From Minisyncoccota bacterium (GTDB lineage: Bacteria; Patescibacteriota; Minisyncoccia; Phycocordibacterales; WO2-35-19): a DNA stretch of 64,000 bases. Below are positions 1 to 64,000 of the stretch, one piece after another (within the stretch, counting starts at the first letter, position 1; every line of letters begins with the position of its first letter). The stretch is taken from contig DATDXE010000015.1 in assembly GCA_036517255.1 (NCBI GenBank), positions 14,568-78,567 of the forward strand, in the 5' to 3' direction. The notes under the pieces were generated by a model. It was given only the letters and a program-made list of their open reading frames with translations. It had not been told where the DNA came from and made no database searches. Both the position numbers and the translations under genes were made by a program.

Positions 1-102
1 AAGAACTATCAAAAGCCCCACAATCAGGGCAGGTATGATGACAAACCAATGATTTTTTATTACCCCTTTTGCCCAATTTAAAATTGACATAAAAACAAAA
101 TG

Positions 103-834
103 CTAGAGTAAATTTAACCTCAACATTATCATGTCCTTTATAGTGTTCAGAACTACTTTTGGTTTTGTACCACCTGCAATCCCGCTTCTCCTCTCATAAT
201 GGACCACCGGAAACTGTGCAATTTTATACCCCAATTTTTTGGCTTTTAGAATTAGCTCAGCATCTATAAAACCTCCTTTAGAACTACTGCATATATCTAT
301 CGAATCTAAAACACTTTTTTTAAAAATTTTCATGGAGCAATTAATGTCTTTAAAATTAACAAAAAATAAAATGTTTATTAAAAAGTTATGAAGATTAGAT
401 TGAAATACACGAAACTTTGATACTGCTTTTTTAATAGCGTATCCGGCTATAACATCGTTTGTCTTGAGTAAATTTAAATAAGGCTCAAAATCCCAAATAT
501 TATATTGATTATCACCATCTGTATACATAACATATTCATATCTTGCAGTATTAAATCCTTCTTTCATGGTAGCTGTGATTCCTTGATTTTTATTGTGATG
601 AACAACTCTGATATGAGGAAATTTTGTCGCCAAGTCGTCTGCGACTTGTCCCGTACTGTCTGGACTACAATCTTCTATTATCACAATCTCAAATTTTTCC
701 GTATTTTTTTCTAAAAAATTAAAAACTTGTGGAATCAATTCTGGTAGATTAAGTTCATCATGATAAGCTGGACAAAAAAATGATACTGACTTTAGCTTTT
801 CATTTTTTTTAGAAGCTTGTTCCATATAATTCAA
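103..834 (-). CDS. Glycosyltransferase family 2 (DPM/GtrB-like, soluble)
   Basis: N-terminal GT2 signature FFCPAYHDE...IVIIEDCSPDST and a DxD-like region; 243 aa. Confidence 0.6.
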   Translation of the reverse strand: MNYMEQASKKNEKLKSVSFFCPAYHDELNLPELIPQVFNFLEKNTEKFEIVIIEDCSPDSTGQVADDLATKFPHIRVVHHNKNQGITATMKEGFNTARYEYVMYTDGDNQYNIWDFEPYLNLLKTNDVIAGYAIKKAVSKFRVFQSNLHNFLINILFFVNFKDINCSMKIFKKSVLDSIDICSSSKGGFIDAELILKAKKLGYKIAQFPVVHYERRSGIAGGTKPKVVLNTIKDMIMLRLNLL

Positions 835-843
835 AAGAGTGTG

Positions 844-1524
844 CTAACTGTTATTTATTTTCAAAAGATCCTTGTAATAAGCTTCCCCTTCCCATTCTTT
901 GACCTTTTTCTCCGGATATTTGTATTCAGCATTATTTTCGCAAACAAAATAAAGATGCGGCGCAAGCCTAGCAATGATTCTATCTAGCAAAGGAGATTTG
1001 AAGATGTAAGGCCGAGCAAATTTTACCTTCCAGCCAGCTCTTTCGATAGTTAATTTCAAACTGTGGTAATTAAAAAAATTTATGTGGTTGGAAGCAAGCA
1101 TTCCCCTCCAAAATTTAAGATGGGTAAGAAAATAAAACATCGGGATCACCGGCACTCCAAGTATTAGACTAGTGTTTGAGCTCGACAGAGTTTTTAATTT
1201 AACTAAAAAAGCATGGGGCGAAAGTAGATGTTCAAACAAATTATTGGCCCAAACGACATCAAATTTAGTTTCTATATTTAGTTTAACTATTTCTTCAGCG
1301 TTACCTTTTATTATATTAAGCTGATTCCTAGAGCCAAAAGAAACTTCCTCAGAAGTAGAAGTGACACCCATACTACCCGGGCCAAAATGTCGCAGATACT
1401 GCCCGAAACCGCAACCTATATCTAAAACCTGCTTTTGCCTTAAATTATGCTGATTTAAAATATTACCAAAAGTTATCGAGCCTTTAACTGTATCGAACAT
1501 TGCTTTGATTGAGTCGCTTTCCAT
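844..1524 (-). CDS. Class I SAM-dependent methyltransferase
   Basis: Motif I VLDIGCGFGQY; Rossmann-like methyltransferase length. Confidence 0.5.
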   Translation of the reverse strand: MESDSIKAMFDTVKGSITFGNILNQHNLRQKQVLDIGCGFGQYLRHFGPGSMGVTSTSEEVSFGSRNQLNIIKGNAEEIVKLNIETKFDVVWANNLFEHLLSPHAFLVKLKTLSSSNTSLILGVPVIPMFYFLTHLKFWRGMLASNHINFFNYHSLKLTIERAGWKVKFARPYIFKSPLLDRIIARLAPHLYFVCENNAEYKYPEKKVKEWEGEAYYKDLLKINNS

Positions 1525-1533
1525 AATTTAAAG

Positions 1534-2148
1534 TTATTTGATCAAAAAAATATTGTAACCGCTGACCTGATTACTCTTGGACTTACCTGTTAGCTTATCG
1601 ACCAAGCGTGCCAACTTCAGAAAAATATCATATTTACAGAGTGGCGACAATTTGATCCACGTTTCCACTGCCCCCCGAAGAGGCTCGATTTCTATTGTTT
1701 GAAAACCTTTAAACATGAACCTAATGGCATCTTTGGTAAATCGCCAATAATCACCGTAGTTACCCTCTTCAATATGATAGTAGTAAAGAAAAGGCACGTA
1801 GACGAAGGCATAGCCGCCAGGCTTCAAAACTCTTTTTATTTCAATAGCAGCTTGTATCGGATTTTCCACGTGCTCAAGCACTGCGGCACAAATAATAGCG
1901 TCAAAGGAAACATCAGCAAAAGGCATTTTATGAATATCGCCGACAATATCAGGATTATATTTGGCGACATAATCCATTATTTTATAATCGACATTTTTTA
2001 AGTAAGGAATGATCCACGCTCTATCCGGATCAAACCGATTGTTCCTTTTTAGATCAATCCGCAAACCACCTCCAATATCAAGAATAGTCTTTTTTTCGGT
2101 AAAAATTTTGGTGATTTTTTCTTTAAAAAAGAGGTCCCACTTGGTCAT
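1534..2148 (-). CDS. Class I SAM-dependent methyltransferase (Methyltransf_11-like)
   Basis: ILDIGGG motif I; conserved acidic loop; 204 aa. Confidence 0.5.
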   Translation of the reverse strand: MTKWDLFFKEKITKIFTEKKTILDIGGGLRIDLKRNNRFDPDRAWIIPYLKNVDYKIMDYVAKYNPDIVGDIHKMPFADVSFDAIICAAVLEHVENPIQAAIEIKRVLKPGGYAFVYVPFLYYYHIEEGNYGDYWRFTKDAIRFMFKGFQTIEIEPLRGAVETWIKLSPLCKYDIFLKLARLVDKLTGKSKSNQVSGYNIFLIK

Positions 2149-3308
2149 TCGGCTAGTATATCATGTCTTGTAGACTGGGATATATTAGATATCTCTTGCA
2201 AAATATTCTGAGCTCTTTTAGTCCAAGAGTATTTTTGGACGTCTTGAAAAGCTTTTTCAACCGCTTTTACGCTTAATTCCGAATTCTCTATTACTTTTTT
2301 TATAACTTCAGCAAAAGACTCTGGATTGTCAGCTTCCGCAAAAAAACAATTTTTTTCATTCAACACTTCTCGCATCGATGGTAAGTCAGAAACAATAATC
2401 GGCTTCTTACTTGCCATGTATTCAAACAATTTGAGCGGAGAAGTGTAAGAAGAAGAAATGTTTGAATATTGAGAATTTGGTATTACTACTACATCAGCGG
2501 CTGCATTGTACAGAGGCATCATATTCCTTTCTTGGAAAGGGTGAATCACTATATTGGAATAACTACCAAAATTTTTTTTGAATTCGTCAATCTGTGGAGA
2601 AACTCCACCGACAAAAACAAAAGTGTATTCTGGTAATTTTTTAGCCGCCTCTGCTAAAGTGCCAACTCCCTTCCACTTATATAAGTGCCCGGTATAAACA
2701 ATGGTCTTCTTGTCTAGTTGTAAACCGAGTTTGGTCCTCGCTTCCTCTTGAGTTAAAGCAATTTTAAATTCATTCAGATCGACCCCACTTGGAGCAATAT
2801 GAATTTTCTCTGTCGGGACCCCGAAACCAATAAGAATATTTTTTATATTTTGGTTTAATACGAAAAAGAGCTTTGGTTTTTTGATGAGAAATTTGAATAA
2901 GAATTTGGAAGTGGGTATTTCGTGTAACTCCAAACAAACAAAATTTTTCCTAGAAAAAATAGTGGGAATCAAAAAATCACGTGTATATACTATATATCCC
3001 TCGACAACGATTTTGCGAAAAAAAAGAGAACATAAGAAAGAAATTATATCTACCCAGTAAAATAACTTGCCAAAAACAAAGAACGGACCTAAAAGATCAA
3101 TGCTTTTTACTCTATTTATCCTAAATTTTTCCTCTATTTTATAATACTTGAAAGGGTCTTCTCTTATCTCACTATGTTTTCGCTCTGGAATGATAAGTTC
3201 CACATCCGCGCTCGCTCGCCCGAACTCCTCGCACATTTTCATGATGGCATAAGCTTGAGCTCTGGGAGAAGGAATCCTTACATTAGTTATGTATTTTATT
3301 TTTAGCAT
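2145..3308 (-). CDS. Glycosyltransferase family 4 (GT-B, Glycos_transf_1 C-domain)
   Basis: C-terminal region matches the GT4 E-x7-E region (FEYMASKKPIIVSDLPSMREV). Confidence 0.55.
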   Translation of the reverse strand: MLKIKYITNVRIPSPRAQAYAIMKMCEEFGRASADVELIIPERKHSEIREDPFKYYKIEEKFRINRVKSIDLLGPFFVFGKLFYWVDIISFLCSLFFRKIVVEGYIVYTRDFLIPTIFSRKNFVCLELHEIPTSKFLFKFLIKKPKLFFVLNQNIKNILIGFGVPTEKIHIAPSGVDLNEFKIALTQEEARTKLGLQLDKKTIVYTGHLYKWKGVGTLAEAAKKLPEYTFVFVGGVSPQIDEFKKNFGSYSNIVIHPFQERNMMPLYNAAADVVVIPNSQYSNISSSYTSPLKLFEYMASKKPIIVSDLPSMREVLNEKNCFFAEADNPESFAEVIKKVIENSELSVKAVEKAFQDVQKYSWTKRAQNILQEISNISQSTRHDILAE

Positions 3309-4128
3309 TTACATTTTTATAATACTCCTCGATCACATCTAGACCTTTCTCTTCTTCTTTGGTATTTGATTTTTCTGTTTTGTGGATATATCCGCGCTCT
3401 CCTTCCAAGCAGTACTTACTCATACGATAATATGGAGACATTCCTTTGATTCTTGGCTGGAGCCCTTTTTCATCAATAAGACGCTGTAAAGGAAAAATAA
3501 CAGAATTCCATTCACTTAAGTCTGCTAAAGAATCAAAACTACTAGTCTCTCCCACTCTCGTCATTTTAGTTTCAGACAAATCAAATTTTCCACCCATATA
3601 ATCTAGCATTTCTCGAGTATAAAATTCGAATGACCCACGCAGTGAGAGTTTTTTAGGTAAATGAAGCCATTGTCGGAGTCGCCTTTGAGCATTGCCAGTC
3701 GTATTTGTAATAATTAACCAATCATTTTGTGGCAAAATATCCATATATACCTCATTTGTCAAAATAAAATTGTCGTCGTGAGTAAAGAGAAATTTATCGT
3801 ATTTTTTATAATCATACTTTTCAAGCCATTGATTTGAACACCCTAAATCACCTATCGTATTCGGATGAAGTTCATATTTCCAACCCAAAGCCTCGATTTC
3901 AGGCACAGTAGCGACCTTTCGATACATCAGGCGGTCATACAATTCTCGCCGACTAAATCCTAAATTTTTGAGGAGTTCTATTTTTTCTTTCTCTGAATAA
4001 GAGGGGTCTCTGTGAGAAATGACAAAGAGATCTACCTCCCAACCTTCAGGAATTTTCTGCTCTGCTATTTGTTCATAAAATGTTACAGGAAAATGCCAAC
4101 CACTAGCAACTACCGCTAATCTTTTCAT
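3283..4128 (-). CDS. Hypothetical protein inside glycan locus
   Basis: 281-aa ORF with no recognisable motif. It is translationally coupled to its neighbours by overlapping stop/start codons. Confidence 0.3.
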   Translation of the reverse strand: MKRLAVVASGWHFPVTFYEQIAEQKIPEGWEVDLFVISHRDPSYSEKEKIELLKNLGFSRRELYDRLMYRKVATVPEIEALGWKYELHPNTIGDLGCSNQWLEKYDYKKYDKFLFTHDDNFILTNEVYMDILPQNDWLIITNTTGNAQRRLRQWLHLPKKLSLRGSFEFYTREMLDYMGGKFDLSETKMTRVGETSSFDSLADLSEWNSVIFPLQRLIDEKGLQPRIKGMSPYYRMSKYCLEGERGYIHKTEKSNTKEEEKGLDVIEEYYKNVNAKNKIHN

Positions 4129-4688
4129 ACTTTTTTAATCATTGACAATGAGGGGAACTTTTCATCTATTACTTCGTAGGGCACTTTTGTATCAGTTATT
4201 TTCGGAAAACCATATTTTACCATCCATGGGATTTCATTCCGTTCTCCTCCCGCCCCTCCTTCAAAAAGGACAATCGCGCCAAGATCAACACGATCTTTCA
4301 CTGCCTCGTACAAACTTTCTATAGTGTCGCCATGGTTTGATACATCCACATGAAGAAGGTCAAAATCTTCCGGCTGTTTCAACCACTCCTTAAAATCCTT
4401 TTTTGATAAAGTAATATAACTTGAAAGACCGTAGCGATCTATATTTGCTTGTGTTTCAGGGATCGTCGAGTGATTGTAGGGGTAATCTTCAAAAAGATCG
4501 TTAGCATAAATATGTCCTTCACCGATCTCGTCGAGTGCCATGGCCATGGCTATAGAAGAATAACCATAAAGGACACCGAACTCGACGATTTTTTTGGGTT
4601 TGTATTTCAAAACCAAATCATAAAAAGTGTGCCCAATATCGTTTTCTCTGTACGAGGATTTTACGTCAACTGGATTTTTGTATTGCAT
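4125..4688 (-). CDS. Class I SAM methyltransferase, TylF/CmcI-like O-methyltransferase family (putative sugar O-MT)
   Basis: KKIVEFGVLYGYSSIAMAMAL...GHIYANDLFE resembles the macrocin-O-MT fold. Confidence 0.4.
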   Translation of the reverse strand: MQYKNPVDVKSSYRENDIGHTFYDLVLKYKPKKIVEFGVLYGYSSIAMAMALDEIGEGHIYANDLFEDYPYNHSTIPETQANIDRYGLSSYITLSKKDFKEWLKQPEDFDLLHVDVSNHGDTIESLYEAVKDRVDLGAIVLFEGGAGGERNEIPWMVKYGFPKITDTKVPYEVIDEKFPSLSMIKKV

Positions 4689-4697
4689 TTGATTTTA

Positions 4698-5753
4698 TTA
4701 AAACATAGAACTTACAAATCCACAAATCTTTCTCACATCTTCCACTGTCACACCATGATGTAACGGTAGAAAAAGATACTCATTCTCAAGCCTATCCATA
4801 TTAGGTAAATCAGCTTTGCCTCCAAAGACAGTATATTTATCATTCCTATAATGATGCGTACCAGAGCTTACACCATTTTCTTTTAGAAACTTTATAAGCT
4901 CATCTCTTTTCTTTGAATACACTGTGGCAAGCCAAATGTGAGCCTGGATGCCATTTTTTCTATACTCTTCTACAAGTTTTTTGCGATGATGAATTATTCT
5001 ATCTATTGATTGTAAATTACCTCTACCTATGGAGGCCGTTATATCACTCATATGGTATTTATAACCAGCTTCTACAATATCAGTATCGCCAATTTTTTGT
5101 TTCAGCTCTCTATTATAACCAAACCAACGTAATCGCTTGGCTTTATCACACAAATTTTTATCCTTACAAACTAAAAAACCTCCGTCGCCTGAAGTAAGTG
5201 TTTTTATAGCTTGCAAAGAAACACAGGTAAAATCGGCCTTACCCCAAAAATCGGAACCTACAGCCTGCGCCGCATCTTCTATTAAAATTAAATTCTTCTC
5301 TTTGGCAAGTTCTACTAGTTCTTTGAGTCCCCTATTGTTACCACCAAAATGTACGAAAACTATGGCTTTGGTTTTAGAAGTTATTTTACTCCTGACATCA
5401 TCAACACTCATATTCAAATCATCTCCAACATCAGCAAAAACAATTTTCGCCTTACGATGGAGGAGAGGTAAATTGGTAGCAACAGCTGTCATGACTGGAG
5501 TAACGACTTCATCCCCCTCTCCTATATCCGCAAGCTCGTAAGCGAGCTCTAAAGCTGAAGTGCCAGAATTGAGAGCAACAATATTTTCACAATTTAATTG
5601 ATCTGCAAACTTTTCTCCAAACTCTTTTTCAAAAGCTTTCACTTGTGGCCCCTCACCGATATATGCTCCATGATTAGATTTGAAGAGTAAAATACAAACA
5701 TTCCAAATGGAACGGAGTGAGATATATGATTTAAACAGACCTATTTTTCTCAT
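4698..5753 (-). CDS. DegT/DnrJ/EryC1/StrS family PLP-dependent sugar aminotransferase
   Basis: GPQVKAFEKEF...NSGTSALELA; a conserved Lys region (SLQAIKTLTSGDGG) near residue 185. Confidence 0.7.
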   Translation of the reverse strand: MRKIGLFKSYISLRSIWNVCILLFKSNHGAYIGEGPQVKAFEKEFGEKFADQLNCENIVALNSGTSALELAYELADIGEGDEVVTPVMTAVATNLPLLHRKAKIVFADVGDDLNMSVDDVRSKITSKTKAIVFVHFGGNNRGLKELVELAKEKNLILIEDAAQAVGSDFWGKADFTCVSLQAIKTLTSGDGGFLVCKDKNLCDKAKRLRWFGYNRELKQKIGDTDIVEAGYKYHMSDITASIGRGNLQSIDRIIHHRKKLVEEYRKNGIQAHIWLATVYSKKRDELIKFLKENGVSSGTHHYRNDKYTVFGGKADLPNMDRLENEYLFLPLHHGVTVEDVRKICGFVSSMF

Positions 5754-7025
5754 CTACTTAATAATTTTGAATTCTGGGAGAGGCACTATGAACTTTGATT
5801 TCAGACCCTTTGCCTTCCAATTCTTTATAATATAGTCCGCGAAATGCCAAGCGAGGATAAGCACATAATCGGGCTGCTCTTTGAGTAAGATTTCATTGCT
5901 CACAATTGGATTATGCGTCCCAGGCATGTATTTCCCCACTTTTTCAGTTCCTGGTAATTGAGCGATGTAAGGCAAAAGCGTTTTATCAAGACCAAAATAA
6001 TTTACAACTACCACCCCTCTCGTCGGGCAGGAGTCGGCCACAATTTTCTTACCTTCTTTTTTGGACTTGATAGCCAGTTCAAGAAACTGATGTTTGCTTT
6101 TATTTACTTTTTCTCTAAATTTTGCCCAAGCTTTCGGGTTAAATAACCCTGCTTTTTCTTCAGCTTGAAGTAGTTTTTTCACATTCGGGCTAATTTTGTG
6201 TTTGCCTTTAAATCCAGCATAAACCTTGATGCTGCCTTCGCGAGTCTTCACTCTCCTAGCATCGAAAACTTCCATTCCATAATATGGGAAGAGCTTTACT
6301 AAAGATTTAAGGCTATAAATGCGAACATGTTCATGATATATCTGATCAAATTGATTACCCTCAAACACATCGAGAAGATACTGGCTCTCAGTAACGACCG
6401 CGCCATCCTTATGAAGAAGAGCTTTCAGTCCCCGCATTACTCCACCTAGGCTCGCAACATGAGCAAAGACATTGGTAAATGTAATAATTTCCGCTCGCCC
6501 ATATTTTTTCACCACATCTTTAGCAACTGCTTCATTAAAAAAAGCTTGAATTGTATTAATTTTATTTTCCTTTCGAGCTGTCTTCGCCATATTAGTAGGC
6601 TCAATTCCTAATGTTTTCATCCCTTGCTCGCGAAAATTAGTAAGGAGTGTCCCATCGTTCGACCCTACATCGACACAGAAAGAGCCTTTCTTTAATTTAA
6701 GGTCTTTTGTAATGTCTTCAGTGAGAAGCTTTAAATGCTCACAGAGCGGCTTAGATATGCCAGTTCGATATACATAGTTAGTAGTAGAGAAAAGAAGTTT
6801 AGGATGAACAACATGGTCGAGCTGTCCCAGGCCTGATTCTGGACATATCATGAGACGCAGAGAATACATAGTTTCCGGTTGATTAAGACCTTCGTCAGTT
6901 AACAAAGCTCCGGCACTAGGCTGAAAACCAAGATCGATTGCCTCAAAAAGATTTTTTGACCCGCTGATCTGACAACGGTCCAGTTTACCCACGATAACAT
7001 CGTGATTTGGCTTTTTCATGCCCAA
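5754..7025 (-). CDS. NDP-hexose C-methyltransferase family (TylC3/NovU-like; N-terminal Zn-ribbon-like domain, class I MTase domain, C-terminal C-MT domain)
   Basis: CQISGS...; VDVGSNDGTLL motif I; C-terminal ...GVVVVNYFGLDKT... region typical of sugar C-MTs. It abuts the DegT stop codon. Confidence 0.55.
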   Translation of the reverse strand: MGMKKPNHDVIVGKLDRCQISGSKNLFEAIDLGFQPSAGALLTDEGLNQPETMYSLRLMICPESGLGQLDHVVHPKLLFSTTNYVYRTGISKPLCEHLKLLTEDITKDLKLKKGSFCVDVGSNDGTLLTNFREQGMKTLGIEPTNMAKTARKENKINTIQAFFNEAVAKDVVKKYGRAEIITFTNVFAHVASLGGVMRGLKALLHKDGAVVTESQYLLDVFEGNQFDQIYHEHVRIYSLKSLVKLFPYYGMEVFDARRVKTREGSIKVYAGFKGKHKISPNVKKLLQAEEKAGLFNPKAWAKFREKVNKSKHQFLELAIKSKKEGKKIVADSCPTRGVVVVNYFGLDKTLLPYIAQLPGTEKVGKYMPGTHNPIVSNEILLKEQPDYVLILAWHFADYIIKNWKAKGLKSKFIVPLPEFKIIK

Positions 7026-7088
7026 TATTTATAGCAGGAATTTAGGCTTAGGGCAAGATATAAAAGAAAAGAGAATTTTTTCAGTATT

Positions 7089-8147
7089 CTATTTCATCAA
7101 GGATTTTAATGGAGTCAACACCAGTCGAAACAGGCGATTTAATACTCTGCCTTCGGGGTAGAAGTGAGCATCATTTTCTTTCTTTCTTTCTTGGAGGCCA
7201 GTGAGAGTGCCCTTGATTACCTCTTCCAAACTTACTTTGGGGGAAAAGCCTATAGATTTGATTTTATCACTATTGATAGTATAGACTTGTTGATTAATTG
7301 TGTTTTCTTTATTTATTTTAACCCGAGCTTTCAGCCCATTCTTTTCAATCTCTTCAACTACATCTTCAAGATTGGTATTAAAAGAAGTTAAGTTGTAAGC
7401 CTGTCCTTTCATTTTACTAATATTTTCCATGGCAAAAATAATCGCGGCCGCTTCATCATTGAGAGCTAAATATGTTTTTGGATTTTTTAAAGCACTTTCA
7501 AAAAGAGTAGTGGTAATGCCATAAATAGATCGGATGCAGAGCATATTAATGATTGTTTCGTAGCGAAAGGCAGGGTTATATCCTACGAGAGTCGCAGAGC
7601 GCAAAGCGCAAGTATTAAAATTCTCGTCATCAAGCTGGAGGATAGCCTTCTCCGCTTCGTATTTCGATATGCCGTAAGTCGAGAGAGGTTCTTTTGGAGC
7701 ATCTTCTTTTAAATCTTCTCCTCTGCTATACATACTGACTGTTGATTGATAAATAAAAGTTTTGACCCCATGCTTTTTACAAACTTCCGCAATCTTAATT
7801 GCTGCAGTTTGATTTACTATAGTACACTCTATATCTTTCCCTTCTCTGTTAGTGGAAAAGGCATCTACTATCGCGGCTAAGTGAATTACCACATCAGGTT
7901 TATATTCAACGAGTACTTTTTCAAATTTTTCATAATCCCTTATATCAGCACTCTCCCAGGCAGTCATCTCCACATTGGGGAATAAATTTAGGAGAGGAGT
8001 GACATTCTCCAATTTACTTTTGGAGAGGTTGTCGTGTATTATTATTTTCGATTGGGGATATTTCCTAGCGAGCATCTTGACCGCGCTATATCCTACATAC
8101 CCCGCCCCACCAGTTACTAATATATTCATACAAGATAATAGTAACAT
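7089..8147 (-). CDS. NAD-dependent epimerase/dehydratase (SDR, sugar-nucleotide modifying)
   Basis: NILVTGGAGYVGYS Rossmann motif; YxxxK (YGISKYEAEK). Confidence 0.65.
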   Translation of the reverse strand: MLLLSCMNILVTGGAGYVGYSAVKMLARKYPQSKIIIHDNLSKSKLENVTPLLNLFPNVEMTAWESADIRDYEKFEKVLVEYKPDVVIHLAAIVDAFSTNREGKDIECTIVNQTAAIKIAEVCKKHGVKTFIYQSTVSMYSRGEDLKEDAPKEPLSTYGISKYEAEKAILQLDDENFNTCALRSATLVGYNPAFRYETIINMLCIRSIYGITTTLFESALKNPKTYLALNDEAAAIIFAMENISKMKGQAYNLTSFNTNLEDVVEEIEKNGLKARVKINKENTINQQVYTINSDKIKSIGFSPKVSLEEVIKGTLTGLQERKKENDAHFYPEGRVLNRLFRLVLTPLKSLMK

Positions 8148-8180
8148 AAATATACCATTAAAACTATAAAATACGCTGGT

Positions 8181-8215
8181 GTTTGTTGTATTGACAATGT
8201 AATTACATCATATAT
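8181..8215 (+). promoter_or_regulatory. Putative TA promoter with operator palindrome
   Basis: TTGACA-17 nt-ATACTT; the perfect palindrome ATGTAATTACAT overlaps the spacer. Confidence 0.35.
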
Positions 8216-8247
8216 ACTTGAGTTCATTAGCATTTTACACAAAACAA

Positions 8248-8520
8248 ATGAACTCCACTTTAAGCATTAGGATTAATAAAAAAATAAAAAAAGAGGCTAT
8301 GAATGTTTTCAGTAAACTTGGCCTTGATATTTCTTCTGGAGTAAAAATATTTCTTAATCAGGTAATTAACACTCGTTCTATCCCCTTCGAACCCAAAATG
8401 CATTATACGATGACTCCAAAACAAGAAAGATGGGTGATCAGACAAGTGAAAGAAGCAAAGAAGAATAGTAAAAGATACACAAGTATAGAAGAGTTACATA
8501 GAGATATTTTGGGTGAATAA
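8248..8520 (+). CDS. dinJ: RelB/DinJ family antitoxin
   Basis: LSIRINKKIKKEAMNVFSKLGLDISSGVKIFLNQVI...IPFEP matches the DinJ ribbon-helix-helix architecture. The start is more likely the internal ATG at 8248 than 8218. Confidence 0.6.
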   Translation: MNSTLSIRINKKIKKEAMNVFSKLGLDISSGVKIFLNQVINTRSIPFEPKMHYTMTPKQERWVIRQVKEAKKNSKRYTSIEELHRDILGE

Positions 8521-8799
8521 ATGCTTAGTGTATTTAGAACAAAAGCATATAGAAAAGCTATCAAAAAATATTCTGGATCTGGGAATTTTAATATTGAAAA
8601 AGTCGAATCTGTAATTAAAACTATTCAAAAAGGAGAAAAATTAGACAAAAAATACAGGAACCATGATTTAACAGGAAAGTACAGAGGAATAATGGAATGT
8701 CATATCAAACCAGATCTATTACTTCTTTATAAAATTGAGAAAGAAAATCTAATATTAATTTTGTTGAACTTAGGCAGTCACTCTGATTTGTTTGGGTAG
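8521..8799 (+). CDS. yafQ: YafQ/RelE family type II toxin (mRNA interferase)
   Basis: KYRNHDLTGKYRGIMECHIKPDLLLLYKI...LGSHSDLF is the YafQ C-terminal consensus. Its ATG immediately follows the antitoxin TAA. Confidence 0.7.
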   Translation: MLSVFRTKAYRKAIKKYSGSGNFNIEKVESVIKTIQKGEKLDKKYRNHDLTGKYRGIMECHIKPDLLLLYKIEKENLILILLNLGSHSDLFG

Positions 8800-8833
8800 T
8801 AGAGCCATATTTCATTAAGTAAATGCCTGGGCT

Positions 8834-8862
8834 TGACTTTTATACATAAAGTATGCTATAAT
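8834..8862 (+). promoter_or_regulatory. Near-consensus sigma70 promoter (TTGACT-17-TGcTATAAT, extended -10)
   Basis: -35 TTGACT 8834-8839; TG 8854-8855; TATAAT 8857-8862. The SD AAGGAGG 8867-8873 follows. Confidence 0.5.
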
Positions 8863-8880
8863 AACCAAGGAGGTAGCCCA

Positions 8881-9201
8881 ATGATATTGCGTGTTGGAAG
8901 TGTAGTGAAGTTCGTCTACAATCCAAGGAACGGCGAGCGGATCACCGACGTCCACTTGGACGGGGAAAATGTGGAGCTGTCATACGGCACCCAGCTTCAT
9001 TTTCACAATGGTTTGGATGTGAGACAGCCTGGGGTAGGTAGCAGTAAGATGTGGGTGCCAATCCCCGAAAACCTGAGGAAGGTGACCTATACGAAAAAAG
9101 ATGACCAAGTCGGCTTCATACCGATCGAGGAACCGGGGACATTCTTTCCGGTTCTGAAAATCGCCGGCGGACTAGCCACGATCATCTCCCTTCCTGAATA
9201 A
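8881..9201 (+). CDS. GC-rich small hypothetical protein (106 aa), foreign codon usage
   Basis: Perfect SD 8 nt upstream of ATG 8881. GC-rich third codon positions contrast with AT-rich neighbours. No recognisable family. Confidence 0.5.
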   Translation: MILRVGSVVKFVYNPRNGERITDVHLDGENVELSYGTQLHFHNGLDVRQPGVGSSKMWVPIPENLRKVTYTKKDDQVGFIPIEEPGTFFPVLKIAGGLATIISLPE

Positions 9202-9212
9202 CACTCAACACG

Positions 9213-9245
9213 GGCCGGTCCTTCGGGACCGGTCTATTCTTTTAT
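9213..9245 (+). terminator. GC hairpin (UUCG tetraloop) followed by a T-rich tract
   Basis: CCGGTCC-TTCG-GGACCGG, then TCTATTCTTTT. Confidence 0.45.
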
Positions 9246-9270
9246 ACATATGTTATGATAATAAAAAATT

Positions 9271-11184
9271 ATGTGTGGCATTGCTGGATATATTGGAAAT
9301 GGAGGCAATAAAGACAAACTAAAGGCAATGGCCAAAGCGTTAGAGAGGCGTGGGCCAGATGATGAGGGGTTTTATGAGACAAGTAGTGAAGGAAAAAAGG
9401 TAGGCTTCGCTTTCAGACGACTTTCTATAATAGATGTAGCAGGAGGTCACCAGCCTATTTCAAACGAAAATGGTGATGTGTGGGTGATGTTAAATGGTGA
9501 AATTTATGACTTCAAGCCTCTGCGAGAAAAACTATTAAATTTGGGGCACCAATTTAAAACTCAATCAGACACAGAAGTTATCGTTCACGCTTACGAAGAG
9601 TGGAGTGAAGAATGTTTTAAAAAATTGGACGGGATGTTCGCCATCGCTATTTGGGACTCGAAAAAGCAAAAGTTGACTCTAGCTCGCGATAGGCTTGGTA
9701 AAAAACCTCTTTATTACACTATTCAAAAAAATACCGGGGAAAGTACAATGTGGTTTGCTTCTGAACTAAAAGCCCTGATTGCGGTGGGTGCTTTCAAAAA
9801 AGAAATTGATCCTGAGTCTTTGAATTTATATTTCAGGACTGAAGCCGTGCCGACCCCTAAAACCATCTTTAAAGAAGTTTATAAATTAGAGCCAGCCACC
9901 TCTCTTTCTTTTGTTGATGGGAAAATAACGAAAAATAAATTCTGGAACTACCCGACAGAAACCATAGAAAACTTAGGCGCAGAAAATGTAGTAGAAGAAT
10001 TAGGAAAAAGGATAGATGAAAGTGTAAGAAAAAGATTGGTTTCTGACGTACCTCTAGGGCTTTTCCTTTCAGGAGGGCTTGATTCAGCGATAGTGGCAGA
10101 AAGCGCAAGTAGACAACACCCAGGGCTAGAAGCTTTCACCCTAGGATTTGAAGACAAAACTTATGACGAAACAGAGAATGCCAAAATAATAGCAAAAACT
10201 TTGGGTCTCAAACATCATATTGAGATTCTTTCAGAAGAAAAAGCTCTGGCCGTTTTAGAAGACGCAATAAATTTACTTGATGAGCCACTCGCTGACCCAT
10301 CTATTTTACCCCAACTTCTACTTTCAAAATTTACTAGAGAAAATGTGACTGTCGCTCTCTCTGGAGATGGAGGCGACGAACTACTCCTCGGTTACCAACA
10401 CATCCCCGCTCATATATGGAGAGAGAGATTGGATTTTCTGCCAGGAGCTTTTTGGAATATGAGTAAGAAAATTTTAAACACAGTGCCATCGGGAAGTGGC
10501 TATTTTAGTTTGGGGTTCAAAACTCAAAGACTTGCTCGCGGGCTTGATTTGGAAAACCGTCTTGAAAGAGATGCGACATGGCGAGGCGCATTTGATCAAG
10601 AAACTTTACAAAAGTTACTAAAGATGACCTTTGGGCTACCGCACCAAGGGTCATCTTTAGTAACTAACGAAGCTGAAAATATTTTAAAAGCTTACGCATC
10701 TGAAACTTCAAATCCTGAGAGTTGGTCAGCATGGAGCTGGGCATATTTAAGAACATTCCTCATGGACGACGTATTGGTGAAAGTAGATAGAGCAACCATG
10801 TGGCACTCTCTCGAAGCCCGCGCCCCACTCTTGGATACGAATGTTGTATCTTTTCTTTTGAGTTTACCCGATGAATACAAATTAGGAAAATACAGAGACA
10901 AAAGATTATTTAAAGAAATACTAAAGAAAAGATTGCCTGAATCTATTTTGAACGCCTCCAAACATGGCTTCGGTGTCCCTATTTCTAAATGGCTAAATGG
11001 GGTTCTAAAAAATAAATTGCTAGAAGTTTCTGACCCAGAATTTCTAAAAAAACAAAATTTATTTGATTCTTCAGCAATAGCAAAATTAATAAAAGAGCAT
11101 GCCGCAGGTGGTAAAGATCGCCGCAAAGAACTTTGGGCCTTTTTATGTTTCCAAATGTGGTACATTAGATGGCACATAAAATAA
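9271..11184 (+). CDS. asnB: Asparagine synthase (glutamine-hydrolysing) family amidotransferase
   Basis: MCGIAGYIG N-terminal Cys nucleophile; SGGLDSA PP-loop; 637 aa. Confidence 0.75.
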   Translation: MCGIAGYIGNGGNKDKLKAMAKALERRGPDDEGFYETSSEGKKVGFAFRRLSIIDVAGGHQPISNENGDVWVMLNGEIYDFKPLREKLLNLGHQFKTQSDTEVIVHAYEEWSEECFKKLDGMFAIAIWDSKKQKLTLARDRLGKKPLYYTIQKNTGESTMWFASELKALIAVGAFKKEIDPESLNLYFRTEAVPTPKTIFKEVYKLEPATSLSFVDGKITKNKFWNYPTETIENLGAENVVEELGKRIDESVRKRLVSDVPLGLFLSGGLDSAIVAESASRQHPGLEAFTLGFEDKTYDETENAKIIAKTLGLKHHIEILSEEKALAVLEDAINLLDEPLADPSILPQLLLSKFTRENVTVALSGDGGDELLLGYQHIPAHIWRERLDFLPGAFWNMSKKILNTVPSGSGYFSLGFKTQRLARGLDLENRLERDATWRGAFDQETLQKLLKMTFGLPHQGSSLVTNEAENILKAYASETSNPESWSAWSWAYLRTFLMDDVLVKVDRATMWHSLEARAPLLDTNVVSFLLSLPDEYKLGKYRDKRLFKEILKKRLPESILNASKHGFGVPISKWLNGVLKNKLLEVSDPEFLKKQNLFDSSAIAKLIKEHAAGGKDRRKELWAFLCFQMWYIRWHIK

Positions 11185-11195
11185 AAAGATAAAAA

Positions 11196-12530
11196 ATGAG
11201 GTACAAAACATTCCTAATACCAGCTTTCATTGCCTTCCTCCTCGCCAGCTTTTATATAGTAAAAAGTCCTGGAGTAATAGAAAGTGACGCCAAAGAGTAC
11301 GATGATTTGGCCATTTCCATTTTAGATGGCAAATTTGAACTAGCTGGCGAGGTCAGTATGGAAAGAGAACCGGCCTACCCCCTTTTCCGCGCTATCCTAA
11401 AAATTATAAAAGATAGTCCAGGTTTTATACTCTGGGTCCAAGCTATCATATATTTCTTCAGCATCTTTTTAATCGGCCTGACTATGAGCAAAATTGATCC
11501 TGAAAAGGGACACTTCGCTGCCTGGGGAGCAGCTCTCGCTTACGGACTAGCCTTCTACCCTTCGGTTCACATTTCTGAAACATTAGTCGCTTTCCTCCTC
11601 GCGCTCATAGGTTATAACCTTATGGAGGGGATAGAAAAACATTCTTGGGTCTATTTCGTAAATATAGCTATATTTTCTTCTTTCTTACTCCTCACTCGTT
11701 ACACATATATCCTAGTGCCTATCGCAGCATTTTTTATTTTATTGAAATACACCAAAGAGAAACTAAAAGTTTATATGGGTTTTCTGATAATTTTATGCCT
11801 TGTTACTCCTTGGGTGGTGAGAAATTATAAACAGTTTGGTGAATTTAATATGGCCGGTCGCTCTGGCGGCATACTTTATGCAAGAGCTTTGAGAGCTGAC
11901 GCTTCCTGGCGAAGCTTAGGCGATAGTTACCTCTCTGCTTTAGTAGGTCGGGGTATATTATTTACAATCTATCCGAATAATCAATCCATCTGGCTTGAAC
12001 AGTGGGGAGATTGGTGGAGAGACAAAGAAACCATAAGAGAAATGTGGGGTGAAGGCCGTATTGAAATAGATAGGAATAGAAAAGAGGCCGCTTTCGATAT
12101 TATTTTTAAAGATTTTAATACTTTTGCAAAGTTTGTAGCTTGGACTGGAGTCGACGAATTACGCTTGCTCCAATTACCAAACCCCATCTTTCAAGCAGGA
12201 GGTTCACCTATCGAAGGTACTTATGGGGTCGAGGCTCAAAATACCAACCTCTCTGGTTTAAAATTGGGAGCTCTCGGTATCACTCATCTAATCCAATTAA
12301 TTTGGTTTATAGTCGTTATATTTAGTACATGGATTGGATTTAAAAAATACGGACTGAAATTCCTACCAGGAATTTTCCTGATTTGTGTACTCCTACCTCA
12401 CAGTATCGCCGACAATATCGCTAGGTACGGAGCTCCATTGCAACCATGGCTCCTTTCTGGTATTTTTATGACGCTTTTATACCCACTAAAAACACATGTC
12501 TTTAAGCGTCATAATACCAGCCTTCAATGA
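11196..12530 (+). CDS. Polytopic membrane protein, GT-C-like (ArnT/PMT-type) glycosyltransferase candidate
   Basis: Ten or more predicted TM helices. An acidic motif (ESDAKEYDD) sits in the first extracytoplasmic loop. It is adjacent to a polyprenyl-P sugar synthase gene. Confidence 0.4.
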   Translation: MRYKTFLIPAFIAFLLASFYIVKSPGVIESDAKEYDDLAISILDGKFELAGEVSMEREPAYPLFRAILKIIKDSPGFILWVQAIIYFFSIFLIGLTMSKIDPEKGHFAAWGAALAYGLAFYPSVHISETLVAFLLALIGYNLMEGIEKHSWVYFVNIAIFSSFLLLTRYTYILVPIAAFFILLKYTKEKLKVYMGFLIILCLVTPWVVRNYKQFGEFNMAGRSGGILYARALRADASWRSLGDSYLSALVGRGILFTIYPNNQSIWLEQWGDWWRDKETIREMWGEGRIEIDRNRKEAAFDIIFKDFNTFAKFVAWTGVDELRLLQLPNPIFQAGGSPIEGTYGVEAQNTNLSGLKLGALGITHLIQLIWFIVVIFSTWIGFKKYGLKFLPGIFLICVLLPHSIADNIARYGAPLQPWLLSGIFMTLLYPLKTHVFKRHNTSLQ

Positions 12531-13365
12531 AGAGAACGCTATCGCCGATACTATTAAGCGTATCCAAAATCTAGGAAGGAAAGAAAATAGAGAAATAGAA
12601 ATCATAGTGGTTAACGATGGTAGTAGCGACACAACAGCGGAAATCGCTAGAAGCTCTGGGGCTAAAGTGATAGATCACCCAGAAAATGGGGGCTATGGCC
12701 TCTCAATTCAACATGGCATAGAAGTTGCTTCTCACTCCCTCATAGGCATTACCGATGCAGATGGCACCTACCCAATAGAAGAATTCCCCAAGTTAATTCA
12801 AATGGTCGAGGTGCAAGGCTTCGATATGGCAGTAGGAGCAAGGACAGGGAGTGAACACAAAAAAGGGTTATTTAAATATCCGGCCAGGATAATGTTTCGC
12901 CTCCTTGCCGAATATGTTTCCGGTCGACGAATTCCAGATATAAATTCCGGGCTTCGAGTGATGAAGAAGGATAAACTTTTGATGCATTACGAAAGAACTT
13001 GTCTTGGTTTTTCCTTCACTACCTCTATCACCCTCATTTTTATGCTCAAGGGATATTTCGTGGGCTATACTCCGATTCCATATGCTAAAAGAGTAGGTAA
13101 CTCGAAAATCCGTCACTTCAGGGACACATTACGCACTGCTCAAATCATGATCTCTGTCATTGCACACCACAATCCCCTGAAACTTTTTTTGCTTCTCTCC
13201 ATGATGAGCACTCTATTTTCCTTGGTATGTTTTGCCATTGGCACCACAACCACATTTTATTTGTTTTCAGTGATCGGCTCTGTCCTCATCGGCGGCGTGC
13301 CCATCATCCTCGCCCTCGGCTGCCTTGCCGAACTCTTTCGCCTTAGTAGCGACAAAGGTATCTAA
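12496..13365 (+). CDS. GT2 polyprenyl-phosphate sugar synthase (DPM1/ArnC/GtrB-like) with C-terminal TM helices
   Basis: LSVIIPAFNEE...IIVVNDGSSDTT...ITDADGTYP; two C-terminal TM segments. Confidence 0.65.
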   Translation: MSLSVIIPAFNEENAIADTIKRIQNLGRKENREIEIIVVNDGSSDTTAEIARSSGAKVIDHPENGGYGLSIQHGIEVASHSLIGITDADGTYPIEEFPKLIQMVEVQGFDMAVGARTGSEHKKGLFKYPARIMFRLLAEYVSGRRIPDINSGLRVMKKDKLLMHYERTCLGFSFTTSITLIFMLKGYFVGYTPIPYAKRVGNSKIRHFRDTLRTAQIMISVIAHHNPLKLFLLLSMMSTLFSLVCFAIGTTTTFYLFSVIGSVLIGGVPIILALGCLAELFRLSSDKGI

Positions 13366-13370
13366 AAATT

Positions 13371-14369
13371 CTATTCTTTTTGATATTCAAAAGTAATTTT
13401 GGAAATATCACCAATAATTTTCTCCAGATTTTTAAAATCGGAACCTTTGGTCATGATACAAATAAAATAAGGTTTTTTGGGTAAATAAACTATGCCGCAA
13501 TCGTGCAATTCATGGTAATTCCATGCGCCATCTTTATAAAGACCACTCTCACCAAATTTGTGAGCTATCACTACATCTTCCGGCACCCCCTGCCTTAAAC
13601 CTTTATCGAAATTGGTGTAAGTGAGTAATTGAAGAGCTTGCTCCGAAATCGATCTAGGCAAATAGGTGCCATTGTATAAGACTCTAAATATACGGGAATA
13701 GAGTTTGGCAGACAAAAAATCTTCACCCAGTTTAGCCGTTTCAGGCAAACGCAAATGTTTATAGAAATCTAATATTTCATTCGAATGTCCTTTAACTAAA
13801 AGTGGAGCTATGACATTATCGGAATTTACTATCATTTGCTTGATAAGATCAGAAGCACTGTAAAGACCATCAGGAAAAGTTTTGGATTTATAAAACTGCC
13901 CAGGATAATCTTCCTGTTTATAATAGAATTTCTGATTTAAGATACTTGGATCGTCTTTGGCTAGTTTGAGATACACCACCATTATGGCCACTTTCAACAT
14001 ACTGGCGGGAGCATATAGTTCATCTTCGTTCACACCGGTCCACTTACTAGTATTCATGTCTCTAAAATAAAAAGATGTTTTCTCTGCCTCTCCCTTCTCC
14101 ATAGCCTCATCTATGTATTTAGAGACTTGGTTTTTCAGAGGATCAAGTTCTGGAAAATCTTCTTCAGCATTGTCTAGAAATAGAAAAGGATTTATATATT
14201 TATATTCTGTTGAATCCTCTCTTACCGGTATAGACGATGCTTCTCCGATAACCCCCCTCTGCTCTAAATAAATATTCCCGAACCAACCAAAAAGAACGAG
14301 TAAGCTACCGAGGAACATATTTTTATAATTTAATATCTGGTGCATTTTGGCAATCATAAATAAAAGCAT
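13371..14369 (-). CDS. Serine hydrolase, class A beta-lactamase / DD-peptidase-like, membrane anchored
   Basis: SxxK (SMLK) and SDN motifs; N-terminal TM helix. Confidence 0.45.
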   Translation of the reverse strand: MLLFMIAKMHQILNYKNMFLGSLLVLFGWFGNIYLEQRGVIGEASSIPVREDSTEYKYINPFLFLDNAEEDFPELDPLKNQVSKYIDEAMEKGEAEKTSFYFRDMNTSKWTGVNEDELYAPASMLKVAIMVVYLKLAKDDPSILNQKFYYKQEDYPGQFYKSKTFPDGLYSASDLIKQMIVNSDNVIAPLLVKGHSNEILDFYKHLRLPETAKLGEDFLSAKLYSRIFRVLYNGTYLPRSISEQALQLLTYTNFDKGLRQGVPEDVVIAHKFGESGLYKDGAWNYHELHDCGIVYLPKKPYFICIMTKGSDFKNLEKIIGDISKITFEYQKE

Positions 14370-16047
14370 TCATATAACGATCGCGAGCTTCATATATTTT
14401 TTTACACGAATCAAAATACTTTCGATAAATACTATTCGGATCGACAGGAGGAGCATCGATTTCGAGGTAGTGGCCGGAGAAATTATTGATAGTTTCTATT
14501 TTTTGATTCTGATCAAAAATTGGCGAAGTATAAAGGCGTTTTTGATATTTACCAGTTTGCATTATTTCCCTGCCACCATTGTCATTGTAAACGACCACTT
14601 TTTTTATATCAGAATTATTTTTAATAAATTCCGCTGCATCACGCACAAGAGCTGGAGCATATCCGTTTATTTTACCGAATGTATATTCTTCAATAAATAC
14701 AGCGTTATAAAATAGCCCTAGAATCAAGAAGGCAACCCAAATTTCTTTTTGCAAATTCTTCTTCCATAAATACAACCCCGTGAACACTGCCCCCAAAATC
14801 CAAGATAGGGCAATAAAAATAAAAGAAACATAGAAAGTAAGAGGCCCAGAGCCACCGCTAAATGGATACAGGAAATTCCAGTTGAAAGAAAGTATCCTGT
14901 CTATCCACTCTGCCTTAGGGTGCAATGCTGGGACATATTGGTCTAGAAATTGAGTAAGGAAAACGAAGAAAACACAAAGCAGAAAAATTATTTTGCTAGC
15001 GTGCCTTCGTAGGAGCGACGGCGACGAAGAGAGAAAATTTTCAGCAGAAAATACTCCAGCAATAATACAAAGTGGCACAATCATGAATTGGAAGTAACGA
15101 TCCAGAGCTCCAGCTGAAAAATCGAAAAGAATGAGATAGAAAATTAATCCAAGTGCTAAGAAGAGATGAAATAATTTTAAGTCTTTACTATACGGCGATC
15201 CCACTTCGCTAAAGCTTCGCGGGACAAGCAAGGAAATAAGAAAAGATAAAACTAAAAATGGAGACAGATAAAATAGAGCTTTCACAAACTGGATACCGCT
15301 TTGGAAGAAATTCCTGCTGCCGAAGCCTTTCATAAAAGTTTCAGAGTAAGCTATTATTTTTTGCAAATCGAAACCTGGGAAAAGTTTTTGGGCTACAAAC
15401 ATAAGTAAGGCAACTAAAACAGCAAAAGAGATTAACCCACTTAAAGCATATAAAATGTTTTTACGATTAAGTTTTTCTTTATGATTCCAAACAAAATCGA
15501 GAATTAAGGCTCCAATAACAAGAGCAAAACTAAACTTAACCAACATTCCTAAGATGAGAGCGGCCACGAGCAAGCCACCAAATAAAAACTTTTTATTGCC
15601 AGTAGAAGAACTAAAATAATCATAAAACAAAATAGAAAGAAGAAAGAAGAAAGGTAGCACTGCCCCATCAGTATCTATCATAAGCGAAGCTAGAACTGAG
15701 AAAAATGAAAGAGCAAAAAATAGAGAAGACCAAAGAGCCGCCCCTACCCCGTACCGACGACGCACAATAATATAAATTAAAGTCAGGTTAATAAGAGAGA
15801 ATATAAGTGGCGTAACTCTAAAATTCTCATCTCCAAAAAAGTTCCGAGTAGCCCTATAGATGGCTTCACTAAGTGGAGGGTGTGGAATAACCCCCGGTTC
15901 AGTCAGTTCCGGATTTACAATTATCGGCCACTTGTATTCATCTTGGTGATATGGAGCGTGGATAGCAGGTAACCTTAAAGCAAAAAACAAAATAATGATA
16001 CCGAAGAACAACAGATATTCCTTTTTATTAGAAACAAAAGCCTGCAT
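14323..16047 (-). CDS. GT-C family membrane glycosyltransferase (ArnT / PMT_2-like, GT39/83)
   Basis: 574 aa and heavily polytopic. First-loop DE motif (HQDEYKW) is typical of ArnT/PMT enzymes. Confidence 0.5.
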   Translation of the reverse strand: MQAFVSNKKEYLLFFGIIILFFALRLPAIHAPYHQDEYKWPIIVNPELTEPGVIPHPPLSEAIYRATRNFFGDENFRVTPLIFSLINLTLIYIIVRRRYGVGAALWSSLFFALSFFSVLASLMIDTDGAVLPFFFLLSILFYDYFSSSTGNKKFLFGGLLVAALILGMLVKFSFALVIGALILDFVWNHKEKLNRKNILYALSGLISFAVLVALLMFVAQKLFPGFDLQKIIAYSETFMKGFGSRNFFQSGIQFVKALFYLSPFLVLSFLISLLVPRSFSEVGSPYSKDLKLFHLFLALGLIFYLILFDFSAGALDRYFQFMIVPLCIIAGVFSAENFLSSSPSLLRRHASKIIFLLCVFFVFLTQFLDQYVPALHPKAEWIDRILSFNWNFLYPFSGGSGPLTFYVSFIFIALSWILGAVFTGLYLWKKNLQKEIWVAFLILGLFYNAVFIEEYTFGKINGYAPALVRDAAEFIKNNSDIKKVVVYNDNGGREIMQTGKYQKRLYTSPIFDQNQKIETINNFSGHYLEIDAPPVDPNSIYRKYFDSCKKIYEARDRYMNAFIYDCQNAPDIKL

Positions 16048-16099
16048 TTACAATCACATAATACCAAATCTGCCCTCCAAATGAAGTCTCTCCTCTCCC

Positions 16100-16128
16100 T
16101 TGCAAAATAAGCTGTATTATGCTATAAT
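16100..16128 (+). promoter_or_regulatory. Near-consensus sigma70 promoter (TTGCAA-17-TGcTATAAT)
   Basis: It shares the 13-mer TATGCTATAATAA with the promoter at 8834-8862. The SD AAGGAG lies at 16172-16177. Confidence 0.5.
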
Positions 16129-16188
16129 AATGACTAGATTCTTAAAAATTCGTCCCAATACTGGGACAATACACAAGGAGAAGTATCC

Positions 16189-16593
16189 ATGGAAAATAAA
16201 GACCCGTATATGAACCGGCTAAAGTTGATAGGACCCCGAAAGGTAAAGAGGGGGGACAGGCTCATCGTCCAGACGAGGGGGGGAGGTAGTTTCAGTGGTG
16301 AACGGATCATCACGCTCCTCAAGAACCAAGAGCGGCGAGTCTACCCTCGCATCGGAACAGTGATCAGCTTTGCTGGTCCTGTAGAAGTGATCGGCTCGCG
16401 CGGCAGTGCTGCCGGCGGGGCAAGATCGCCTGGCGGCGTCATCGATGAAAGAATCGCGCGTATCACTAGCCGACAGGTACCTGACAACCCTAAGGAGTCA
16501 GCCCCTTGCCTGGAATTTCTGGGAAGTGGGCTGACACTGTTTCTCCACTTCATCCATCCGGGACAAGTAGCCCGCGTGTTGAAGGCTTCCTAG
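16189..16593 (+). CDS. GC-rich small hypothetical protein (134 aa), Gly/Arg/Ser-rich
   Basis: The ORF spans exactly the GC-rich block. It has an SD, GC-rich wobble positions, and a hairpin terminator downstream. Confidence 0.45.
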   Translation: MENKDPYMNRLKLIGPRKVKRGDRLIVQTRGGGSFSGERIITLLKNQERRVYPRIGTVISFAGPVEVIGSRGSAAGGARSPGGVIDERIARITSRQVPDNPKESAPCLEFLGSGLTLFLHFIHPGQVARVLKAS

Positions 16594-16613
16594 AGCCTCG
16601 CAGTTCCCTCCCC

Positions 16614-16652
16614 GGCCGTGCACACTTCGTGGTGCACGGCCATTTGTTTTGG
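16614..16652 (+). terminator. Intrinsic terminator (10-bp GC palindrome GGCCGTGCAC/GTGCACGGCC plus T-tract)
   Basis: Seen directly in sequence. The loop contains CTTCG. Confidence 0.5.
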
Positions 16653-16667
16653 TATTTTAGATGAGGT

Positions 16668-17312
16668 TTATTTCTGACTTACAAACAGCATCTGCCCTGC
16701 AAAAGGTTTCCAAGGAGAATTTATATAGAATCGGACAATAAATTTAAGTAAGGAATTTGGAATGATGGAAGAATTGGAACGCATAGAGAAAGGCAAAAAA
16801 CACGGCATCTTAAGAATTATTTTCATATCATGAGAGAGTAAGAAGCTTTCCAAAGCGGCATCACTAAAAACTTTTTTATGAGTCGGATCGTCAAAATAAT
16901 TAGCGGGCTGCAAACGGTAATTTGGTTGCATCAAAATTAACTTGCCTCCATTTTTCAAAACCCTCTTCACTTCCCCCATCACTTTCCCTAACTCCTCATC
17001 TGTAAAATGCTCAAATAAGTTACTGGCATGCACTACATCAACCGAAGCCTCCGGAATCAAAGCTAGATCCCAAGCCGGTGCCTTGATCAAGGTAATACCT
17101 GGGGCAGCGTAATTTGAAAGCTCAGGCGAAGTATCAATCGCGTATTTTTTGCTGGCTTTTATATTATTTATAAAATCACAATAACCTGCGCCCAAATCAA
17201 CCACCGTCGCCTCTTCTGGAATGTATTCTGATTCAAACTTAGTAATTTCCTTCCAAACAATGGAACGCCTGGCATCGAAAGTGTACCTGGATTCATAATA
17301 TTTATCTGTCAT
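16668..17312 (-). CDS. Class I SAM-dependent methyltransferase
   Basis: VVDLGAGYCDF motif I. Confidence 0.5.
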   Translation of the reverse strand: MTDKYYESRYTFDARRSIVWKEITKFESEYIPEEATVVDLGAGYCDFINNIKASKKYAIDTSPELSNYAAPGITLIKAPAWDLALIPEASVDVVHASNLFEHFTDEELGKVMGEVKRVLKNGGKLILMQPNYRLQPANYFDDPTHKKVFSDAALESFLLSHDMKIILKMPCFLPFSMRSNSSIIPNSLLKFIVRFYINSPWKPFAGQMLFVSQK

Positions 17313-17314
17313 GT

Positions 17315-18028
17315 TTATATTTTTTTAAAGAAGTATCTGATAATAACAGGAATCATCTTTATTCCCAATTTAGCCGCTTTCCATACACTCCCAGTATAAG
17401 TAGAACGGCCTATTCTTTCTTTATATATAATGGGTACTTCAATTACTTTGAGGTTGCGGCGCAAAATCCATATCATAAGCTCGGGAGAAAAAGTGCCGTC
17501 CCCTTTTGATAAAGGGAACAGGTCTTTTATTTTTTCCAAAGCTCCCCTATTTAGCAATTTATAAGTACAGCCAACATCGGTTAGTACTGGGCCATTGAAA
17601 AGAACTTCAATAAATTTAGCCCAGAGCCAGTTGGCGAAGCGTACCGGGAAAGGCATGAAGGCTCCCGACCAAATGGCAGCGCGCGAAGTACGAGTGCCGA
17701 AAACAACATCGAATTCATCGCTATAGGCTAGCAATTTTTCTATATCCTTCGGCTGGAAAGTGCCATCAACCTCAGTCAAAACGATAAGATCCCCTGTTGC
17801 CTCTTGCATTGCTCGCATATAAGCATGGCCATAACCCTGCTTAGACTCACGTATTTGGACGGCTTTGGTTTTAGCAATTTCTTCCTCAGTATTACCAAGG
17901 GCATTGTTATTCACAGCAATAACTTCATCCACTATGCTAGTAGCAAAATATTGATCAATAATGGCGCGAATACTCTCCGCTTCATTATAAGTACCAAAAG
18001 CCACACTTACTTTTTTGCCTTTATACAT
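17315..18028 (-). CDS. Glycosyltransferase family 2 (DPM1-like)
   Basis: VSVAFGTYNEAESI...; DGT (EVDGTF) motif. Confidence 0.6.
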   Translation of the reverse strand: MYKGKKVSVAFGTYNEAESIRAIIDQYFATSIVDEVIAVNNNALGNTEEEIAKTKAVQIRESKQGYGHAYMRAMQEATGDLIVLTEVDGTFQPKDIEKLLAYSDEFDVVFGTRTSRAAIWSGAFMPFPVRFANWLWAKFIEVLFNGPVLTDVGCTYKLLNRGALEKIKDLFPLSKGDGTFSPELMIWILRRNLKVIEVPIIYKERIGRSTYTGSVWKAAKLGIKMIPVIIRYFFKKI

Positions 18029-19047
18029 GTTTCTAGTTTCCCTATTAAAGCATTTAAACTGTGATTTTGGAATACATAATCTCTCAATTTTTGAGAAACT
18101 TCTCTCTTCATATTTTCATCAGCTTTGAGCCAGAATTCTATTTTTTCTGCTATTTTATTTGGTTCTAACTCTATTATTAAATCTTTGAATGCCTCAGCGC
18201 CAGATAAAGAAGTGTTAACAATAATGGGTAATGAGCCACAAGCTGCGGCTTCTAAAATGGTTTTGTCGAACGAGCCAGAAGGGGTAAGATTTAAGAAAAT
18301 CTCATATTTAGAATAAATTTCGGGAGTCTCATAATTTGGAACACTTGGATAAAAATTGACCAGTCCGTCTCCTGTTAAATCCTTGTTCTCCTCTACTAAT
18401 TTTTTCTTATAATCCACATCTCCCAGATTAGCTGGGTCACCCACGATATCCAAGACAAAATTTACCCCCCTCTCTCTCAAAATCCTAGCAGCTGCAATAA
18501 TTATATGTAAATTTTTAACCAGCGAAATCCTTCCGAGAGATAAGATCGAATTTTTTCTTCTTTCCATCTTTCCATCTTTAAATAAATCAGTATCAATCCC
18601 CACCGGCATCAGAACAGTCTTCTTAAATTTAGCAGTATAAGAATCTCTAGAAGTACAGAATACTTTTTCTGAAAGTAAAACTGCAATACGAGTGAGCAAA
18701 TTACCTTTTTTATGGTTTCTCCAAAGATATATTTTTTTACTCAAAATTTTCCAAAACAATCCACCAAGCAAAATATATTCCTGATTCATATGGACGAAAA
18801 CAGAAGAATAATTTAAAGAAAAGAAGCAAAGATGGAAAAATTTAAAAATGTATTTAAGTTTGTTTCCACCATGTTCTTTGCCAAGAGAGTAAACTTGGAC
18901 GTTAGAAGGTAAGTCATAAACACCCTTCTGTAAACAGATTACGGATACAGATTCAAATTTCTCTGCGAACTTGGCGAGCCAACCATGAAAAAAACCAAGC
19001 ACAGGATCGTCCCTATCGACTTTTTGAGTAATTATAAGTAGCTTCAT
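18007..19047 (-). CDS. Glycosyltransferase family 4
   Basis: C-terminal GT-B Glycos_transf_1 pattern (ILEAAACGSLPIIVN). Confidence 0.55.
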   Translation of the reverse strand: MKLLIITQKVDRDDPVLGFFHGWLAKFAEKFESVSVICLQKGVYDLPSNVQVYSLGKEHGGNKLKYIFKFFHLCFFSLNYSSVFVHMNQEYILLGGLFWKILSKKIYLWRNHKKGNLLTRIAVLLSEKVFCTSRDSYTAKFKKTVLMPVGIDTDLFKDGKMERRKNSILSLGRISLVKNLHIIIAAARILRERGVNFVLDIVGDPANLGDVDYKKKLVEENKDLTGDGLVNFYPSVPNYETPEIYSKYEIFLNLTPSGSFDKTILEAAACGSLPIIVNTSLSGAEAFKDLIIELEPNKIAEKIEFWLKADENMKREVSQKLRDYVFQNHSLNALIGKLETCIKAKK

Positions 19048-20549
19048 TTTTTGTGGAAAATAAATTTACGATAGACAAAGAAATTGAAAATAGCGACGAT
19101 CACACCACAAACTATTTGAGCCAAAATATACCAAAGCAACAAAAGGCTGACAAAAATATACATGACGAGGGTGTTGAGCCCGATACCGATGAGACCAACC
19201 AGAATATACTTCATAAACTGCACATGAGTACCCTTAATCTCTGTGTTCTGAAATACCCAAAGTTTCTGCATAAGGAAACTGACAACAAAAGCGATGCAGA
19301 AAGAAACTATAGATGAAAGAAGATACCAAATACCTAACAGATCGGTAAAAATATAAAGAAAAAATATCTGAGTAAAAGCTGCTGTGCCCCCCCCAACAAG
19401 AAAACGCAGAATTTTATTACCTTCAAAAATAGCTCTGATAAAATTTTTCTTGTCTCCTTCAAGAGCTTTTATTACCGCTTCTTTATAACGAGCTAGGTAC
19501 TGATCCTGGGATATAATATGGCCGAGGGACCAATTCCTCGCCTCCCCCCCTACTTCTGATCTTAATTGTTCATCTCCAATTAATCTCTCTAAGTTTTTAG
19601 CAAAACACTCCACATTTTTAGGATTACAAACGAAAGCTCCTGCAATCTCTCTAGCTACCCCCGCATCAGATAAGACTAAAGCCAAGCCAGTAGAAGCAGC
19701 TTCTACAATAGACATCCCGTAACCCTCAAAAAGCGAGGTAGAAATATAAATATCAGCGCTAGCGTACAAACTAGGTAAATCTTTCACCCAACCAATAAAT
19801 TTTACTTTATCTTTTATATTCAAATCGACACATATTTTTTCCAAATTTTCGCGCTCACTACCTTCGCCAGCAATAGTAAAAACGGCTTCTGGATATTTTG
19901 CTGAAACTATTTTAAAAGCTTTCAGAGCTGTCTCCAAATCTTTCTCCTTCTCCAATCTACAAACAGTCAAAATATTTCTCCCCGTCTTTTCTAAATCTTT
20001 CCATCTTTCCTTATTTACTTCTTTCCTTTCTATCCTGATCGGCAACACCTCTACATTCTCATTAAAATCCTTCACACTCTCCCTCACCCTCTCGGAAACT
20101 ACCCGCACACTATCCGCATAAGGCAACACGATATGCGCCAAGAAAAATCTGATAAAATTCAAAGGCGAGGAAAGTAGAAAATATTTATTATTAAAATCGG
20201 TATGTAGCTGAACTTGAAGTGGAATTTTGTATTTGAATTTTAACAAAACACCCACGATACCGATTTCAAATGGATCTTGGGTAGTGAGTACACAATTTGT
20301 AGTTTGTAATTTGTAATTTGTAATTAATTTTCGAATTATTCTGAATGTATCAAACAAAGACGATGCTGAATAAGCATAAACATTTTCCGAAATATTTCTC
20401 TCAAAAGATTTTTCTCTGCGATTTATAATTACTAGATCTAACTTATCAAAAAGACGCCCGTATTCAACTTGCCTGTTTCTAACAGCTGAGCCTTCTTCAA
20501 ATATTTTACTATCCGTACCTATAGATATGACTTTTATATTTTTTGTCAT
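19044..20549 (-). CDS. GT4 glycosyltransferase fused to C-terminal GtrA-like 4-TM domain
   Basis: GT4 core (EGYGMSIVEAASTGLALVLSD), then FLVGGGTAAFTQ...VVSFLMQKLWVFQ, typical of GtrA-family flippase-like domains. Confidence 0.5.
   Translation of the reverse strand: MTKNIKVISIGTDSKIFEEGSAVRNRQVEYGRLFDKLDLVIINRREKSFERNISENVYAYSASSLFDTFRIIRKLITNYKLQTTNCVLTTQDPFEIGIVGVLLKFKYKIPLQVQLHTDFNNKYFLLSSPLNFIRFFLAHIVLPYADSVRVVSERVRESVKDFNENVEVLPIRIERKEVNKERWKDLEKTGRNILTVCRLEKEKDLETALKAFKIVSAKYPEAVFTIAGEGSERENLEKICVDLNIKDKVKFIGWVKDLPSLYASADIYISTSLFEGYGMSIVEAASTGLALVLSDAGVAREIAGAFVCNPKNVECFAKNLERLIGDEQLRSEVGGEARNWSLGHIISQDQYLARYKEAVIKALEGDKKNFIRAIFEGNKILRFLVGGGTAAFTQIFFLYIFTDLLGIWYLLSSIVSFCIAFVVSFLMQKLWVFQNTEIKGTHVQFMKYILVGLIGIGLNTLVMYIFVSLLLLWYILAQIVCGVIVAIFNFFVYRKFIFHKK
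20295..20324. repeat. Heptanucleotide tandem repeat (TTTGTAA/TTTGTAG) x4 inside the GT4-GtrA CDS
   Basis: tttgtag tttgtaa tttgtaa tttgtaa; the unit length is not a multiple of 3. Confidence 0.6.
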
Positions 20550-21547
20550 ATTTTTTGGTAAGTAGCCAAGAACTCTACTGCTATCTCATCCCAAGTATGT
20601 ACGAAATTAAAATTCCTGACTTTTTCTTTGGCTCTCTTATATCCTTCTTCTGTTAGCATTTCACGGATAGCTCCCTCTATCTCCTCCTCATTGTCCGGAT
20701 CGATAAAAACACCTGCTTCTTTGATCCTCTCATAAATCCCAACCTCCCTAGTACAAATGAAGGGCCTATTATGCCTTATGCTGTCCAAAATCATATTGGG
20801 GCTGATATCACCAAGAGAAACTAGAATTACGGCATAAGCACTTTTCATTTTTTGCATTAAATCTTTGAAGGGCAAACTATCCATAAAAAGTTGTGCCTCT
20901 GGTATTTTATTAAATATTTTCTTCAATATATCTAAGTTTTTCCAAATCAACTTCCTAGTTGAAGCGACAAACTCTCTCGAACTTGGCTCCAAATCCCCTT
21001 CTTTGGGCCCATAAAAATTCTCCACAATAGAAGTTTTGCTCCTATCCATACCGTAAGCTTTTACAAAAATATCTCTCTGCCAATCAGTAGAAAATATAGT
21101 ATGAGTGACATTTTGCAGTGTCCACCTAGTCAAACTAAAAACTATTTTTTCTTTAGCAGAGAAAAACGATTTTTCAGTGTCGTAGAATTTTCTAAGCAAT
21201 ACTTTTTTAGATGTTCTTTCCACATAACCCTCCCAAAGGAAATCTCCACCGGTCCTTATCATTGATTTTTTACCAAAAATTTTACAGGCGAGAACGGCAG
21301 GTAATCCGACACTGAAAGTGTCTAGTACAAAAATCATATCAGACGATAAGACTGCTGGAATAATTTTAAATAAAAAAAATAAATGTCTCACCCCAGACGG
21401 TAAATAATCTTCTACCCCATAAGTTTTTACGATAACCTCATGCCCCAATTTCTCAAAAGAATCCTTCAAATTCTTGGCATACTGGGCAGGACCACCGACT
21501 TTCGGTGGATAAATGCCTGTAGCGATGAGAATTTTAGAGCTTGCCAT
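20546..21547 (-). CDS. GT4-like glycosyltransferase
   Basis: N-terminal ILIATGIYPPKVGGPAQYAKNL, typical of the GT-B N-domain. Confidence 0.5.
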   Translation of the reverse strand: MASSKILIATGIYPPKVGGPAQYAKNLKDSFEKLGHEVIVKTYGVEDYLPSGVRHLFFLFKIIPAVLSSDMIFVLDTFSVGLPAVLACKIFGKKSMIRTGGDFLWEGYVERTSKKVLLRKFYDTEKSFFSAKEKIVFSLTRWTLQNVTHTIFSTDWQRDIFVKAYGMDRSKTSIVENFYGPKEGDLEPSSREFVASTRKLIWKNLDILKKIFNKIPEAQLFMDSLPFKDLMQKMKSAYAVILVSLGDISPNMILDSIRHNRPFICTREVGIYERIKEAGVFIDPDNEEEIEGAIREMLTEEGYKRAKEKVRNFNFVHTWDEIAVEFLATYQKI

Positions 21548-22490
21548 GAATTTTCTCTTTATACCATTCTACTTCTTTCTTCAGCCCCTCTGCTAAAGAA
21601 ATCTTCGGATTATAACCAAGCAAATCCTTTGCCTTCGTGATATTGGCTGCTGTCTCAAGTTGGTCACCAGGCCTTTTTGGTAACATATTAAACTTAGCCT
21701 TTTTACCAAAAATCTCTTCTATAATAAGAATCCCCTCTCCAGTAGTGTTAGTTGTATCATTGCCAAGATTTATAATCTCACCTTTAACTTTTTCAAAATT
21801 TTGAAGAACTAGAATACAACCGTCCACGATATCTCCAACATAAGTGTAACTCCTCACATGGTCTTTTGCTCCCTCATATAAAGTGAATTCTTTATCCTCA
21901 CACATTGCCTTCGTGAGCTTGTGGAATAATTTCTCCGGTCTTTCTCTTTCTCCATAAACAGAAAAAAAACGTAAAGAAACTGCCGGAAAACCTTTTTCTC
22001 TAGCAAGAGCTAAAACTATTTGTTCAGATGCGAGTTTAGTCACTCCATAATGGGAAGTTGGCTTAGGCTCTGACTTCTCGTCACCTTGAGCATGCTTACC
22101 ATAAACAGAAGAAGTGGAAGCATAGATGAAACCTTTCAGGGTGGGAATGTTTCTAGCGTGTTCAAGAAGTTTGTGAGTAGCAATAATATTATTATTCAAA
22201 TAATCTTCAAATGGAGTGGTAGCCGAAATACCAGGTTGGGCGGCCAAGTGGAAAATAAAATCTGTACCTGTGAGTAGATGGCTTATATCATCCACGGCTA
22301 GATCCAAGAAATGCACCCTGCCTCCAGCAAGCTCCACATCTGCCACATTGATCCTTTTGATAGCGGGGTCGTAATAGGAGGTTAATGCATCCACCCCCAC
22401 CACCTCATGCTCCAAAGCCAAAATCCTCTCGCATAAATGCGACCCAATCGCCCCCGCCGCCCCTGTGACTATGATCTTCATCCTCCTCAT
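21534..22490 (-). CDS. NAD-dependent epimerase/dehydratase (UDP-sugar 4-epimerase / decarboxylase-like SDR)
   Basis: IIVTGAAGAIGSHL; STSSVYG...YxxxK (YGVTKLASE). Confidence 0.7.
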   Translation of the reverse strand: MRRMKIIVTGAAGAIGSHLCERILALEHEVVGVDALTSYYDPAIKRINVADVELAGGRVHFLDLAVDDISHLLTGTDFIFHLAAQPGISATTPFEDYLNNNIIATHKLLEHARNIPTLKGFIYASTSSVYGKHAQGDEKSEPKPTSHYGVTKLASEQIVLALAREKGFPAVSLRFFSVYGERERPEKLFHKLTKAMCEDKEFTLYEGAKDHVRSYTYVGDIVDGCILVLQNFEKVKGEIINLGNDTTNTTGEGILIIEEIFGKKAKFNMLPKRPGDQLETAANITKAKDLLGYNPKISLAEGLKKEVEWYKEKIHGKL

Positions 22491-22564
22491 AATGCCACAC
22501 TTTCCTCTTATTTTTTACTTGACAAAGGATATATTACATGATAATCTGATCACGGAGGTGCAAA

Positions 22565-23167
22565 TTGGACAGACCAATCATCGTTTTTGCATGTGACCTC
22601 ACTGAAGGGGGTTGCGAGTTAGGTCCAGAAACCAAAGCTCGTTGCGACGTCGCGACCCAACGAGTTCAAGAGTACAAAAATCGAAGGGAAAAGGGATTTT
22701 TAATCGTCAGTGCTGGCATGAGTGACAAAAGAAAGTACCCTCAACAAGAAAAACTTATGTCAGTCATGATGAGAGACTACCTTGTCTCAATCGGCGTTCC
22801 GTCTGAACAAGTTATCCTCGGTAAACCCGTGTGGGGAAGCCGGGGAGAACTCCAGGAAGCCCTGCGAATAATCCTGGGACGACAAATGTACATTTTCCAT
22901 CCAGCTATCATTTGGAAAGATGGGCGAGGTATAGTGAGAGATGGAGAAGATTTTTGTTTAGGAAGTTGGAGCGAATACCATATAGACATGGTATCTGGCT
23001 GGTACCACAAATGGAGACTCATCTATCTATCAAGAAAAGTCAGAAAGATGATACCTCTATCTCGTCGTAAAGATAAATGGCATATCCAATTCCTAGCAAC
23101 CAAAGGAAGTTTCAAGAGTTTTCTATGGGAACTAATCAAGCTTCCTACGGCTTTAGTTAGAAGATGA
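22565..23167 (+). CDS. DUF218 (YdcF/SanA-like) domain protein; TTG start
   Basis: QEKLMSVMMRDYLVSIGVPSEQVIL...S(R)GE..EA matches the DUF218 core. A TTGACA-17-TAATCT promoter and GGAGG SD lie upstream. Its GC content is moderately elevated. Confidence 0.4.
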   Translation: MDRPIIVFACDLTEGGCELGPETKARCDVATQRVQEYKNRREKGFLIVSAGMSDKRKYPQQEKLMSVMMRDYLVSIGVPSEQVILGKPVWGSRGELQEALRIILGRQMYIFHPAIIWKDGRGIVRDGEDFCLGSWSEYHIDMVSGWYHKWRLIYLSRKVRKMIPLSRRKDKWHIQFLATKGSFKSFLWELIKLPTALVRR

Positions 23168-23204
23168 TCTCTCCCGTTTTACCAGACGCGCTCGTAAGAG
23201 CGCG

Positions 23205-24827
23205 TCATTTTTTTACCACCAAAACCAAATAGCCGGAGAATTTTTGGTGCCAGGGTTTGATGGAGAGAATATTGTCCAGGTTTTCGATTTTGTGGGCGAA
23301 CCATTGGCCAAATTTGGGAGAGATTTTGTAAGCTAGTCTGGTAGAAGCAAATAAGACGCCTCCGGTATGAATATTATTGTTATTTATATTTAATTTTGAT
23401 GTGAAAAATTTCCTAATAGAATCAGGGGTCCTGAAATCGCAATAGTTGGGCAATTCTTTGATACCAAGTTTCTCTAGCAAAGCAAAAAACTTGTATTTAA
23501 TATAAAAACCATCGAGAGCATATTTATTGACGAGAGTGACTACCAACTTCCCTCCCGGCTTCAAAACTCGCAAACACTCCCGATAGCCTTGTATTTGCTC
23601 CTCTAAATTCAGGTATCTGAAAACTTCGATAGCAAAAACTGTATCGAAAGAATTGTCGGCAAAGGGCAAGCTACTCAAACTGGCATTTTGAAAATTAATA
23701 CCCGGATAATTATTTTGGGAATACTCTCGCATACCTTCTGCTGGCTCTACAGCTGAAACAGCAAAACTTTTTTGCTCAAGTAAATTAGAAAAATAACCGG
23801 TACCCGAACCGACATCCAACACCTTATCCCCCACCTTCAAATTCTTATCTATAAAAGAAAGAAGAAATTCAAAAAGCTTCTTCCTGTCGTAAGTGAAAGC
23901 GCTAGCATAAGGATTCTTTTCATATACCTTATAACGATCAGCAAAAACAGAGGCATTGTCATGATGCGAGGAGACCGCTTTATTTTCCCCCTTTTCGCTT
24001 TCTTTAAATTCAGTAGCTATTTCATTCATCGTCATAATTTTAATATTTAGTGATTTGGCTGTCTTTAGTATTTCTTCTAAAATCCTAAACTGGTTATCAG
24101 TATCATAGGCAAAATTGGAAGGATGGAACCAGAGGTGAAATATTTTTTTATTTTTTTCTGCTGATTTTAATGAGTTCTTAGCTTTCTTGATAATAAAATT
24201 CGAAGGAATCAGTTTCCTTAAGCCATTACGCCCAATAAGTAACATGCCCCCAGGGATAGACATTAAACCAGATGAGTGTACCTCCGGCAACCCAGAAACT
24301 GCCCCAAGCCAAAAGTAAGAAAGGAAGTGTGTAAGCCTAGAAGGGTGCTCGTTGTGCCTAAAAGATGTGATGCCTGCTTCCCGGAGCTCTCTGTAATACC
24401 CTTCCGAATTACGCGGGAATACAAAAGATTTGAAAGTTAGGTTATTTCTTTGATGTATTTCTTGAGCTTTAGTTATATCCTCCCTCACAACCTCCTCACT
24501 ATTTTCACCATAAATTATGTGTGAATATGAGTGGCTACCTATTTCATGACCTGCTTTGGAATTTTTAATAAGAGGTATTAAATTTTCCGTATCGTGCCAC
24601 AATAAGTCATCACCAGGTTCCAAAAGTTTACCCACGATAGCCCAAGTCACCGGGACATCATACTTCTCAAACAAATTAATTAACTTCCTCGTAATTTCTA
24701 CTTCTTTTTTAATATCTTCTTTTTGGCTTGCAGAAATATCCTTATCGACATAGCCCCAAGCAAATTCAAAGTCAATGCTGATAGTAAATATGCCCTCTTT
24801 CATAATCATTTTATTATATCTTTGCAA
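23205..24827 (-). CDS. Fusion: polysaccharide deacetylase (CE4) N-domain + class I SAM methyltransferase C-domain
   Basis: N-terminal FTISIDFEFAWGY...HSYSH (CE4 His motifs); C-terminal VLDVGSGTGYFS MTase motif I. Confidence 0.5.
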   Translation of the reverse strand: MQRYNKMIMKEGIFTISIDFEFAWGYVDKDISASQKEDIKKEVEITRKLINLFEKYDVPVTWAIVGKLLEPGDDLLWHDTENLIPLIKNSKAGHEIGSHSYSHIIYGENSEEVVREDITKAQEIHQRNNLTFKSFVFPRNSEGYYRELREAGITSFRHNEHPSRLTHFLSYFWLGAVSGLPEVHSSGLMSIPGGMLLIGRNGLRKLIPSNFIIKKAKNSLKSAEKNKKIFHLWFHPSNFAYDTDNQFRILEEILKTAKSLNIKIMTMNEIATEFKESEKGENKAVSSHHDNASVFADRYKVYEKNPYASAFTYDRKKLFEFLLSFIDKNLKVGDKVLDVGSGTGYFSNLLEQKSFAVSAVEPAEGMREYSQNNYPGINFQNASLSSLPFADNSFDTVFAIEVFRYLNLEEQIQGYRECLRVLKPGGKLVVTLVNKYALDGFYIKYKFFALLEKLGIKELPNYCDFRTPDSIRKFFTSKLNINNNNIHTGGVLFASTRLAYKISPKFGQWFAHKIENLDNILSIKPWHQKFSGYLVLVVKK

Positions 24828-26013
24828 AAATCTTCTGCCCCATATCTACCGCGATATTATTCCAATCATATTTTTCTACCACCATTTTGTAAGCATTCTC
24901 TATAACTTGGTTTTTATTCGGATCGGAAACACAGCGATTGACTGCTACAACTATACTCTCTGGATCTTCTGGTTTACAAAAGTATCCAGTCTCCCCATCT
25001 CTCAAAAAATCCACGATCCCCCCTACTGGCGTAGCAATAACTGGCAACCTTGCCGCCATAGCCTCTAGAAATGAGTTGCCCATACCCTCTGAAAGAGAAG
25101 GACGAATGAAAATATCGGAGGCTTTCAAATACCCAGGCAAATCATCATGGCTGACAAAACCCATAAATTTAACTCTGGATTCCAAATTTAATTTCTGCAC
25201 TAATTTTTTCAATTCATTCTCCAATTCTCCAATACCAAAAATAATAAACTTAATATTATCGGAAAGGTTGGCCAAAGCTTTTATTACATCCACCACTCCA
25301 TTCTTCACATTCAACCTCGAGCTTGTAATTAAAACCACATCATCTTCTTTGAATCCCCAATCTTTTCTTATTTTAATCTTTCCATCTTTCCATATTTCCA
25401 TATCAAATTTTCCCAAATCTACCCCATTTGGAATTAAATATGCTTCTCCTCTAAAGCCAAAAGTCTTAGCTCTATCTAATAAGTAATTACTGATAGCTAC
25501 TAAAAAATCAGCTTTTTTTAGAGTCAATCTCCATGATAAATCAATAAGCCCTGCCCATTTATATTTCAAATGCTCTTCTGAATCGCCTTCTTGCAAAGAA
25601 AGAATAAAGGACACTCTAGGATTAAAAATTTTAAAGAAATAAGCAGAGTAGCCAGCATAATTGGCCATAAGAGACCAAGTAGCATGAAAAGAATATTTTT
25701 TATGTAGGGAGTTAGCCTTAAAGAAGGCCGAGACAGGATAAAGTAGTTTATTTATAAACAAAACAAATCTATGGTAACTTACCACGTCTTGTTTAAAGAT
25801 AGGAAAACCGATCCTATGCAATACGACATTGCCAAATTTTTCCTCTTTTTTATCGAGAGATGAACGAGAAAGAGTAATCATATGGAACTCGGTAACTTCA
25901 GGATTTATACGGTCAGCAATTTCTTTCACGGCAGCCTCAGCCCCACCTACATAATGAGGATAATAGACGAGTGAAAATATGAGTATTTTTCGAGTGTTTG
26001 GCACAAGAAACAT
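24814..26013 (-). CDS. Glycosyltransferase family 4
   Basis: GT-B; C-terminal SLSEGMGNSFLEAMAARLPVIATPVGG. Confidence 0.6.
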   Translation of the reverse strand: MFLVPNTRKILIFSLVYYPHYVGGAEAAVKEIADRINPEVTEFHMITLSRSSLDKKEEKFGNVVLHRIGFPIFKQDVVSYHRFVLFINKLLYPVSAFFKANSLHKKYSFHATWSLMANYAGYSAYFFKIFNPRVSFILSLQEGDSEEHLKYKWAGLIDLSWRLTLKKADFLVAISNYLLDRAKTFGFRGEAYLIPNGVDLGKFDMEIWKDGKIKIRKDWGFKEDDVVLITSSRLNVKNGVVDVIKALANLSDNIKFIIFGIGELENELKKLVQKLNLESRVKFMGFVSHDDLPGYLKASDIFIRPSLSEGMGNSFLEAMAARLPVIATPVGGIVDFLRDGETGYFCKPEDPESIVVAVNRCVSDPNKNQVIENAYKMVVEKYDWNNIAVDMGQKIFAKI

Positions 26014-26022
26014 CCTAACAAA

Positions 26023-27759
26023 TTATGAGCCCCTGAGCACCCCCCTCAAAACATCTTCTGGGACTTCATTTACTTTTGGTTTTGGTGGAGAAGGAAGTGG
26101 TATCTCTTTTTTCTGTTCTAGCGGCTTAACAAAATTTGCTGTGTTTATCGCTGTATTTTTTGGAACAACCTGAAGTTTAGAGAGGGCCTCTTTCAGAGCG
26201 TTCATATTTTTCTCCGTAGGCCCCTTATCTTTTCTTCTATTGTCTTGATTTAATGTATTAAGAGAAATTGTTTCTTTTTTGGGCTCTACTTTTGCTTCGA
26301 CCTTTATTTGTGGTCGTGGGATTTCAATTCTTGGTTCTATTTTTACATTTCTATATTCCTGCCTTCTTCCTTCATTTTCCTTCCTGACTCCCGCCTTACC
26401 GTCGGATAAATCGGGTTTCGGGTTTCTAGCTTCCTCCTTTACTGGGGCATACCATTCATTAATCACTCTTTCCACTTCTTCCTTCGGATGAGCATACGTC
26501 GCTCGTGATTCTGCCACCACTTCTTTCCTGTACGAAATCTCCGGCTTTGGAATAGGAGCCATACCTAAAGCAGAAAAAGGTTGGGAAGGCACTCCGTCGA
26601 TCATAAGCTTCAGGTACATTTGGTACTTTCCAAGATTGACCATGTCCTCAGCGATAAACACAGGAGCAAATTCCTTTTCCAAAACATCGGCATCAAAAGA
26701 GCCGACTCTGAAAGCAATCATAGTGCCTACGTTACCGAACACAGCAGCCCTCACTTCCTCGGCCATTTGTTCGATATATTGGTGAGCTATATTAAGAGCG
26801 AGTTTATATTTACGCGCCTCGGAAAGAATGTCGGCAAAACTTTTGTTAGCAAAGGATTGAAATTCATCCACATACAAATAAAAATTCGGAAGCTTCCCAA
26901 GCTCGGCTTCCGTAACATCGGAACGCGACATAGCAGAGAGATAAATTTTAGTCACCAACATCGAACCGAGCAAGTTAGCGTTACTTTCTCCGACCAAGCC
27001 CTTCGATAAGTTGACGATCAGGATTTTCTTTTCGTCCATGATTTTACGCATATCAAACGAAGATTTCGGTTGACCAATGATATTCCTGATCAAGGGATTG
27101 GAGGTAAATTGACCAATTTTGTTTTGGATCGCAGGAGTAGCTTCCGCGGCAAAACGTTCGGTATACGAAGCAAATTCCTTGGTCCAATATGTTTTTACTG
27201 AAGAATCGGTAACATTATCGACCACTTTCTGTCGATAGACTTTTTCGGTAAGCATCCTGTTGATACCAAGCATGGTAGCACCTGGATACTCAAGCAGAGC
27301 GAGGATGGTATTTTGCAAAATATATTGCATTCGGTCCGAAAAACTTTCTTCACCGAAAAGTTTTTCAAAGGCACTCATAAGGCCAGAAAGTACTAAGTGC
27401 CTTCGCATTGGCCCCACGTCCTCCATTACGTTAAAAGATATGGGGTATTCGGTATCAAACGGCGCAAAATAAATTACATCTTTTATTCGGTGTTCGGGAA
27501 TGTAGTCGAGTAAAAGATCAGCCGTCTTGCCGTGAGGATCGATAAAAGCCACCCCTTCCCCATTCTGAATGTCTTGAATAACCAAATTCTCGAGAAGGGT
27601 CGATTTACCCATGCCTGTTTTACCAATGGTATATAAGTGGCGCAGTCTATCTTTCGATTTTATACCGAAAGCCAGGCGTTTGTTGCGCGAATCCGTCTCA
27701 GCAAAATAAGTAACTTTGTCATCAGGAGGCATAATACAATTATACAATCTGACGACCAA
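26023..27759 (-). CDS. VirD4/TraG/TrwB-like (type IV coupling protein family) ATPase, soluble, with K/P/E-rich low-complexity C-tail
   Basis: Walker A GKTGMGKST; Walker B YLYVDEFQSF; IAHQ motif. No N-terminal TM helices are visible. Confidence 0.5.
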   Translation of the reverse strand: MVVRLYNCIMPPDDKVTYFAETDSRNKRLAFGIKSKDRLRHLYTIGKTGMGKSTLLENLVIQDIQNGEGVAFIDPHGKTADLLLDYIPEHRIKDVIYFAPFDTEYPISFNVMEDVGPMRRHLVLSGLMSAFEKLFGEESFSDRMQYILQNTILALLEYPGATMLGINRMLTEKVYRQKVVDNVTDSSVKTYWTKEFASYTERFAAEATPAIQNKIGQFTSNPLIRNIIGQPKSSFDMRKIMDEKKILIVNLSKGLVGESNANLLGSMLVTKIYLSAMSRSDVTEAELGKLPNFYLYVDEFQSFANKSFADILSEARKYKLALNIAHQYIEQMAEEVRAAVFGNVGTMIAFRVGSFDADVLEKEFAPVFIAEDMVNLGKYQMYLKLMIDGVPSQPFSALGMAPIPKPEISYRKEVVAESRATYAHPKEEVERVINEWYAPVKEEARNPKPDLSDGKAGVRKENEGRRQEYRNVKIEPRIEIPRPQIKVEAKVEPKKETISLNTLNQDNRRKDKGPTEKNMNALKEALSKLQVVPKNTAINTANFVKPLEQKKEIPLPSPPKPKVNEVPEDVLRGVLRGS

Positions 27760-27780
27760 TTATTCTAATTTCTAATTACC

Positions 27781-28923
27781 CTAATTTTTCAATAACGCAG
27801 CTTCTGTATATTTGTTCGCCGGATCCCACAGCATCCAAGAGGTAAGACCGGCATCGTAAGTGCCTTGAATTTGAGCCCGCACCATTTCGGCAGTGTAAGG
27901 AATCGGATAATCATTGTCCTGGAGCCATGGACGAAGCTGTTCTTTTTTTATATTAAAATTTTGAGTAGTGGAGGCTAGGAGTTCAGTTTTTGTAACAGCA
28001 CTCTGCATGACATACTTTATAAGTTCATAAGGTACTTTGTTTGGGTCAGGCCAGCCATTAAAGTGAGCTGGGTAATGTGAAGGATAGACCATGGGAGAAA
28101 TGTAATCGAAATAAGGCAGAGCATTTTCAAGTACCTGACCTATGCCCAAATCATCACTGTTTGTAGTCACCATCCCAAATAAATCTACTGAAGTTTTTAT
28201 CTCAACACCTTCCAGACTTTTATCTAAATGTTGGAAAAATTGTTTAAGCATCAAAGGCTTGGTAGTACTACCAGTATGAGTGAACGCAATATCGTTCATG
28301 TTACCGTCGGAAGGAAAACGAATGTAGTCAAAATTTATTTCATCAAAACCAATTTTTTCCGATTCTTTGGAAATTTCAACAATATAATTCCAATACTCTT
28401 TCGCTCCAACATCGATAAAAGAGAGTCCTTTCCTATCCTTCCACACCCCACCATCACTTTTCCTTTTGACTGCAAGTTCGGGATGCAACTTAGCATAAAG
28501 AGGATCCTGGAAAACTGCCACCCTACCGATGACATATATTCCTCTATCGTGTAAATCTTGAATAAATTCAAGCATGTCAGAAACCCTACAGCCCTCCCCT
28601 TTAGGCCCCAGATCACCAAAAGAAACAGTGCCCGTGTAATCCTTGATGTCGACTACCACAGAATTGAGTTCCGTCACATCTATCAAATCAGCTATTTTGT
28701 TTCGCCAATCACGAAGGCTGGCTACACAAGATGTCATGTAGATTGCCTTGAGTGGCTCCGGTGTGGAAATGTGAATTATCTTAGGAACAGTTTGGCCTGT
28801 AGAAAGAGTCGTAGAACTATCGCTACTTGAATATTTCACCGGGAGAGATAAACCAAAAACAGCAACAAAAAAAGCTAAAATTATGGCTCCTAGAAAAATG
28901 TAGGAGAAAAATTTCCTCTTCAT
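27781..28923 (-). CDS. Secreted/membrane-anchored hypothetical protein, possible TIM-barrel glycoside-hydrolase-like
   Basis: N-terminal TM/signal; composition and length resemble the DUF4015/GHL family. Weak call. Confidence 0.3.
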   Translation of the reverse strand: MKRKFFSYIFLGAIILAFFVAVFGLSLPVKYSSSDSSTTLSTGQTVPKIIHISTPEPLKAIYMTSCVASLRDWRNKIADLIDVTELNSVVVDIKDYTGTVSFGDLGPKGEGCRVSDMLEFIQDLHDRGIYVIGRVAVFQDPLYAKLHPELAVKRKSDGGVWKDRKGLSFIDVGAKEYWNYIVEISKESEKIGFDEINFDYIRFPSDGNMNDIAFTHTGSTTKPLMLKQFFQHLDKSLEGVEIKTSVDLFGMVTTNSDDLGIGQVLENALPYFDYISPMVYPSHYPAHFNGWPDPNKVPYELIKYVMQSAVTKTELLASTTQNFNIKKEQLRPWLQDNDYPIPYTAEMVRAQIQGTYDAGLTSWMLWDPANKYTEAALLKN

Positions 28924-29139
28924 TTAACTTTTGTCCTCTGAATAATTTTCTCCGATATTTCGGGCCACATAGAGCGCACTAAAATAGCGAGGCCTAAGAG
29001 AGACACGACAATGTGACGCATATTTCCAGGTATACCAAGGAATGGAATAACAAAGATAAGCAGGCCAGTTATAGGGTAAAACCTTTTCATTGCACACAGT
29101 ATAATTTCTAAATGACAAAAGGTAAAGCTTTTAAAGTTG

Positions 29140-29167
29140 TTGACTTAAAGAACTACGGCATTATAGT
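29140..29167 (+). promoter_or_regulatory. Sigma70-like promoter TTGACT-16-TATAGT
   Basis: Located inside the longer ORF alternative. It fits a start at ATG 29211, which has an AAAGGA SD. Confidence 0.35.
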
Positions 29168-29210
29168 ACAGAAAGAACGATTACACATTCTAGAGAAAGG
29201 AATAGGTCGA

Positions 29211-29735
29211 ATGGAGCAAGTACCACGCGTAGAAAAGACCAAAGATGGACTTCTGGTCATCCGGCTCCATGAAGTGCTGGTAGACCGAAGTCTTAGTTTC
29301 GAGGAAGCTGTGAGGCTCGGAGCTCCTGGCACAGGAGAGAACTCCTTCGTCTTCTTGTGCGAAGGCCAGTATTCACGAATGAATCAGAGTGAAATCAGGG
29401 AAGCCAGTTTTAGCGATATTTCCCTGCTGTCATTTAGAAGACGTTGGAAAAATAGTGAAGGCATCGAACACCTTGAATCAATCGGGCACAAAGGTGCTTC
29501 GCCCCAAGAAGTTTTGGCCATCGGGGGAAATTTCCCTCGATTAAACCAGAGCATGAGTAATTACGCTCCCCCATCGATGTATGTGACCAGTGTACGTGGT
29601 TGCTTCATCGGTATTCGGAGATGTTTTTTCTGTCTTGCATTCGGAGCAGAGCAGCCGATAGCAGGTCTGACTTCTTCATACGCCGGATGGCATCGAGCCG
29701 ACGAATGGCTCGCAGTCATTGGTAACGTAGAATAG
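29211..29735 (+). CDS. GC-rich hypothetical protein (about 174 aa; 207 aa if it starts at 29112)
   Basis: The GC-rich codon block starts near 29190. No recognisable family; Cys-rich C-terminus. Confidence 0.4.
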   Translation: MEQVPRVEKTKDGLLVIRLHEVLVDRSLSFEEAVRLGAPGTGENSFVFLCEGQYSRMNQSEIREASFSDISLLSFRRRWKNSEGIEHLESIGHKGASPQEVLAIGGNFPRLNQSMSNYAPPSMYVTSVRGCFIGIRRCFFCLAFGAEQPIAGLTSSYAGWHRADEWLAVIGNVE

Positions 29736-29736
29736 C

Positions 29737-29794
29737 CTCCGCTTCTTGGTAAATTCCTTCTGGGAAATACAAGAAGCGGAGCGTTTGTTTATTT
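29737..29794 (+). terminator. Intrinsic terminator (12-bp stem CTCCGCTTCTTG/CAAGAAGCGGAG plus T-tract)
   Basis: Seen directly in sequence. Confidence 0.5.
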
Positions 29795-30052
29795 AATATT
29801 TTTATTAAAATACTCCTTCAGCATCATCTTTAAAGACGATTTTCCTTTATCTGTTTTGAAATATTTTTCCCTTCTTTTAGCGTCAGTTATATTTTTGTAA
29901 GCCTCGTAAAAAATTAGATCAAGAGGTCTTCGTGGCTTAGTAGAAGGAACCTCTCCTTTTTCATGTTCTTCAAATCTTCTTTTCAAATTCTCTGAATAGC
30001 CTATGTATAACTTTTTATCTTTTAGACTTCGTAAAATATAGACGTAGTACAT
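29789..30052 (-). CDS. GIY-YIG nuclease family protein (YhbQ/UPF0213-like)
   Basis: YYVYILRS...LYIGYSENLKRRFEEH matches the GIY-YIG motif; about 88 aa. Confidence 0.6.
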   Translation of the reverse strand: MYYVYILRSLKDKKLYIGYSENLKRRFEEHEKGEVPSTKPRRPLDLIFYEAYKNITDAKRREKYFKTDKGKSSLKMMLKEYFNKNIK

Positions 30053-30137
30053 GTGGTGCACATGCACCATGTGAGGTGCATGGCTACCATAAACCTACTT
30101 CGGTTTTCTGGCAAAGCCATAAACCCTACGTGGTTTA

Positions 30138-30213
30138 TGGTGCGCGCACTAGGATTTGAACCTAGGACCTTTCCAGTATCAGTGGAATGCTCTACCAACT
30201 GAGCTATACGCGC
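30138..30213 (-). tRNA. tRNA-Ile (anticodon GAU)
   Basis: 76-nt cloverleaf folded by hand. Acceptor GCGCGUA/UGCGCGC, D-arm GCUC/GAGC, anticodon stem UUCCA/UGGAA with loop CUGAUAC, T-arm CUAGG-UUCAAAU-CCUAG. The 3' CCA is encoded. Confidence 0.85.
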
Positions 30214-30413
30214 GAATTTTTCCCAAGAGCGAAGCGATTGGTTGAAAAATTCAGCGTCCAGTTGTATTCAACTGGGAAGAATTTTCCGCTTTTGGTGGGC
30301 TTAAAAAATCTAACATAAAATTTTATAAAAGTTAAATCCCGTGAGAGAGGCTTGTAAGCCTACATCTCACGGGACGAGTGTCATCCCTAATAACCCCCCA
30401 AGGATGGGCACTC

Positions 30414-30740
30414 TTATCGGATACTGCGTGCGGCAGGCTTCTTGCCCGCAAGAGCCCGGCTCACCGCAGCCATACTTCTGTCGAAATTGGGGGGCTTTGG
30501 AGCATACTCAAACGCTCCATAAACTGGCGGTTTCGCCCTGGGCGTCTTCATAGCCAGCTCGTACTTCTTAGCTGACCTGAAGTCAGCTTTGATAGTAGGC
30601 CCAGCGACAAAAGCAACCAAAGCAACCACAACCGCCAAAGTCCCTAACGAAACCAGGCCGCTCACGGTGGGCGTGGCATCAAACATAGCCACAACCAACA
30701 CAAGAAAAACCATAGCAAGAATTCTAAGAAATTTTCCCAT
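30414..30740 (-). CDS. GC-rich small membrane protein (108 aa, 2 TM, basic C-tail)
   Basis: GGAGG SD; two hydrophobic helices; foreign GC-rich codon usage. Confidence 0.4.
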   Translation of the reverse strand: MGKFLRILAMVFLVLVVAMFDATPTVSGLVSLGTLAVVVALVAFVAGPTIKADFRSAKKYELAMKTPRAKPPVYGAFEYAPKPPNFDRSMAAVSRALAGKKPAARSIR

Positions 30741-30764
30741 AGCGAGAAAATCCTCCTGCCCTGT

Positions 30765-30793
30765 ATTATATCATAATCTACTATTAAATGCAA
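30765..30793 (-). promoter_or_regulatory. Consensus-like sigma70 promoter TTGCAT-17-TATAAT (minus strand)
   Basis: Reverse complement of 30765-30793. Confidence 0.45.
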
Positions 30794-30810
30794 GTAAAAA
30801 TTTAGACAGC

Positions 30811-30839
30811 AAAAAAGCCCTTATTTTAAGGGCTTTTTT
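30811..30839. terminator. Bidirectional intrinsic terminator (AAAAAAGCCCTTA-TTT-TAAGGGCTTTTTT)
   Basis: A-tract/stem/T-tract symmetry. It ends the 16S transcript on the minus strand. Confidence 0.6.
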
Positions 30840-31188
30840 GCTCGCCGGTTGGCGAAATAATATTCTTTGTTTTGTTCCGTCCTACTATTTAGTTTTCTGC
30901 TGTCTTTCCAGCTGCCACCCGCCTGTAACGCTATGCTTAGCATTGCGGGCAGGTACCATTTTAAGTTGTGATCAAACTATTGCGCACTCGATCGAGTTGC
31001 ACAATATCGACTGTCATTCCTTTCCTCCGACATAAGTCAGAGAAGAGGAAATTTTCACCTTGAAATATTCCACGAGCAGCTTCCGCTACCCGTGCCTTGT
31101 TACGACTTACTCCCTGTCATTGAGCTTACCTTAGTCCCACTTGCGTGAGCCTTTGGGTACTCCCAACTCCCTTGAGTTGACGGGCGGA

Positions 31189-32075
31189 TTGTGATTTTCT
31201 CACATCCCCTGAAGTATTTAATATAAATACTTCACCATACTGCTTCCCATCATTTCACAGTTTTGGACGTAGCGAGCAGATTTCCTGCACTACGCGAGCC
31301 CGATAGTTTTCAAATTCATTTTTGCTTTTAGCTTCCTGATTCTCTCTAAACCATCTTTAGTAAGATGATCTTTTGATTGAACTAGTTTGGCTACTTTACA
31401 AAATAATTCAAAATTTTTCTGTTTAGAAAAACTCTGAAGAGGATATTGTTTGAAAAATGGGATCAATATTTTAAGAACATCTGAATATGAACTTATGCTG
31501 TATCTATAGCATTGAGCATGGTTAACTCTCTGCTCTTTTTGAAAATACACAGCTCCACATTTCAGAGTATTCTTAACTTTTTCCAGAAGGAATCTATCTT
31601 TCTCCTGCATTTTTATATGAAAATGCAATTGAACATTAAACCCCATTCTGTAGAGAGAAGATTTTCTTACATTTACGTAAAAACATCCTTCTCCATCCGT
31701 TAATCCTACAATATACTCATTTGAAACTATCGGTTTTGTCCTTTCCACACATATTTAATATTATTGTTTTAATTATAACATTAAGTTGACGCATGGTACT
31801 ACGACTCAGCTGACTCCCAGCACTAATTTAGTGCTGGGTCTCCCAGGGTCATTTATAACTCCTTTCCAAACATCCCAACGAAGATTTTTGTTCGTGCTTC
31901 CTTCAGACTCACCGCAGAAGTCGCACATCTCTTTTTTGATCGGGCTACCTTTCGCTACTAGGATCCTTCGGTCCTCACATTACTGTAGGGGACCTACCCG
32001 TTCGCTAAATTGCTTTCGCAACTATCAGACTTTAACTGATTGGATTTATAAACTGCCTGGCGCCTTTAATTTTGA
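31189..32075 (-). mobile_element. Intervening sequence / intron-like insertion in 16S near E. coli position about 1390-1400, carrying a homing endonuclease ORF
   Basis: The conserved TGTACACACCGCCCGT block is split: GTACAAG sits at 32076-32082 and GACGGGCGG at 31180-31188. Confidence 0.65.
31290..31748 (-). CDS. LAGLIDADG homing endonuclease (single-motif)
   Basis: IVGLTDGEGCF dodecapeptide motif; 152 aa; same orientation as the rRNA. Confidence 0.7.
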   Translation of the reverse strand: MERTKPIVSNEYIVGLTDGEGCFYVNVRKSSLYRMGFNVQLHFHIKMQEKDRFLLEKVKNTLKCGAVYFQKEQRVNHAQCYRYSISSYSDVLKILIPFFKQYPLQSFSKQKNFELFCKVAKLVQSKDHLTKDGLERIRKLKAKMNLKTIGLA

Positions 32076-32298
32076 GTACAAGACTTGAGAACGTATTCAC
32101 CGCGGTATAGCTGACCCGCGATTACTAGCGATTCCAACTTCATGGGGTCGAGTTTCAGCCCCCAATCCGAACTGGCGCCACTTTTCTTAGGATTAGCTCA
32201 GTCTTGCGACGTCGCGACCCGTTGTAGTGGCGATTGTATTATGCGTGTAGCCCAAGGCGTCAGAGGGACATGCTGACCTGGCGTCATCCTCGCTTCCT

Positions 32299-32441
32299 CC
32301 CAGCACGAAGTGAACGAAGTTCACTTCAAGTAAAAAGTTCATAAAGTTATAAAGTTTTTAAAGTAAGGAAAATTCTTACTTTATAACTTTACAAACTTTC
32401 AACTCCTTAACTCGAAGTGCGTTCACGCACTTTGTGCTGGG
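32299..32441 (-). other. 16S expansion segment of about 120 nt (V7 region), AT-rich nested palindrome
   Basis: The interval between the GGAGGAAG...GACGTC block and CATGCATCACCTG is about twice the canonical length. Outer stem CCCAGCACGAAGTG/CACTTTGTGCTGGG; inner AAGTTATAAAGT/ACTTTATAACTT. Confidence 0.5.
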
Positions 32442-33792
32442 CAGTCTCGGCTGACACTTGTAACAGCCAACGAGGGTTGCGTTCGTTACCCCACTTAAGG
32501 GAACAACTCAAATCACGAACTGACGACGGCCATGCATCACCTGTTCAAGTGTTCTTGCGAACGTTTACATTTCTGTATTCTTCACTTGAATTTCTAGCCT
32601 TGGTAAGGTTTTTCGTTTGTTGTCGAATTGAACCGCATAATCCACCGCTTGTGCAAGTCCCCGTCTATTCCTTTGAGTTTTAAGCTTGCGCTCGTACTAC
32701 CCAGGCGCCTCTCTTAACGCGTTAGCTTCGCCTCCCAGAGGGTCGATACTCCGGAAAGCTAGAGAGGAACGTTTAGGGCGTAGACTACGCGGGTATCTAA
32801 TCCGCTTCGCTACCTACGCTTTCGTGTTTCAGTGTCAGGAGTGCGCCAGTGAATTGCCTTCGCTTTTGGTGTTCCCCATGATATCAACGGATTTCACCCC
32901 TACTCCATGAGTTCCATTCACCCCTCGCATCCTCAAGCTCTGCCGTTTCTTTCGCATTTCTCCAATTAGGTCGGAGTCTTTAACGAAAGACTAACAGTGC
33001 CACCTACACACCCTTTACGCCCAGTGATTCCGGATAACGCTTGGGGCCTCTGTATTACCGCTCCTGCTGGCACAGAGTTTGGAGCCCCTTATTCATGAGG
33101 TACTATCGTCCCGAAGGATTTCTCCCTCATAAAAGACCTTTACGTCCCGAAGGACTTCATCAGTCACGCGGCGTCGCTCGATCAGGCTTTCGCCCATTGT
33201 CGAATATTCTCGGCTGCAGCCACCCGTAGGTGTATGGACCGTTTCTCAGTTCCATCGGTGGGGGTCAGCCTCTCAGCTCCCCTAAGCGTCATAGCCTTGG
33301 TAAGCCATTACCTTACCAACTAGCTGATACTCCGCAGGCTCTTCCTTAAGCGTCTTGCGACTTTACTCTTACGAGACTATTTGGGATTACCTCCTCTTTC
33401 GAGAAGCTATACCAAACTTAAGGGAAGATACCTACGTGTTACTACCTCGTCTGCCGGTACCTCGGTCTTGCGACCTCGGCCCCTTGACTTGCATGCCTTA
33501 TCCACGCCGCCAGCGTTCATCCTGAGCTAGGATCAAACTCTAAATATAATTAGACGGAACAAAACGAAGAATACTATATCCTGTCATTTCATATTTTCTA
33601 ATTTTTCAGTTTGATCTTCTAACTCAAAAAATCATTGTTTGTGTGTACTTATTTTATTACTCAAAGAAATATAGACTAGGACTTACATCTCAATCTTATA
33701 TATTTCTTATTTCAAGTATGAAAATGTCAAAGACCAATCAAAACTCCCCACGAAGGAGAGCAGGGTAAAGTATAAGGATAAAAATAGGCCTG

Positions 33793-34395
33793 TCAAATAG
33801 TGATTCCAGCCCTCCCTCTCGAGAGAGCCCTGTATACAAATATGGAAGAAAACGTGGTAACCGGCACCGATACGAGTAGGCCAATCCCTAATGCTAAGAA
33901 ACCTAGGAAGTTAAGTACCCCAACTACGATCCAAAACAAAAGAAGACTCCAGAAATTACCCTCGGTGATAGCCCAACTCTCTTTCATAGAAGCAATTATG
34001 CCCATATTTGTATCGACAAGGATAAGAGGAGCAAAAGAAAACCTTACAGCCCACAAAATACCCGGCAAGATAAGAAGTAAGAGGCCAACAAAAACTATGA
34101 CCGGAAAAAGAATAGAGATTCCTAGATATTTCCAAAATAAAGGATAGCTCCTGAAAATATCACTGAATTTAGGTTTGTCATTGTCAGTTATACGGAGAAA
34201 AATTTTGCTATAACCGATGCGTATCACGATTAAAAGTATCGCCGCTAAAATTCCGAAGAGTGATTTGAAAAGCCCTTTCCCTCCTCCAGAAACAGCTCCT
34301 ACTGCTAGCATAAGCAAAGTGGAGAGAACAGAAAGATGCATATTCTCTTTCATCCTTGCCCAACCATATTTGACAGACTCAGAAATCGAAAACAT
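33793..34395 (-). CDS. Polytopic membrane protein, unknown function
   Basis: About 200 aa with 5-6 TM helices. The likely start is the internal Met. Confidence 0.35.
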   Translation of the reverse strand: MFSISESVKYGWARMKENMHLSVLSTLLMLAVGAVSGGGKGLFKSLFGILAAILLIVIRIGYSKIFLRITDNDKPKFSDIFRSYPLFWKYLGISILFPVIVFVGLLLLILPGILWAVRFSFAPLILVDTNMGIIASMKESWAITEGNFWSLLLFWIVVGVLNFLGFLALGIGLLVSVPVTTFSSIFVYRALSRGRAGITI

Positions 34396-34402
34396 GAGTT
34401 TA

Positions 34403-35308
34403 TTATACTTTATTCCTCCACTTCTGAATAGTAACAAGTAATGGTGAACCGAAAAAGATGGATGAGTAGGTACCGGCGATGATACCGATGCCCATAGTAA
34501 GAGCAAAATGCTTGGTAGCTTCAGGTCCAAAGAAATAGAGAACAACAATAGCAAGAAGGGTGGTAACGGAGGTATTTATAGAGCGAGTGAATGTTTCCGA
34601 AATACTTCTGCCTACAATTGCTTCAAACTCTTCCTTACCTCCCCTATCATTACTTATTTTCAAATTTTCCCTAACCCGATCAAATACTACGATAGTATCG
34701 TGAATAGAAAAGCCTAGGATAACAAGAAGGGCTGTCACGAAAAGAGTATCGACTTCGAACCCTTGAAAGTGGCCTAAAATGGCGAATATCCCTGTAGGAA
34801 TAATGACATCGTGAGCGAGAGCGACTAGTGCCACTCCTCCATAAACCCAAGAGCTGATCGGTTTGGAAACCTTCCTGAAGGCAAAAGTGATAAATAAGAT
34901 AATAGCCACTAAAACCAATATGATGGATAGGTAAGATTTGTTGATAGCTTCTATACCGAGAACTGGCCCGACCGTATTAAATTCTTTCTCGATAGGCACA
35001 TACTTACCTTCAATGCTAAGAAGTGCCATGACACCAGCTTTTCTGGACTGATCGATTTCCTTTGTTCTGATGATAAAGGAGTCATCACCAGCATTCCTCA
35101 CAGAAATACCTCCAAGGTCAAGTACAGAAAGGGCATCATTCACTTCTCCCACAGTGGGGGTGGCTCCTTCGTAAGAAACGTTGAGCAAACTACCACCAGT
35201 AAAATCAATACCGGGCTTTAATCCATAAGCTGAAATAGCCCAAATTGAAATAGCGAAAAGTAAGGCCGAGAAACAATAAAATATTTTTCTATATTTGATG
35301 ATTTTCAT
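34403..35308 (-). CDS. secF: Protein translocase subunit SecF
   Basis: SecD/F family TM architecture. Its ATGA overlaps the secD stop. Confidence 0.7.
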   Translation of the reverse strand: MKIIKYRKIFYCFSALLFAISIWAISAYGLKPGIDFTGGSLLNVSYEGATPTVGEVNDALSVLDLGGISVRNAGDDSFIIRTKEIDQSRKAGVMALLSIEGKYVPIEKEFNTVGPVLGIEAINKSYLSIILVLVAIILFITFAFRKVSKPISSWVYGGVALVALAHDVIIPTGIFAILGHFQGFEVDTLFVTALLVILGFSIHDTIVVFDRVRENLKISNDRGGKEEFEAIVGRSISETFTRSINTSVTTLLAIVVLYFFGPEATKHFALTMGIGIIAGTYSSIFFGSPLLVTIQKWRNKV

Positions 35309-35309
35309 A

Positions 35310-36581
35310 TTATTTTTTATCTGATTGCATGGCGAACAATATGGTGCGTGAAGCTGTAATAGCGGAGAACATAGAAACAAGGACGCCTATGAGAAATACT
35401 AAAGCAAAGCCTTTCACGACTGGCGTAGAGGCTAGGTAGAAAAGAATAAGAGCCGTTATTATACTCGAAAGATTCGAATCACGAATCGATGTCCAAGCTC
35501 TTTTAAAACCTTCACTCAAGGCATCAACTTTATTTTTACCTTTTTTAAACTCCTCTTTTGTTCTTTCAAATATTAGAATATTGGCATCGACCGCCATTCC
35601 GATTGATAATATAAAGCCAGCAATACCGGCAGCAGTCAAAGTAACCGACATCAATTTGAACAAGGCCAGGTTGATAACGGTATAGATAATGAGAGCAACG
35701 ACAGACACAAGTCCCGGACCTCTATACCAACCTATGAGGAAAATGGCGATAATAATAAAGGAATACAGTCCGGCCTTTAAGCTGTCAGCCACGGCTTGCT
35801 GACCCAAAGTAGCTCCTATTGACTGAGTACTTATAAGTTCGACAGGCACAGGTAATGCACCGTAGTTCAAATCACGCACTACCTGTTTCGCTTCCTCAGC
35901 AGTAAAGTCACCAGTTATCACTGCTTCGCCTGAAGGTATTTCTTCACGGATATAAGGGGCTTGAATCAACAGCCCATCCAGGAAAATGCCCATGATGCGA
36001 CCAATATTATTTTTTGTTATTTCTGCAAAAAGATTTTTACCTTCAGTATTAAATTGTAAGCCAATAATCGGTTGGGTTGGAAAATTTGGATCAAACTGAA
36101 TGGTGGCTTTCTGCAATTTACCACCATCGAGACCTGTAGCGATGAAAACATCCTCAGGGACTACGCCATCACCTACCGAAGACAGATCAAAATCAGGCTT
36201 CATGAGCATAAACTCCAGTGTGGGAGTTTTGCCGATTTGGTCTATAGCTTCTTGCACATTAGTAACCCCGGGCAATTCAACAATAAGCCTATTCTGCCCC
36301 TCTCCCCCAATGCCACTAGTTTCTACTTGTACTAGAGGCTCTGACACGCCAAAAAGGTTCACCCTTCTCTCAATAGCATTCCTTAGAGCTTCCATAGAAT
36401 CATCGATTTCACCGGAAGCAACTTTAGAAGTATCAGCTCGATATATAAGCTGTGTCCCTCCGGACAAATCTAGCCCAAGTTTAAATTTATTTTCACCAGT
36501 CTTCTCGCCATTCCAAATCCAAAGCCCCATGACGATCGAAGCGAAAATTATGAGTATTGCCCAAAATCTGTATTTAGCCAT
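35310..36581 (-). CDS. secD: Protein translocase subunit SecD
   Basis: LDLSGGTQL...; GLDLKGG-like motifs; C-terminal 6 TM helices. Confidence 0.7.
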   Translation of the reverse strand: MAKYRFWAILIIFASIVMGLWIWNGEKTGENKFKLGLDLSGGTQLIYRADTSKVASGEIDDSMEALRNAIERRVNLFGVSEPLVQVETSGIGGEGQNRLIVELPGVTNVQEAIDQIGKTPTLEFMLMKPDFDLSSVGDGVVPEDVFIATGLDGGKLQKATIQFDPNFPTQPIIGLQFNTEGKNLFAEITKNNIGRIMGIFLDGLLIQAPYIREEIPSGEAVITGDFTAEEAKQVVRDLNYGALPVPVELISTQSIGATLGQQAVADSLKAGLYSFIIIAIFLIGWYRGPGLVSVVALIIYTVINLALFKLMSVTLTAAGIAGFILSIGMAVDANILIFERTKEEFKKGKNKVDALSEGFKRAWTSIRDSNLSSIITALILFYLASTPVVKGFALVFLIGVLVSMFSAITASRTILFAMQSDKK

Positions 36582-36591
36582 TTATTTATAT

Positions 36592-37950
36592 TTAGACTCC
36601 ACTTCTGGATAGTATCACTTTTAGAGTCTTTAGTGCAATTTTGAGGTCGAGCATGAGGGAACGGTTTTTGATGTAATAGAGGTCGTAGGAAAGCTTGCGA
36701 CGAGTCTTAAAAGCGTCGGCAACAACCTTGGGCGGATCGCGATGATATAGCTGAGCCCAACCGGAAAGGCCTGGTTTTATAAGATGACGAACATTGTAGT
36801 AAGGGATTTCATTTTCGTAATTTCTAACTAGAGATACTATCTCGGCTCTCGGACCAATAACTGACATGTCACCTTTTAAAACATTCCAAAATTGAGGCCA
36901 TTCGTCAATTCTAACTGATCTGATAAATTTACCGACTTTGGTGATATGCTGGGCTTCATTCCGCGCCTCGCTACGCACCTCGCTTGCGAGACGGGCGGGC
37001 GACATACTTCTAAATTTCCAGATTTTTATTACCTTATTATTTTTGCCTATCATTTCTTGGGTGAAGAAAATTTTACCTCCATCCTCGATCTTGATCGCAA
37101 GGCCAACCACTATACAGAAAACGATGTTCAGAGAACCGACAATAATACTTATAATTATATCCATAATCCTCTTCAGGGCATCGTAAGCCACATGTGAAGA
37201 AGTGGAAACATTTTCTAAAAACCAATTGTATTTCAGAAGCGAGAGGGGCACTCGATCAAAAATATCTTCATAAATTTTATACATATCGATAAACTTCACA
37301 TCAGCAAAAATTAAATTATATAGATTCGGAAGTATCGGTTCCACCTTTTCATTATGTAGGTCAATAGCGATGATCTGCACCCCTTCGGAATAAACCCGAG
37401 ATATTATTTCGTCTTTGAAATTAAGTGACTCTATTTCGCTCACATCAATCGATGATATGAACTCCAAACCGTAGCGAGGATTGTTATTTACTTCCTCAAT
37501 CAACTCCCTCATTTCTTCCCCCTGACCTACGATGATTCCTTTCTGAACTGTAGCTGGCCTCAAAAGACGCACCCCATAAAGCCTCCAAGCCAGGATAAGA
37601 GCGAAGGAGATAAGGAGGTGTATAAAGAGGATGGTTTTGGGTGCAATTTTGAAATAAGGTATGGAATAAAAGAAAAGAACAGCAAGGAAAGTATTACTAA
37701 TTTGAGCATTGAAAATGGTGCTCGGTAAACGTGTTTTGAGGAGAAGTGTATGCTTTTCATATAAGCCAGTAATGAAGAAGGTTACTATCCATACAGCAGA
37801 AAGGATGGAAAAAGGGAAAGCATGCTGAACAAAGGCTTCCCCAGCAGGAAAAGTGAAATACCTAAAAGCCAAGGCTAAATACAAGGAAAAATAGAAAATG
37901 ACGATATCGCCCAAAAAAAGAAGTAAAGCCTCTTTTCTATTTTGAAACAT
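36592..37950 (-). CDS. Exopolysaccharide-type polyprenyl glycosylphosphotransferase (Bac_transf/WbaP-EpsL family)
   Basis: C-terminal KRIMDIIISII...KFRSM...DEWPQFWNVLKGDMSVIGPR is the sugar-transferase signature. N-terminal TM helices. Confidence 0.65.
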   Translation of the reverse strand: MFQNRKEALLLFLGDIVIFYFSLYLALAFRYFTFPAGEAFVQHAFPFSILSAVWIVTFFITGLYEKHTLLLKTRLPSTIFNAQISNTFLAVLFFYSIPYFKIAPKTILFIHLLISFALILAWRLYGVRLLRPATVQKGIIVGQGEEMRELIEEVNNNPRYGLEFISSIDVSEIESLNFKDEIISRVYSEGVQIIAIDLHNEKVEPILPNLYNLIFADVKFIDMYKIYEDIFDRVPLSLLKYNWFLENVSTSSHVAYDALKRIMDIIISIIVGSLNIVFCIVVGLAIKIEDGGKIFFTQEMIGKNNKVIKIWKFRSMSPARLASEVRSEARNEAQHITKVGKFIRSVRIDEWPQFWNVLKGDMSVIGPRAEIVSLVRNYENEIPYYNVRHLIKPGLSGWAQLYHRDPPKVVADAFKTRRKLSYDLYYIKNRSLMLDLKIALKTLKVILSRSGV

Positions 37951-37998
37951 ATATATATTATAACTCCAACTAATTTTTTCTCCTCCTACTCTTCCCTT

Positions 37999-38559
37999 CT
38001 ATTTTTTAAATGGGAAACCAACTGATTTTAAGAAAGCTAAAGTTTTTTCTTTGGAGTTAAGATTGGTGACGATAGTCACTGCAAAACCAAATACATCTTT
38101 CAGCTCTTCATCAGCAGTTTCAGGAAATACCACATGTTCTTTTATGCCTAAAGTATAGTTGCCCATCTCATCGACTCCACCATCCGACAAGCCACGAAAA
38201 TCTTTGGTCCTAGGTAGAGCTATATTTATAAGTTTATCCAGGAAACTCCACATCCTTTCTCCTCGAAGAGTGATTTGGATTCCTACTGTATCCCCCTCAC
38301 GCACCTTGAAAGAAGCCACTGATTGCTTGGCCCCTTTCTTAACCGGACGCTGTCCTGTGATTTTTGAAAGCCTATCAAAAGCTAATTCAATTTTCTTTTT
38401 ATCGGAAAAAGAACCTACTCCAGCATTAATCACCGCTTTCTCTATTCTAGGAGCTTGCATAACATTAACCATCTTAAGTGGTTCTTTGAGTTCCTTGAAC
38501 GAATTTTTTGTTTTTTCTTTAAGAGTTTTCATAATTTTTCCATCTTTACTTCTTTCCAT
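37999..38559 (-). CDS. rplE: 50S ribosomal protein L5
   Basis: NVMQAPRIEKAVINAGVG. Confidence 0.8.
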   Translation of the reverse strand: MERSKDGKIMKTLKEKTKNSFKELKEPLKMVNVMQAPRIEKAVINAGVGSFSDKKKIELAFDRLSKITGQRPVKKGAKQSVASFKVREGDTVGIQITLRGERMWSFLDKLINIALPRTKDFRGLSDGGVDEMGNYTLGIKEHVVFPETADEELKDVFGFAVTIVTNLNSKEKTLAFLKSVGFPFKK

Positions 38560-38561
38560 CT

Positions 38562-38777
38562 TTAAATCTTCTTAACATTGCTTACATGTATTGGAAAGGC
38601 CTGATCGACAAGTTGACCCTTCTGCCCTTGCTTCTTAGCTCTGATATGTTTTTTGTGGACATTTACTCCATCCAAAATCACTTTATCAATTTGAGGAAAT
38701 GCTTTCACCACAGAGCCCTGTTTGCCCTTATCTTTTCCCGTTATAACTTGAACCTTGTCGCCTTTTTTGATTTTCAT
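38562..38777 (-). CDS. rplX: 50S ribosomal protein L24
   Basis: KIKKGDKVQVITGKDKGKQG KOW motif. Confidence 0.8.
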   Translation of the reverse strand: MKIKKGDKVQVITGKDKGKQGSVVKAFPQIDKVILDGVNVHKKHIRAKKQGQKGQLVDQAFPIHVSNVKKI

Positions 38778-38785
38778 ATTTTTAT

Positions 38786-39163
38786 TTATATCACCTCCGG
38801 AGCCATGGAAACAATAGCCTGGTGGCCGGCTTCGGCTATTTCACGAGGGATAGGACCAAAAATACGGTTGGCTCTAGGAACAAGCTCACCCTTCTTTTTA
38901 TCGACGATGATAACAGCGTTCTCGTCAAAGCGAATATACGAACCATCCTTACGACGAAGCGGAGCTTTTTGACGCACTACTAGAGCGGTGAGCACCGCCT
39001 TCTTCTTTATTTCTTTTCTTGGTTCAGCTTTCTGCACCGAGAGAATAACTAGTTCACCAATACCAGCGTATCTTTTCTTGGCGCTACCAAGCACTTTGAA
39101 TATGCGCCCGATTTTAGCTCCAGAGTTGTCAGCTATTTTTACTATTGATCGTGGTTGAATCAT
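38786..39163 (-). CDS. rplN: 50S ribosomal protein L14
   Basis: MIQPRSIVKIADNSGAK. Confidence 0.85.
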   Translation of the reverse strand: MIQPRSIVKIADNSGAKIGRIFKVLGSAKKRYAGIGELVILSVQKAEPRKEIKKKAVLTALVVRQKAPLRRKDGSYIRFDENAVIIVDKKKGELVPRANRIFGPIPREIAEAGHQAIVSMAPEVI

Positions 39164-39204
39164 GGTAGTTAATTTAAAGATGAAAAGAAGGAAAAATGGA
39201 AAGA

Positions 39205-39465
39205 TTAAATTACGGTGAAATGCTTGTCTTTAGAAATAGGTTTGGTTTCTTTTATATCGACTTTATCACCTATTTTTTTTGTATTGCCTGCATCGTGAGC
39301 CTTAAATTTTTTAGCTACCTTGTGATATTTCTTATATTTTTCATGCTTCACAAAACGAGTAACTTCGACGACGATAGTATCCTTCATTTTGTCGGAAACG
39401 ACAACACCAGAGAAAATTCTGCCTCCTTTTTTTATGATATTCTGTTTTGTTTCTGTACTATTCAT
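39205..39465 (-). CDS. rpsQ: 30S ribosomal protein S17
   Basis: GVVVSDKMKDTIVVEV. Confidence 0.8.
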   Translation of the reverse strand: MNSTETKQNIIKKGGRIFSGVVVSDKMKDTIVVEVTRFVKHEKYKKYHKVAKKFKAHDAGNTKKIGDKVDIKETKPISKDKHFTVI

Positions 39466-39469
39466 ATCT

Positions 39470-39667
39470 TTATTTCTTGCTTCTTAACTCTGTTTTTACT
39501 CGAGCGATATCTCTTTTTAAACCTCTGCCCTCTTTGATATTCCTCGACTTACTACCAGCCAAACCAAACCTAAAATCACGTAGAGCCACCTTTTTTTGAG
39601 CAAGCAGGTCATTAAGCTCCGTCGCGCTTTTTCCTTTGATATTCTTCTTTATATCCTTAGTCTTCAT
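39470..39667 (-). CDS. rpmC: 50S ribosomal protein L29
   Basis: Position and sequence pattern ELNDLLAQKKVALRDFRF. Confidence 0.75.
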   Translation of the reverse strand: MKTKDIKKNIKGKSATELNDLLAQKKVALRDFRFGLAGSKSRNIKEGRGLKRDIARVKTELRSKK

Positions 39668-39677
39668 TAAAGTAAAG

Positions 39678-40097
39678 TTACACTCGTTCTACTATCTTCC
39701 CTTTCACTGGTAATTTAGTGCCCGCCTTACGCAAAGCCTCTCGAGCCACAGCGGGAGTGACGCCGTCGACTTCAAAAAGAACTTGGCCGGGCTTTACTCT
39801 GGTGTGATAGCCCTCTATCTCTCCCTTGCCCTTACCCATTTTTACTTCCGCCGGCTTTTTAGTAAAAGGCATATCAGGAAAAAGCCTGACCCACATTCGA
39901 CCAGTTTTACCTAGAGTTCTTGAAATTACTTTTCTAGCTGATTCGATTTGATTCGAAGTAACACGACCCGCCGCTATAGATTTGAAACCATGCGACCCGA
40001 AAGAGACATTTAAGTTGCGACTAGCCACTCCGATTTTATCCGGATGTTCCCTGAAAGTATGCCACTTCCTATATTTAACTTTCTTTGGAAAAAGCAT
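39678..40097 (-). CDS. rplP: 50S ribosomal protein L16
   Basis: MLFPKKVKYRKWH. Confidence 0.85.
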   Translation of the reverse strand: MLFPKKVKYRKWHTFREHPDKIGVASRNLNVSFGSHGFKSIAAGRVTSNQIESARKVISRTLGKTGRMWVRLFPDMPFTKKPAEVKMGKGKGEIEGYHTRVKPGQVLFEVDGVTPAVAREALRKAGTKLPVKGKIVERV

Positions 40098-40102
40098 GAT
40101 AA

Positions 40103-40768
40103 TTATTTTTTATCCTTATTAAAAATCTCCCCCTTATATATCCATACTTTTATACCTATTTTTCCGAGGGGCAAAAGAGCTTCATAAAATGCGTAGTCGA
40201 TATCAGCTCTAAAAGTTTGTAGAGGAATGCGCCCAAGTTTTTTTGATTCAACTCTAGCCATATTTGAGCCACCCATGATACCGGAAAGAGTTATTTTTAT
40301 TCCTTGAACATCACGGTTGGCAAAAGCTTTTTCAGCCATCTGCTTCATTACTCTACGGAAAGGCATTCTCTTTTCCAAGCTTTCAGTTATCATCTGCGCC
40401 ACGATCATGGCATTCGACTCAGGGGACTTCACTTCTTTTATATCTATCTTCATTTCTTGCTTAGAAGAAATTTTTCTCCTAGTCATAAACTTCACTACTT
40501 CGGCCCGAAGTTTTTCCATACCTTCACCTTGCCTACCGATGATCATGCCCGGCCGACTTGTTTCGATGATAAGGCGAAATATTTTTTCACTTCTCTCGAT
40601 TTCAATTGAGCTTACAAAAAAGCCTCTCATACGCTTTTTCAAAAATTCCACTATCAAAACATCGGCCCGAAGATTTTCCTTAAATTTATCTTTCGCTCCA
40701 AACCAGCGACTTTTCCAGTCTCTGGTGATGCCTAGCCTATGTGAATATGGGTGTACAGTGTGGGACAT
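40103..40768 (-). CDS. rpsC: 30S ribosomal protein S3
   Basis: KH domain; GHPYSHRLGI N-terminus. Confidence 0.85.
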   Translation of the reverse strand: MSHTVHPYSHRLGITRDWKSRWFGAKDKFKENLRADVLIVEFLKKRMRGFFVSSIEIERSEKIFRLIIETSRPGMIIGRQGEGMEKLRAEVVKFMTRRKISSKQEMKIDIKEVKSPESNAMIVAQMITESLEKRMPFRRVMKQMAEKAFANRDVQGIKITLSGIMGGSNMARVESKKLGRIPLQTFRADIDYAFYEALLPLGKIGIKVWIYKGEIFNKDKK

Positions 40769-40769
40769 A

Positions 40770-41138
40770 TTAATTTAATTTTTCCTTCTTTCCATCTTTA
40801 CTTTTTATACTTTCTCCAAGAATAATTTCGATATGGGAAGTACGCTTGCGGACAGGGTGCGCCGCACCATGAGAAACGGGTCGGCGACGATACAAAATGG
40901 CCCCGACATCGACGCTGATTGCTTTCACAACTAAATTACTTTCATTCAAACCTTTGTTTTTCGCATTGGCTATAGCTGAATCAAGAAGTTTGTGCAAAGG
41001 GCCAGTTGCTTTCTTGGTAAGAAAAGTAAGGACTTGTTTTGCTTCTACTATTTTCTTACCCCTGACAGAATCGGCAACCACACGCACCTTCCTTGGAGAT
41101 TGTCTGTAACTATTAAGTTGTGCTGTTGCTGTTTCCAT
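40770..41138 (-). CDS. rplV: 50S ribosomal protein L22
   Basis: YRQSPRKVRVVADSVRGK. Confidence 0.8.
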   Translation of the reverse strand: METATAQLNSYRQSPRKVRVVADSVRGKKIVEAKQVLTFLTKKATGPLHKLLDSAIANAKNKGLNESNLVVKAISVDVGAILYRRRPVSHGAAHPVRKRTSHIEIILGESIKSKDGKKEKLN

Positions 41139-41151
41139 TTAATTACTCGAA

Positions 41152-41493
41152 CTATTTTTTAGTTTCAGTGGTTGATTTAGCGGCTTGAGCGGCGGAAATT
41201 TCAGCTTCCTTCTTTTTAGCTTCGAGTTCTTTCTGCATTTTACCTCCATGCCTTACGAATTTGCGAGTAGGAGAAAATTCACCCAAACGATGACCTACCA
41301 TATCTTCAGAAATCAAAACTTCTACGTGAACCTTGCCATTGTGAACACCGAAAATGAAACCTACCATTTCAGGAGCGATGACGCAGGCTCGCGACCATGT
41401 TTTAATAACCCCAGTTTCTACAGGTTTCTTGCCCTCGATCTTTTTCAAGACTCGAGGATCAACATATGGGCCTTTTTTCAGTGATCGCGACAT
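41152..41493 (-). CDS. rpsS: 30S ribosomal protein S19 (with K/A/E-rich C-terminal extension)
   Basis: [11 protein letters not shown]... Confidence 0.85.
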
Positions 41494-41588
41494 ACAAAAA
41501 ACGCGTGAGCGTTGTTTGGGATATTAACATAAGGTTTTGACACACGCAAACCTTAAATAGGGCAAGATGACTCTTTTTAGATTAGGGC

Positions 41589-41616
41589 TTGACATTTAGT
41601 TAAATATGAGTAGGGT
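41589..41616 (+). promoter_or_regulatory. Conserved promoter-like element TTGACA-16-TAGGGT (copy 1 of 3)
   Basis: TTGACA 41589-41594; TAGGGT 41611-41616. The shared block TATGAGTAGGGT also occurs in copy 2. Confidence 0.4.
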
Positions 41617-41672
41617 GAGCACCAGAGCCCGTCTCAATAGAAGAGGCGGGACGATCGAAGGAGAGAAAGAAA

Positions 41673-42254
41673 ATGAAAAATACGCGCTGGGCCATTCTGG
41701 CCCTGATTGCGCTGATTTCGCTCACGGTTTCGCCCGTGAGCGCCCTGCCGGTACTTAGTGTGGAGGTCGGCTTCAGCAACCTGCCGCTCGAAGGAGTTGT
41801 GGCGCCGGTGTCACCGGGAGCAACGGGCATCGATTTTTCGAGCCTGATGCAGTCGGCGCCGGGATGCGCCGGGGCCAACATGGCCCTATGCGGCATGGGA
41901 TCGGTCGTTTTCTCAAGCACCGACTTCGACAGTGGCGTCGCGTTCAGCATGATTCTGGGGCCAAGCCTCACGTATACCACAAGCGGACCGTGGAGCGCGG
42001 CCGGCGGACCGGGAGGAAGCTTCAGCATTAGCACGCTCGGGACATACACCGCTGCAGGGTATGACCCCACGGCCGGAAGCATGAACCTGACGTTTCAACC
42101 CCCGCCAGTAGCAGGCAACTATTCGTTTTCGGCAAGCGGCGCCACATCGCCGGTGCCCGAACCGAGTTCAATCATCTTGATGAGCGGCGGCCTCATCGGC
42201 TTCTACTTCATCAACCGGCGTCACCAGTTCCGGCAACACCAGCGGAAAACCTAG
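41673..42254 (+). CDS. Secreted PEP-CTERM domain protein 1 (GC-rich)
   Basis: Sec signal MKNTRWAILALIALISLTVSPVSA. C-terminus PVPEPSSIILMSGGLIGFYFINRRHQ has the PEP motif, a TM helix and an Arg cluster. A GGAG SD is present. Confidence 0.7.
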   Translation: MKNTRWAILALIALISLTVSPVSALPVLSVEVGFSNLPLEGVVAPVSPGATGIDFSSLMQSAPGCAGANMALCGMGSVVFSSTDFDSGVAFSMILGPSLTYTTSGPWSAAGGPGGSFSISTLGTYTAAGYDPTAGSMNLTFQPPPVAGNYSFSASGATSPVPEPSSIILMSGGLIGFYFINRRHQFRQHQRKT

Positions 42255-42283
42255 CGACTTGCGGCAACGCCGGTCGCACAACC

Positions 42284-42318
42284 ATCGGCCCCGAGCAATC
42301 GGGGCTGATTTCTTTTAT
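42284..42318 (+). terminator. Hairpin (GNRA loop GCAA) plus T-tract; near-identical to the one after the second PEP-CTERM gene
   Basis: GCCCCGA-GCAA-TCGGGGC, then TGATTTCTTTT. Confidence 0.5.
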
Positions 42319-42341
42319 AAAAATAAAACTGTTTATAACGT

Positions 42342-42369
42342 TTGACATTGAAGCAAATGTGAGTAGGGT
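42342..42369 (+). promoter_or_regulatory. Conserved promoter-like element TTGACA-16-TAGGGT (copy 2)
   Basis: TTGACATT...TGTGAGTAGGGTAAG. Confidence 0.4.
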
Positions 42370-42432
42370 AAGTTTCAGAGTCGGGCCAATTTATAGGATC
42401 CGACCAAGAACCAAGCAAGGAGAGAGTTAACG

Positions 42433-43077
42433 ATGAAGAAAAATGTTTGTTGGGCCATTCTGGCCCTGATTGCGCTGATCACGCTCACGGTTTCGCCCGT
42501 GAGCGCAACAACGGTGATCGATTTCACCAGCCCAATTTACTCCGGAGCCACCGGAAACACGACCTTCGCCGTCGTCGATCAGGGGATTTTCAACAACCTG
42601 ACGGCAAGCGGCGGGGTCCTGAACTGGACACCCGGGGGCGGACTCGGAATCAACGGGCCAACTTCGCTCGACGATCCGAGCGAAATCGGACTCCTGGAAG
42701 TGCTGGGAGATGGATTGGTTCCACCGCTCATGACCCTTTATGACATCTACCTAGGGGACATCTACACCAGCGAATTTCTGACCGGCACCGAGCAGGCGCA
42801 GTATCGCATCAACGGTGGGGCGTGGATTACCGTGAGCGCAGTCACTCCCACTTCCGGGTCGGGCCTGCTCACGATTTCAGTGAACTTGGACAACGTCTCC
42901 CAGATCGACTTCCGGGCGACGAAGTTGGGTTCCGACTTCAGCGTCCGCGGCTACAGCGCCGAAGTCGTGCCCGAGATGAGTACCATCTTCCTTTCGGGAA
43001 CTGGTCTACTCGGCCTGGGATTGTGGGCTCAGATCAACATCCGGCGCAGGCGGCAACGGGAACAGCAGAAAACCTGA
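42433..43077 (+). CDS. Secreted PEP-CTERM domain protein 2 (GC-rich)
   Basis: Signal MKKNVCWAILALIALITLTVSPVSA is nearly identical to that of protein 1. C-terminus VVPEMSTIFLSGTGLLGLGLWAQINIRRRRQ. Confidence 0.7.
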   Translation: MKKNVCWAILALIALITLTVSPVSATTVIDFTSPIYSGATGNTTFAVVDQGIFNNLTASGGVLNWTPGGGLGINGPTSLDDPSEIGLLEVLGDGLVPPLMTLYDIYLGDIYTSEFLTGTEQAQYRINGGAWITVSAVTPTSGSGLLTISVNLDNVSQIDFRATKLGSDFSVRGYSAEVVPEMSTIFLSGTGLLGLGLWAQINIRRRRQREQQKT

Positions 43078-43107
43078 ACCTTTGCGGCTTGCAAATGCCG
43101 CACAACC

Positions 43108-43141
43108 ATCAGCCCCGAGAAATCGGGGCTGATTTATTTTT
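43108..43141 (+). terminator. Hairpin (GAAA tetraloop) plus T-tract
   Basis: GCCCCGA-GAAA-TCGGGGC, then TGATTTATTTT. Confidence 0.5.
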
Positions 43142-43164
43142 AATCCGCCAGCTGGCGGAACCCC

Positions 43165-43193
43165 TTTACATTTTAAAAAGTTTATGCTAGGGT
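43165..43193 (+). promoter_or_regulatory. Conserved promoter-like element TTTACA-17-TAGGGT (copy 3)
   Basis: TTTACATT...TTATGCTAGGGTCACC. Confidence 0.35.
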
Positions 43194-43239
43194 CACCTCG
43201 GCCATGAAGTTTGTGGTACTTTGAGAATGAGGTAAAGAA

Positions 43240-43893
43240 ATGCTACATCGGAGGCTGTGCCTAGTTGTTTTGATTTTCACTTTACTGGCTGCAGCGGCGA
43301 CTGCAGGACCAATGGTCTATTTCGAAAAGGAAGAGTGGAAGGAAGCGCTAGGGAACAACGCCTCCTATGTGAGCGATAGCCTCAAGGGCGGCCCAAGCGA
43401 GATCTTCGATCTCGAGAGCGGCTGGGAGCTCTCCGGCTATAAGGAGAACGGTTTTTACGACCAGGTGTCGATCAAGAAAGACAACGAGAGTAGCTACTCG
43501 TTGCTCTCCGGAGCTCCTATGTACGCCTGGGGAGCGAATTTCGACACGGCGCCCATGGATCAGGGCAACGGCTTCTGCTTTTCCTTCCAGTACGTCGGAG
43601 GAAGCAGTGATTCGGCCGAATGCTTCAACCGCGATCCCTTTATCCAAGGGTTCGTCGGATTCGTGTTCAGTACCGGAGTCGAGAGCATCGTGCTCCAGAC
43701 TAGTACTGGACCTCACTCCCCGCTCCAGGAAACGTACCTGGTATGGGATATGATCGCAGTGACGAGCATGGGAGGTGGAGGAGGAGGCCCCGGCCCACCA
43801 TCTCCAAGCGAGGTACCGGAACCAGGAAGTCTCGGCCTAATCGGCCTGGGACTGGTTTATTTCGGAATCATGACCCGTCGGAGACAGGAATAA
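43240..43893 (+). CDS. Secreted PEP-CTERM domain protein 3 (GC-rich; Gly/Pro linker)
   Basis: Signal peptide; GGGGGGPGPPSPSE linker; C-terminus VPEPGSLGLIGLGLVYFGIMTRRRQE. Confidence 0.7.
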   Translation: MLHRRLCLVVLIFTLLAAAATAGPMVYFEKEEWKEALGNNASYVSDSLKGGPSEIFDLESGWELSGYKENGFYDQVSIKKDNESSYSLLSGAPMYAWGANFDTAPMDQGNGFCFSFQYVGGSSDSAECFNRDPFIQGFVGFVFSTGVESIVLQTSTGPHSPLQETYLVWDMIAVTSMGGGGGGPGPPSPSEVPEPGSLGLIGLGLVYFGIMTRRRQE

Positions 43894-43918
43894 CGAGTAC
43901 CTTGCGGCAACGCCGCGA

Positions 43919-43955
43919 CGGCCCCCCACCAGTTTGGTAGGGGGCCGTTATATAT
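43919..43955. terminator. Strong GC hairpin between convergent PEP-CTERM gene 3 and rplB
   Basis: CGGCCCCCCACC-AGTTT-GGTAGGGGGCCG. A/T-rich on the plus side. Confidence 0.5.
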
Positions 43956-43969
43956 TATGATTTTATTAT

Positions 43970-44824
43970 TTAGCCTTTCCTCTGCTTACCTACTTTCCTA
44001 CGAGACACAATAAATTTATTTGAATATTTTTTGACTCGGCGTGATTTTTGGCCTTTGCCAGTCGGTTTGCCCCACATAGAAACAGCTCGCCTGCGGCCCC
44101 TACCTTGACGGCCTTCACCTCCTCCGTGTGGGTGATCCACAGGGTTCATAGCGGTACCACGAACAGTAGGTCTAATGCCCTTCCACCTACTCCTACCTGC
44201 TTTACCATAATTTTCCAACCTTTTTTCTTCATTAGAAACTTCACCGACTGACGCCCAAGCATTTTCACTTACTTTTCGCACTTCAGTCGAAGGCATTTTC
44301 AAATCCACCATCCCCGCATCCTTAGCTAAAACTTGTATAAACACTCCAGCAGAACGACCCAGCTTCGCTCCACTCTTCGGTTTAATTTCTGCATTGTAAA
44401 CAAAAGTACCAATAGGGATATTCTTGAGTTGTAAACGATTTCCTTGTTTCAGTGGAGCGCCTTCTGCAGTTACAAGCTCTTCCCCCACCTTCACTCCTCG
44501 AGGCAATAATACATATCGCTTTTCACCATCTTTATACACGGCGAGGCCGATAAGACCGGTGCGATTTGGATCGTATTCGACAGAAGCTATCTTATAAGGC
44601 ACTCCGATTTTGTCATACTTAAAATCAATCTCTCGCCAAAGCCTTTTTACTCCTGCTCCTTTATGTCTAGTCGTGACTCGACCAAAAGCATTGCGACCAA
44701 CCTTTCTGTGATGACCAGAAGTAAGCGATTTTTCTGGATTGCTTGTAGTGGTAACACCCTTATAGGCGACAACGCTCATGTGCCTGCGTGATTTCGATGT
44801 TGGTTTGTAAGTTTTTATTGCCAT
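43970..44824 (-). CDS. rplB: 50S ribosomal protein L2
   Basis: TRHKGAGVKR...NPVDHPHGGGEG. Confidence 0.85.
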   Translation of the reverse strand: MAIKTYKPTSKSRRHMSVVAYKGVTTTSNPEKSLTSGHHRKVGRNAFGRVTTRHKGAGVKRLWREIDFKYDKIGVPYKIASVEYDPNRTGLIGLAVYKDGEKRYVLLPRGVKVGEELVTAEGAPLKQGNRLQLKNIPIGTFVYNAEIKPKSGAKLGRSAGVFIQVLAKDAGMVDLKMPSTEVRKVSENAWASVGEVSNEEKRLENYGKAGRSRWKGIRPTVRGTAMNPVDHPHGGGEGRQGRGRRRAVSMWGKPTGKGQKSRRVKKYSNKFIVSRRKVGKQRKG

Positions 44825-44825
44825 T

Positions 44826-45113
44826 TTATTCTATTTTATCGCCCTTTTTAAGATAGACGTAAGCTTTTTTTACTCCAGATTTTACTCCTCGCTTTCCTCT
44901 CACCACCACATTTTTAGATGGGTTTAATACTATTCTTACTTTGATCGGAGTAACATCAAAATATGCTTTGATCGCTTTGGCTACAGATATTTTGTTAGCC
45001 TCAGGAGCTATTTCAAAAACATAAACTCCTTTTTCCGAAAGAGCAGTCGCCTTCTCTGTAATCCTAGGGCGCAAAATGACATTCGAGTATTTTGTTTTAA
45101 GATCGGTTGCCAT
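44826..45113 (-). CDS. rplW: 50S ribosomal protein L23
   Basis: Position plus YVFEIAPEANKISVAKAIKAYFDV. Confidence 0.75.
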   Translation of the reverse strand: MATDLKTKYSNVILRPRITEKATALSEKGVYVFEIAPEANKISVAKAIKAYFDVTPIKVRIVLNPSKNVVVRGKRGVKSGVKKAYVYLKKGDKIE

Positions 45114-45114
45114 G

Positions 45115-45777
45115 TTATTTGGAAAGTTTAGCGGAAAGAAGACCTAATGATTTCTCAGGATTTTCTACTATTAAATACTTATATTTCAAAATATCGAGAG
45201 GGTTAAGATTCCTCACTTCCCCTACTTCCAAATTACCAAAATTTTGAAAACTCTTCAGTGTAGGAATTTTCTTATTTTCGAGGGCGAGATAGGCGGCGTT
45301 CCTATTGCGAGTAAGCCCGCCAAAACCTTTTATTTTTGAAAGAGAAGATATTATTGTTTTTGCTTCTCTAGTTTTTGGCCCTGGCACGATAAGAGAGTCG
45401 ACAAAAAGTATTTCCCCTTCTTTATTTTTTCTCGAAAGAATAGTGAACAGGGCTTTGACCTTCATCTTTTTGTTTACCTTTCTGGAGTAATCCTTCTCAT
45501 TCCTTGGGCCGTGAGTGACTCCTCCTCCTACCCATAAAGGAGAACGGCGCGAACCATGCCTGGCTCTACCAGTACCTTTTTGTTTCCAAGGCTTCTTGCC
45601 AGTACCAGCCACTTCGCCACGATTTTTAGTATGAGCTACAGGAGTACGGAGGTTACCCATCATGGAAACAGCAACCTGATGCACAAGAGTTTCATTCCAC
45701 TTCAAACCAAAAACGTCCCCAGGAAGTTTGATTGTTCCCACTTCTTTTCCTGTTTGATTGTAAATTTTTGAATCCAT
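45115..45777 (-). CDS. rplD: 50S ribosomal protein L4
   Basis: RTPVAHTKNRGEVAGTGKKPWKQKGTGRAR. Confidence 0.8.
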   Translation of the reverse strand: MDSKIYNQTGKEVGTIKLPGDVFGLKWNETLVHQVAVSMMGNLRTPVAHTKNRGEVAGTGKKPWKQKGTGRARHGSRRSPLWVGGGVTHGPRNEKDYSRKVNKKMKVKALFTILSRKNKEGEILFVDSLIVPGPKTREAKTIISSLSKIKGFGGLTRNRNAAYLALENKKIPTLKSFQNFGNLEVGEVRNLNPLDILKYKYLIVENPEKSLGLLSAKLSK

Positions 45778-45781
45778 ATTC

Positions 45782-46417
45782 TTAATTCATACTCCTTAAT
45801 TCTACTAAAGTTCCCTTCCTGCCTGGGACTGCACCAGAAACTAAAATAGTATTATTTCCAGGATCGACAGCTACAATTTTCAACCCTTTTATAGTTATCC
45901 TGTCGCCACCCATTCTGCCGGCCATTCTCATACCCTTAGCCACACGACCTCCATCTCTGCCACCACCACCAATAGAGCCTGGTTCTCTTTCAGAATGCTT
46001 CTGGCCATGACTCCTCGGGCCTCCATGGAAGCCGTGCCTTTTCACCACCCCTTGAAAACCTTTTCCCTTAGAAATAGAGCTGACCTGCACCTTATCCCCA
46101 ACAGAAAAAATTTCCAAACTTACTTTATCGCCCCTCTTAATCTCGCCCGGGATCTCTCCTCGATACTCCCTCAAATATTCAAAACCTGTTTTCTCTGGTA
46201 ACCCCAAATCTTTTAACTGACCCAAAACTGACTTTGATATATTTTTAGCACGACGGCTACCTGTGCCTACCTGAATAGCAGTATATCCATCCTTATCGAC
46301 TGATTTTACTTGAGTGACAGTAGCCGGGGTAGCACTAAGCATAGTGACAGCCGAAACACGACCGTTTTCGTCAAACACTTGGGTCATATTCACCTTTTTG
46401 GCCAATAGAAATTTCAT
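45782..46417 (-). CDS. rplC: 50S ribosomal protein L3
   Basis: FQGVVKRHGFHGGPRSHGQ. Confidence 0.8.
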   Translation of the reverse strand: MKFLLAKKVNMTQVFDENGRVSAVTMLSATPATVTQVKSVDKDGYTAIQVGTGSRRAKNISKSVLGQLKDLGLPEKTGFEYLREYRGEIPGEIKRGDKVSLEIFSVGDKVQVSSISKGKGFQGVVKRHGFHGGPRSHGQKHSEREPGSIGGGGRDGGRVAKGMRMAGRMGGDRITIKGLKIVAVDPGNNTILVSGAVPGRKGTLVELRSMN

Positions 46418-46443
46418 AAAAAAATGCCCTCGGGCGTGACAAA

Positions 46444-46512
46444 CAGATTAACAGATTAACAATTTTAATTCAAGCCCAAATCAAAAAGCGCTCCATGGAG
46501 CGCTTTTTGATT
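46444..46512 (-). promoter_or_regulatory. Hairpin plus U-tract with adjacent direct repeat between rpsJ and rplC (possible attenuator/terminator)
   Basis: AAAAAGCGCTCCATGGAGCGCTTTTTGATTT at 46477-46507; direct repeat AGATTAACAGATTAACA at 46444-46461. Confidence 0.35.
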
Positions 46513-46535
46513 TTTGGTAATCTTTTGAAACAAAA

Positions 46536-46922
46536 TTACATTATCTTCACGTCTATATTAACACCGGAAGGCAAGGAGAGGTTAGTCAGGGCTTCCATTA
46601 CTTTGGGTGATGGGTTGATGACGTCGATCACTCTCTTATGCACCCTCATCTCAAACTGCTCACGAGCATTTTTGTAGACGAAGGGAGAACGATTGACAGT
46701 ATATTTCTTAATTTCAGTCGGCATAGGCATCGGACCGACTACTTTGGCATCATAGCGCAAAGCAGTGTCGATGATTTGCTTTACCGAAATATCGAGAATT
46801 TTATACTCATAAGCTCTCACCCGTATGCGCAACTTCGAAATAGCTTCCTCTTTTTTCACTCTCTTCAGAACAGGGGTTTTCTTCTTTACTGTTGTTTTCT
46901 TTTTTGAAGTTGCTTCTACCAT
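46536..46922 (-). CDS. rpsJ: 30S ribosomal protein S10 (N-terminal K/T-rich extension)
   Basis: IRVRAYEYKILDISVKQII... Confidence 0.75.
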   Translation of the reverse strand: MVEATSKKKTTVKKKTPVLKRVKKEEAISKLRIRVRAYEYKILDISVKQIIDTALRYDAKVVGPMPMPTEIKKYTVNRSPFVYKNAREQFEMRVHKRVIDVINPSPKVMEALTNLSLPSGVNIDVKIM

Positions 46923-46939
46923 TTTCTTGAAAGAAGAAA

Positions 46940-48142
46940 TTATGCAACAATCTTTGTTACGGCACCGGCTCCTACAGTTTTACCTCCTTCGCGAATAGCA
47001 AACCTCTGTTTATCCTCGAGAGCAATAGGAGCAACCAACTTTACTTTGAATGTGGCTGTGTCTCCCGGCATTACCATTTCTACACCTTCTTTCAAAGTAA
47101 CTTCTCCAGTCACATCTGTCGTTCTGATATAGAACTGCGGCTTATAGCCAGTAAAGAATGGAGTATGGCGACCACCTTCTTCTTTCTTCAAGATATACAC
47201 TTCAGCTTCAAATTCAGTATGAGGATTGACCGATCCTGGCTTTGCCAAAACCTGACCTCGATGTACATCTTCCTTCTTCAAGCCTCGGAGCAAGATTCCG
47301 GCGTTGTCCCCCGCTTGAGCTTCTTGTAATTGCTTGTTAAACATTTCAACTCCAGTAATAGTAGTTTTTTGAGCATCTTTGAGACCTATAACTTCTACTT
47401 CTTCACCCACCTTAGCCATACCTCTTTCTACTTTTCCAGTAACCACTGTACCACGGCCTTCGATTGAGAATATATCTTCGATCGGCATTAGGAATGGCTT
47501 ATCGGTTTCCCTTACTGGCATTGGGATGAAAGTATCAAGAGTGTTTATGAGTTCCAATACTTTCATAGCCCATTCATCGGAAGCGTCCTTAGCATCAAGA
47601 GCCTTAAGGCCAGAACCACGGATGATAGGAGTAGCGGCGCCATCATAGCCGTTCTTGGTAAGAAGTTCGCGCACCTCTTCCTCCACAAGATCAATAAGGT
47701 CCTTATCAGGCACCATATCGCATTTGTTCAAGAACACTACAATTTTAGGTACACCAACTTGTTTTGCGAGCAAAATGTGCTCACGGGTTTGAGGCATCAC
47801 ACCATCAGTAGCAGCGACTACAAGCACCGCGCCATCCATTTGAGCGGCACCAGTAATCATGTTTTTAATGTAGTCAGCGTGACCTGGGGCATCAATGTGA
47901 GCGTAGTGACGAGCCGCTGTCCAATATTCAGAGTGGTGAAGGGCGATGGTGATGCCTCTAGCCTTTTCTTCAGGAGCATTGTCAATGCCATTTACATCTT
48001 CTACCCTAGCACCGTAACCCTTATCTTTATTCATATCAAGCACCTTCAATATAGACGCTGTAAGAGTCGTTTTGCCGTGGTCGACGTGGCCAATTGTACC
48101 TACGTTGATGTGCGGCTTGCTTCGATCAAAAGTATCTGCCAT
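46940..48142 (-). CDS. tuf: Elongation factor Tu
   Basis: [21 protein letters not shown]; 400 aa. Confidence 0.9.
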
Positions 48143-48305
48143 GTTTTTAAATATTAACTAATTAATTATAAATTTGACTAAACCTTAAACTGGCGACCTA
48201 AACTAACACGCACAAGGCCGCACTATTTTTAGAGTAGTTACAATTCTAACAAAAGAAATAAAATGATGCAAGAGCTGGCAAGAATTAGTATAGACGGCAA
48301 TTCTA

Positions 48306-48605
48306 CTAAGTCATAAGGAGGCTAGTCATTTTCTTCAAGCGACCAAGTTCTTCAGAAACTATGGTCGGGAATTGAGGCACTCGTTCCTGGAAAAAGCCCA
48401 TTATTTTTTGATAGTCAGCTCCAGCAGCACCAAGCATCTTCTCATATTCATCAAGGTCTTTCTCAACAAGAGAATCAAAGGAGCGCTCAAGTACCGACTC
48501 AAAAAGCATATTACCCACTTTCTCTATCATTCGCTCCTGTTCAAGCGGCGACAGGCCAGCAAAACCGAAATCGTGAGCTATTTTTGATTTAATATCTGGA
48601 TTCAT
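48306..48605 (-). CDS. Small hypothetical protein (99 aa)
   Basis: ORF between tuf and the 881-aa gene; no recognisable motif. Confidence 0.3.
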   Translation of the reverse strand: MNPDIKSKIAHDFGFAGLSPLEQERMIEKVGNMLFESVLERSFDSLVEKDLDEYEKMLGAAGADYQKIMGFFQERVPQFPTIVSEELGRLKKMTSLLMT

Positions 48606-48632
48606 TTATTCATGTTAATTATAGCATCTGTG

Positions 48633-51278
48633 TTAGGCCACTTGTTGAAGTTGTGCAGAATTAAAATTGTTTCGATGGTTTGACAAGATAAACCCTCCCA
48701 ACCTTTTAACGTAAGTAGCCACATTTTCCCTGTCAGAAGGAACTACTTTACCCTCCGCCATTTTTACAAGTTCTGTCATGTGGTGAAGCATTTTCTGATG
48801 TGCTGGCACCTCTTTCAATTCCTGTTGTATATCAGAAGATAAATCACTTTCATTTGAATCCTCAGTATAAAATTCGAGAACTTTTTTAGCTGACAGAGTG
48901 CTCATAAACTTCCAATTTTCAGTCCTAATGCCAGGCACCTTACTAAGGCCAAACATGGCCTTTTCTGTGTATACAGAGTTAATATCATCCCTAAAGGCGA
49001 CTTCTATTTGTTGTGCAAAAGCCGGATCCAAACTTATATTGCTTGGCCTAGTAACTCCAATTTCCGGCTTTGATAAGTGGTCGGTATCGGCATAAACATT
49101 CCTGTCCAGTTTAGGTTTTGGAAGTTCAATTTCTGCCACTTCTGCCACTTCTTCTGAAATACTAATTTTATCTTTATTATTTAAAATTTCGGCGACAGAT
49201 TCATGATTTATTTCTGCATCAGGATGAGCTTCTACAAAAGCTTTCACAGAATTAGTGCTTCCTAATATAGAGTTCTTTTGAGAATCAGAAAGCTTTATGG
49301 CTTTTTCGATAAATTGATCGAGCTCTTGTTTGCTACCTATAACTTCACTTGCATTAATTTTTTGTCCGGCAAAAAGCATCGGCCCGGCACCTGGAGTTTT
49401 AGCTTCTGGCAATCCATAACTTGTCGGATCTTTCAAATCACGATTGGTAATGGCACTAATAACATAAGTTTTTTGAGCTTGATCGAGAGAACTGAACTTA
49501 GGGTGATCCTTCAACCCTTCTTCCGCTATTTTCCAAATAGAATTAACTTTTTTCGGAGTAAGCTCCACTATCCGCTCCGGCAAAAGAGATGAGGTCTCTG
49601 AAGTTGTAGGTTGCACAAGAGAAGGTTCTATCTCTGGTTCTGGTTTAAGCTCAGAAATAACAGAAGTTTCCTCAGGAGCATTGAATATAGGGGCATCAGG
49701 CCTAGGAGGAACGACGACTGGAGGTTCTGGAGTACTCTGACTTTCTGGAGTTATTTCTGTTTTACTTCCTCCTAAACCAAAATGACTATTGAGATCCATG
49801 GCACCAGAGAGAAAGCCTAACCCTGCCCCAGCACCAAAAGCGACAGCTGACTTGGCCAATATTCTTCTCTTTTTATCGGCCGCCGTTTCTTTTTCTATTT
49901 TTTCATAACTACCCATAGCTGATTTCAGATCGGTTTCATTATAAGAATATTTTAGCTTTTCTTTTTTATCTTCACCTTTAGCTTCAGCTTTCTCCGTAGA
50001 GAAAATCCTTTGAGCTCCAGCATTAACTGCGGCCATCACAGGCATCGCCGCAAGTCCTCTTAAGCCTCTAGCCCCCACATACCCAACAGCTGCGGTGGCA
50101 CCCAAGAAACCAGTGGTATATCCAGCAACCCCAAAGAGAAGTGTGCTTATGGCTAATCGTTTATATTTATTTTGACTTGCATACCACTGTAAGCTCTTAA
50201 ACATTGCTTCCTTAACTCTTTCTGCTAATACTGATTTTTCCCCTTCTCTAAGCCTTGCTCTCTCGACCATCATATTCTTATGTTCGACTACCACAACCTC
50301 ATCCATCACCCTTCTTTTCATCTCGTGATGAGCTCTCTCAAGTTGTATTGAGTGTACTTCTCCATGACCTTCGATTTCATGTTTCAAATAAACTTCGTCT
50401 CTTATTTTGAGTGACTCTTGATCCAGAGCTGCGTAGTAAGCACCTTCAGCCTCTTGGAGTTCAAGAGCTCCTGCGTTTTCTATGCCGCTTTTTTTATTTA
50501 TCCTCTCCTGCTCAAGCAGCCTTGCATAATTAGTACGCAAAATATCTAAAGAAACCCCAGCCTCTAAAACAGGCTCGGCCATTTGTATTCCACCAGCAGG
50601 TGCCACTGGTATTTCTTGAAGGGCCCCAGATTCTGGGTGTGTAATTTGTTCATTATCACTTAATGCAGAAGCTATTTCATTTGCTAATTTTTGTTTTTCT
50701 TGCTCTTCAATATCATCCACTTTAGGTGCGGCTTCGACTACAGGTTCAGTTTTAGGCTCAACATTCTGTCCTGGAACTACCTCTACTTTCGGCAAAACAT
50801 CGATAACCTCATTAGCTGTTACTCCTATACCTATAACTATCTGATCTCCATGAGGAAACACTCCTCTTTGATTATCTAAAATAATTATTTTTGGAAGAGA
50901 GATTAAAACCTCTCCAGACTTTACTTTTTCTATAACTTCACACAAAGAATACAAAGTGCCTTCTATCCCTTGAAGTTGTTCCGCTTTAAGATTTTCTGGC
51001 TTAAGAGCGGGCGATAATTTTATTTCGATACCTAGACCACTTTCGTTTACAAGCTTATTAGTTTCATCAAGCTTTTCGACAAGACTAGCCAAATCTTCTG
51101 TATTGTCTGGCAATTTCTCTAGAGCCTGTGGAGCTAAAGATTTTTTTATATTTGCATCTCGGTACTTATTGGCAGTACTACGATCAAATTGACTCATAAA
51201 ATCTTTCACCTGCTCTCTTGAAAGACCTTTTTTCTCTCCCATTCTCTCTCCTGGTTCAAAATTGGAAGCTGTAGCCAT
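48633..51278 (-). CDS. Large hypothetical protein (881 aa); E/K-rich coiled-coil-like regions and two Gly/Ala-rich hydrophobic segments
   Basis: Uninterrupted ORF with host-like AT-rich codon usage; no recognisable catalytic motif. Confidence 0.45.
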   Translation of the reverse strand: MATASNFEPGERMGEKKGLSREQVKDFMSQFDRSTANKYRDANIKKSLAPQALEKLPDNTEDLASLVEKLDETNKLVNESGLGIEIKLSPALKPENLKAEQLQGIEGTLYSLCEVIEKVKSGEVLISLPKIIILDNQRGVFPHGDQIVIGIGVTANEVIDVLPKVEVVPGQNVEPKTEPVVEAAPKVDDIEEQEKQKLANEIASALSDNEQITHPESGALQEIPVAPAGGIQMAEPVLEAGVSLDILRTNYARLLEQERINKKSGIENAGALELQEAEGAYYAALDQESLKIRDEVYLKHEIEGHGEVHSIQLERAHHEMKRRVMDEVVVVEHKNMMVERARLREGEKSVLAERVKEAMFKSLQWYASQNKYKRLAISTLLFGVAGYTTGFLGATAAVGYVGARGLRGLAAMPVMAAVNAGAQRIFSTEKAEAKGEDKKEKLKYSYNETDLKSAMGSYEKIEKETAADKKRRILAKSAVAFGAGAGLGFLSGAMDLNSHFGLGGSKTEITPESQSTPEPPVVVPPRPDAPIFNAPEETSVISELKPEPEIEPSLVQPTTSETSSLLPERIVELTPKKVNSIWKIAEEGLKDHPKFSSLDQAQKTYVISAITNRDLKDPTSYGLPEAKTPGAGPMLFAGQKINASEVIGSKQELDQFIEKAIKLSDSQKNSILGSTNSVKAFVEAHPDAEINHESVAEILNNKDKISISEEVAEVAEIELPKPKLDRNVYADTDHLSKPEIGVTRPSNISLDPAFAQQIEVAFRDDINSVYTEKAMFGLSKVPGIRTENWKFMSTLSAKKVLEFYTEDSNESDLSSDIQQELKEVPAHQKMLHHMTELVKMAEGKVVPSDRENVATYVKRLGGFILSNHRNNFNSAQLQQVA

Positions 51279-51370
51279 AAAATAATAATAACACCGTAAA
51301 CAAAAATCACCAGTCTCTTCTGACGATTCTTGACTTTCAACTTTATAAACTTATGAACTTTTTGACTAAA

Positions 51371-53530
51371 CTACTTATTCCTAGACTCAGCAATAGCATT
51401 CGCTACGTTCGGCGGGACAATAGCATAATGATCAAATTCCATGTTGGCACTGCCTCGGCCTTCTGTCATAGAACGCAAAGTAGTAACGAAGCCGAAAAGC
51501 TCAGCTAGAGGCACTTTAGCTCTTACTAATTTCAAACCAAAACGATCCTCCATCGCCTCCACAGCACCTCGTTTGGAAGAAAGGTAACCGGTGATATCGC
51601 CCATAAACTTTTCAGGCACTACCACCTCGATTTTCATAATAGGTTCGAGAATGACTGGTTTTGCTTTCTTCGCGGCTTCCTGGAAGGCTTGCGAAGCGGC
51701 TATTTTGTAGGCAATTTCAGAAGAGTCAACATCGTGGTAGGAACCAAATGTCAGTTCGCAAGAAATATCGGTCATCTTATAACCAGCTACCACTCCGCGC
51801 TCCATCGATTCTTTCACTCCTTTTTCAACGGCAGGAATAAATTCTTGTGGAATAACTCCTCCCTTAATGGAATCGATAAACTCAAAACCTTCATCACGAT
51901 GAACATTTTTAGGTAATTTTTTCTCTGGATCGGCTAAAGGCTGGAGAGGTTTAATTTTAATTTTAACGTGACCGTATTGACCCTTACCACCAGTTTGTTT
52001 GATATATTTATTTTCCACTTCCGCTTCTCCAGTAATAGTTTCCTTGTAGGCTACCTGAGGGGCGCCGACATTGGCTTCCACGCTAAACTCCCTCTTCATA
52101 CGATCGACAATAATTTCAAGATGCAACTCACCCATACCCATGATAACTGTTTCTCCGGTATCGGTATCGCTCTTTATTCTAAATGTCGGATCTTCATCGG
52201 CAAGACGGTGCAAAGCCATACCCATTTTTTCTTGATCGGCTTTGGTTTTTGGTTCAATACGGAGTGAAATAACAGGCTCTGGAAATACTATCTGATCAAG
52301 CATAATAGGGTTACTCTCGTCACAGAAAGTGTGTGAAGTTTTAGCTGTTTTCAAGCCTACGGCGGCAGCAATTTCTCCAGCAAAAACTTTTTTTACCTCT
52401 TCCCTTTGATTGGCTTGCAAACGAACGATACGACCAAGGCGCTCCTTATCACCAGTAGTCACATTATAGATATAACTTCCAGCCTCGATAGTACCTGAGT
52501 AAACACGGAAGAATGTCAGTTGACCCACAAAAGGATCAGCCTGTAATTTGAAAGCTAGAGCAGAGAAAGGTTCAGTATCAGAAGCATGCCTAGTGACCTC
52601 CTCGCCAGTTAAAGGATTGAGTCCTTTCACAGGAGGAATGTCGAGAGGACTAGGAAGATAATCTACCACAGCGTCAAGCACTAACTGAACTCCTTTATTT
52701 TTAAGAGCAGAACCAGTAAGGACTGGGAAAATTTTGTTCTCGATAACAGCCTTACGAAGAGTTTCTTTGAGAAGCGGCAGGGAGACTTCAACCCCCTCTA
52801 GATACTTAGTCATCAAAGCTTCATCGTTCTCTACTATTCTTTCAACTAGTTCGCCACGATATTTTTCAGCCTCAGCTCTTAAGCTTTCTGGAAAAGTCAC
52901 TTCTACTACTTCGTTTCCAAGCTGACCTATAAATCCATAGGCCTTCATAGTAAGAAGGTCGATCACTCCCTCATGTTTGTCCTCTTCTCCAATCGGTATT
53001 TGCATACGCACGGCTTTTTTCGAAAGTCTATCGAGAATCGATTTGTATGATCGTTCAAAGGAAGCCCCTGTTCTATCGAGTTTGTTGATAAAACAGATGC
53101 GAGGTACGTTTGCCTCCTCAGCATAACGCCAATTAGTTTCAGACTGAGGCTCTACACCAGCCACACCGTCGAATACTACTACGGCTCCGTCGAGTACTCT
53201 TAGAGATCTTTTTACTTCTACGGTGAAATCGATGTGGCCAGGAGTATCAATGATGTTAAACCTATATTTGTTGGCAGAATTGGTACGGTCTTCTACTGAA
53301 AGATGGGTAGGGCCCCAGAAGCAAGTAATAGCAGCGGCAGTAATAGTGATGCCCCTCTCTCTTTCCTGCTCCATCCAATCGGTAGTAGTTTCTCCCTCAT
53401 GCACTTCGCCGATTTTATGTTGCGCTCCAGTATAAAACAAAATGCGTTCCGACACCGTCGTCTTCCCTGCATCAATATGAGCGATGATTCCGAAATTCCT
53501 AACTCTTTCTAAAGGATAATCTCTGTTCAT
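51371..53530 (-). CDS. fusA: Elongation factor G
   Basis: NFGIIAHIDAGKTTVSERIL; 719 aa. Confidence 0.9.
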   Translation of the reverse strand: MNRDYPLERVRNFGIIAHIDAGKTTVSERILFYTGAQHKIGEVHEGETTTDWMEQERERGITITAAAITCFWGPTHLSVEDRTNSANKYRFNIIDTPGHIDFTVEVKRSLRVLDGAVVVFDGVAGVEPQSETNWRYAEEANVPRICFINKLDRTGASFERSYKSILDRLSKKAVRMQIPIGEEDKHEGVIDLLTMKAYGFIGQLGNEVVEVTFPESLRAEAEKYRGELVERIVENDEALMTKYLEGVEVSLPLLKETLRKAVIENKIFPVLTGSALKNKGVQLVLDAVVDYLPSPLDIPPVKGLNPLTGEEVTRHASDTEPFSALAFKLQADPFVGQLTFFRVYSGTIEAGSYIYNVTTGDKERLGRIVRLQANQREEVKKVFAGEIAAAVGLKTAKTSHTFCDESNPIMLDQIVFPEPVISLRIEPKTKADQEKMGMALHRLADEDPTFRIKSDTDTGETVIMGMGELHLEIIVDRMKREFSVEANVGAPQVAYKETITGEAEVENKYIKQTGGKGQYGHVKIKIKPLQPLADPEKKLPKNVHRDEGFEFIDSIKGGVIPQEFIPAVEKGVKESMERGVVAGYKMTDISCELTFGSYHDVDSSEIAYKIAASQAFQEAAKKAKPVILEPIMKIEVVVPEKFMGDITGYLSSKRGAVEAMEDRFGLKLVRAKVPLAELFGFVTTLRSMTEGRGSANMEFDHYAIVPPNVANAIAESRNK

Positions 53531-53593
53531 TTTTTAAATTTAAAATTTATTTAACTTCTCGACTTACTCGGAGTAATTTTTGCGAAGCAAAAA

Positions 53594-54064
53594 TTACCAG
53601 GCAAAATGAGCAAAAGCTTTGTTTGCTTCAGCCATTTTATGAGTGTTCTCACGTTTTCTGATAGCTTCACCCTCATTTTTAGAAGCCAAGATTATCTCTT
53701 CAGCCAACTTTTCTGCCATTGGCTTACCCTTCTTGGCTTTAGCGGCCTCTATAACCCACTTCATACCGAGGTATAGGCGACGCTCAGGCCTTACTTCTCT
53801 CGGAACTTGATAATTAGCACCTCCCACTCGGCGAGAACGTACCTCCATTGTTGGGCCAGTGTTATTCAAAGCTGTTTCAAATATAACTATCGGATCTTCC
53901 ACCTTCTCCTTCTCTTTTATCAAATCAAAAGATGTATACACTATTTTACGAGCAGTATTTTTTTTCCCCTCCTGCATAACATAATTGATAAACTTCTCGA
54001 TTTTGGTCGAATTAAATTGAATATCAGGCTTTACTATATTTCTATTTTTAACTTTTCTTCTCAT
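53594..54064 (-). CDS. rpsG: 30S ribosomal protein S7
   Basis: Position plus S7 pattern. Confidence 0.8.
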   Translation of the reverse strand: MRRKVKNRNIVKPDIQFNSTKIEKFINYVMQEGKKNTARKIVYTSFDLIKEKEKVEDPIVIFETALNNTGPTMEVRSRRVGGANYQVPREVRPERRLYLGMKWVIEAAKAKKGKPMAEKLAEEIILASKNEGEAIRKRENTHKMAEANKAFAHFAW

Positions 54065-54067
54065 CTT

Positions 54068-54478
54068 TTATTTTTTCGGCCTCTTAGCTCCATAAGTAGA
54101 ACGTGAAGTCATGCGTTTTTCCACACCTCCAGCATCGAGCTTGCCACGTACGATGGTATAACGGACACCGATATCCTTCACTCGGCCTCCTCGAAGCACT
54201 ACCATCGAGTGCTCCTGTAAGTTGTGGCCAATACCAGGGATATAAGCGGTGACTTCCATACCATTAGTAAGACGGACCCTGGCTATTTTACGGATAGCAG
54301 AGTTAGGTTTGCGAGGAGTTTTAGTAGTAACCTTTGTACATACGCCTCTTTTAAAAGGTGAAGCATAGTATACCGGCCTATTTTTCAAAGTATTGAAACC
54401 GCGAGCTAAAGCTACCGCTTTTGACTTAGCATGCATTTTTTTCCTCTTCTTTTTTACTAACTGATTGATGGTCGACAT
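54068..54478 (-). CDS. rpsL: 30S ribosomal protein S12
   Basis: [13 protein letters not shown]...KPNSAIRK...LRGGRVKD. The start is taken at the internal Met. Confidence 0.8.
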
Positions 54479-54576
54479 ATAAAAATCCCCGACCGACCAA
54501 GCTTCGCTAGTTCGAAGCGGGCGGGCCTTCCGGGACAACTGACATAATTTAATACAAACCCTCCTAAAAAGCAAAT

Positions 54577-55191
54577 TTAGAAAAATGAAGAACCGACAAG
54601 GAGTTTAAAGAGGACGGAAGCGGCTGGAGAAAGAAAGGGCCAGAGGACAAAAACAAAGAGGAAAACTAGTGGAAGACCCCAGCGTTCGACACTAGTCCGA
54701 AGATGCTGCAGGTGGTAAGGCAAAATAGCAAAAAGTATTTTTGAGCCATCGAGAGGAGGAATAGGAATGAGGTTGAAAAGAGCCAATACTATATTTATAA
54801 AAACCAAGTAGCCCGATAAGAAAAAGAATCCTTCTGACGTTACCCCATACGCCGCCGCTCCTCTTATAATAAGAGCGAAGACTATAGCCATGATTATATT
54901 TGAAAGCGGCCCAGCTAAAGCCACTATGGCTTCGCCCCACTTTTTATTACTTAGGTTATATGGATTGAAAGGAACAGGCTTGGCCCAACCGATAATCACG
55001 CCCCCGACAAAAAAACCTATTAAAGGTACTAATATAGAGCCAACAGGATCAATGTGTGAAATAGGATTTAAAGTGAGCCTACCTTCATACTTAGCGGTCG
55101 GGTCGCCAAGCCACAAAGCAGCATAGCCGTGGGATACTTCGTGAATCACGACCGAAAAAAGAAGTATTAGGATAATAAAAATAAATTCCAT
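54577..55191 (-). CDS. Site-2 protease family (M50) membrane metalloprotease
   Basis: HEVSHG HExxH motif within a TM helix; polytopic. Confidence 0.55.
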
Positions 55192-55230
55192 TTTGCTTAT
55201 ATTAGACTTTATGCTAACATAGTCAGCACT

Positions 55231-55473
55231 ATGGCTAAAGTATGCGCGATTACAAATAAGAGCTCACAAGTTGGAGGACGCTACTCCAACAGGACTCGTG
55301 CTCTCCAATTCAACCCTTGCGGTGATGTAAGGCGCTATGCCAACATGCAAAAAAAACGCATCTTCGTACCTGAGCTCAATAAAACCATCACTCTCACCCT
55401 TTCCGCTCGGGGTATCAAAACTATTCAAAAGAAAGGCGCTTTTGCTACTCTAAAAGAAGCCGGGATAATTTAA
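55231..55473 (+). CDS. rpmB: 50S ribosomal protein L28
   Basis: MAKVCAITNK...QKKRIFVPEL. Confidence 0.6.
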   Translation: MAKVCAITNKSSQVGGRYSNRTRALQFNPCGDVRRYANMQKKRIFVPELNKTITLTLSARGIKTIQKKGAFATLKEAGII

Positions 55474-55488
55474 CCCCACCCTCAGGTG

Positions 55489-56358
55489 TTATTTCAATTT
55501 CAAGTTCGCGCCATCACTCCCAAAGACAATTCTTCCTTCTGTATCAGTACGCAGGATTTTGACATTATTGTTTTCTAAAATTTTCAAAACTTCAAGAGTA
55601 GGGTGACCATATCTATTTTCTTTCCCAGATGAAATAACTGCGTACTCTGGAGCTACGGCTTTTACAAACAAGTCAGATGTAGAAGTTTTTGAACCATGAT
55701 GCCCTACTTTTAAAATATCAGCATTCAAGTTACTCCCTAAATATATAAGTGCGTTTTCGGTTTTTATAGGAGCATCCCCAGTGAGTAAAAATTCTGTCTC
55801 ACCATATACTAGCCGAGCTACAATAGAAGCGTCGTTGGTTTCCCAATTTGTAACATCACCCACTGGAAAAATAATTTCTAAATTTACTCCAGCACCAAGT
55901 TCCACTACCATTCCCCTCCTAGCTTCTATAAGTGTAGTCGAAGCAATTTTTCTTTTTAGTTCTAAATAGACATTGGTGTCAGTATCGACTCCCGGCTCCA
56001 TAAATAAACTAATTTTATATCTATCAAAAACATCATTAAGTCCTCCCACGTGATCAGCATCGGGATGAGTGGCGATGACAACATCGATAGAACGATCGTA
56101 AAAAGGCATCATTGCGCCAATTTCCCGCAGAATAGATCGCCCCGGCCCACCATCAATAAGCACCTGATTACCGTTAGGTGCCTCGATAAAAATAGCGTCT
56201 CCTTGGCCTATATTCAGAAAAGCTACGGTCAAAATCTTGCTTCTTATTTCTGTCACATATATATAAACAGAAATAACACAAACAAAGAGTAGAAGGGTAA
56301 ATAGAGCTAAACGAATTTTTAATCTGCGGTTCATGTCGTTATGATACAATATCATCAT
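55489..56358 (-). CDS. MBL-fold metallo-hydrolase, ComEC C-terminal (lactamase_B) domain as a separate gene
   Basis: HPDADHVGG metal-binding motif; N-terminal TM. Confidence 0.5.
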   Translation of the reverse strand: MMILYHNDMNRRLKIRLALFTLLLFVCVISVYIYVTEIRSKILTVAFLNIGQGDAIFIEAPNGNQVLIDGGPGRSILREIGAMMPFYDRSIDVVIATHPDADHVGGLNDVFDRYKISLFMEPGVDTDTNVYLELKRKIASTTLIEARRGMVVELGAGVNLEIIFPVGDVTNWETNDASIVARLVYGETEFLLTGDAPIKTENALIYLGSNLNADILKVGHHGSKTSTSDLFVKAVAPEYAVISSGKENRYGHPTLEVLKILENNNVKILRTDTEGRIVFGSDGANLKLK

Positions 56359-56391
56359 CTATTCCTTAATTTATTCGTTATTTTCTATACC

Positions 56392-56988
56392 ATGACAAAG
56401 TTCGAAGCAAAAAAGTTTAATATTCCAGAATTGAAAGGTATTTCAGCTAAAAGCATAGAGGAACATATCAAACTTTATGAGGGCTATGTGAAGAACGCTA
56501 ACTTAATTTTGGAGCATATAGACGAATTAGGAAAAGACAGCGAGAAATATGCCTACGAGCTCGGAGAAATAAATAGGCGGTTTTCATTCGAATTCAACGG
56601 CATGCGCAATCATGAAATATATTTTGCATCTCTGGAAGGCGGCGGTTCGTCTTGTGTAGATGGTCATCTTCTACACAAAGAGATTGAGAAAACTTGGGGG
56701 TCGTTCGATCTGTTTTTAAATAGATTTAAAGCTATAGCTCTAACTCGTGGAGTCGGTTGGGCGATATTATATTATGATCCACAAACAAAACAATTACTGA
56801 CAGCTTGGATTGACGAGCAACATCTAGGCCAACTCTCTGGCTGCTCGGCTATCCTTGCTCTAGATATGTGGGAACACTCATTCGTATTCGATTACCAACC
56901 TTCAGGAAAGAAAAATTATATAGAAGATTTTTTTGCTAATTTAAATTGGGGTGTGATTGAAAATAATTTCGCTCTCGCCATAGAATAG
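56392..56988 (+). CDS. Fe/Mn superoxide dismutase family protein (divergent)
   Basis: C-terminal DMWEHSF(VF)DYQ motif. The N-terminal HHxxHH is reduced to HIKLY. Confidence 0.5.
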   Translation: MTKFEAKKFNIPELKGISAKSIEEHIKLYEGYVKNANLILEHIDELGKDSEKYAYELGEINRRFSFEFNGMRNHEIYFASLEGGGSSCVDGHLLHKEIEKTWGSFDLFLNRFKAIALTRGVGWAILYYDPQTKQLLTAWIDEQHLGQLSGCSAILALDMWEHSFVFDYQPSGKKNYIEDFFANLNWGVIENNFALAIE

Positions 56989-58312
56989 TGAGGTAGATTA
57001 TATAAACTAGAAACACTACCCACAAAGAAACTGTGGATACAGAAACTGCGGCCAAAGGAACAGCAGAAGCAAGTTCCGAAATTTTGATTATAAATTCAAG
57101 AATAAAGTAGGCCGGAAAAGCTAAGATTTTTGAAATAAAGGGAATAAATCCAAAGATCCCTGAAACCCCGGTAAACAACATAGCAAGAGGCACAAGAGGG
57201 AGCACTAAAAGGTTGACCGGCAAAGAAATAATGGAAAATTGACCAGTCATGTAAATGAGAGCCGGCAAGACAAAAATCTGGGTAGAAACGGTAGCTAAAA
57301 ATATTTCCTTAAAAACTTGCTTCCACTTAAGACTAGTTACCTGTATGTGTGAAAGGAAGCTAAATTTACGTTCGATTATGGGTGAAACGACAATAAGTCC
57401 GAATGTGGCCAAGAAAGAAAGTTGGAACGAGGGGTCATAAAAAAGAATCATCGGGTTCCAAAAAACCATGGCGATACCAGCCACAAACAGAGTACGCAGA
57501 GCGAGAACTGGCCGACCCAGGAATCGAGCAAGTATGGCAAGGAGAGCCATTATGGTAGCCCTCAAAACAGTAGCCGAGAAACCCACGATCAGCGCAAAAG
57601 AAAGCATAAGTATGACTGCAATCAAAAGAGAAATTCCTCTCTTGAGATTAGGAAATTTGCCAAGCGAATATAAAACACCGACCAAGATAATAGTCATGTT
57701 ATATCCAGAAAGAACTACGATGTGAATAATGCCCACTCTTCTAAAGATATCGAGTAGCTCATCGCCAAGCGACTGCTTCACACCTATGGTGATACCGAGA
57801 GCCAAAGAGGCGGAAGGTTCGGGTAAAGCATTTTGAATGTTTTTTATAAAACTGTTTTTTATTTTATACAAAAAAGACAAAAATATATTCCCCTCCCCTC
57901 TCGCCAACACTTCGATCAGTGGTCGGAAAGAAACATAACGAATATCATCTTTGGCTAGATAATTTTCATAATCGAACTCTCTTCCTAAATCACTTTCAAA
58001 ATTTTTTGGAAATTCTATTTTGCCTTTAAATTCAATTGCATCGCCATAATTAAACTCAGGAAATCTTTCTGCCGTGATCAAAATTTTATACTCGCCGAAT
58101 CCTTCTTCGGGCTGAAATATATAACGAGTAGTGGTGTCCCGTACATCTGGTTCTGAAACTATTTTCCCCCTGAGTTCAACCTCACTCGCTACGTACTGAT
58201 CGCTTTCCAAATACAGTGGAGGCAAGGAAAAATAATAGCGAACGATAAAAGCAGTGAGGAGAAGTAAGCTAAATAAAATATTTTTCCTTTGAGCCATCGT
58301 AAAGTTGTACAT
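56936..58312 (-). CDS. comEC: ComEC/Rec2 competence channel domain (DUF4131 + Competence domains)
   Basis: Polytopic; GDELLDIFRRVGIIHIVVLSGYNM conserved region. Its 3' end overlaps the SOD-like gene on the opposite strand. Confidence 0.55.
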   Translation of the reverse strand: MYNFTMAQRKNILFSLLLLTAFIVRYYFSLPPLYLESDQYVASEVELRGKIVSEPDVRDTTTRYIFQPEEGFGEYKILITAERFPEFNYGDAIEFKGKIEFPKNFESDLGREFDYENYLAKDDIRYVSFRPLIEVLARGEGNIFLSFLYKIKNSFIKNIQNALPEPSASLALGITIGVKQSLGDELLDIFRRVGIIHIVVLSGYNMTIILVGVLYSLGKFPNLKRGISLLIAVILMLSFALIVGFSATVLRATIMALLAILARFLGRPVLALRTLFVAGIAMVFWNPMILFYDPSFQLSFLATFGLIVVSPIIERKFSFLSHIQVTSLKWKQVFKEIFLATVSTQIFVLPALIYMTGQFSIISLPVNLLVLPLVPLAMLFTGVSGIFGFIPFISKILAFPAYFILEFIIKISELASAVPLAAVSVSTVSLWVVFLVYIIYLTILWRERNYFQSHPNLN

Positions 58313-58853
58313 TTATTCCATCCGCAAAATCGGTAGCGATTTTGTCGCATCTATTATTTAACTCATTATCAGCATGGCCCCTGACATGATGCCATTCTAC
58401 TTTTCTTTTTTCCGTTTGTTCTAGAAGTTCCTGCCATAAATCTTTATTCAAAACATCTTTCTTAGCTTTAGTTCTCCAACTATTCTTTAGCCAACCTGAG
58501 ATCCACAAGGTAATACCTTTGATTAAATACTCTGAATCAGAGTGGATTTCTATCTCACCTCGCTCGACATTTTCTGATCCAGAAAGTGCTCGAAGAGCCT
58601 CGATCGCCGCCCGGAGTTCCATCCTGTTATTCGTTGTATGGAGATCCCTTCCTCCTATTTCTTTCACTTTTCCAGCTTCAAAAATAATTGCCGCATATCC
58701 CCCCGGCCCAGGGTTTCCCTTCGACGACCCGTCAGTATAAATAGTGATTTTTTCTATTTTTATTTTTTTATTAGGAAAAATTTCAGCGTATCCAGTTCCT
58801 CTAGAACCAGTGAGCTGTCCATTAAGTCTTTTTTGTCTTTCCTCGTCATTCAT
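58269..58853 (-). CDS. rnhA: Ribonuclease HI (with N-terminal extension of about 40 aa)
   Basis: IYTDGSSKGNPGPGGYAAI...TNNRMEL...SDSEY...GH.DNE..D. Confidence 0.7.
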   Translation of the reverse strand: MNDEERQKRLNGQLTGSRGTGYAEIFPNKKIKIEKITIYTDGSSKGNPGPGGYAAIIFEAGKVKEIGGRDLHTTNNRMELRAAIEALRALSGSENVERGEIEIHSDSEYLIKGITLWISGWLKNSWRTKAKKDVLNKDLWQELLEQTEKRKVEWHHVRGHADNELNNRCDKIATDFADGINVQLYDGSKEKYFI

Positions 58854-58874
58854 AAAATAATTTTATCACATGTA

Positions 58875-58970
58875 AAATAACACCCCCTAGCCCCCTCTTA
58901 ATATAAGAGGGGGTAACCGAGCTCTAGAGTATCGCGCCCCTCTCTTAGAGTAAGAGAGGGGTTGGGTGAG
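58875..58970. repeat. Two tandem, related GC hairpins (CCCCTCT..AGAGGGG) between recJ and rnhA
   Basis: cccctcttaatataagaggggg and cccctctcttagagtaagagagggg. Confidence 0.45.
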
Positions 58971-58977
58971 TTATTTA

Positions 58978-60696
58978 TTATTGAAAAAAATCGACAATAC
59001 GTAGGCGGGTTTCAGTGCGGCCGCCGAAGAAGGATTTTTCGAGGTTGGCAACCAAATTTGTAGCTCGGCCCTCTTGAAGACTGCCGCCATATGAATCGGG
59101 AGTAGAGAAGAAGCTTATGGCCCGCGCGGTGTAAGATCTATCACGCAATAAAACCTCGGTATGTTCTTTAGCTTTACCAAAACTAGAGACTTTTTCAGCG
59201 ACAACATTATTAAAAATGAAAACTGGTTTTTCGTTGCCTATTCCAAAAGGAGCAAGCTTATTTATTTTATCCGCTACTCCGCTATTCACGTCTTTTATTT
59301 TCAATTCCATGTCAACAAAAACTTCTGCGCCTGAAATACTGCGATTGATCGCAGTATTCAAACTAGCGTTTATAATCGCTTCTTCAAGAGTGTGGATCAT
59401 TTCATTACTGACCGAAAAGCCTCCCGACATTTTATGGCCGCCAAACTCGAGAAAATGGCTGCCGACCCGTTCCATCAAAGCGACAAGATCGGTCACTCCT
59501 TCGGAACGACATGACCCTTTTATTTCATCGCTTCCCCCTCGTCCCCAAAGGAAAACTGGCCTATTGTATTCTTCGACTATGGAATTAGCCGCTAGACCAA
59601 GGAGGGAAGGCCGCCACTCGGGGTTACCAAGCACAATCACCGGCTTCTCTCCATAACTCTCAAATCTATGGGCAATATGTTTTTTGGCTTCTTTTACAAT
59701 GCCGGCTACGACACCTTTACGTTCATTATTTATTGAATCGAGATGTTTTGCTATCGCTTCAGCTCTACCTTCATCGCTCTCTACTAAAAGTTCGAAGGCA
59801 TCACGAGGTTTACCCATCCTCGAAGCGGCATTGATACGAGGGGTTATCATAAAAGAAATATCATCTTCAGAAAGGGTAGCTCCGTTCATCCTCAAAATAG
59901 AATACAGTTTTTGCAAGCCTGGGCGACGAGTCTTACGAAGGACTTGTAAGCCGTAATACGATAAGACTCTATTCTCCCCCATAAGAGGCACCATGTCAGA
60001 GAGAGTAGCTAGGCCTACCAAATCAAGCAGCCATTTCTCCTGGCCCGCTTTTAGTAAACTCCTTTTCTTAATTAGAATTGCTTCTATCAATTTCCAAATA
60101 ACGCCAGAGCCACAGAGCACCCGCTCTGGATATTTAGAATCTTTCAATTTTGGGTTTATGATCGCGAATGCATCGGGCAATTCTGAACCTGGCTTGCCCG
60201 ACGAAGCTTTAGCGGAGGCGGGCTCATGGTGATCTGTAATTATCACCTCCATGCCCAACTCTTTAGCCATTGCAACTTCCTTCAAATTCCTAATTCCACA
60301 ATCAACTGTAATTATTAAATTAATGCTTTCTTCTTTAAATCTTTCCATACCTTCTATATTCAAGCCGTATCCTTCGTCATGTCTGTCGGGAATATAATTT
60401 ATAAAATTGCTGAAACCTATTAACTTAAAAAAGTCGTGGAGAAGTGCTCCTCCGGGTATACCATCGGCATCATAATCGCTCCATATAGCTACCTTTTCAC
60501 CTTTATTTATCGCTCTCAATATCCTCTCTACCGCTTTTTCCATATCAGGCAAAAGAAATGGATCGTGCATATGTGCCTCAAAATCAGGCTTTAGGAATTT
60601 CTCCTTTTCTTCTTTGTCCAATATGCCCCTATTATGTAAAAGTTGTTCCACCAAATCATCTGAAACCTTTTCTTTCACGGTATACTTTTTCTGCAT
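58978..60696 (-). CDS. recJ: Single-stranded-DNA-specific exonuclease RecJ (DHH/DHHA1)
   Basis: DYDADGI; ITDHH motifs. Confidence 0.7.
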   Translation of the reverse strand: MQKKYTVKEKVSDDLVEQLLHNRGILDKEEKEKFLKPDFEAHMHDPFLLPDMEKAVERILRAINKGEKVAIWSDYDADGIPGGALLHDFFKLIGFSNFINYIPDRHDEGYGLNIEGMERFKEESINLIITVDCGIRNLKEVAMAKELGMEVIITDHHEPASAKASSGKPGSELPDAFAIINPKLKDSKYPERVLCGSGVIWKLIEAILIKKRSLLKAGQEKWLLDLVGLATLSDMVPLMGENRVLSYYGLQVLRKTRRPGLQKLYSILRMNGATLSEDDISFMITPRINAASRMGKPRDAFELLVESDEGRAEAIAKHLDSINNERKGVVAGIVKEAKKHIAHRFESYGEKPVIVLGNPEWRPSLLGLAANSIVEEYNRPVFLWGRGGSDEIKGSCRSEGVTDLVALMERVGSHFLEFGGHKMSGGFSVSNEMIHTLEEAIINASLNTAINRSISGAEVFVDMELKIKDVNSGVADKINKLAPFGIGNEKPVFIFNNVVAEKVSSFGKAKEHTEVLLRDRSYTARAISFFSTPDSYGGSLQEGRATNLVANLEKSFFGGRTETRLRIVDFFQ

Positions 60697-60768
60697 TTCA
60701 GTATCATAGCATTTGTTTTCCTCCCCCTGCTAAGGGGGAGGTGCCGAAGGCGGAGGGGGTGTTATAAT

Positions 60769-61140
60769 TTGACCATGCAAGACTGTATTTTCTGCAAGAT
60801 AGTAAAAAGTGAATTACCTTCATACAAAGTATATGAGGATAATGATTTTTTGGCTTTTTTAGATATTAATCCCCTTTCCCCAGGCCACTGTCAAATAATA
60901 CCAAAAGAACATTGCCGCTGGGTTTGGGATTATCCTGAAGCAGGAAAATATTTTGAGATTGTAAAAAAAATCGCTCTCGCAGAGCAAAAAGCTTTTCAAA
61001 CAGAATCAATATTAGTAAAAATAGACGGGCAAGATGTTCACCACGCTCATATCTGGGTCTACCCCCACCAATCTACCCCAGGAGATGCGAAAGATTTTAA
61101 ACAGAATTTAGAGCTTCTATCCCAGGCAATGTCCCAGTAG
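60769..61140 (+). CDS. HIT family (histidine triad) protein
   Basis: HHAHIWV histidine triad. Confidence 0.65.
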   Translation: MTMQDCIFCKIVKSELPSYKVYEDNDFLAFLDINPLSPGHCQIIPKEHCRWVWDYPEAGKYFEIVKKIALAEQKAFQTESILVKIDGQDVHHAHIWVYPHQSTPGDAKDFKQNLELLSQAMSQ

Positions 61141-62107
61141 CTAGAAAGTCGAGCATGGCACCCCCAGAGGAGGAGACGAAAGTAAATTTATCTTTAATAC
61201 CCAGCTCTTTTATGACAGCCAAAGTATCGCCTCCCCCCACTACTACTTCGGCTTGACCCGAAGCACAAATTTCAGAAAGCATCAGTGCTAATTTTTTAGT
61301 TCCCTCTGTAAGCCCTTCCTCATATTTACCAAGTGGCCCGTTCCAGAGAATAAATTTTGAATTTGTAATTTTTAAGTTTAAAACTTCAAGAGTTTCTTGA
61401 TTGGCATCAAGAGCAGCCACGTCGCCAACAGGCAAATTAATTTTGGGGTTATTTACGAGCTCAGTTTCTGAAGCAGGTTTAGCAATAGCCCCAAGTACAA
61501 AAACCTGATCAGCTACTTTCAAAAATTTTTCAATCAAAGGTATTTTGGTTTCAAATTTTGCCCCTCCCAATATAAATATGAACGGATGCGCTGGACTCAA
61601 AGCTTTTGAAAGATTTTGATACTCCTCCATAAAATAGATACCAGCATACGAAGGCAATAATTTAGGGACACCTATTATAGAAGCGTAGGCTCTGTGTGAC
61701 TCCGAAAAAGCATCATTCACATACAACTCCGCTTTGCTGGCCAATTTTTCAGCAAAATCTTCCTCATTCTTTTTTTCGCCCTCCCATTTTCTTATATTTT
61801 CTAAAACTACAAGTTTTGCCTCTGGAATAGCCTCAAGATCATCACAAAAAACTGCTGGTACTTTACTCCCAAAGTATTCGAAAGCCGGTTTTAAGGACTC
61901 TCCCTCCTTTGTAATATGACTTACGATTAAAATTTTGCCTCCTCTATCTAGAATATAATTTATGGTCGCAAGCGAATTATCTATCCTCTCTGGATCGAGT
62001 ACCTCTCCATCTCGGACTGGCACATTCCAATCGACCCTCAAAAGTACTCTTTTCCCTTCAAAATTTTGTATTTCGGTAATTGATTTCATTGATTTTAAAT
62101 ACCTCAC
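61097..62107 (-). CDS. pgk: Phosphoglycerate kinase (short form; the start may be Met at 62089)
   Basis: KRVLLRVDWNVP N-terminus; GGGDT-like C-terminal region. Confidence 0.7.
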   Translation of the reverse strand: MRYLKSMKSITEIQNFEGKRVLLRVDWNVPVRDGEVLDPERIDNSLATINYILDRGGKILIVSHITKEGESLKPAFEYFGSKVPAVFCDDLEAIPEAKLVVLENIRKWEGEKKNEEDFAEKLASKAELYVNDAFSESHRAYASIIGVPKLLPSYAGIYFMEEYQNLSKALSPAHPFIFILGGAKFETKIPLIEKFLKVADQVFVLGAIAKPASETELVNNPKINLPVGDVAALDANQETLEVLNLKITNSKFILWNGPLGKYEEGLTEGTKKLALMLSEICASGQAEVVVGGGDTLAVIKELGIKDKFTFVSSSGGAMLDFLATGTLPGIEALNSV

Positions 62108-62116
62108 CCCAGAACC

Positions 62117-62941
62117 TTACCTTCTTTTCTTTATTTTCAGTTTCTTTTCTTTTTTCTCCTCATCAACAATATTTAAAATTCTGGAAAATTCTTCTACCTC
62201 GAGAGAAGCATGCCCGACGAGAAAACCGACGACATCCCCCTTTTCTATAATATCCCTGGCATTTTCATCCTCCACTGAACCACCATAAATGATACGCGCT
62301 CCCCAACCAAAATCTTTACCGAAAATTTCAGAAAGAGTTTTTCTGATAAAAAGAGCCATCTCATGCATATCAGTACCTGAGAGAGAGTCCTTATAGGAGT
62401 GCCCGATAGCCCATACTGGTTCGTAACAAATGATACAATCCATGATAAATTTCTTTTGCAATCCGGAAAAAGTATTTATGAGTTGAGTTCTTATTTTATT
62501 TAAATAAGCTCCTTCGATATCCCTCTCCTCTTCGCCTATGCAAACAATGGGAGTAATGCCATGGCGCAATGAGTTTTGGATCTTCTCCTTCACTATTTCA
62601 TCCGATTCTCCCATTTCACGCCTCTCCGAATGACCGAGAATAACGTACCTAGTTTTATATTGTTTCAAAGCAAGAGCTGAAACTTCTCCAGTAAACGGAC
62701 CTGAATCCTTTTCATGCGCATTTTGGGCCCCCAAAAACAGGTTTTTGGAAGGTAATAATTTTGATAAGAAGGGAATGTGTATAAAAGAAGGAGCTACTAC
62801 TACTTCCGTTCGCTTCAACTTTTTTGTTTTCCTTTTTATCTTCTGGAAAAGATCCCTCGCCTCTTCCAAACTAGTAGGGTTCATCTTCCAGTTAGCGATA
62901 ATAATATTGCGCTTCTTTATCATACCCTCATGATAGCGCAA
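62117..62941 (-). CDS. tpiA: Triose-phosphate isomerase
   Basis: IIANWKMN; YEPVWAIG; GGS motifs. Confidence 0.7.
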   Translation of the reverse strand: MRYHEGMIKKRNIIIANWKMNPTSLEEARDLFQKIKRKTKKLKRTEVVVAPSFIHIPFLSKLLPSKNLFLGAQNAHEKDSGPFTGEVSALALKQYKTRYVILGHSERREMGESDEIVKEKIQNSLRHGITPIVCIGEEERDIEGAYLNKIRTQLINTFSGLQKKFIMDCIICYEPVWAIGHSYKDSLSGTDMHEMALFIRKTLSEIFGKDFGWGARIIYGGSVEDENARDIIEKGDVVGFLVGHASLEVEEFSRILNIVDEEKKEKKLKIKKRR

Positions 62942-62994
62942 TAATTTTCAATTACCAATTTTGAAAATTATAAATTGAAAATTGAAAATTCTGG

Positions 62995-64000
62995 TCATAT
63001 TTCTTTCCAACTCAATATTTCATACTGATCAGAGGTGAGGGGGAAAGAAGGTGGTGGACCATAAAGAAGATTGGCATCATAATTGATATTTCTAGTTCCA
63101 TATCCAGTACTATCAGTGTAAGCAAATCCATAACGCTGATATGTCGCTATCATTCCATAAAGAGTAATGGTGCTTCTGACATAATTTGAGCCGCAACTAC
63201 TATTGTAGTAATACCTGCCCACTCGACCATTCTGCGACACTATAGCCGCATCAATTATTAAATCATTTTCCGAAACTAGCCCCACATTAAAATTGCCTTG
63301 GGCAATAAGAGCGATAACATCACTACCATTATAGTTAGTATATTTTAAATCATTATTTACTGTAAATTGTGGCCTGTTTGAAGGGTTATCGGGAAACCTG
63401 CCATTTGCGATAGTCGCTCTTGCCGTATTTATCGTCCCTTCAACCCATACATTATCTTCTATGAAAATCAGTCCGTTAGCTGGTATTGCATAGTTACCGA
63501 CAAGTGTTTTGTTATTGATACTCCAAGTGCCCCAGCCAGTTTGAGTAGAACTGCAACCACTTTGAGGATTTATTTGCGAAGTTACAGTGTAAAGATCGAA
63601 AGTGTCATTGGTTTTTAAAATAATTTGATAACCCTGACTACCTGATGCGGCAAAATATCGACCGCTAGCTTGCGCATTTGCTTTTATAGTCGACAGGTCA
63701 CTCGTCAGCCCCACAAAATCGACAGCTGGTACCGGAAACTGTCTGCCTGCTTCGAAGATGTCAGCCCTAGTCGGCACGGGCGTAGTCGGTGGCGCTTCAT
63801 TAGAACGAAAAGTGTCGTTTACTCCACTTCCTGGAGGAGCGTTCACATGGGTATGGACACCAAATTCATTATTACCCGTATGATCAGGATCATCCATGCT
63901 TTGCACTGCTGCAGTCACTGCGTTGTGAGCCAAACCATCGAAACGAAGTCCTTGGTTTACATGTATTGGCCCAAAAACTTCCGTACCCTGACCAAAACGC
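62995..64000 (-). CDS. Partial (C-terminal part) secreted Thr/Asn/Gly-rich protein; the ORF continues past the window end
   Basis: Open frame runs to the edge; no motif recognised. Confidence 0.3.
   Translation of the reverse strand, partial: RFGQGTEVFGPIHVNQGLRFDGLAHNAVTAAVQSMDDPDHTGNNEFGVHTHVNAPPGSGVNDTFRSNEAPPTTPVPTRADIFEAGRQFPVPAVDFVGLTSDLSTIKANAQASGRYFAASGSQGYQIILKTNDTFDLYTVTSQINPQSGCSSTQTGWGTWSINNKTLVGNYAIPANGLIFIEDNVWVEGTINTARATIANGRFPDNPSNRPQFTVNNDLKYTNYNGSDVIALIAQGNFNVGLVSENDLIIDAAIVSQNGRVGRYYYNSSCGSNYVRSTITLYGMIATYQRYGFAYTDSTGYGTRNINYDANLLYGPPPSFPLTSDQYEILSWKEI

Follow-up and report, generated by a model that had tools for sequence, protein, structure and literature searches.

Which sugar does the set of tailoring genes in the glycan locus of this ultra-small bacterium build, and where does its keto-sugar substrate come from? 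The host is a member of Candidatus Paceibacterota, and the stretch of DNA analyzed here (64 kb, "the window") contains a large glycan locus with GT2, GT4, PMT_2, and GtrA genes, as identified by Pfam. This agrees with the initial annotation, which had placed in such a setting four contiguous, co-oriented genes for a C-methyl-branched, aminated, O-methylated deoxy-sugar. We found that the span 4125-8147 is indeed filled exactly by four co-oriented minus-strand ORFs (7089-8147, 5754-7025, 4698-5753, and 4125-4688, with spacers of 63, 0, and 9 bp). The four genes were thus correctly delimited as a core, but the set does not end at 4125: a single minus-strand operon reaches position 103, with tight spacings from the C-methyltransferase gene downstream of 0, 9, -4, -26, -4, 9, and 9 bp (negative values are overlaps). 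The first two ORFs are open from 8147 and from a TTG at 7025, while their database orthologues begin at the ATGs at 8129 (346 aa, P0241) and 7019 (421 aa, P0001). In the best reading, the operon spans 8129 to 103 and continues past the window start, with the four genes as its sugar-tailoring core. The features are as follows.

8148..8217, no strand: intergenic region that separates the divergent SDR gene and relB/yafQ pair; putative operon promoter
7089..8129, minus strand: extended SDR, "SDR7089" (Epimerase PF01370, 1.2e-30)
5754..7019, minus strand: NDP-hexose C-methyltransferase of the TcaB9/KijD1/MtmC/TylC3 family (PF08421 + PF13489 + PF08484)
4698..5753, minus strand: DegT-family PLP sugar aminotransferase (DegT_DnrJ_EryC1 PF01041, 9.1e-69, 232.8 bits)
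4125..4688, minus strand: small class I SAM methyltransferase, Methyltransf_24 (PF13578, 7e-14, 53 bits)
3283..4128, minus strand: orphan protein, 281 aa, putative GT-A glycosyltransferase-like fold (AF2 model and Foldseek)
2145..3308, minus strand: GT4 (GT-B fold) glycosyltransferase (PF00534, 8.4e-21)
1534..2148, minus strand: SAM methyltransferase, Methyltransf_11 (PF08241, 2.1e-15)
844..1524, minus strand: SAM methyltransferase, Methyltransf_23 (PF13489, 3e-15)
103..834, minus strand: GT2 glycosyltransferase (PF00535, 7e-23); the operon runs past the window start

The core is therefore followed by the orphan protein, the GT4, two methyltransferases, and the GT2, and identical contigs (L001-L003) carry more GT2, methyltransferase, and unknown-function genes beyond the last of these. 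At the other end, the divergent intergenic region has weak sigma-70-like matches on both strands, with site counts not above those of shuffled sequence, so it is its position that makes it a likely promoter.

The initial annotation had named, as what would refute it, a failure of the C-methyltransferase to match sugar C-methyltransferase models. We found that the protein has three domains, an N-terminal Methyltransf_13 (PF08421, 5e-16, 59.1 bits against a cut-off of 31.3), a class I SAM domain (Methyltransf_23, PF13489, 3.3e-15, 56.6 bits), and a C-terminal Methyltransf_14 (PF08484, 2.6e-39, 135 bits against a cut-off of 23.5), so that both of the diagnostic Pfam models are matched above their cut-offs. 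This architecture is shared with TcaB9 (tetronitrose), KijD1 (kijanose), and MtmC (mycarose), along with TylC3 and EvaC. In a PDB search, MtmC aligned over the full length (4rv9, 5.8e-61, residues 16-421), as did KijD1 (5t64, 4.3e-48) and TcaB9 (3ndi, 2.9e-45), both end to end; over the matched entries of this solved family, E ranged from 5.8e-61 to 7.2e-44. The segments YVYRTG, FAHV, and IYHEH align with MtmC and KijD1, which preserves the Tyr, the His, and the Tyr-x-Glu-His motif. Y84, H187, Y228, E/D230, and H231, which we take to be the TcaB9 active-site residues, are invariant across the 120 closest homologues. In contrast to the four-cysteine zinc site of TcaB9, KijD1, and MtmC (CxxC...CxxC), the window protein has only two of the cysteines, reading CQIS...CPES (CxxS...CxxS). 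Most of its clade retains two or three, with T or S at the second position of the first pair in 114/120 and S at that of the second pair in 109/120. Because the zinc site is structural, its degradation makes the protein a less strictly typical family member but does not affect the catalytic assignment. With its catalytic motifs kept, the enzyme is predicted to carry out SAM-dependent C-methylation of an NDP-4-keto sugar.

The SDR and DegT family calls also proved correct, and the Pfam scores of all four core proteins are much too strong to be chance matches. In the DegT protein, the K of SLQAIKTLTSGDGG aligns with the K of SFDAMKILVTGDGG in TlmJ, so the PLP-binding lysine is present rather than the histidine of the dehydratase members. 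The fourth gene had been called a TylF-like O-methyltransferase, and here the annotation needs revision: the protein belongs to Methyltransf_24, it had no match to the TylF profile PF05711 at E<=0.01, and no TylF, MycF, or CalS11 chain was among its PDB matches at E<=1. We therefore reject a TylF/MycF macrocin O-methyltransferase. Its weak matches are limited to cation-dependent O-methyltransferases; the top PDB match is O-methyltransferase family 3 (7cvu) at a weak E of 0.006, and PF01596 and PF04989 fall under their cut-offs.

A C-methyl-branched amino sugar, as the initial annotation proposed, would be the natural product of such a gene set. The "deoxy" part is less direct. RmlA and RmlC homologues were not found by tblastn over the whole 64 kb, neither SDR in the window is a dehydratase, and the 4,6-dehydratase and nucleotidyltransferase that the annotation had suggested looking for were not found within the window. 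A 6-deoxy sugar is instead suggested by relatives of the cassette. We compared 33 close loci, a small and partly redundant sample (L009 and L069 cover one region, and three further pairs, L014/L090, L016/L085, and L071/L081, are likely duplicates). A DegT-family gene adjoins the C-methyltransferase in 31/33 and a Methyltransf_24 homologue is present in 14/33; Methyltransf_24, the orphan protein, and the GT4 follow in about 12. What lies upstream differs. In L069 and L070, the genes directly upstream encode a TDE-motif dehydratase (VSTDEVYG), an RmlA-like protein, and a genuine RmlC (TIGR01221, 202 bits; cut-off 155.75), so the chemistry there is that of a dTDP-4-keto-6-deoxyhexose. The same front end of the dTDP-L-rhamnose pathway, with RmlA-like, RmlB-like (TDE), and RmlC proteins, directly precedes the C-methyltransferase and DegT genes in L011, L012, and L088. 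In total, a dehydratase and RmlC were found upstream in six loci (RmlA in five of the six), with looser versions in three more. Five loci, the window included, have instead an SDR7089 orthologue alone, a single non-dehydratase SDR in the position of the Rml trio. The two front ends were never found together in the close loci. Identities within and between the two layouts are nearly the same (78.5 vs 75.5% for the C-methyltransferase, 72.5 vs 70.6% for the DegT protein), and disjoint residue sets are seen at 4 columns of the former and 0 of the latter. Since neither enzyme is separated by layout, the same substrate would be expected in both. The final reduction by an RmlD-type enzyme would not be needed in the cassette because C4 would be aminated.

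We then asked what SDR7089 contributes. The initial annotation had called it an epimerase/dehydratase. Its motif is QSTVSMY...YGISK, in which STVSMY replaces the segment bearing the Asp-Glu pair of dehydratases (TDE), and TIGR01181 scored 78.7 bits, far under its cut-off of 365. With no catalytic Thr-Asp-Glu beside the YxxxK dyad, an RmlB-type 4,6-dehydratase is ruled out, and the dehydratase half of that call falls. The nearest solved relative is Cj1427, a C4-dehydrogenase: it was first by phmmer against the PDB (4.6e-26, next 2.8e-19), with the family profile (6vo6, 131.9 bits, next match 93.4, a 38-bit margin), and by Foldseek (TM 0.74-0.86, identity about 28%). By fold the margin is narrow, with E of 1.5e-24 for Cj1427 and 1.7e-23 for GalE-type epimerases. 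Both Cj1427 and SDR7089 are extended SDRs in which non-acidic residues replace the Asp-Glu pair of dehydratases. They differ in substrate (GDP-heptose for Cj1427, probably a dTDP-6-deoxyhexose for SDR7089) and in what lies downstream (an epimerase and a reductase for Cj1427, C-methyltransferase and aminotransferase genes for SDR7089), and the recycling of bound NADH through alpha-ketoglutarate, a feature of Cj1427, is putative for SDR7089. Cj1427 produces GDP-4-keto-heptose without dehydration, and this keto sugar lets epimerases and other enzymes act (PMC10680097). Some SDR7089 family members are fused to RmlC domains and others adjoin RmlC and DegT genes. Because RmlC and DegT enzymes need a keto sugar, this linkage points to a role in C4 oxidation; a fusion of this kind looks equally like a pair of RmlC and an RmlD-type reductase. 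Net C4 oxidation with release of the 4-keto sugar has indirect support, from the neighborhood substitution and the RmlC fusions only; SDR7089 probably supplies the 4-keto substrate.

Taken together, we consider it somewhat better than an even bet that the operon makes a C-methyl-branched, 4-aminated, methylated 6-deoxyhexose and installs it on a surface glycan. SDR7089 would oxidize C4 of an existing nucleotide sugar, in the simplest case a dTDP-6-deoxyhexose (dTDP-L-rhamnose, for example), and yield an NDP-4-keto sugar much as Cj1427 does from GDP-heptose. The C-methyltransferase would use SAM to place a methyl group on a carbon beside the keto group, most likely C3, and the DegT enzyme would transaminate C4. 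The Methyltransf_24 enzyme, perhaps with the two downstream methyltransferases, may add O- or N-methyl groups. Transfer into a glycan, linked to lipid or to protein, would fall to the GT4 and the orphan GT-A-like protein.

The same sugar core could also arise if SDR7089 were not the entry enzyme. Housekeeping rmlABC(D) genes outside the window could give the keto sugar and leave SDR7089 another job, as a 4-ketoreductase or epimerase; it might convert the C-methylated intermediate into a second, neutral 3-C-methyl-6-deoxyhexose (evalose/virenose-like) or supply another glycosyltransferase with an unrelated donor. Such a role would suit its matches to the RmlD substrate-binding domain (PF04321, 7.4e-19) and GalE, a fold search that does not separate it from epimerases, and the resemblance of the fusions to RmlC-RmlD pairs. 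Moreover, 50 distant non-CPR C-methyltransferase loci have the layout of a neutral-sugar pathway with a reductase (RmlC-like 23/50, generic SDR 27/50, DegT 1/50). Yet the cassettes with an Rml front end have neither such an SDR nor a reductase, so the conserved pathway does not include a reductase. The shared upstream position of SDR7089 and the Rml trio, which were never found together, fits substitution better than an added branch, and the family profile clearly favors Cj1427 over RmlD, which surfaces only at about 1e-12. We therefore regard a role for SDR7089 outside the entry step as a real but distinctly less probable alternative.

Other alternatives concern the sugar itself. Sequence alone is not known to set the methylation position in the C-methyltransferase family, and the 4-keto sugar is also the substrate of the relatives' RmlC-type epimerase, which deprotonates it at C3 and C5. 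Methylation could thus occur at C5, as by NovU in noviose biosynthesis, to give a 5-C-methyl (gem-dimethyl) 4-amino sugar. We consider this unlikely, as all three full-length solved relatives (MtmC, KijD1, and TcaB9) are 3-C-methyltransferases, and the window protein shares their residue pattern around the YxEH motif. Less probable still, to the point of being a long shot, is the vancosamine/evernitrose-type 3-amino-2,3,6-trideoxy-3-C-methyl sugar named in the initial annotation. TcaB9 and KijD1 come from such pathways and are strong homologues, and the top PDB matches of the DegT protein include the 3-aminotransferase QdtB (C3) alongside CalS13 (C4) and TlmJ. Against this, its top NCBIfam matches (PseC, dTDP-4-amino-4,6-dideoxygalactose transaminase, and ArnB, all under their cut-offs) are all C4 transaminases, and from pathway logic the enzyme probably acts at C4. 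A pathway to a vancosamine/evernitrose-type sugar requires 2,3-dehydratase, 3-aminotransferase, and 4-ketoreductase enzymes, and the operon and the relatives' cassettes lack all three. No 2,3-dehydratase or obvious 4-ketoreductase was found by Pfam among the genes of the operon, the remaining ORFs between 1 and 29 kb, the ten largest between 35 and 64 kb, and part of the small ORFs between 33 and 64 kb, or in the existing annotations for L069, L070, and L071, and no 3,4-ketoisomerase was seen. As no nucleotidyltransferase, 4,6-dehydratase, RmlC, or 2,3-dehydratase was found in the 64 kb, this type is unsupported. The window also differs from clusters of the TcaB9 type in its setting, the surface-glycan locus of an ultra-small bacterium rather than an actinomycete antibiotic cluster, and in the partners of the C-methyltransferase, which here are DegT, Methyltransf_24, and orphan GT-A-like proteins rather than a 2,3-dehydratase, a 3-aminotransferase, and a 4-ketoreductase.

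With the 4-amino sugar as the favored product, its transfer would fall to the genes downstream of the core. The orphan protein had no Pfam, NCBIfam, or PHROG match and no sequence-profile match to any PDB chain; its 409 homologues are all unnamed or labeled hypothetical, and 146 clusters match it among 1.84 billion representatives. Its AF2 model (pLDDT 88, pTM 0.89) retrieved only GT-A transferases by Foldseek (such as RmlT, SpsA, TarP, and TarS, E about 1e-5), but at a TM of 0.35-0.46 and 8-15% identity. An HDDN (DxD-like) motif is invariant in the family, one member of which is fused to a TOD1/MUCI70 glycosyltransferase-like domain. The orphan is thus a candidate dedicated sugar transferase. 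Most relatives with the orphan gene also have a GT4 homologue (28-39% identity) 3' of it (L006, L008, L009, L012, L014, L018, L070, L075, L076, and L088), and in L009, L012, and L070 Methyltransf_11 homologues lie 3' of the GT4. The window's own Methyltransf_11 protein shows no link to TylM1 or DesVI, and the top PDB match of the 844..1524 methyltransferase is an uncharacterized methyltransferase, 3cc8. No N-acyltransferase was found in the window; a hexapeptide-repeat acyltransferase is present in L069.

The RmlA, 4,6-dehydratase, and RmlC of the relatives point to a branched 4-amino-4,6-dideoxy sugar of the kansosamine or sibirosamine type. Kansosamine and sibirosamine are 4-amino-4,6-dideoxy-3-C-methyl hexoses, and as N-acyl-kansosamine in the lipooligosaccharide of Mycobacterium kansasii and sibirosamine in sibiromycin they carry the 6-deoxy, 3-C-methyl, 4-amino, and O-/N-methyl set predicted here. 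Their hosts are unrelated to that of the window. Kansosamine is a surface-glycolipid sugar that has been termed unique (PMC4403928). The initial annotation held this gene combination to be rarely described in ultra-small bacteria. For the literature that may be true, as our search on Patescibacteria, DegT, and glycosyltransferases found no paper on the cassette, but it is not so for sequence data: nearly every name carried by the 120 closest protein clusters (65-100% identical) belongs to a CPR/Patescibacteria lineage. The cassette is widespread in ultra-small bacteria and represents a variation on sugar chemistry that is already known.

The initial annotation described four contiguous, co-oriented genes at 4125-8147, and we found exactly four minus-strand ORFs there, separated by 63, 0 and 9 bp. 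The operon is longer than this core: five more same-strand genes lie downstream, mostly overlapping or 9 bp apart, and identical contigs carry it beyond the window start. A scan for promoters and terminators did no better than on shuffled sequence. The nine genes are as follows.

7089-8147, minus strand: extended SDR (Pfam Epimerase PF01370, 1.2e-30)
5754-7025, minus strand: NDP-hexose C-methyltransferase (Methyltransf_13, 5e-16; Methyltransf_23, 3.3e-15; Methyltransf_14, 2.6e-39)
4698-5753, minus strand: DegT/DnrJ/EryC1 aminotransferase (Pfam, 9.1e-69)
4125-4688, minus strand: small methyltransferase (Pfam Methyltransf_24, 7e-14)
3283-4128, minus strand: 281-aa orphan protein (no Pfam, NCBIfam or PHROG match)
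2145-3308, minus strand: GT4
1534-2148, minus strand: class I methyltransferase
844-1524, minus strand: class I methyltransferase
103-834, minus strand: GT2

Database orthologues place the starts of the SDR and the C-methyltransferase at 8129 and 7019, the latter two codons downstream of the start of the 423-aa ORF. The gene set is real, and the core idea, that an ultra-small bacterium carries a C-branched amino sugar pathway within a glycan locus, is borne out. To this we add that the cassette is conserved in these lineages, that it contains an orphan GT-A-like family, and that its front ends are interchangeable.

The C-methyltransferase matches both Methyltransf_13 and Methyltransf_14, so the possibility that it is an unrelated methyltransferase failing sugar C-methyltransferase models did not materialise. 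It aligns end to end with the NDP-hexose C-methyltransferases MtmC (4rv9, 5.8e-61), KijD1 (5t64) and TcaB9 (3ndi). Y84, H187, Y228, E/D230 and H231, which we take from the TcaB9 work to be active-site residues, remain unchanged when the 120 closest homologues are aligned. The CxxC...CxxC zinc ribbon is lost in the window protein, which reads CQIS...CPES (residues 16-19 and 59-62 of 421 aa), and is likewise degraded in >90% of the clade, with the second position of the first pair T/S in 114/120 and that of the second pair S in 109/120. A compensating cysteine at position 36 is found in about half of the 120 closest homologues and is absent from the window protein.

The DegT protein retains its PLP lysine. 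Its top NCBIfam matches are all C4 transaminases (PseC, dTDP-4-amino-4,6-dideoxygalactose transaminase and ArnB), each falling under the cut-off. The small methyltransferase had been called TylF-like; we found instead that it belongs to Methyltransf_24, with no match to PF05711, and that it weakly resembles cation-dependent O-methyltransferases. The two downstream methyltransferases gave no match to the sugar N,N-dimethyltransferases TylM1/DesVI.

The initial annotation regarded such gene sets as rarely described in ultra-small bacteria; in sequence data they are not rare. C-methyltransferase homologues number in the thousands; the best 120 clusters share 65-100% identity, and where they bear names, nearly all are those of CPR lineages. 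An identical protein carries the NCBI label Candidatus Paceibacterota. Two homologues that are 69-71% identical (L015 and P0071) belong to bins with the labels Hyphomicrobiales and Actinomycetes, which reflects either mis-binning or transfer beyond ultra-small bacteria.

We compared a close set of 33 loci (labels Paceibacterota, Saccharibacteria and Levybacteria; C-methyltransferase identity 62-87%) with 50 distant non-CPR loci. A DegT-family gene adjoins the C-methyltransferase gene in 31 of the 33 close loci, and the Methyltransf_24, orphan protein and GT4 genes follow in about 12. Among the distant loci, the C-methyltransferase occurs with DegT once (1/50) and with RmlC-like genes in 23/50, and neither Methyltransf_24 nor the orphan protein is found beside it in any of the 50. 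In two Microgenomates-type relatives, L004 and L013, the C-methyltransferase (69-70% identical) lies after a DegT that is less closely related (41%). In L004 (Roizmanbacteria; 10001-17700), a GIY-YIG ORF is inserted between these two genes, and the C-methyltransferase is followed by several unannotated genes and by Methyltransf_24 paralogues, three in number; L013 likewise has a stretch of unannotated ORFs.

Two upstream layouts are found where a close locus carries an orthologous DegT. In layout 1 (L009/L069, L011, L012, L070, L075 and L088, with looser variants in L014/L090 and L015), the upstream genes encode a TDE-motif dehydratase, an RmlA-like protein (not detected in L075) and a genuine RmlC (202 bits on TIGR01221, cut-off 155.75). 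In layout 2 (the window, L008, L010, L018 and L076), only an orthologue of the window's extended SDR is found upstream. The two layouts never occur together in this small, partly redundant sample (5 versus 6-9 loci). Within versus between layouts, the C-methyltransferases are 78.5 versus 75.5% identical, with 4 columns whose residue sets are disjoint, and the DegT proteins 72.5 versus 70.6%, with 0 such columns, so that there are essentially no layout-distinguishing residues in either. Because neither protein segregates by layout, the same substrate is expected in both.

The chemistry of layout 1 is fairly clear. Glucose-1-phosphate would be converted to dTDP-glucose and then to dTDP-4-keto-6-deoxyglucose, which RmlC would epimerise; the C-methyltransferase would methylate beside the keto group, and C4 transamination by DegT, further methylation and transfer would follow. 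The product class would be 4-amino-4,6-dideoxy-C-methyl hexose, to which kansosamine and sibirosamine belong, and we infer that the window cassette makes the same sugar. Vancosamine and evernitrose, which the initial annotation had named as examples, are of the 3-amino-2,3,6-trideoxy class, whose synthesis needs a 2,3-dehydratase and a 4-ketoreductase; because neither was found among the operon genes, the other ORFs from 1 to 29 kb, the ten largest ORFs from 35 to 64 kb or the annotated genes of L069, L070 and L071, the product very probably does not belong to that class. Literature searches on Patescibacteria and DegT, and on 3-C-methyl 4-amino O-antigen sugars, brought up nothing relevant to these bacteria.

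How the window cassette would obtain its keto sugar is less evident. Searches of the 64 kb by tblastn with the relatives' proteins found no RmlA-like nucleotidyltransferase, RmlC or NUDIX protein. The extended SDR had been read as an epimerase/dehydratase, yet its motif, QSTVSMY...YGISK, lacks the Asp-Glu pair that 4,6-dehydratases carry. A second SDR (21534-22490) was considered for this role and rejected, as it carries ASTSSVYG and best matches 6zl6 (3e-63), which we take to be a UDP-glucuronate 4-epimerase. Judged by these motifs, neither SDR in the window is a dehydratase.

The nearest solved relative of the extended SDR is 6vo6/6vo8, which the fold-search output identifies as Cj1427. This NAD-dependent C4-dehydrogenase from C. 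jejuni oxidises C4 of GDP-heptose (PMC10680097). By analogy, we propose that the SDR supplies the 4-keto substrate by oxidising an existing nucleotide sugar at C4; this is the weakest step of the pathway. Alternatively, the keto sugar could come from housekeeping rml genes located elsewhere in the genome, in which case the SDR could be a reductase or an epimerase. With a profile of 27 family members, Cj1427 reached 131.9 bits, ahead of the next chain at 93.4, and in the fold search Cj1427 led the GalE-type epimerases by a small margin. If the SDR only reduces or epimerises, what remains would be a tailoring cassette of the ordinary O-antigen style, found in an unusual host.

The SDR family comprises 277 matches, DPANN archaea among them. 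Members of 516-518 aa are fusions to an RmlC domain, and in L074 the gene adjoins RmlC-like and DegT genes. These fused or adjoining homologues lie on archaeal contigs (L072/L073, 10001-11551; L074, 9371-10984), one of which has STT3 and another of which is labelled Diapherotrites. In L072, the dehydratase residues are missing from the sole other SDR, and the neighbourhood contains no nucleotidyltransferase. The archaeal arrangement may be an oxidise-epimerise-reduce module.

A profile search of the 281-aa orphan protein against PDB sequences also gave no match, and fold search alone gave a lead. Its 409 homologues are all unnamed or labelled hypothetical, and 146 clusters match out of 1.84 billion representatives. 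The AlphaFold model is confident (pLDDT 88, pTM 0.89), and its fold matches are exclusively GT-A glycosyltransferases (RmlT, SpsA, TarP and TarS), all distant (E ~1e-5, TM 0.35-0.46). An HDDN motif is unvarying among the homologues, one of which is fused to a TOD1/MUCI70 glycosyltransferase-like domain. We read this protein as a probable GT-A-type transferase outside known families.

The glycan locus of the window encodes GT2, GT4, a GT4-GtrA fusion, two PMT_2 (GT-C) proteins, a UDP-glucuronate-4-epimerase-like SDR, an AsnB-like amidotransferase and a deacetylase-methyltransferase fusion (polysaccharide deacetylase/DUF2334 joined to a class I methyltransferase, 23205-24827). An opposite-strand block at 8218-14369 divides the cassette from the rest of this locus. 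In L008, orthologues of window 14323-26013 directly adjoin the SDR, so the block looks like an insertion. Its features, and a possible initiator beyond the locus, are listed here.

8218-8799, opposite-strand block: RelB/YafQ toxin-antitoxin pair
8833-9201, opposite-strand block: unknown ORF
9271-11184, opposite-strand block: AsnB-like amidotransferase, followed by a PMT_2 gene and a GT2
13371-14369, minus strand: beta-lactamase2-like gene, after the PMT_2 and GT2
36592-37950, ~10 kb beyond the glycan locus: Bac_transf (WbaP/PglC-type) initiating phosphoglycosyl transferase

The Bac_transf protein is a candidate initiator for a lipid-linked glycan; its gene adjoins a SecD-like gene (35310-36581; Pfam SecDF domains). 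A TrwB/TraG-like coupling ATPase (26023-27759) adjoins the glycan locus. After a minus-strand 16S rRNA gene (32034-33548) come a free-standing LAGLIDADG endonuclease ORF (31290-31748) and tRNA-Ile (30138-30213); the window gave no 23S rRNA match. GC content is 0.55 at 41673-43893 versus ~0.40 elsewhere. Three plus-strand ORFs lie there, adjoining the gene for ribosomal protein L2, and two of them have a terminal PEP-CTERM sorting motif (PF07589, E 2-4e-5); such proteins are not expected of Paceibacterota.

CPR bacteria (Patescibacteria) live on the surface of host cells to which they attach, and very little is known of their own surface chemistry. The strong conservation of the cassette predicts that a rare C-methylated, 4-aminated, methylated sugar is a recurrent surface feature. 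The cassette thereby gives glycan analysis a target mass and NMR signature, gives the orphan GT-A-like family a likely donor substrate, and may hold a shortcut by which one enzyme gives access to 4-keto sugars. A broader reading, which we advance tentatively and consider somewhat doubtful, is that in ultra-small bacteria (and, for the SDR, also some DPANN archaea) a Cj1427-like C4-dehydrogenase serves as a one-gene front end, re-oxidising a finished NDP-sugar such as dTDP-L-rhamnose to the 4-keto form in place of RmlA, RmlB and RmlC. It would feed a lineage-wide pathway to a C-branched 4-amino sugar resembling kansosamine, and a GT-A family not recognised before would install this sugar. If true, this would be a genome-economising entry to keto-sugar chemistry and would yield a signature surface sugar of ultra-small bacteria.

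Follow-up and report, generated by a model that had tools for sequence, protein, structure and literature searches.

The cassette 1 locus

The window analysed here is a 64-kb stretch of DNA from an ultra-small groundwater bacterium of the Ca. Paceibacterota (Parcubacteria, CPR). Its context is chromosomal, with genes for 16S rRNA, tRNA-Ile, ribosomal proteins, EF-G and SecDF together with glycan genes. The unit under study, cassette 1, lies within a glycan locus where the first-pass annotation of this DNA had placed it, between a toxin-antitoxin pair (Pfam RelB and YafQ) upstream and asnB (Pfam Asn_synthase) downstream. The surrounding genes match glycosyltransferases, epimerases and methyltransferases in Pfam. 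The features of the locus, all on the plus strand, are as follows.

8833..8838, +: -35 hexamer TTGACT, in AT-rich DNA of host-like composition
8837..8864, +: left copy of an imperfect direct repeat, CTTTTATACATAAAGTATGCTATAATAA, covering the promoter spacer and -10
8854..8862, +: extended -10 TGcTATAAT (TG 8854-8855, TATAAT 8857-8862)
8865..9238, +: GC-rich insert (Shine-Dalgarno, ORF, terminator stem), GC 0.52, between the repeat copies
8867..8874, +: Shine-Dalgarno (SD) AAGGAGGT, 7 nt from the ATG at 8881
8881..9201, +: 106-codon ORF with TAA stop (NCBI: hypothetical protein VJH67_02815)
8935, +: G>T (GAG>TAG, E19*) in two assemblies, in each 10 nt from a contig end or N gap
9212..9235, +: predicted terminator hairpin GGGCCGGTCC-UUCG-GGACCGGTCT, 10 bp, UUCG loop closed by C-G
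9236..9245, +: T-rich tail ATTCTTTTAT, running into the right repeat copy
9239..9264, +: right copy of the direct repeat, CTTTTATACATATGTTATGATAATAA, aligned to the left copy
9257..9262, +: -10-like GATAAT, 8 nt before the asnB ATG (9271)

The arrangement TTGACT-18-TGcTATAAT scores 11/12 plus the TG and, in a sequence scan of both strands, is the top sigma-70 match of the 64-kb window, which bears out the consensus extended -10 promoter described in the first-pass annotation. Its predicted score equals that of the promoter upstream of the 16S gene. The 9-mer TGcTATAAT recurs before cassette 2 (16120-16128) and, on the minus strand (48626-48618), before a 99-aa ORF that heads a string of ribosomal-protein genes. 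The SD lies 5-12 nt 3' of the -10, which places it at, or close to, the predicted mRNA 5' end, and the stop codon of the ORF lies 10 nt 5' of the hairpin. The terminator was also as claimed, a 10-bp cUUCGg hairpin followed by a T-run. The coordinates originally given for the cassette begin at the -35, and the TTG at 8833 is not a start codon.

Composition and coding status

The ORF has a GC content of 0.508 (GC1/2/3 = 0.56/0.36/0.62). Its GC3 of 0.62 compares with 0.355±0.050 for 61 host ORFs, of which the maximum is 0.48 (z=+5.3), and its synonymous-codon score against the host is z=-5.6. The earlier description of the 106-aa ORF as foreign in its codons survives this comparison, both measures falling more than 5 SD outside the host's normal range. 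High expression fails to explain the deviation in GC3, since verified ribosomal-protein genes and the gene for EF-G have values of only 0.29-0.40. At the level of the DNA, the GC content of the insert is 0.52 against 0.29 in the left flank and 0.40 in the right flank. The three-base periodicity of GC in the ORF is above chance (p=3e-4), which supports a coding ORF. Purine bias at codon position 1 is strong, and the length of the ORF is by itself mildly unusual (p~0.065).

The predicted protein

The product would be a beta-rich protein of 11.8 kDa with a pI of 6.3. It begins MILRVGSVVKF, its N-terminal part is beta-rich, and it carries a hydrophobic C-terminal 17-mer, FFPVLKIAGGLATIISL, and ends ...SLPE. 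Tryptic peptides expected from the sequence include VGSVVK, ITDVHLDGENVELSYGTQLHFHNGLDVR and VTYTK. Among ~15 billion proteins the product finds itself alone, and in a word-indexed search of 5.8 G clusters the self-match was the sole result. A full HMMER search of 1.84 G representatives gave six weak matches, all to long repeat proteins, which were dropped as homologues because their scores were summed over many repeats. Alignment with hhalign to a repeat unit of the InlB B-repeat / Flg_new_2 (PF18998) type covers residues 2-32 only (31 residues, probability 78%) and is a weak lead; PF18998, a domain of ~73 residues, gave no Pfam match, and the HMMER matches are repeat-inflated. The product is unmatched in Pfam, NCBIfam, PHROG and PADLOC, cassette 1 has no match in IMG/VR or in phage and plasmid databases, and the PDB gave one chance-level match only (E=0.074). 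AlphaFold2 run without an alignment returned a pLDDT of 41 and no confident fold.

The earlier statement that the product belongs to no recognisable family is upheld by these searches, which gave no homologue at all, let alone a housekeeping one. The predicted product is a lineage-restricted protein with a hydrophobic C-terminal tail. Our best guess, offered with low confidence, is that it may be a dispensable membrane-associated accessory protein. As neither a donor nor a homologue was found among the ~15 billion proteins, it is composition and signals that argue for a foreign origin.

Insert boundaries and the asnB promoter

The two copies of the direct repeat match at 23 of 28 aligned columns, with three substitutions and one 2-nt gap, a degree of similarity that is significant against random AT-rich pairs (p~8.5e-4) and was reached in 0/20000 shuffles. 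Maximum-likelihood compositional segmentation independently identified a GC-rich block at 8865-9234, which puts it exactly between the repeat copies, the signature of an insertion. The repeat is the putative spacer and -10 of a leaderless-type asnB promoter. The asnB start has no SD before its ATG at 9271 and is therefore classed as leaderless-type; starts of this type are common to 14 of the 61 host genes. Because the flanking repeat corresponds to the spacer and -10 of the asnB promoter, the insert itself is likely to be promoterless, comprising SD, ORF and terminator placed on a native promoter. The promoter DNA has a host-like GC content of 0.29 and the compositional step is abrupt. The first-pass annotation had called the unit a self-contained expression cassette, and promoter, SD, ORF and terminator are indeed all there, but the promoter is native DNA and not foreign. 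Since it is host-like and a copy of a duplicated asnB promoter segment, cassette 1 would have become self-contained only after promoter capture. The insert is transcript-shaped, running from a short 5' UTR with its SD through to the U-tract of an intrinsic terminator. No terminal inverted repeats or attC-like site were found around cassette 1, nor was a second copy of it.

The empty-site junction, if present, would read ...TTGACTTTTATACATA... joined straight to ...ATAATAAAAAATTATGTGTGG. Scans of GTDB genomes and JGI metagenomes based on asnB found no such site, the relatives recovered having at most 36% identity (35-36%) and unrelated contexts, and exact-protein look-ups returned only the same near-clonal population, in which cassette 1 is always present. 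As these scans found no related genome with an empty site, we infer the insertion rather than see it. The divergence of the repeat copies points either to age, which would be odd given the unameliorated GC content, or merely to a 12-nt microhomology.

The DNA of the locus is 100% identical in at least eight contigs from different samples and assemblers, which argues that it is not an assembly artefact, and JGI, ENA, Logan and NCBI assemblies agree to the letter at both junctions of the insert, in contigs as long as 109 kb. A number of short contigs end around cassette 1, at ~8811, 8858, 8944 and 9115. At least 8 of 10 assemblies have the ORF intact, and several gene callers omit it though the DNA is identical. 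The E19* allele is the sole real difference across 3.4-3.9 kb in two otherwise identical assemblies. We have downgraded it as a sign of relaxed selection because contig ends are 10 nt away and other contigs have assembly noise there.

Shine-Dalgarno use in the host

An SD of at least 5 nt precedes 5/5 tested GC-rich ORFs compared with 10/61 host ORFs (Fisher p=3.4e-4), and many host ATGs instead have a -10 box 6-8 nt upstream. The 16S rRNA after helix 45 reads GGAAUAUUUCAAGG and not the canonical GGAUCACCUCCUUA, and a nearby CCUC is buried in a stable hairpin. An anti-SD motif has been reported in only 48% of Parcubacteria (PMC9297842). The host thus appears to translate without SD/anti-SD pairing. 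The perfect SD of the first-pass annotation is certainly there, AAGGAGGT standing 7 nt before the ATG, but in so SD-poor a host it is probably not the driver of translation; with host genes mostly lacking an SD and a 16S without the canonical anti-SD, it is most likely a relic of the donor. The host largely uses neither SDs nor GC-rich codons.

Other GC-rich units in the window

The first-pass annotation counted four similar units in the window; six were found here, with ORFs as follows.

8881-9201: cassette 1
16189-16593: GC-rich unit ORF (cassette 2)
30740-30414, minus strand: GC-rich unit ORF
41673-42254: GC-rich unit ORF
42433-43077: GC-rich unit ORF
43240-43893: GC-rich unit ORF

These units are alike in architecture and composition, as had been proposed, but BLASTP shows that they do not form a sequence family. 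Paralogy among them was rejected except for three PEP-CTERM genes, which are weak paralogues of each other, the remaining units being unrelated. In the canonical bacterial S10 operon rplB and rpsS are adjacent. Here the GC-rich island of three PEP-CTERM genes (41.6-43.9 kb) splits rplB-rpsS, an arrangement confirmed in independent assemblies, and another GC-rich unit lies between the 16S 3' end and tRNA-Ile. Cassette 2 is flanked by a significant direct repeat of 14 nt (p~5e-4) that is off its compositional edges, and the pre-insertion junction rebuilt from this repeat gives a predicted ancestral frame without a tidy stop. No flanking repeats were found at the 30.3-30.8 kb unit or at the PEP-CTERM island.

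A DGR lies ~3 kb beyond the window, and its target gene is GC-rich though its RT is host-like, so that GC-richness in this genome need not always equate to recent transfer. Cassette 1 was rejected as a target of this DGR: at non-A positions the TR matches at most 36/77 anywhere in the window, compared with 74/77 for the true VR. The toxin YafQ cleaves at AAA-A/G codons. The idea that the ORF evades YafQ cleavage was rejected because it holds AAA AAA GAT.

Comparison with known systems

A close likeness is to the morons of phages such as HK97 and HK022 (Juhala/Hendrix, 2000; reviewed in Cumby et al., 2012, PMC3594210). Like a moron, cassette 1 is a single extra gene forming its own transcription unit with a promoter and factor-independent terminator (both predicted here), has a GC content out of keeping with its neighbours (0.52 versus 0.29 and 0.40) and sits amid an otherwise conserved arrangement. 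Moron products are also small, often membrane-associated and non-essential. Cassette 1 differs in lying in a cellular chromosome and not in a phage or prophage, with no matches in PHROG, IMG/VR or phage databases, and in having a promoter that is probably captured host DNA rather than imported. The empty site by which morons are defined can be seen for the sister island at 41.6-43.9 kb, which splits rplB-rpsS, whereas all contigs of the same species carry cassette 1.

Single-gene islets of horizontal transfer and ORFans, including the single-gene transfers of Patescibacteria (PMC12455944), share with cassette 1 an atypical GC3 and codon usage, a short ORF and an absence of homologues. They also share its setting, a polysaccharide locus beside a toxin-antitoxin module, both classic variable regions. 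Atypical ORFans are usually AT-richer than their host, whereas cassette 1 is GC-richer; it differs further in carrying an SD that the host largely ignores and in having junctions readable to the base.

Integron cassettes are likewise promoterless ORF modules expressed from a resident promoter upstream, and several unrelated modules of similar size may occur in one genome. No imperfect 57-141-nt palindrome of the attC kind was seen 3' of the cassette 1 ORF, where the only inverted repeat is the perfect 24-nt hairpin of the terminator. Neither intI nor attI nor an array accompanies the modules, which are scattered and each terminated. Integron insertion does not characteristically leave flanking direct repeats. 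Integrase and recombinase domains were not found in the window ORFs that were of at least 90 aa and scanned or that had Pfam matches in the contig table.

The PEP-CTERM/exosortase substrates encoded at 41.6-43.9 kb share the GC-rich build of cassette 1 with its SD, promoter and terminator, and there is a superficial likeness between the C-terminus of its product (IEEPGT and a hydrophobic stretch) and VPEPGS followed by a TM segment. The product of cassette 1 has neither a signal peptide nor a C-terminal basic tail. It gave no Pfam match to PF07589 at E up to 10, no NCBIfam match to TIGR02595 at E up to 1 and no BLASTP similarity to these proteins.

Origin of cassette 1

We consider it probable that cassette 1 arose by horizontal acquisition, as a moron-like insertion of a single gene into the Ca. 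Paceibacterota chromosome; HGT is known to be frequent in Patescibacteria (PMC12455944). A fragment of ~374 bp from a donor of ~50% GC, bringing an SD, a 106-codon ORF and an intrinsic terminator and no promoter, would, we infer, have landed near the transcription start of the leaderless asnB promoter. Two imperfectly matching copies of a ~28-nt segment of that promoter (spacer and -10) now stand on either side of the insert. The new gene would be driven by the upstream copy and the native -35, and the downstream copy would leave asnB a -10 beyond the new terminator. The predicted transcript begins at ~8867-8870 and ends at ~9242, a monocistronic mRNA of ~375 nt, and the same terminator would be expected to end read-through from relB-yafQ. 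A separate leaderless asnB transcript would begin at ~9269-9271. Cassette 1 looks like an ordinary foreign add-on gene, save that its type of SD does not appear to be used by the genes and 16S rRNA of the host.

The chief alternative is that the insert is inert or decaying foreign DNA, transcribed only by virtue of its promoter and heading for loss, with an ORF that is not a functioning gene. The E19* nonsense allele in two otherwise identical assemblies, a host without an anti-SD to read the SD, an orphan product with no confident predicted fold and the frequent omission of the ORF by gene callers would all fit. Set against these are the intact ORF in at least 8 of 10 assemblies, a codon periodicity that is still strong, the position of the ORF behind the best predicted promoter of the window and the proximity of the nonsense SNP to contig ends, 10 nt away, where other contigs are noisy; we regard this alternative as unlikely. 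A native gene made GC-rich by selection (on amino-acid content, mRNA stability or very high expression) and not by transfer would account for the strong native-type promoter and the failure to find a donor, and the GC-rich DGR target beside a host-like RT offers a parallel. Yet synonymous third positions are also raised in GC (0.62), not positions 1 and 2 alone, native highly expressed genes have a GC3 of 0.29-0.40, the SD goes with GC-rich ORFs and is seldom seen elsewhere, and the composition shifts abruptly at the direct repeats, all of which makes a native origin improbable. That the cassette encodes a structured ncRNA in which the ORF is fortuitous is very improbable indeed. It is a GC-rich island with promoter and terminator in AT-rich DNA, and its ORF is only marginally unusual in length (p~0.065), but its RNA fold shows no excess stability over shuffled sequences (z=-0.86), Rfam covariance models gave no match at gathering score and only chance-level matches at E up to 10, and a tmRNA and tRNA search found nothing. 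The codon periodicity is strong, as is the bias towards purines at codon position 1, the SD is correctly spaced to the ATG, and 10 nt separate the stop codon from the hairpin. The abrupt compositional jump and the short contigs that break within or near the cassette would fit an assembly chimera or contamination by a GC-richer organism; this is scarcely credible, given that both junctions recur unchanged in contigs as long as 109 kb from multiple sources and that the flanking direct repeat and host-type promoter speak for true integration.

Two further proposals concern the units as a group. A dedicated mobile cassette system (integron-like, MITE-like or recombinase-driven) could move SD-ORF-terminator modules and leave short repeats behind. 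It would explain the significant direct repeats flanking cassettes 1 and 2 (p~1e-3 and 5e-4) and why the 64 kb and the DNA beside it contain six to seven similarly built units, some of them within the S10 and rRNA operons. We judge it distinctly doubtful, however, as the repeats differ in sequence and length between cassettes, that of cassette 2 is off its compositional edges, and the cassette 6 unit and the PEP-CTERM island have none; nor are there terminal inverted repeats or an attC-like site, any integrase or transposase among the window ORFs that were of at least 90 aa and scanned or had contig-table Pfam matches, any sequence shared between the cassettes or any second copy of cassette 1. 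A long shot is that in this anti-SD-less CPR bacterium the GC-rich units amount to more than chance HGT debris and make up a separate pool of autonomous add-on genes, one that is actively replenished and enters the genome by some unrecognised mechanism. One version of this would be a retrogene-like capture of foreign mRNA via RT, for which the repeats resemble target-site duplications and the DGR ~3 kb beyond the window might supply the RT. Alternatively, the sigma-70 promoter, SD and GC-rich codons may be tuned for another ribosome, for example that of a GC-richer bacterial host of the episymbiont.

Significance

Taken alone, the single-gene insertion that we favour adds one more compositionally foreign orphan gene to a variable glycan locus. 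It would nevertheless be a clean example of how a foreign gene may gain expression without silencing the gene downstream, the block lying between copies of a native promoter. SD/anti-SD pairing has apparently been given up by the genes and 16S of this organism. The SDs that all GC-rich units keep are therefore a sign of foreign origin that does not depend on composition, and they raise the question of whether SD-led foreign mRNAs are translated by such ribosomes. The sister units split S10 and rRNA operons, which are normally among the most conserved arrangements. If their products are made, these units would be candidates for lineage-specific surface or host-interaction factors of an uncultured episymbiont.

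Elements, composition and coding status of cassette 1

Direct reading of the sequence recovered all of the elements that the first-pass annotation had named at 8834-9245, between relB-yafQ and asnB. They are listed below together with a direct repeat that flanks the GC-rich DNA; the -35 and -10 elements were likewise read from the sequence.

Features of cassette 1
8833-8838, +, -35 element TTGACT, 18-nt spacer to the extended -10
8854-8862, +, extended -10 element TGcTATAAT
8867-8874, +, SD AAGGAGGT, 7 nt ahead of ATG 8881
8881-9201, +, ORF of 106 codons, ATG 8881 to TAA 9199-9201
9212-9235, +, 10-bp hairpin with C(UUCG)G loop, 10 nt past the stop codon, then ATTCTTTTAT
8837-8864, +, direct repeat, left copy CTTTTATACATAAAGTATGCTATAATAA
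9239-9264, +, direct repeat, right copy CTTTTATACATATGTTATG--ATAATAA

When we scanned the two strands over the full length of the window, the predicted promoter was the top sigma-70 match (11/12 plus TG), equalled in quality by the promoter upstream of the 16S rRNA gene, and by itself such a match would not be statistically compelling. The predicted placement relative to SD, ATG and terminator is coherent.

The composition of the ORF was compared with that of 61 long ORFs from the window, in which GC3 averages 0.355±0.050 and does not exceed 0.48. The cassette 1 ORF has a GC of 0.51 (GC1/2/3 = 0.56/0.36/0.62), and its GC3 (z = +5.3) and synonymous-codon score (z = -5.6) bear out the earlier claim of foreign codon usage. 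Verified ribosomal-protein genes and EF-G reach a GC3 of just 0.29-0.40, so high expression fails to account for the deviation. A donor of about 50% GC would fit these values under the relation of genomic GC to GC3 reportedly described by Muto and Osawa. The three GC-rich PEP-CTERM units at 41.6-43.9 kb, with GC3 of 0.65-0.73, fit a GC-richer donor, from which we infer that they and cassette 1 were acquired separately.

For a GC-rich block this short, the length of the ORF is only mildly unusual (p~0.065). The ORF shows a significant three-base period in GC (p=3e-4), and its first codon position is purine-enriched (0.66). The predicted transcript folds no more stably than shuffles (z=-0.86) and Rfam, tRNA and tmRNA models gave zero matches, which rules out a known RNA. 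From the periodicity, the purines, the shuffle-like fold and the lack of a matching RNA model we conclude that the block, as judged from its sequence, is protein-coding in the frame of this ORF, now or until very recently. In several public assemblies (contigs L008, L019 and L020 compared with 8800-9270) the 106-aa ORF was left uncalled despite 100% identical DNA. This is expected of some gene callers given the atypical codon usage, and protein-catalogue counts therefore under-report the product.

Contigs from JGI, ENA, Logan and NCBI are 100% identical at the locus over up to 9.9 kb. This excludes an assembly chimera and shows that the population carrying cassette 1 is near-clonal. Several assemblies are broken inside or beside the cassette. 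The sole real difference in 3.4-3.9 kb is G8935T, which changes Glu19 to TAG in contigs L009 and L011 from two assemblies and occurs in one sample together with the intact allele (L022). In either case the change is only 10 nt away from a contig end or scaffold gap, a setting in which assembly noise is seen in other contigs, and G8935T is therefore graded as just a possible nonsense polymorphism.

Probable insertion at the asnB promoter

The two copies of the direct repeat share 12 consecutive identical bases and match in 23/28 aligned columns, an alignment score equalled by 0.085% of random AT-rich 50-mer pairs from the window and by 0/20,000 shuffles. Two-boundary maximum-likelihood GC segmentation of 8500-9600, which is independent of the repeat, placed the GC-rich block at 8865-9234, exactly the inter-repeat interval; repeat and boundaries plainly coincide. 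The DNA bearing the -35 and -10 elements has a host-like GC of 0.29, which together with the position of the block edges indicates that the foreign piece arrived promoterless. The cassette had been described as self-contained; this stands for the SD, ORF and terminator, which lie within the foreign block, but not for the promoter, which is native. The foreign piece adjoins the -10 of this promoter, and the spacer and -10 are repeated on its far side.

The far-side copy lies 8 nt ahead of the asnB ATG, a start that we take to be set by the N-terminal catalytic Cys (MCGI...) of class-II amidotransferases, and asnB has no SD. A -10-like hexamer 4-12 nt ahead of the start codon, as at asnB, is found in 14/61 host genes with a peak at 6-8 nt; examples are 29112, 37950(-), 48605(-), 60696(-) and 9271. 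A hexamer in this position is a predicted signature of leaderless mRNA, at asnB as elsewhere, and its frequency suggests that such mRNAs may be widespread in the host. On the simplest reading the block would have entered a leaderless asnB promoter close to its +1 position, and we infer that duplication or a microhomology-mediated, Campbell-type integration would then have given each gene one copy of the promoter.

The relB-yafQ pair (8191-8799) has a GC of 0.29, below the 0.40 of the window, and its own near-consensus promoter, TTGACA-16-TATACT. Since there is no terminator between yafQ and cassette 1, the toxin-antitoxin transcript is predicted to end, probably, at the cassette 1 hairpin. Between the two divergent glycan operons, the spacer has the appearance of a hot spot for insertions.

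The product of cassette 1

The earlier view that the product belongs to no recognisable family was upheld. A search of 5.8 billion clusters returned only the protein itself, annotated at NCBI as 'MAG TPA: hypothetical protein VJH67_02815 [Candidatus Paceibacterota bacterium]', and searches of Pfam, NCBIfam, PHROGs, PADLOC, IMG/VR, phage and plasmid sequences gave no significant match; the single PDB match was at chance level (E=0.074). Exhaustive HMMER against 1.84 billion representatives added six weak matches, all to long repeat proteins with summed scores, two of them InlB-B-repeat-like (PF18998). An InlB-B-like repeat unit aligned with residues 2-32 in hhalign (probability 78%), and this apparent similarity is a lead rather than membership. 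AlphaFold2 without an alignment was uninformative (pLDDT 41). The protein is beta-rich with a pI of 6.3, and ends in a hydrophobic 17-mer, FFPVLKIAGGLATIISL (Kyte-Doolittle 1.79), compatible with a predicted tail anchor.

Similar GC-rich units

Four similar units had been proposed. Such units do exist, six in the window and one just outside, and their products are mostly unrelated.

Units other than cassette 1
16189-16593, ORF of cassette 2; promoter 16100-16128, terminator 16614-16641
16068-16081 and 16690-16703, repeat ATCTGCCCT[C/G]CAAA flanking cassette 2, right copy within a methyltransferase 3' end
30335-30800, -, 16S–tRNA-Ile spacer unit (cassette 3); TTGCAT-17-TGaTATAAT, AGGAGG, hairpin terminator
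41673-42254, 42433-43077 and 43240-43893, +, PEP-CTERM genes; TTGACA/TAGGGT-type promoters, AAGGAG-type SDs
About 3 kb past the window end, GC-rich target gene of a diversity-generating retroelement (DGR), the seventh unit

In each unit the GC-rich segment stops at the terminator stem. The products of cassettes 1, 2 and 3 found no homologues other than themselves, and mutual relatedness is confined to the PEP-CTERM trio, where it is weak, although signal peptides are near-identical in two of the genes. The spacer unit encodes a membrane-like protein of 108 aa (30740-30414, -), and no 23S gene follows the tRNA-Ile within the window.

The PEP-CTERM island (41590-43950, +) comprises 2.4 kb of GC-rich DNA with three genes, each with a promoter, SD and GNRA- or GC-hairpin terminator. 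It lies antisense within the S10 operon, between rpsS (41152-41493, -) and rplB (43970-44824, -), in independent JGI and Logan assemblies. As rplB and rpsS are neighbours in the canonical S10-operon order, the island is unambiguously an insertion, which makes the same reading of cassette 1 more credible. The repeat around cassette 2 (14 nt, one mismatch, p~5e-4) does not coincide with its compositional edges, and reconstruction of an ancestral junction from it is not tidy. No flanking repeats were found around the units other than cassettes 1 and 2. With integrase and transposase domains absent among the window ORFs examined, we see a recurring outcome, the addition of genes, and no demonstrable common mobile element.

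Cassette 2 (16048-16703; a 134-aa orphan) runs antisense to the glycan genes on either side of it, both of which are on the minus strand. The first 14 codons of its ORF are AT-rich and the remainder are not, and a hairpin in its 5' UTR (16150-16169) is a terminator when read on the minus strand. Two monocistronic ORFs, 22565-23167 (+) and 29112-29735 (+), of 200 and 207 aa, have moderately raised GC, codon scores near the bottom of the host range, zero Pfam or PADLOC matches and hairpin terminators, one also having a GGAGGTG SD; they may be older acquisitions.

The DGR lies on the same contig past the window end (contig L023 5780-8375; about 64567-67160 in window coordinates). A 209-aa gene carries the VR (6398-6499) at its 3' end, the TR (6830-6931) differs from the VR almost exclusively at TR adenines, and the RT (7278-8375) is host-like (GC3 0.36). 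The target gene has a GC3 of 0.63 and a perfect TTGACA-17-TATAAT promoter. An 881-aa ORF of host-like composition (48633-51278, -), with no Pfam domain, is placed between EF-G (51371-53530) and the 99-aa ORF heading the L3-L4-L23-L2 string. The ribosomal super-operon seems to stop after L5 (37999-38559), adjoining a sugar transferase.

SD sequences and the host 16S rRNA

Host ORFs are preceded by A/T-rich sequence that for the most part has no SD; an SD match of at least 5 nt occurs before 10/61 of these ORFs compared with 5/5 tested GC-rich ORFs (Fisher p=3.4e-4). An insertion of ~885 nt carrying a LAGLIDADG endonuclease ORF (31748-31290, -) splits the 16S rRNA gene (31071-33548, -) close to E. 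coli position ~1400, and the 3' exon of the gene (31187-31071, -) aligns to model positions 1390-1520. The whole-window Rfam 16S match (32034-33548) masks this split. Past helix 45 (31035-31071, -) the gene reads GGAAUAUUUCAAGG in place of GGAUCACCUCCUUA, with no canonical anti-SD in that stretch, and the sole nearby CCUC is inside a stable hairpin downstream (fold z=-4.1). An anti-SD motif was found in just 48% of Parcubacteria, and it was inferred that no SD helix forms in the remainder (Tsurumaki et al., RNA 2022, PMC9297842), the group to which this organism appears to belong. Given this, and the SD-poor host genes, the 'perfect SD' of cassette 1 is probably a remnant from a donor that used SDs. 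Alongside composition, and independently of it, the SD marks the DNA as foreign.

Comparison with known systems

Among known systems cassette 1 comes nearest to the phage 'moron', a gene that has been added between conserved genes, that carries a promoter and terminator of its own and whose GC differs from that of the neighbours (PMC3594210). Cassette 1 would behave alike but is chromosomal and has a captured host promoter; morons proper are defined by an empty-site comparison. More generally, cassette 1 is in keeping with the single-gene transfers and islets described in Patescibacteria (PMC12455944). Tests for an integron cassette, a PEP-CTERM protein or a DGR target were negative.

Overall, the observation made in the first-pass annotation is confirmed and its interpretation supported. 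The most likely explanation, in which our confidence is moderate, is that cassette 1 is a horizontally acquired, moron-like orphan that entered a leaderless asnB promoter at its start site, is expressed from this promoter and is possibly dispensable. The finding is of moderate interest for the base-resolved capture of a promoter, for the presence of SD-bearing foreign genes inside an apparently anti-SD-less host and for the sister insertions within the S10 and rRNA operons.

Follow-up and report, generated by a model that had tools for sequence, protein, structure and literature searches.

A probable moron-like gene cassette inserted antisense in a glycosylation locus of a Paceibacterota genome

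A short GC-rich stretch in the genome of a Candidatus Paceibacterota bacterium is probably a self-contained, moron-like accessory unit that was inserted antisense in a glycosylation operon, and the 13-nt block at its promoter, TATGCTATAATAA, which recurs at the promoter of a second GC-rich unit, would be a case of convergence on a strong-promoter consensus. We refer to these units as cassette 2 and cassette 1, respectively. Both lie in the window, by which we mean the whole 64,000-nt stretch of DNA analysed here. It is contained in a 103-kb metagenomic contig (ENA ERZ27254767, k141_704214) and would belong to the chromosome of a tiny, groundwater-type member of the CPR/Patescibacteria. A preliminary description of this DNA had read the shared block as a sign of either co-regulation or a common mobile promoter module driving imported genes.

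Anatomy of cassette 2

Cassette 2 occupies about 16082-16667 on the plus strand, between the genes for a PMT_2-family glycosyltransferase and a methyltransferase. Its predicted promoter (16100-16128) consists of a -35 element TTGCAA (16100-16105), which agrees with TTGACA at 4/6 positions, a 17-nt spacer, and the element TATGcTATAAT (16118-16128), in which TGcTATAAT (16120-16128) was located by sequence match; the -10 hexamer TATAAT is a 6/6 match and its TG was flagged. With TATAAT, TRTG upstream of it and a TTGACA-like -35 at 16-18 nt, it is by its sequence an extended -10 promoter, and transcription from it should be constitutive and strong, driven by the housekeeping sigma factor. A hairpin in the 5'-UTR (GTCCCA-ATAC-TGGGAC, 16150-16169), picked up in the terminator and fold scans, is followed by the Shine-Dalgarno (SD) sequence AAGGAG (16175-16180), 8 nt upstream of the ATG at 16189. 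On the minus strand ATTTTTAAGA comes after this hairpin, which in that reading receives a terminator score and may act as a stop for read-through out of the methyltransferase operon.

The open reading frame, ORF2 (16189-16593, plus strand), encodes 134 amino acids and has a GC content of 0.56 and a GC3 of 0.61; in one assembly the gene is called from an alternative start at M8, for a product of 127 aa. Downstream lies a predicted intrinsic terminator (16614-16651, plus strand) with a perfect GC-rich stem of 10 bp, an 8-nt loop and a T-rich tail, reading GGCCGTGCAC-8-GTGCACGGCC at 16614-16641 and then ATTTGTTTTG. In a consensus scan this was the best-scoring terminator between 8 and 18 kb, and the promoter and terminator signals of both cassettes rank at the top of the scans of that interval. 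All of these elements (the -35, the 17-nt spacer and TGcTATAAT, the SD, the 134-aa frame and the 10-bp terminator) had been listed in the preliminary description, and each was found where it had been placed. The same description had dismissed an antisense frame at 16341-16553 as probably spurious. That frame exists and is 70 aa long, and we consider the dismissal reasonable: the frame lies wholly within ORF2, which has homologues.

ORF2 encodes a protein of a very rare family

A search for homologues of the product had been suggested at the outset. When 1.84 billion representatives were searched exhaustively with phmmer, two homologues were returned, each 41% identical to the ORF2 product: P0002, of 154 aa, with an E of 1e-12, and P0003, of 131 aa, with an E of 7e-9. 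The three sequences align over nearly their full length, with 29 invariant columns among ~115 aligned residues, and share the motifs GDR..V.T..GG..SG.R (GDRxxVxT), GT.I.F, R.P.G and H.I.PGQ, the last of which reads HFIHPGQ in ORF2. Protein searches by word index, run both with ORF2 and with the profile, found only these three known members, so that of some 15 billion predicted proteins three (P0001, P0002 and P0003) make up the family. No relative emerged from back-translated scans of genome, metagenome and viral collections, the viral one with 2.9 million contigs, or from tblastn against plasmid records and 50,697 phage records; nor is one present in 62 related loci or in 185,579 species-representative genomes. 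On these comparisons we take the family to be a genuine orphan family, and a very rare one. The homologues stand in unrelated contexts. One comes after glyQS (P0002, locus L002), the other has tRNA genes and a ClpP-like gene upstream (P0003, locus L003), and in composition both resemble their hosts, with GC3 values of 0.45 and 0.36.

Two further candidates for a relationship were rejected. The FG-GAP/VCBS repeat protein P0004 matches residues 27-52 alone, and does so seven times, which we take as a resemblance at the level of a motif and not as homology. ORF2 and P0003 each have a beta-lactamase-like gene in their vicinity, and the two genes are orthologues (33% identity), but 68 further loci of that gene family contain no ORF2 relative, and we do not regard the neighbourhood as conserved.

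One could also read the GC-rich stretch as a structured non-coding RNA, with ORF2 an accident of stop-poor sequence. A strong promoter, a GC-rich segment and a terminator in an AT-rich genome form the classic signature of such RNAs, several frames are open across the stop-poor, GC-rich ORF2 region, and the fold of the full transcript has a z of -3.47. However, z falls to -1.33 for the ORF alone, without the 5' hairpin and the terminator, and SD and ATG are correctly spaced for translation. An Rfam search of the whole window, with the locus itself tested up to E 10, returned only the 16S rRNA, tRNA-Ile and one chance snoRNA match, with no family at cassette 2. The homologues, moreover, are proteins that match over their full length and are encoded in loci that are not GC-rich, and the lone population SNP in ORF2 among nine samples, GAC to GAT, is synonymous. 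We therefore give the RNA reading almost no credence; the protein homologues, the synonymous SNP and the lack of an RNA match together indicate that ORF2 is a real protein-coding gene.

What its protein might do is a matter for tentative suggestion. Its predicted mass is 14.6 kDa and its pI 10.9, and it has a Gly/Arg-rich linker; the description of the product as rich in Gly, Arg and Ser holds for Gly (12.7%) and Arg (11.2%), whereas Ser, at 7.5%, is merely moderate. Neither ORF2 nor its two homologues, nor ORF1 or ORF3 of the other cassettes, matched an entry in Pfam, PHROGs, NCBIfam or PADLOC, and a protein search with ORF1 returned only a self match, for which the NCBI entry reads hypothetical protein (Candidatus Paceibacterota bacterium); on that name the organism is placed in the CPR/Patescibacteria. 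A PDB profile search with ORF2 gave as its best match the OB-fold of CTC1, at an insignificant E of 1.8. AlphaFold2 produced unusable models both for the three-sequence ORF2 alignment (pLDDT 38) and for ORF1 alone (pLDDT 41); the ORF2 product is predicted to be all-beta. Size, pI, composition, the Gly/Arg-rich linker, the all-beta model at pLDDT 38 and the OB-fold match at E 1.8 would be compatible with a small beta-barrel-type accessory protein that binds nucleic acid, a guess in which we place little confidence.

Composition, codon usage and the SD sequence set the gene apart

The GC content of ORF2 (0.56) stands against ~0.38 in its surroundings and a window background of about 0.36-0.42. 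Its GC3 lies outside the range of the ~60 native ORFs, which is 0.23-0.48 with about 0.33 typical, and its relative synonymous codon usage correlates negatively with that of the native genes (r = -0.24) and positively with that of the other GC-rich genes of the window. The ribosomal-protein and EF-Tu genes in the window have a GC3 of only 0.33-0.39; high expression is thus no explanation for the GC content of ORF2.

A second contrast concerns the SD sequence. All six GC-rich genes (ORF1, ORF2, ORF3 and three PEP-CTERM genes) are preceded by an SD of at least 5 nt, whereas among native genes with database gene calls an SD-like 4-mer was present in 5/38 and absent in 33/38, which is about chance level. 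Imported genes in genomes of this kind could be flagged by a plain test on sequence, the presence of an SD before a GC-rich gene among native genes that have none. The 16S rRNA adds to the contrast. With its intron recognised, it ends in ...GUGGAAUAUUUCAAGG, where the bacterial consensus is ...CUGGAUCACCUCCUU; its 3' tail reads GGAAUAUUUCAAGG in place of GGAUCACCUCCUU and contains no CCUCC, so that the canonical anti-SD is missing at its canonical place. If the mature 3' end lies at ...GGAAUAUUUCAAGG, there would be no anti-SD, and if it lies ~20-25 nt further on (UUUCCUCUUCU), there would be a displaced CCUC anti-SD. The SD of the cassette genes would be useless if the host ribosome truly lacked an anti-SD, and a 16S rRNA without the canonical sequence raises the question of how imported genes get translated.

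The probable insertion site

The genes around cassette 2 form a long block for glycosyltransferases, methyltransferases and enzymes that modify sugars. On its left is the PMT_2-family glycosyltransferase gene (minus strand, ATG at 16047) and on its right a class I methyltransferase gene (MT214, 16668-17312, minus strand), the 3' end of which is intact; the 620-nt gap between them is occupied by the antisense cassette. To compare this arrangement with that of other genomes we used the PMT_2 gene to retrieve 62 loci from related Patescibacteria. The methyltransferase orthologue lies directly upstream of PMT_2, with a gap of 0-61 nt in six of them (L039, L018, L069, L059, L052 and L063) and, by tblastn coordinates, with a gap of 33-36 nt in two more (L067 and L068), giving eight relatives in total. 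Identity of the methyltransferase orthologue is 57-75% in the closer genomes and 36-45% in the more distant ones. The nearest reference genomes reach at most 52% protein identity for PMT_2 and 75% for the methyltransferase, which leaves the insertion undated.

The cassette is flanked by direct repeats with a 14-nt core, possibly extending to ~30 nt. The left repeat spans 16048-16084, with its core ATCTGCCCTCCAAA at 16068-16081, and the right one spans 16679-16706, with its core ATCTGCCCTGCAAA at 16690-16703, within the 3' end of the methyltransferase gene. The left core, TTTGGAGGGCAGAT, lies 20 nt upstream of the PMT_2 ATG and is a 13/14-nt copy of the methyltransferase codons for F-A-G-Q-M (TTTGCAGGGCAGAT), 622 nt away. 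Among shuffles 15/2000 attained the score of this repeat, as did 0.7% of the control pairs drawn from real sequence, and as a short repeat with p ~0.007 it is modest support. IS/MITE-type elements have terminal inverted repeats and a short target-site duplication; in cassette 2 the sole inverted repeat near the ends is a 9-mer, as expected by chance. No transposase was found for cassette 2, and among the called genes within 10 kb on either side there is no recombinase or integrase.

The cassette sequence is identical in contigs from nine samples, which shows that it is not an assembly artefact. It is fixed and nearly invariant in this population: 9/9 contigs from the nine samples carry it, and no empty-site allele was seen.

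At least six relatives hold a different antisense gene at the junction of methyltransferase and PMT_2, a DUF218-like (YdcF/ElyC-type) gene of 190-235 aa, the Pfam DUF218 match of which is weak (E 0.0011) and below the Pfam cut-off. It is like cassette 2 in its position, its orientation and its high GC relative to its own genome, as well as in having a TTG-17-TRTGnTATAAT promoter, an SD and a hairpin terminator. It differs in that it shares no DNA or protein similarity with ORF2 and is absent from the window, and for want of any sequence similarity a relationship between the two was ruled out. Copies of the DUF218-like gene have diverged to ~24% identity and are still GC-rich. High GC can therefore persist, and composition can neither date cassette 2 nor prove that it is recent.

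These observations bear on the possibility that ORF2 is native and vertically inherited, and that its GC content, SD and strong signals reflect selection for high or special expression. The DUF218-like gene, which is GC-rich, SD-led and consensus-promoted despite deep divergence, is a precedent at the very same junction; the fixation and near invariance of cassette 2 in the population agree with such a history, as does the region of its promoter and leader (16082-16188), which is AT-rich and host-like. Against it stand the absence of any ORF2 relative from the related loci and the species-representative genomes, the adjoining flanking genes in eight relatives, and the relic of a methyltransferase 3' end that marks an insertion. 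The low GC3 of the ribosomal-protein and EF-Tu genes argues against the expression part of the proposal, and the ORF2 homologues are not GC-rich in their own hosts. We consider a native origin unlikely, though it deserves more weight than the remaining alternatives. Composition, codon usage, SD usage, synteny and the flanking duplications all back the earlier view that cassette 2 brought in an imported gene, and we regard import of that gene as supported; the AT-rich promoter and leader may instead have been recruited or have evolved in place.

Taking cassette 2 as an inserted accessory unit, the following course of events may be proposed. The methyltransferase and PMT_2 genes would originally have been adjacent and co-oriented in a cell-envelope glycosylation operon, into which the monocistronic cassette was inserted antisense. 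The insertion would have duplicated part of the methyltransferase 3' end, and the copy beside PMT_2 would then have decayed. An extended -10-like sequence, TGgTATTAT (16058-16066, minus strand), lies 10 nt upstream of the PMT_2 ATG within this decayed copy, and it could replace the promoter of PMT_2, now cut off from its operon, with a short or absent leader. The terminator of cassette 2 would shield the convergent methyltransferase gene.

The shared 13-mer and the promoter of cassette 1

Cassette 1 is organised along similar lines, with a predicted promoter (8833-8862, plus strand; TTGACT, an 18-nt spacer and TATGcTATAAT), an SD (AAGGAGG, 8867-8873), ORF1 (8881-9201; 106 aa, GC 0.51, GC3 0.62) and a terminator found by scanning (9212-9235). 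The preliminary description was correct that the two cassettes have a 13-mer in common: TATGCTATAATAA occurs in the window at 8852-8864, at the -10 of cassette 1, and at 16118-16130 in cassette 2, and nowhere else even when one mismatch is allowed. By chance 0.19 matches are expected, and two or more were seen in 1/100 shuffles. The recurrence of a 13-mer is not rare in itself, with 370 distinct 13-mers recurring in the window as against ~107 in block shuffles.

The composition of the block goes a long way to account for its recurrence. It can be written as TRTG + n + TATAAT + AA, in which TRTGnTATAAT spans 11 of the 13 bases. TRTG is the '-16' or extended -10 consensus of Firmicutes-type promoters (PMC6570832; PMC12641261), and the consensus TRTGnTATAAT is credited to Voskuil and Chambliss (cited in PMC6570832 and PMC12641261). 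For two TGnTATAAT promoters, chance agreement at the five other positions of the 13-mer has a p of ~0.002; the T and one A among these five are, however, part of TRTG, which leaves three free positions (c, A and A) with p ~0.03 per promoter pair. Unrelated genes in L017 and L010, two further Patescibacteria, are likewise preceded by TATGCTATAAT.

Outside the 13-mer the two promoters do not match. The -35 elements are TTGACT in cassette 1 and TTGCAA in cassette 2, the spacers measure 18 and 17 nt and are unlike in sequence, and the leader of ~12 nt in cassette 1 compares with one of ~53 nt with a hairpin in cassette 2. DNA comparison of the cassettes showed no similarity outside the 13-mer, and there is none between the proteins. 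In cassette 1, furthermore, the block is part of a 28-nt repeat, CTTTTATACATAAAGTATGCTATAATAA (8837-8864), which includes the -10 block and recurs as CTTTTATACATATGTTATG--ATAATAA (9239-9264) directly upstream of the ATG (9271) of the resident asnB gene. The copies are identical at 23/28 nt with a 2-nt gap, and their alignment score was reached by 1/2000 shuffles and by 0/300 real-sequence control pairs. The 13-mer of cassette 1 would thus be duplicated local AT-rich promoter DNA that lies outside the GC-rich segment.

The idea that both cassettes hold a common mobile promoter module or regulator site, moved with or between imported genes, draws on the identity of the 13-mer and its same promoter position in both. 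It also draws on a broader association: the 64-kb window contains three full TTG-17/18-TRTGnTATAAT promoters, all before GC-rich ORFs, and in 1.09 Mb of related loci we found eight such promoters, every one of them with GC-richer downstream DNA (mean +0.107). A further 17 kb of the same contig contained no additional 13-mer and no additional TGnTATAAT. At least four of the eight promoters in the relatives, by position probably six, are orthologous promoters of the DUF218-like gene, so that the sites are not independent, and it is to this one gene that the association of consensus promoters with GC-rich DNA, as it appears across the clade, is mostly due. In L017, which is an independent case, the promoter precedes a 90-aa GC-rich ORF that resembles the cassettes of the window. 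Given a block that is consensus plus AA, the lack of any other match between the promoters and the repeat of the cassette 1 copy before asnB, a mobile promoter module is not supported, and we think it very unlikely. Co-regulation holds only trivially, in that each of the two promoters resembles a constitutive one for the housekeeping sigma factor, and no operator-like sequence common to the two cassettes was found. It had also been foreseen that the block might turn out to be the house -10 consensus, common in front of ordinary AT-rich genes. A strong-promoter consensus it is, but a rare one, which in the window stands before GC-rich ORFs. We conclude from the sequences that the shared 13-mer represents convergence on TRTGnTATAAT, without common ancestry as a promoter module.

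The repeats allow a further reading, in which each cassette arrived as a small DNA, circular or linear, and recombined through short homology (Campbell-type), with the promoter block as the microhomology. Cassette 1 is indeed bracketed by an imperfect direct repeat of 26-28 nt that includes the -10 block, cassette 2 likewise lies between direct repeats, and the scores of these repeats are seldom reached by real-sequence control pairs. The repeat around cassette 2, however, has no relation to the promoter of that cassette; it copies coding sequence of the target gene, for which target duplication is the better fit. No repeats flank cassette 3 or the PEP-CTERM trio, and no recombinase or integrase gene is nearby. 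We rate this route as improbable, on a par with the promoter module or barely above it, and retain insertion of a self-contained unit with target duplication as the preferred account of cassette 2.

Implications

With the 13-mer an ordinary promoter consensus, the observation from which this analysis started is, as originally stated, of low value. The locus itself is of greater interest, as a clean example of accessory-gene gain by an ultra-small CPR genome: what appears to be a complete foreign transcription unit stands antisense within an envelope-glycosylation operon that is conserved, the target duplication is visible, and PMT_2 apparently has a replacement promoter. One could speculate further that Paceibacteria share a circulating pool of single-gene cassettes, each composed of a TRTG consensus promoter, an SD of canonical form, a GC-rich ORF and a strong terminator, which enter hosts with essentially SD-less genes and a 16S rRNA devoid of the canonical anti-SD by an undescribed, recombinase-independent route that leaves target duplications of 14-30 nt. 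We consider this a long shot; were it true, the cassettes would either have SDs and yet be translated in a way that makes no use of them, or be built for several cellular backgrounds, for example those of a donor and a host lineage. Some regularities of this genome lack an explanation and merit study in their own right.

Comparison with known systems

The promoter block resembles the TRTGnTATAAT promoters of Firmicutes in that the 13-mer is TRTG + n + TATAAT + AA and is combined with a TTG-type -35 at 17-18 nt. It differs in that the host would be a CPR bacterium, in that the full consensus occurs in the window before GC-rich genes alone, and in that the promoter is a predicted one.

Integron gene cassettes are likewise small single-gene units of foreign composition. 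They are, however, promoterless, end in an attC site and form arrays beside an integrase (intI, attI), whereas the units described here have their own promoter and a plain terminator hairpin (in cassette 2 a 10-bp stem and a T-tract), are scattered, and have no integrase nearby. Cassette 2 is not an integron gene cassette.

The closest parallel is with the morons of phages, which carry their own promoter and terminator, have a GC content unlike that of their neighbours, and lie between genes that are adjacent in relatives (PMC3594210). Cassette 2 differs from morons such as HK97 gene 15 in lying outside any recognisable prophage, with chromosomal neighbours and no PHROG match; its place in chromosomal, non-phage DNA is thus not that of a moron. 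It is like them in being a single accessory gene with a promoter and a terminator of its own, as identified by consensus scans, with a deviant GC content and with flanking genes that adjoin in the eight related loci. Cassette 2 is a fresh case of a known type of event, the gain of a single gene as an autonomous unit.

Native and GC-rich genes differ in their translation signals

Shine-Dalgarno (SD) motifs are essentially missing from the native genes of the window: in a window-wide survey of 38 called genes, no such motif was found in 33 of 38 native genes, and a strong SD was found in all six GC-rich genes, that is, ORF1 to ORF3 of cassettes 1 to 3 and three PEP-CTERM genes. In several native genes, among them HIT (60775), asnB (9271) and the glycosyltransferase gene PMT_2 (16047), an extended -10 lies just 6-12 nt 5' of the ATG, a distance so short that it suggests leaderless or near-leaderless mRNAs.

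The 16S rRNA gene (31058-33548, minus strand) ends in the tail GGAAUAUUUCAAGG in place of the expected GGAUCACCUCCUU, and so lacks the canonical anti-SD; some 10-20 nt farther 3' there is a UUUCCUCUUCU stretch. An intron some 885 nt long (about 32072-31188), which contains a LAGLIDADG-type ORF (31748-31290), interrupts the gene, whose real 3' exon lies at 31260-31058 (73 bits). The 16S end at 32034 given by the whole-window Rfam match is wrong.

A third cassette and a PEP-CTERM trio

A third unit of the same style as cassettes 1 and 2, the GC-rich single-gene units upstream of asnB and of PMT_2, lies in the spacer that separates tRNA-Ile (30213-30138) from the 3' end of the 16S gene. Cassette 3 (30300-30842, minus strand) comprises a hairpin (30842-30808), the promoter TTGCAT-17-TATGATATAATAC (about 30798-30765), the SD CAGGAGG, an ORF for a 108-aa membrane protein (30740-30414, GC about 0.53), and a second hairpin with a T-rich tract (30374-30317). 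No flanking repeats were found around it. A small GIY-YIG-like ORF (29789-30070, minus strand) adjoins tRNA-Ile, and its neighbour, a moderately GC-rich ORF of 207 aa (29112-29735, plus strand, GC 0.47), has no Pfam match.

The PEP-CTERM genes are three tandem, very GC-rich paralogues in 41494-43969 (41673-42254, 42433-43077 and 43240-43893, all plus strand; GC 0.55-0.61, GC3 0.64-0.73), each encoding a signal peptide and equipped with an SD and a promoter-like TTGACA element. Two of these paralogues score at or above the Pfam cut-off for PEP-CTERM, and the terminators of the first two are nearly identical. Antisense to the flanking rpsS (41152-41493, minus) and rplB (43970-44824, minus), the trio is an insertion that breaks a ribosomal-protein operon elsewhere universally conserved. 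A CPR bacterium is an unexpected place for PEP-CTERM proteins.

A toxin-antitoxin pair and the right edge of the window

A type II toxin-antitoxin pair, RelB/YafQ (8218-8799), lies directly upstream of cassette 1. Two assembly breaks fall within this region, and SNPs between samples cluster nowhere but in relB, where 8 of them lie within 8248-8316. The region at the right edge (62995-64000 and beyond; 12221-14890 of L075, the sequence continuing past the edge) holds an ORF that is a portion of a 486-aa gene without Pfam matches, followed just past the edge by a reverse-transcriptase (RVT_1) gene; this may be a diversity-generating retroelement or a retron.

Cassette-style units in other Patescibacteria

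Many related Patescibacteria carry, at the methyltransferase/PMT_2 junction, a DUF218-like gene, directly upstream of PMT_2 and on the opposite strand (loci L038, L023, L024, L049, L064, L012, L026, L044, L010 and L013), whose GC exceeds that of its own genome by 0.08-0.15. In several of these loci the gene has an SD, a hairpin terminator and an extended -10 promoter of the form TTG-17-TRTGnTATAAT or one like it. The high GC of this gene persists over deep divergence. The cassette style is exemplified independently in another Paceibacterota MAG (locus L017, about 16192, minus strand), where TTGACA-17-TATGCTATAAT precedes a 90-aa GC-rich ORF (GC 0.51 vs 0.35 for the locus) with both an SD and a terminator.
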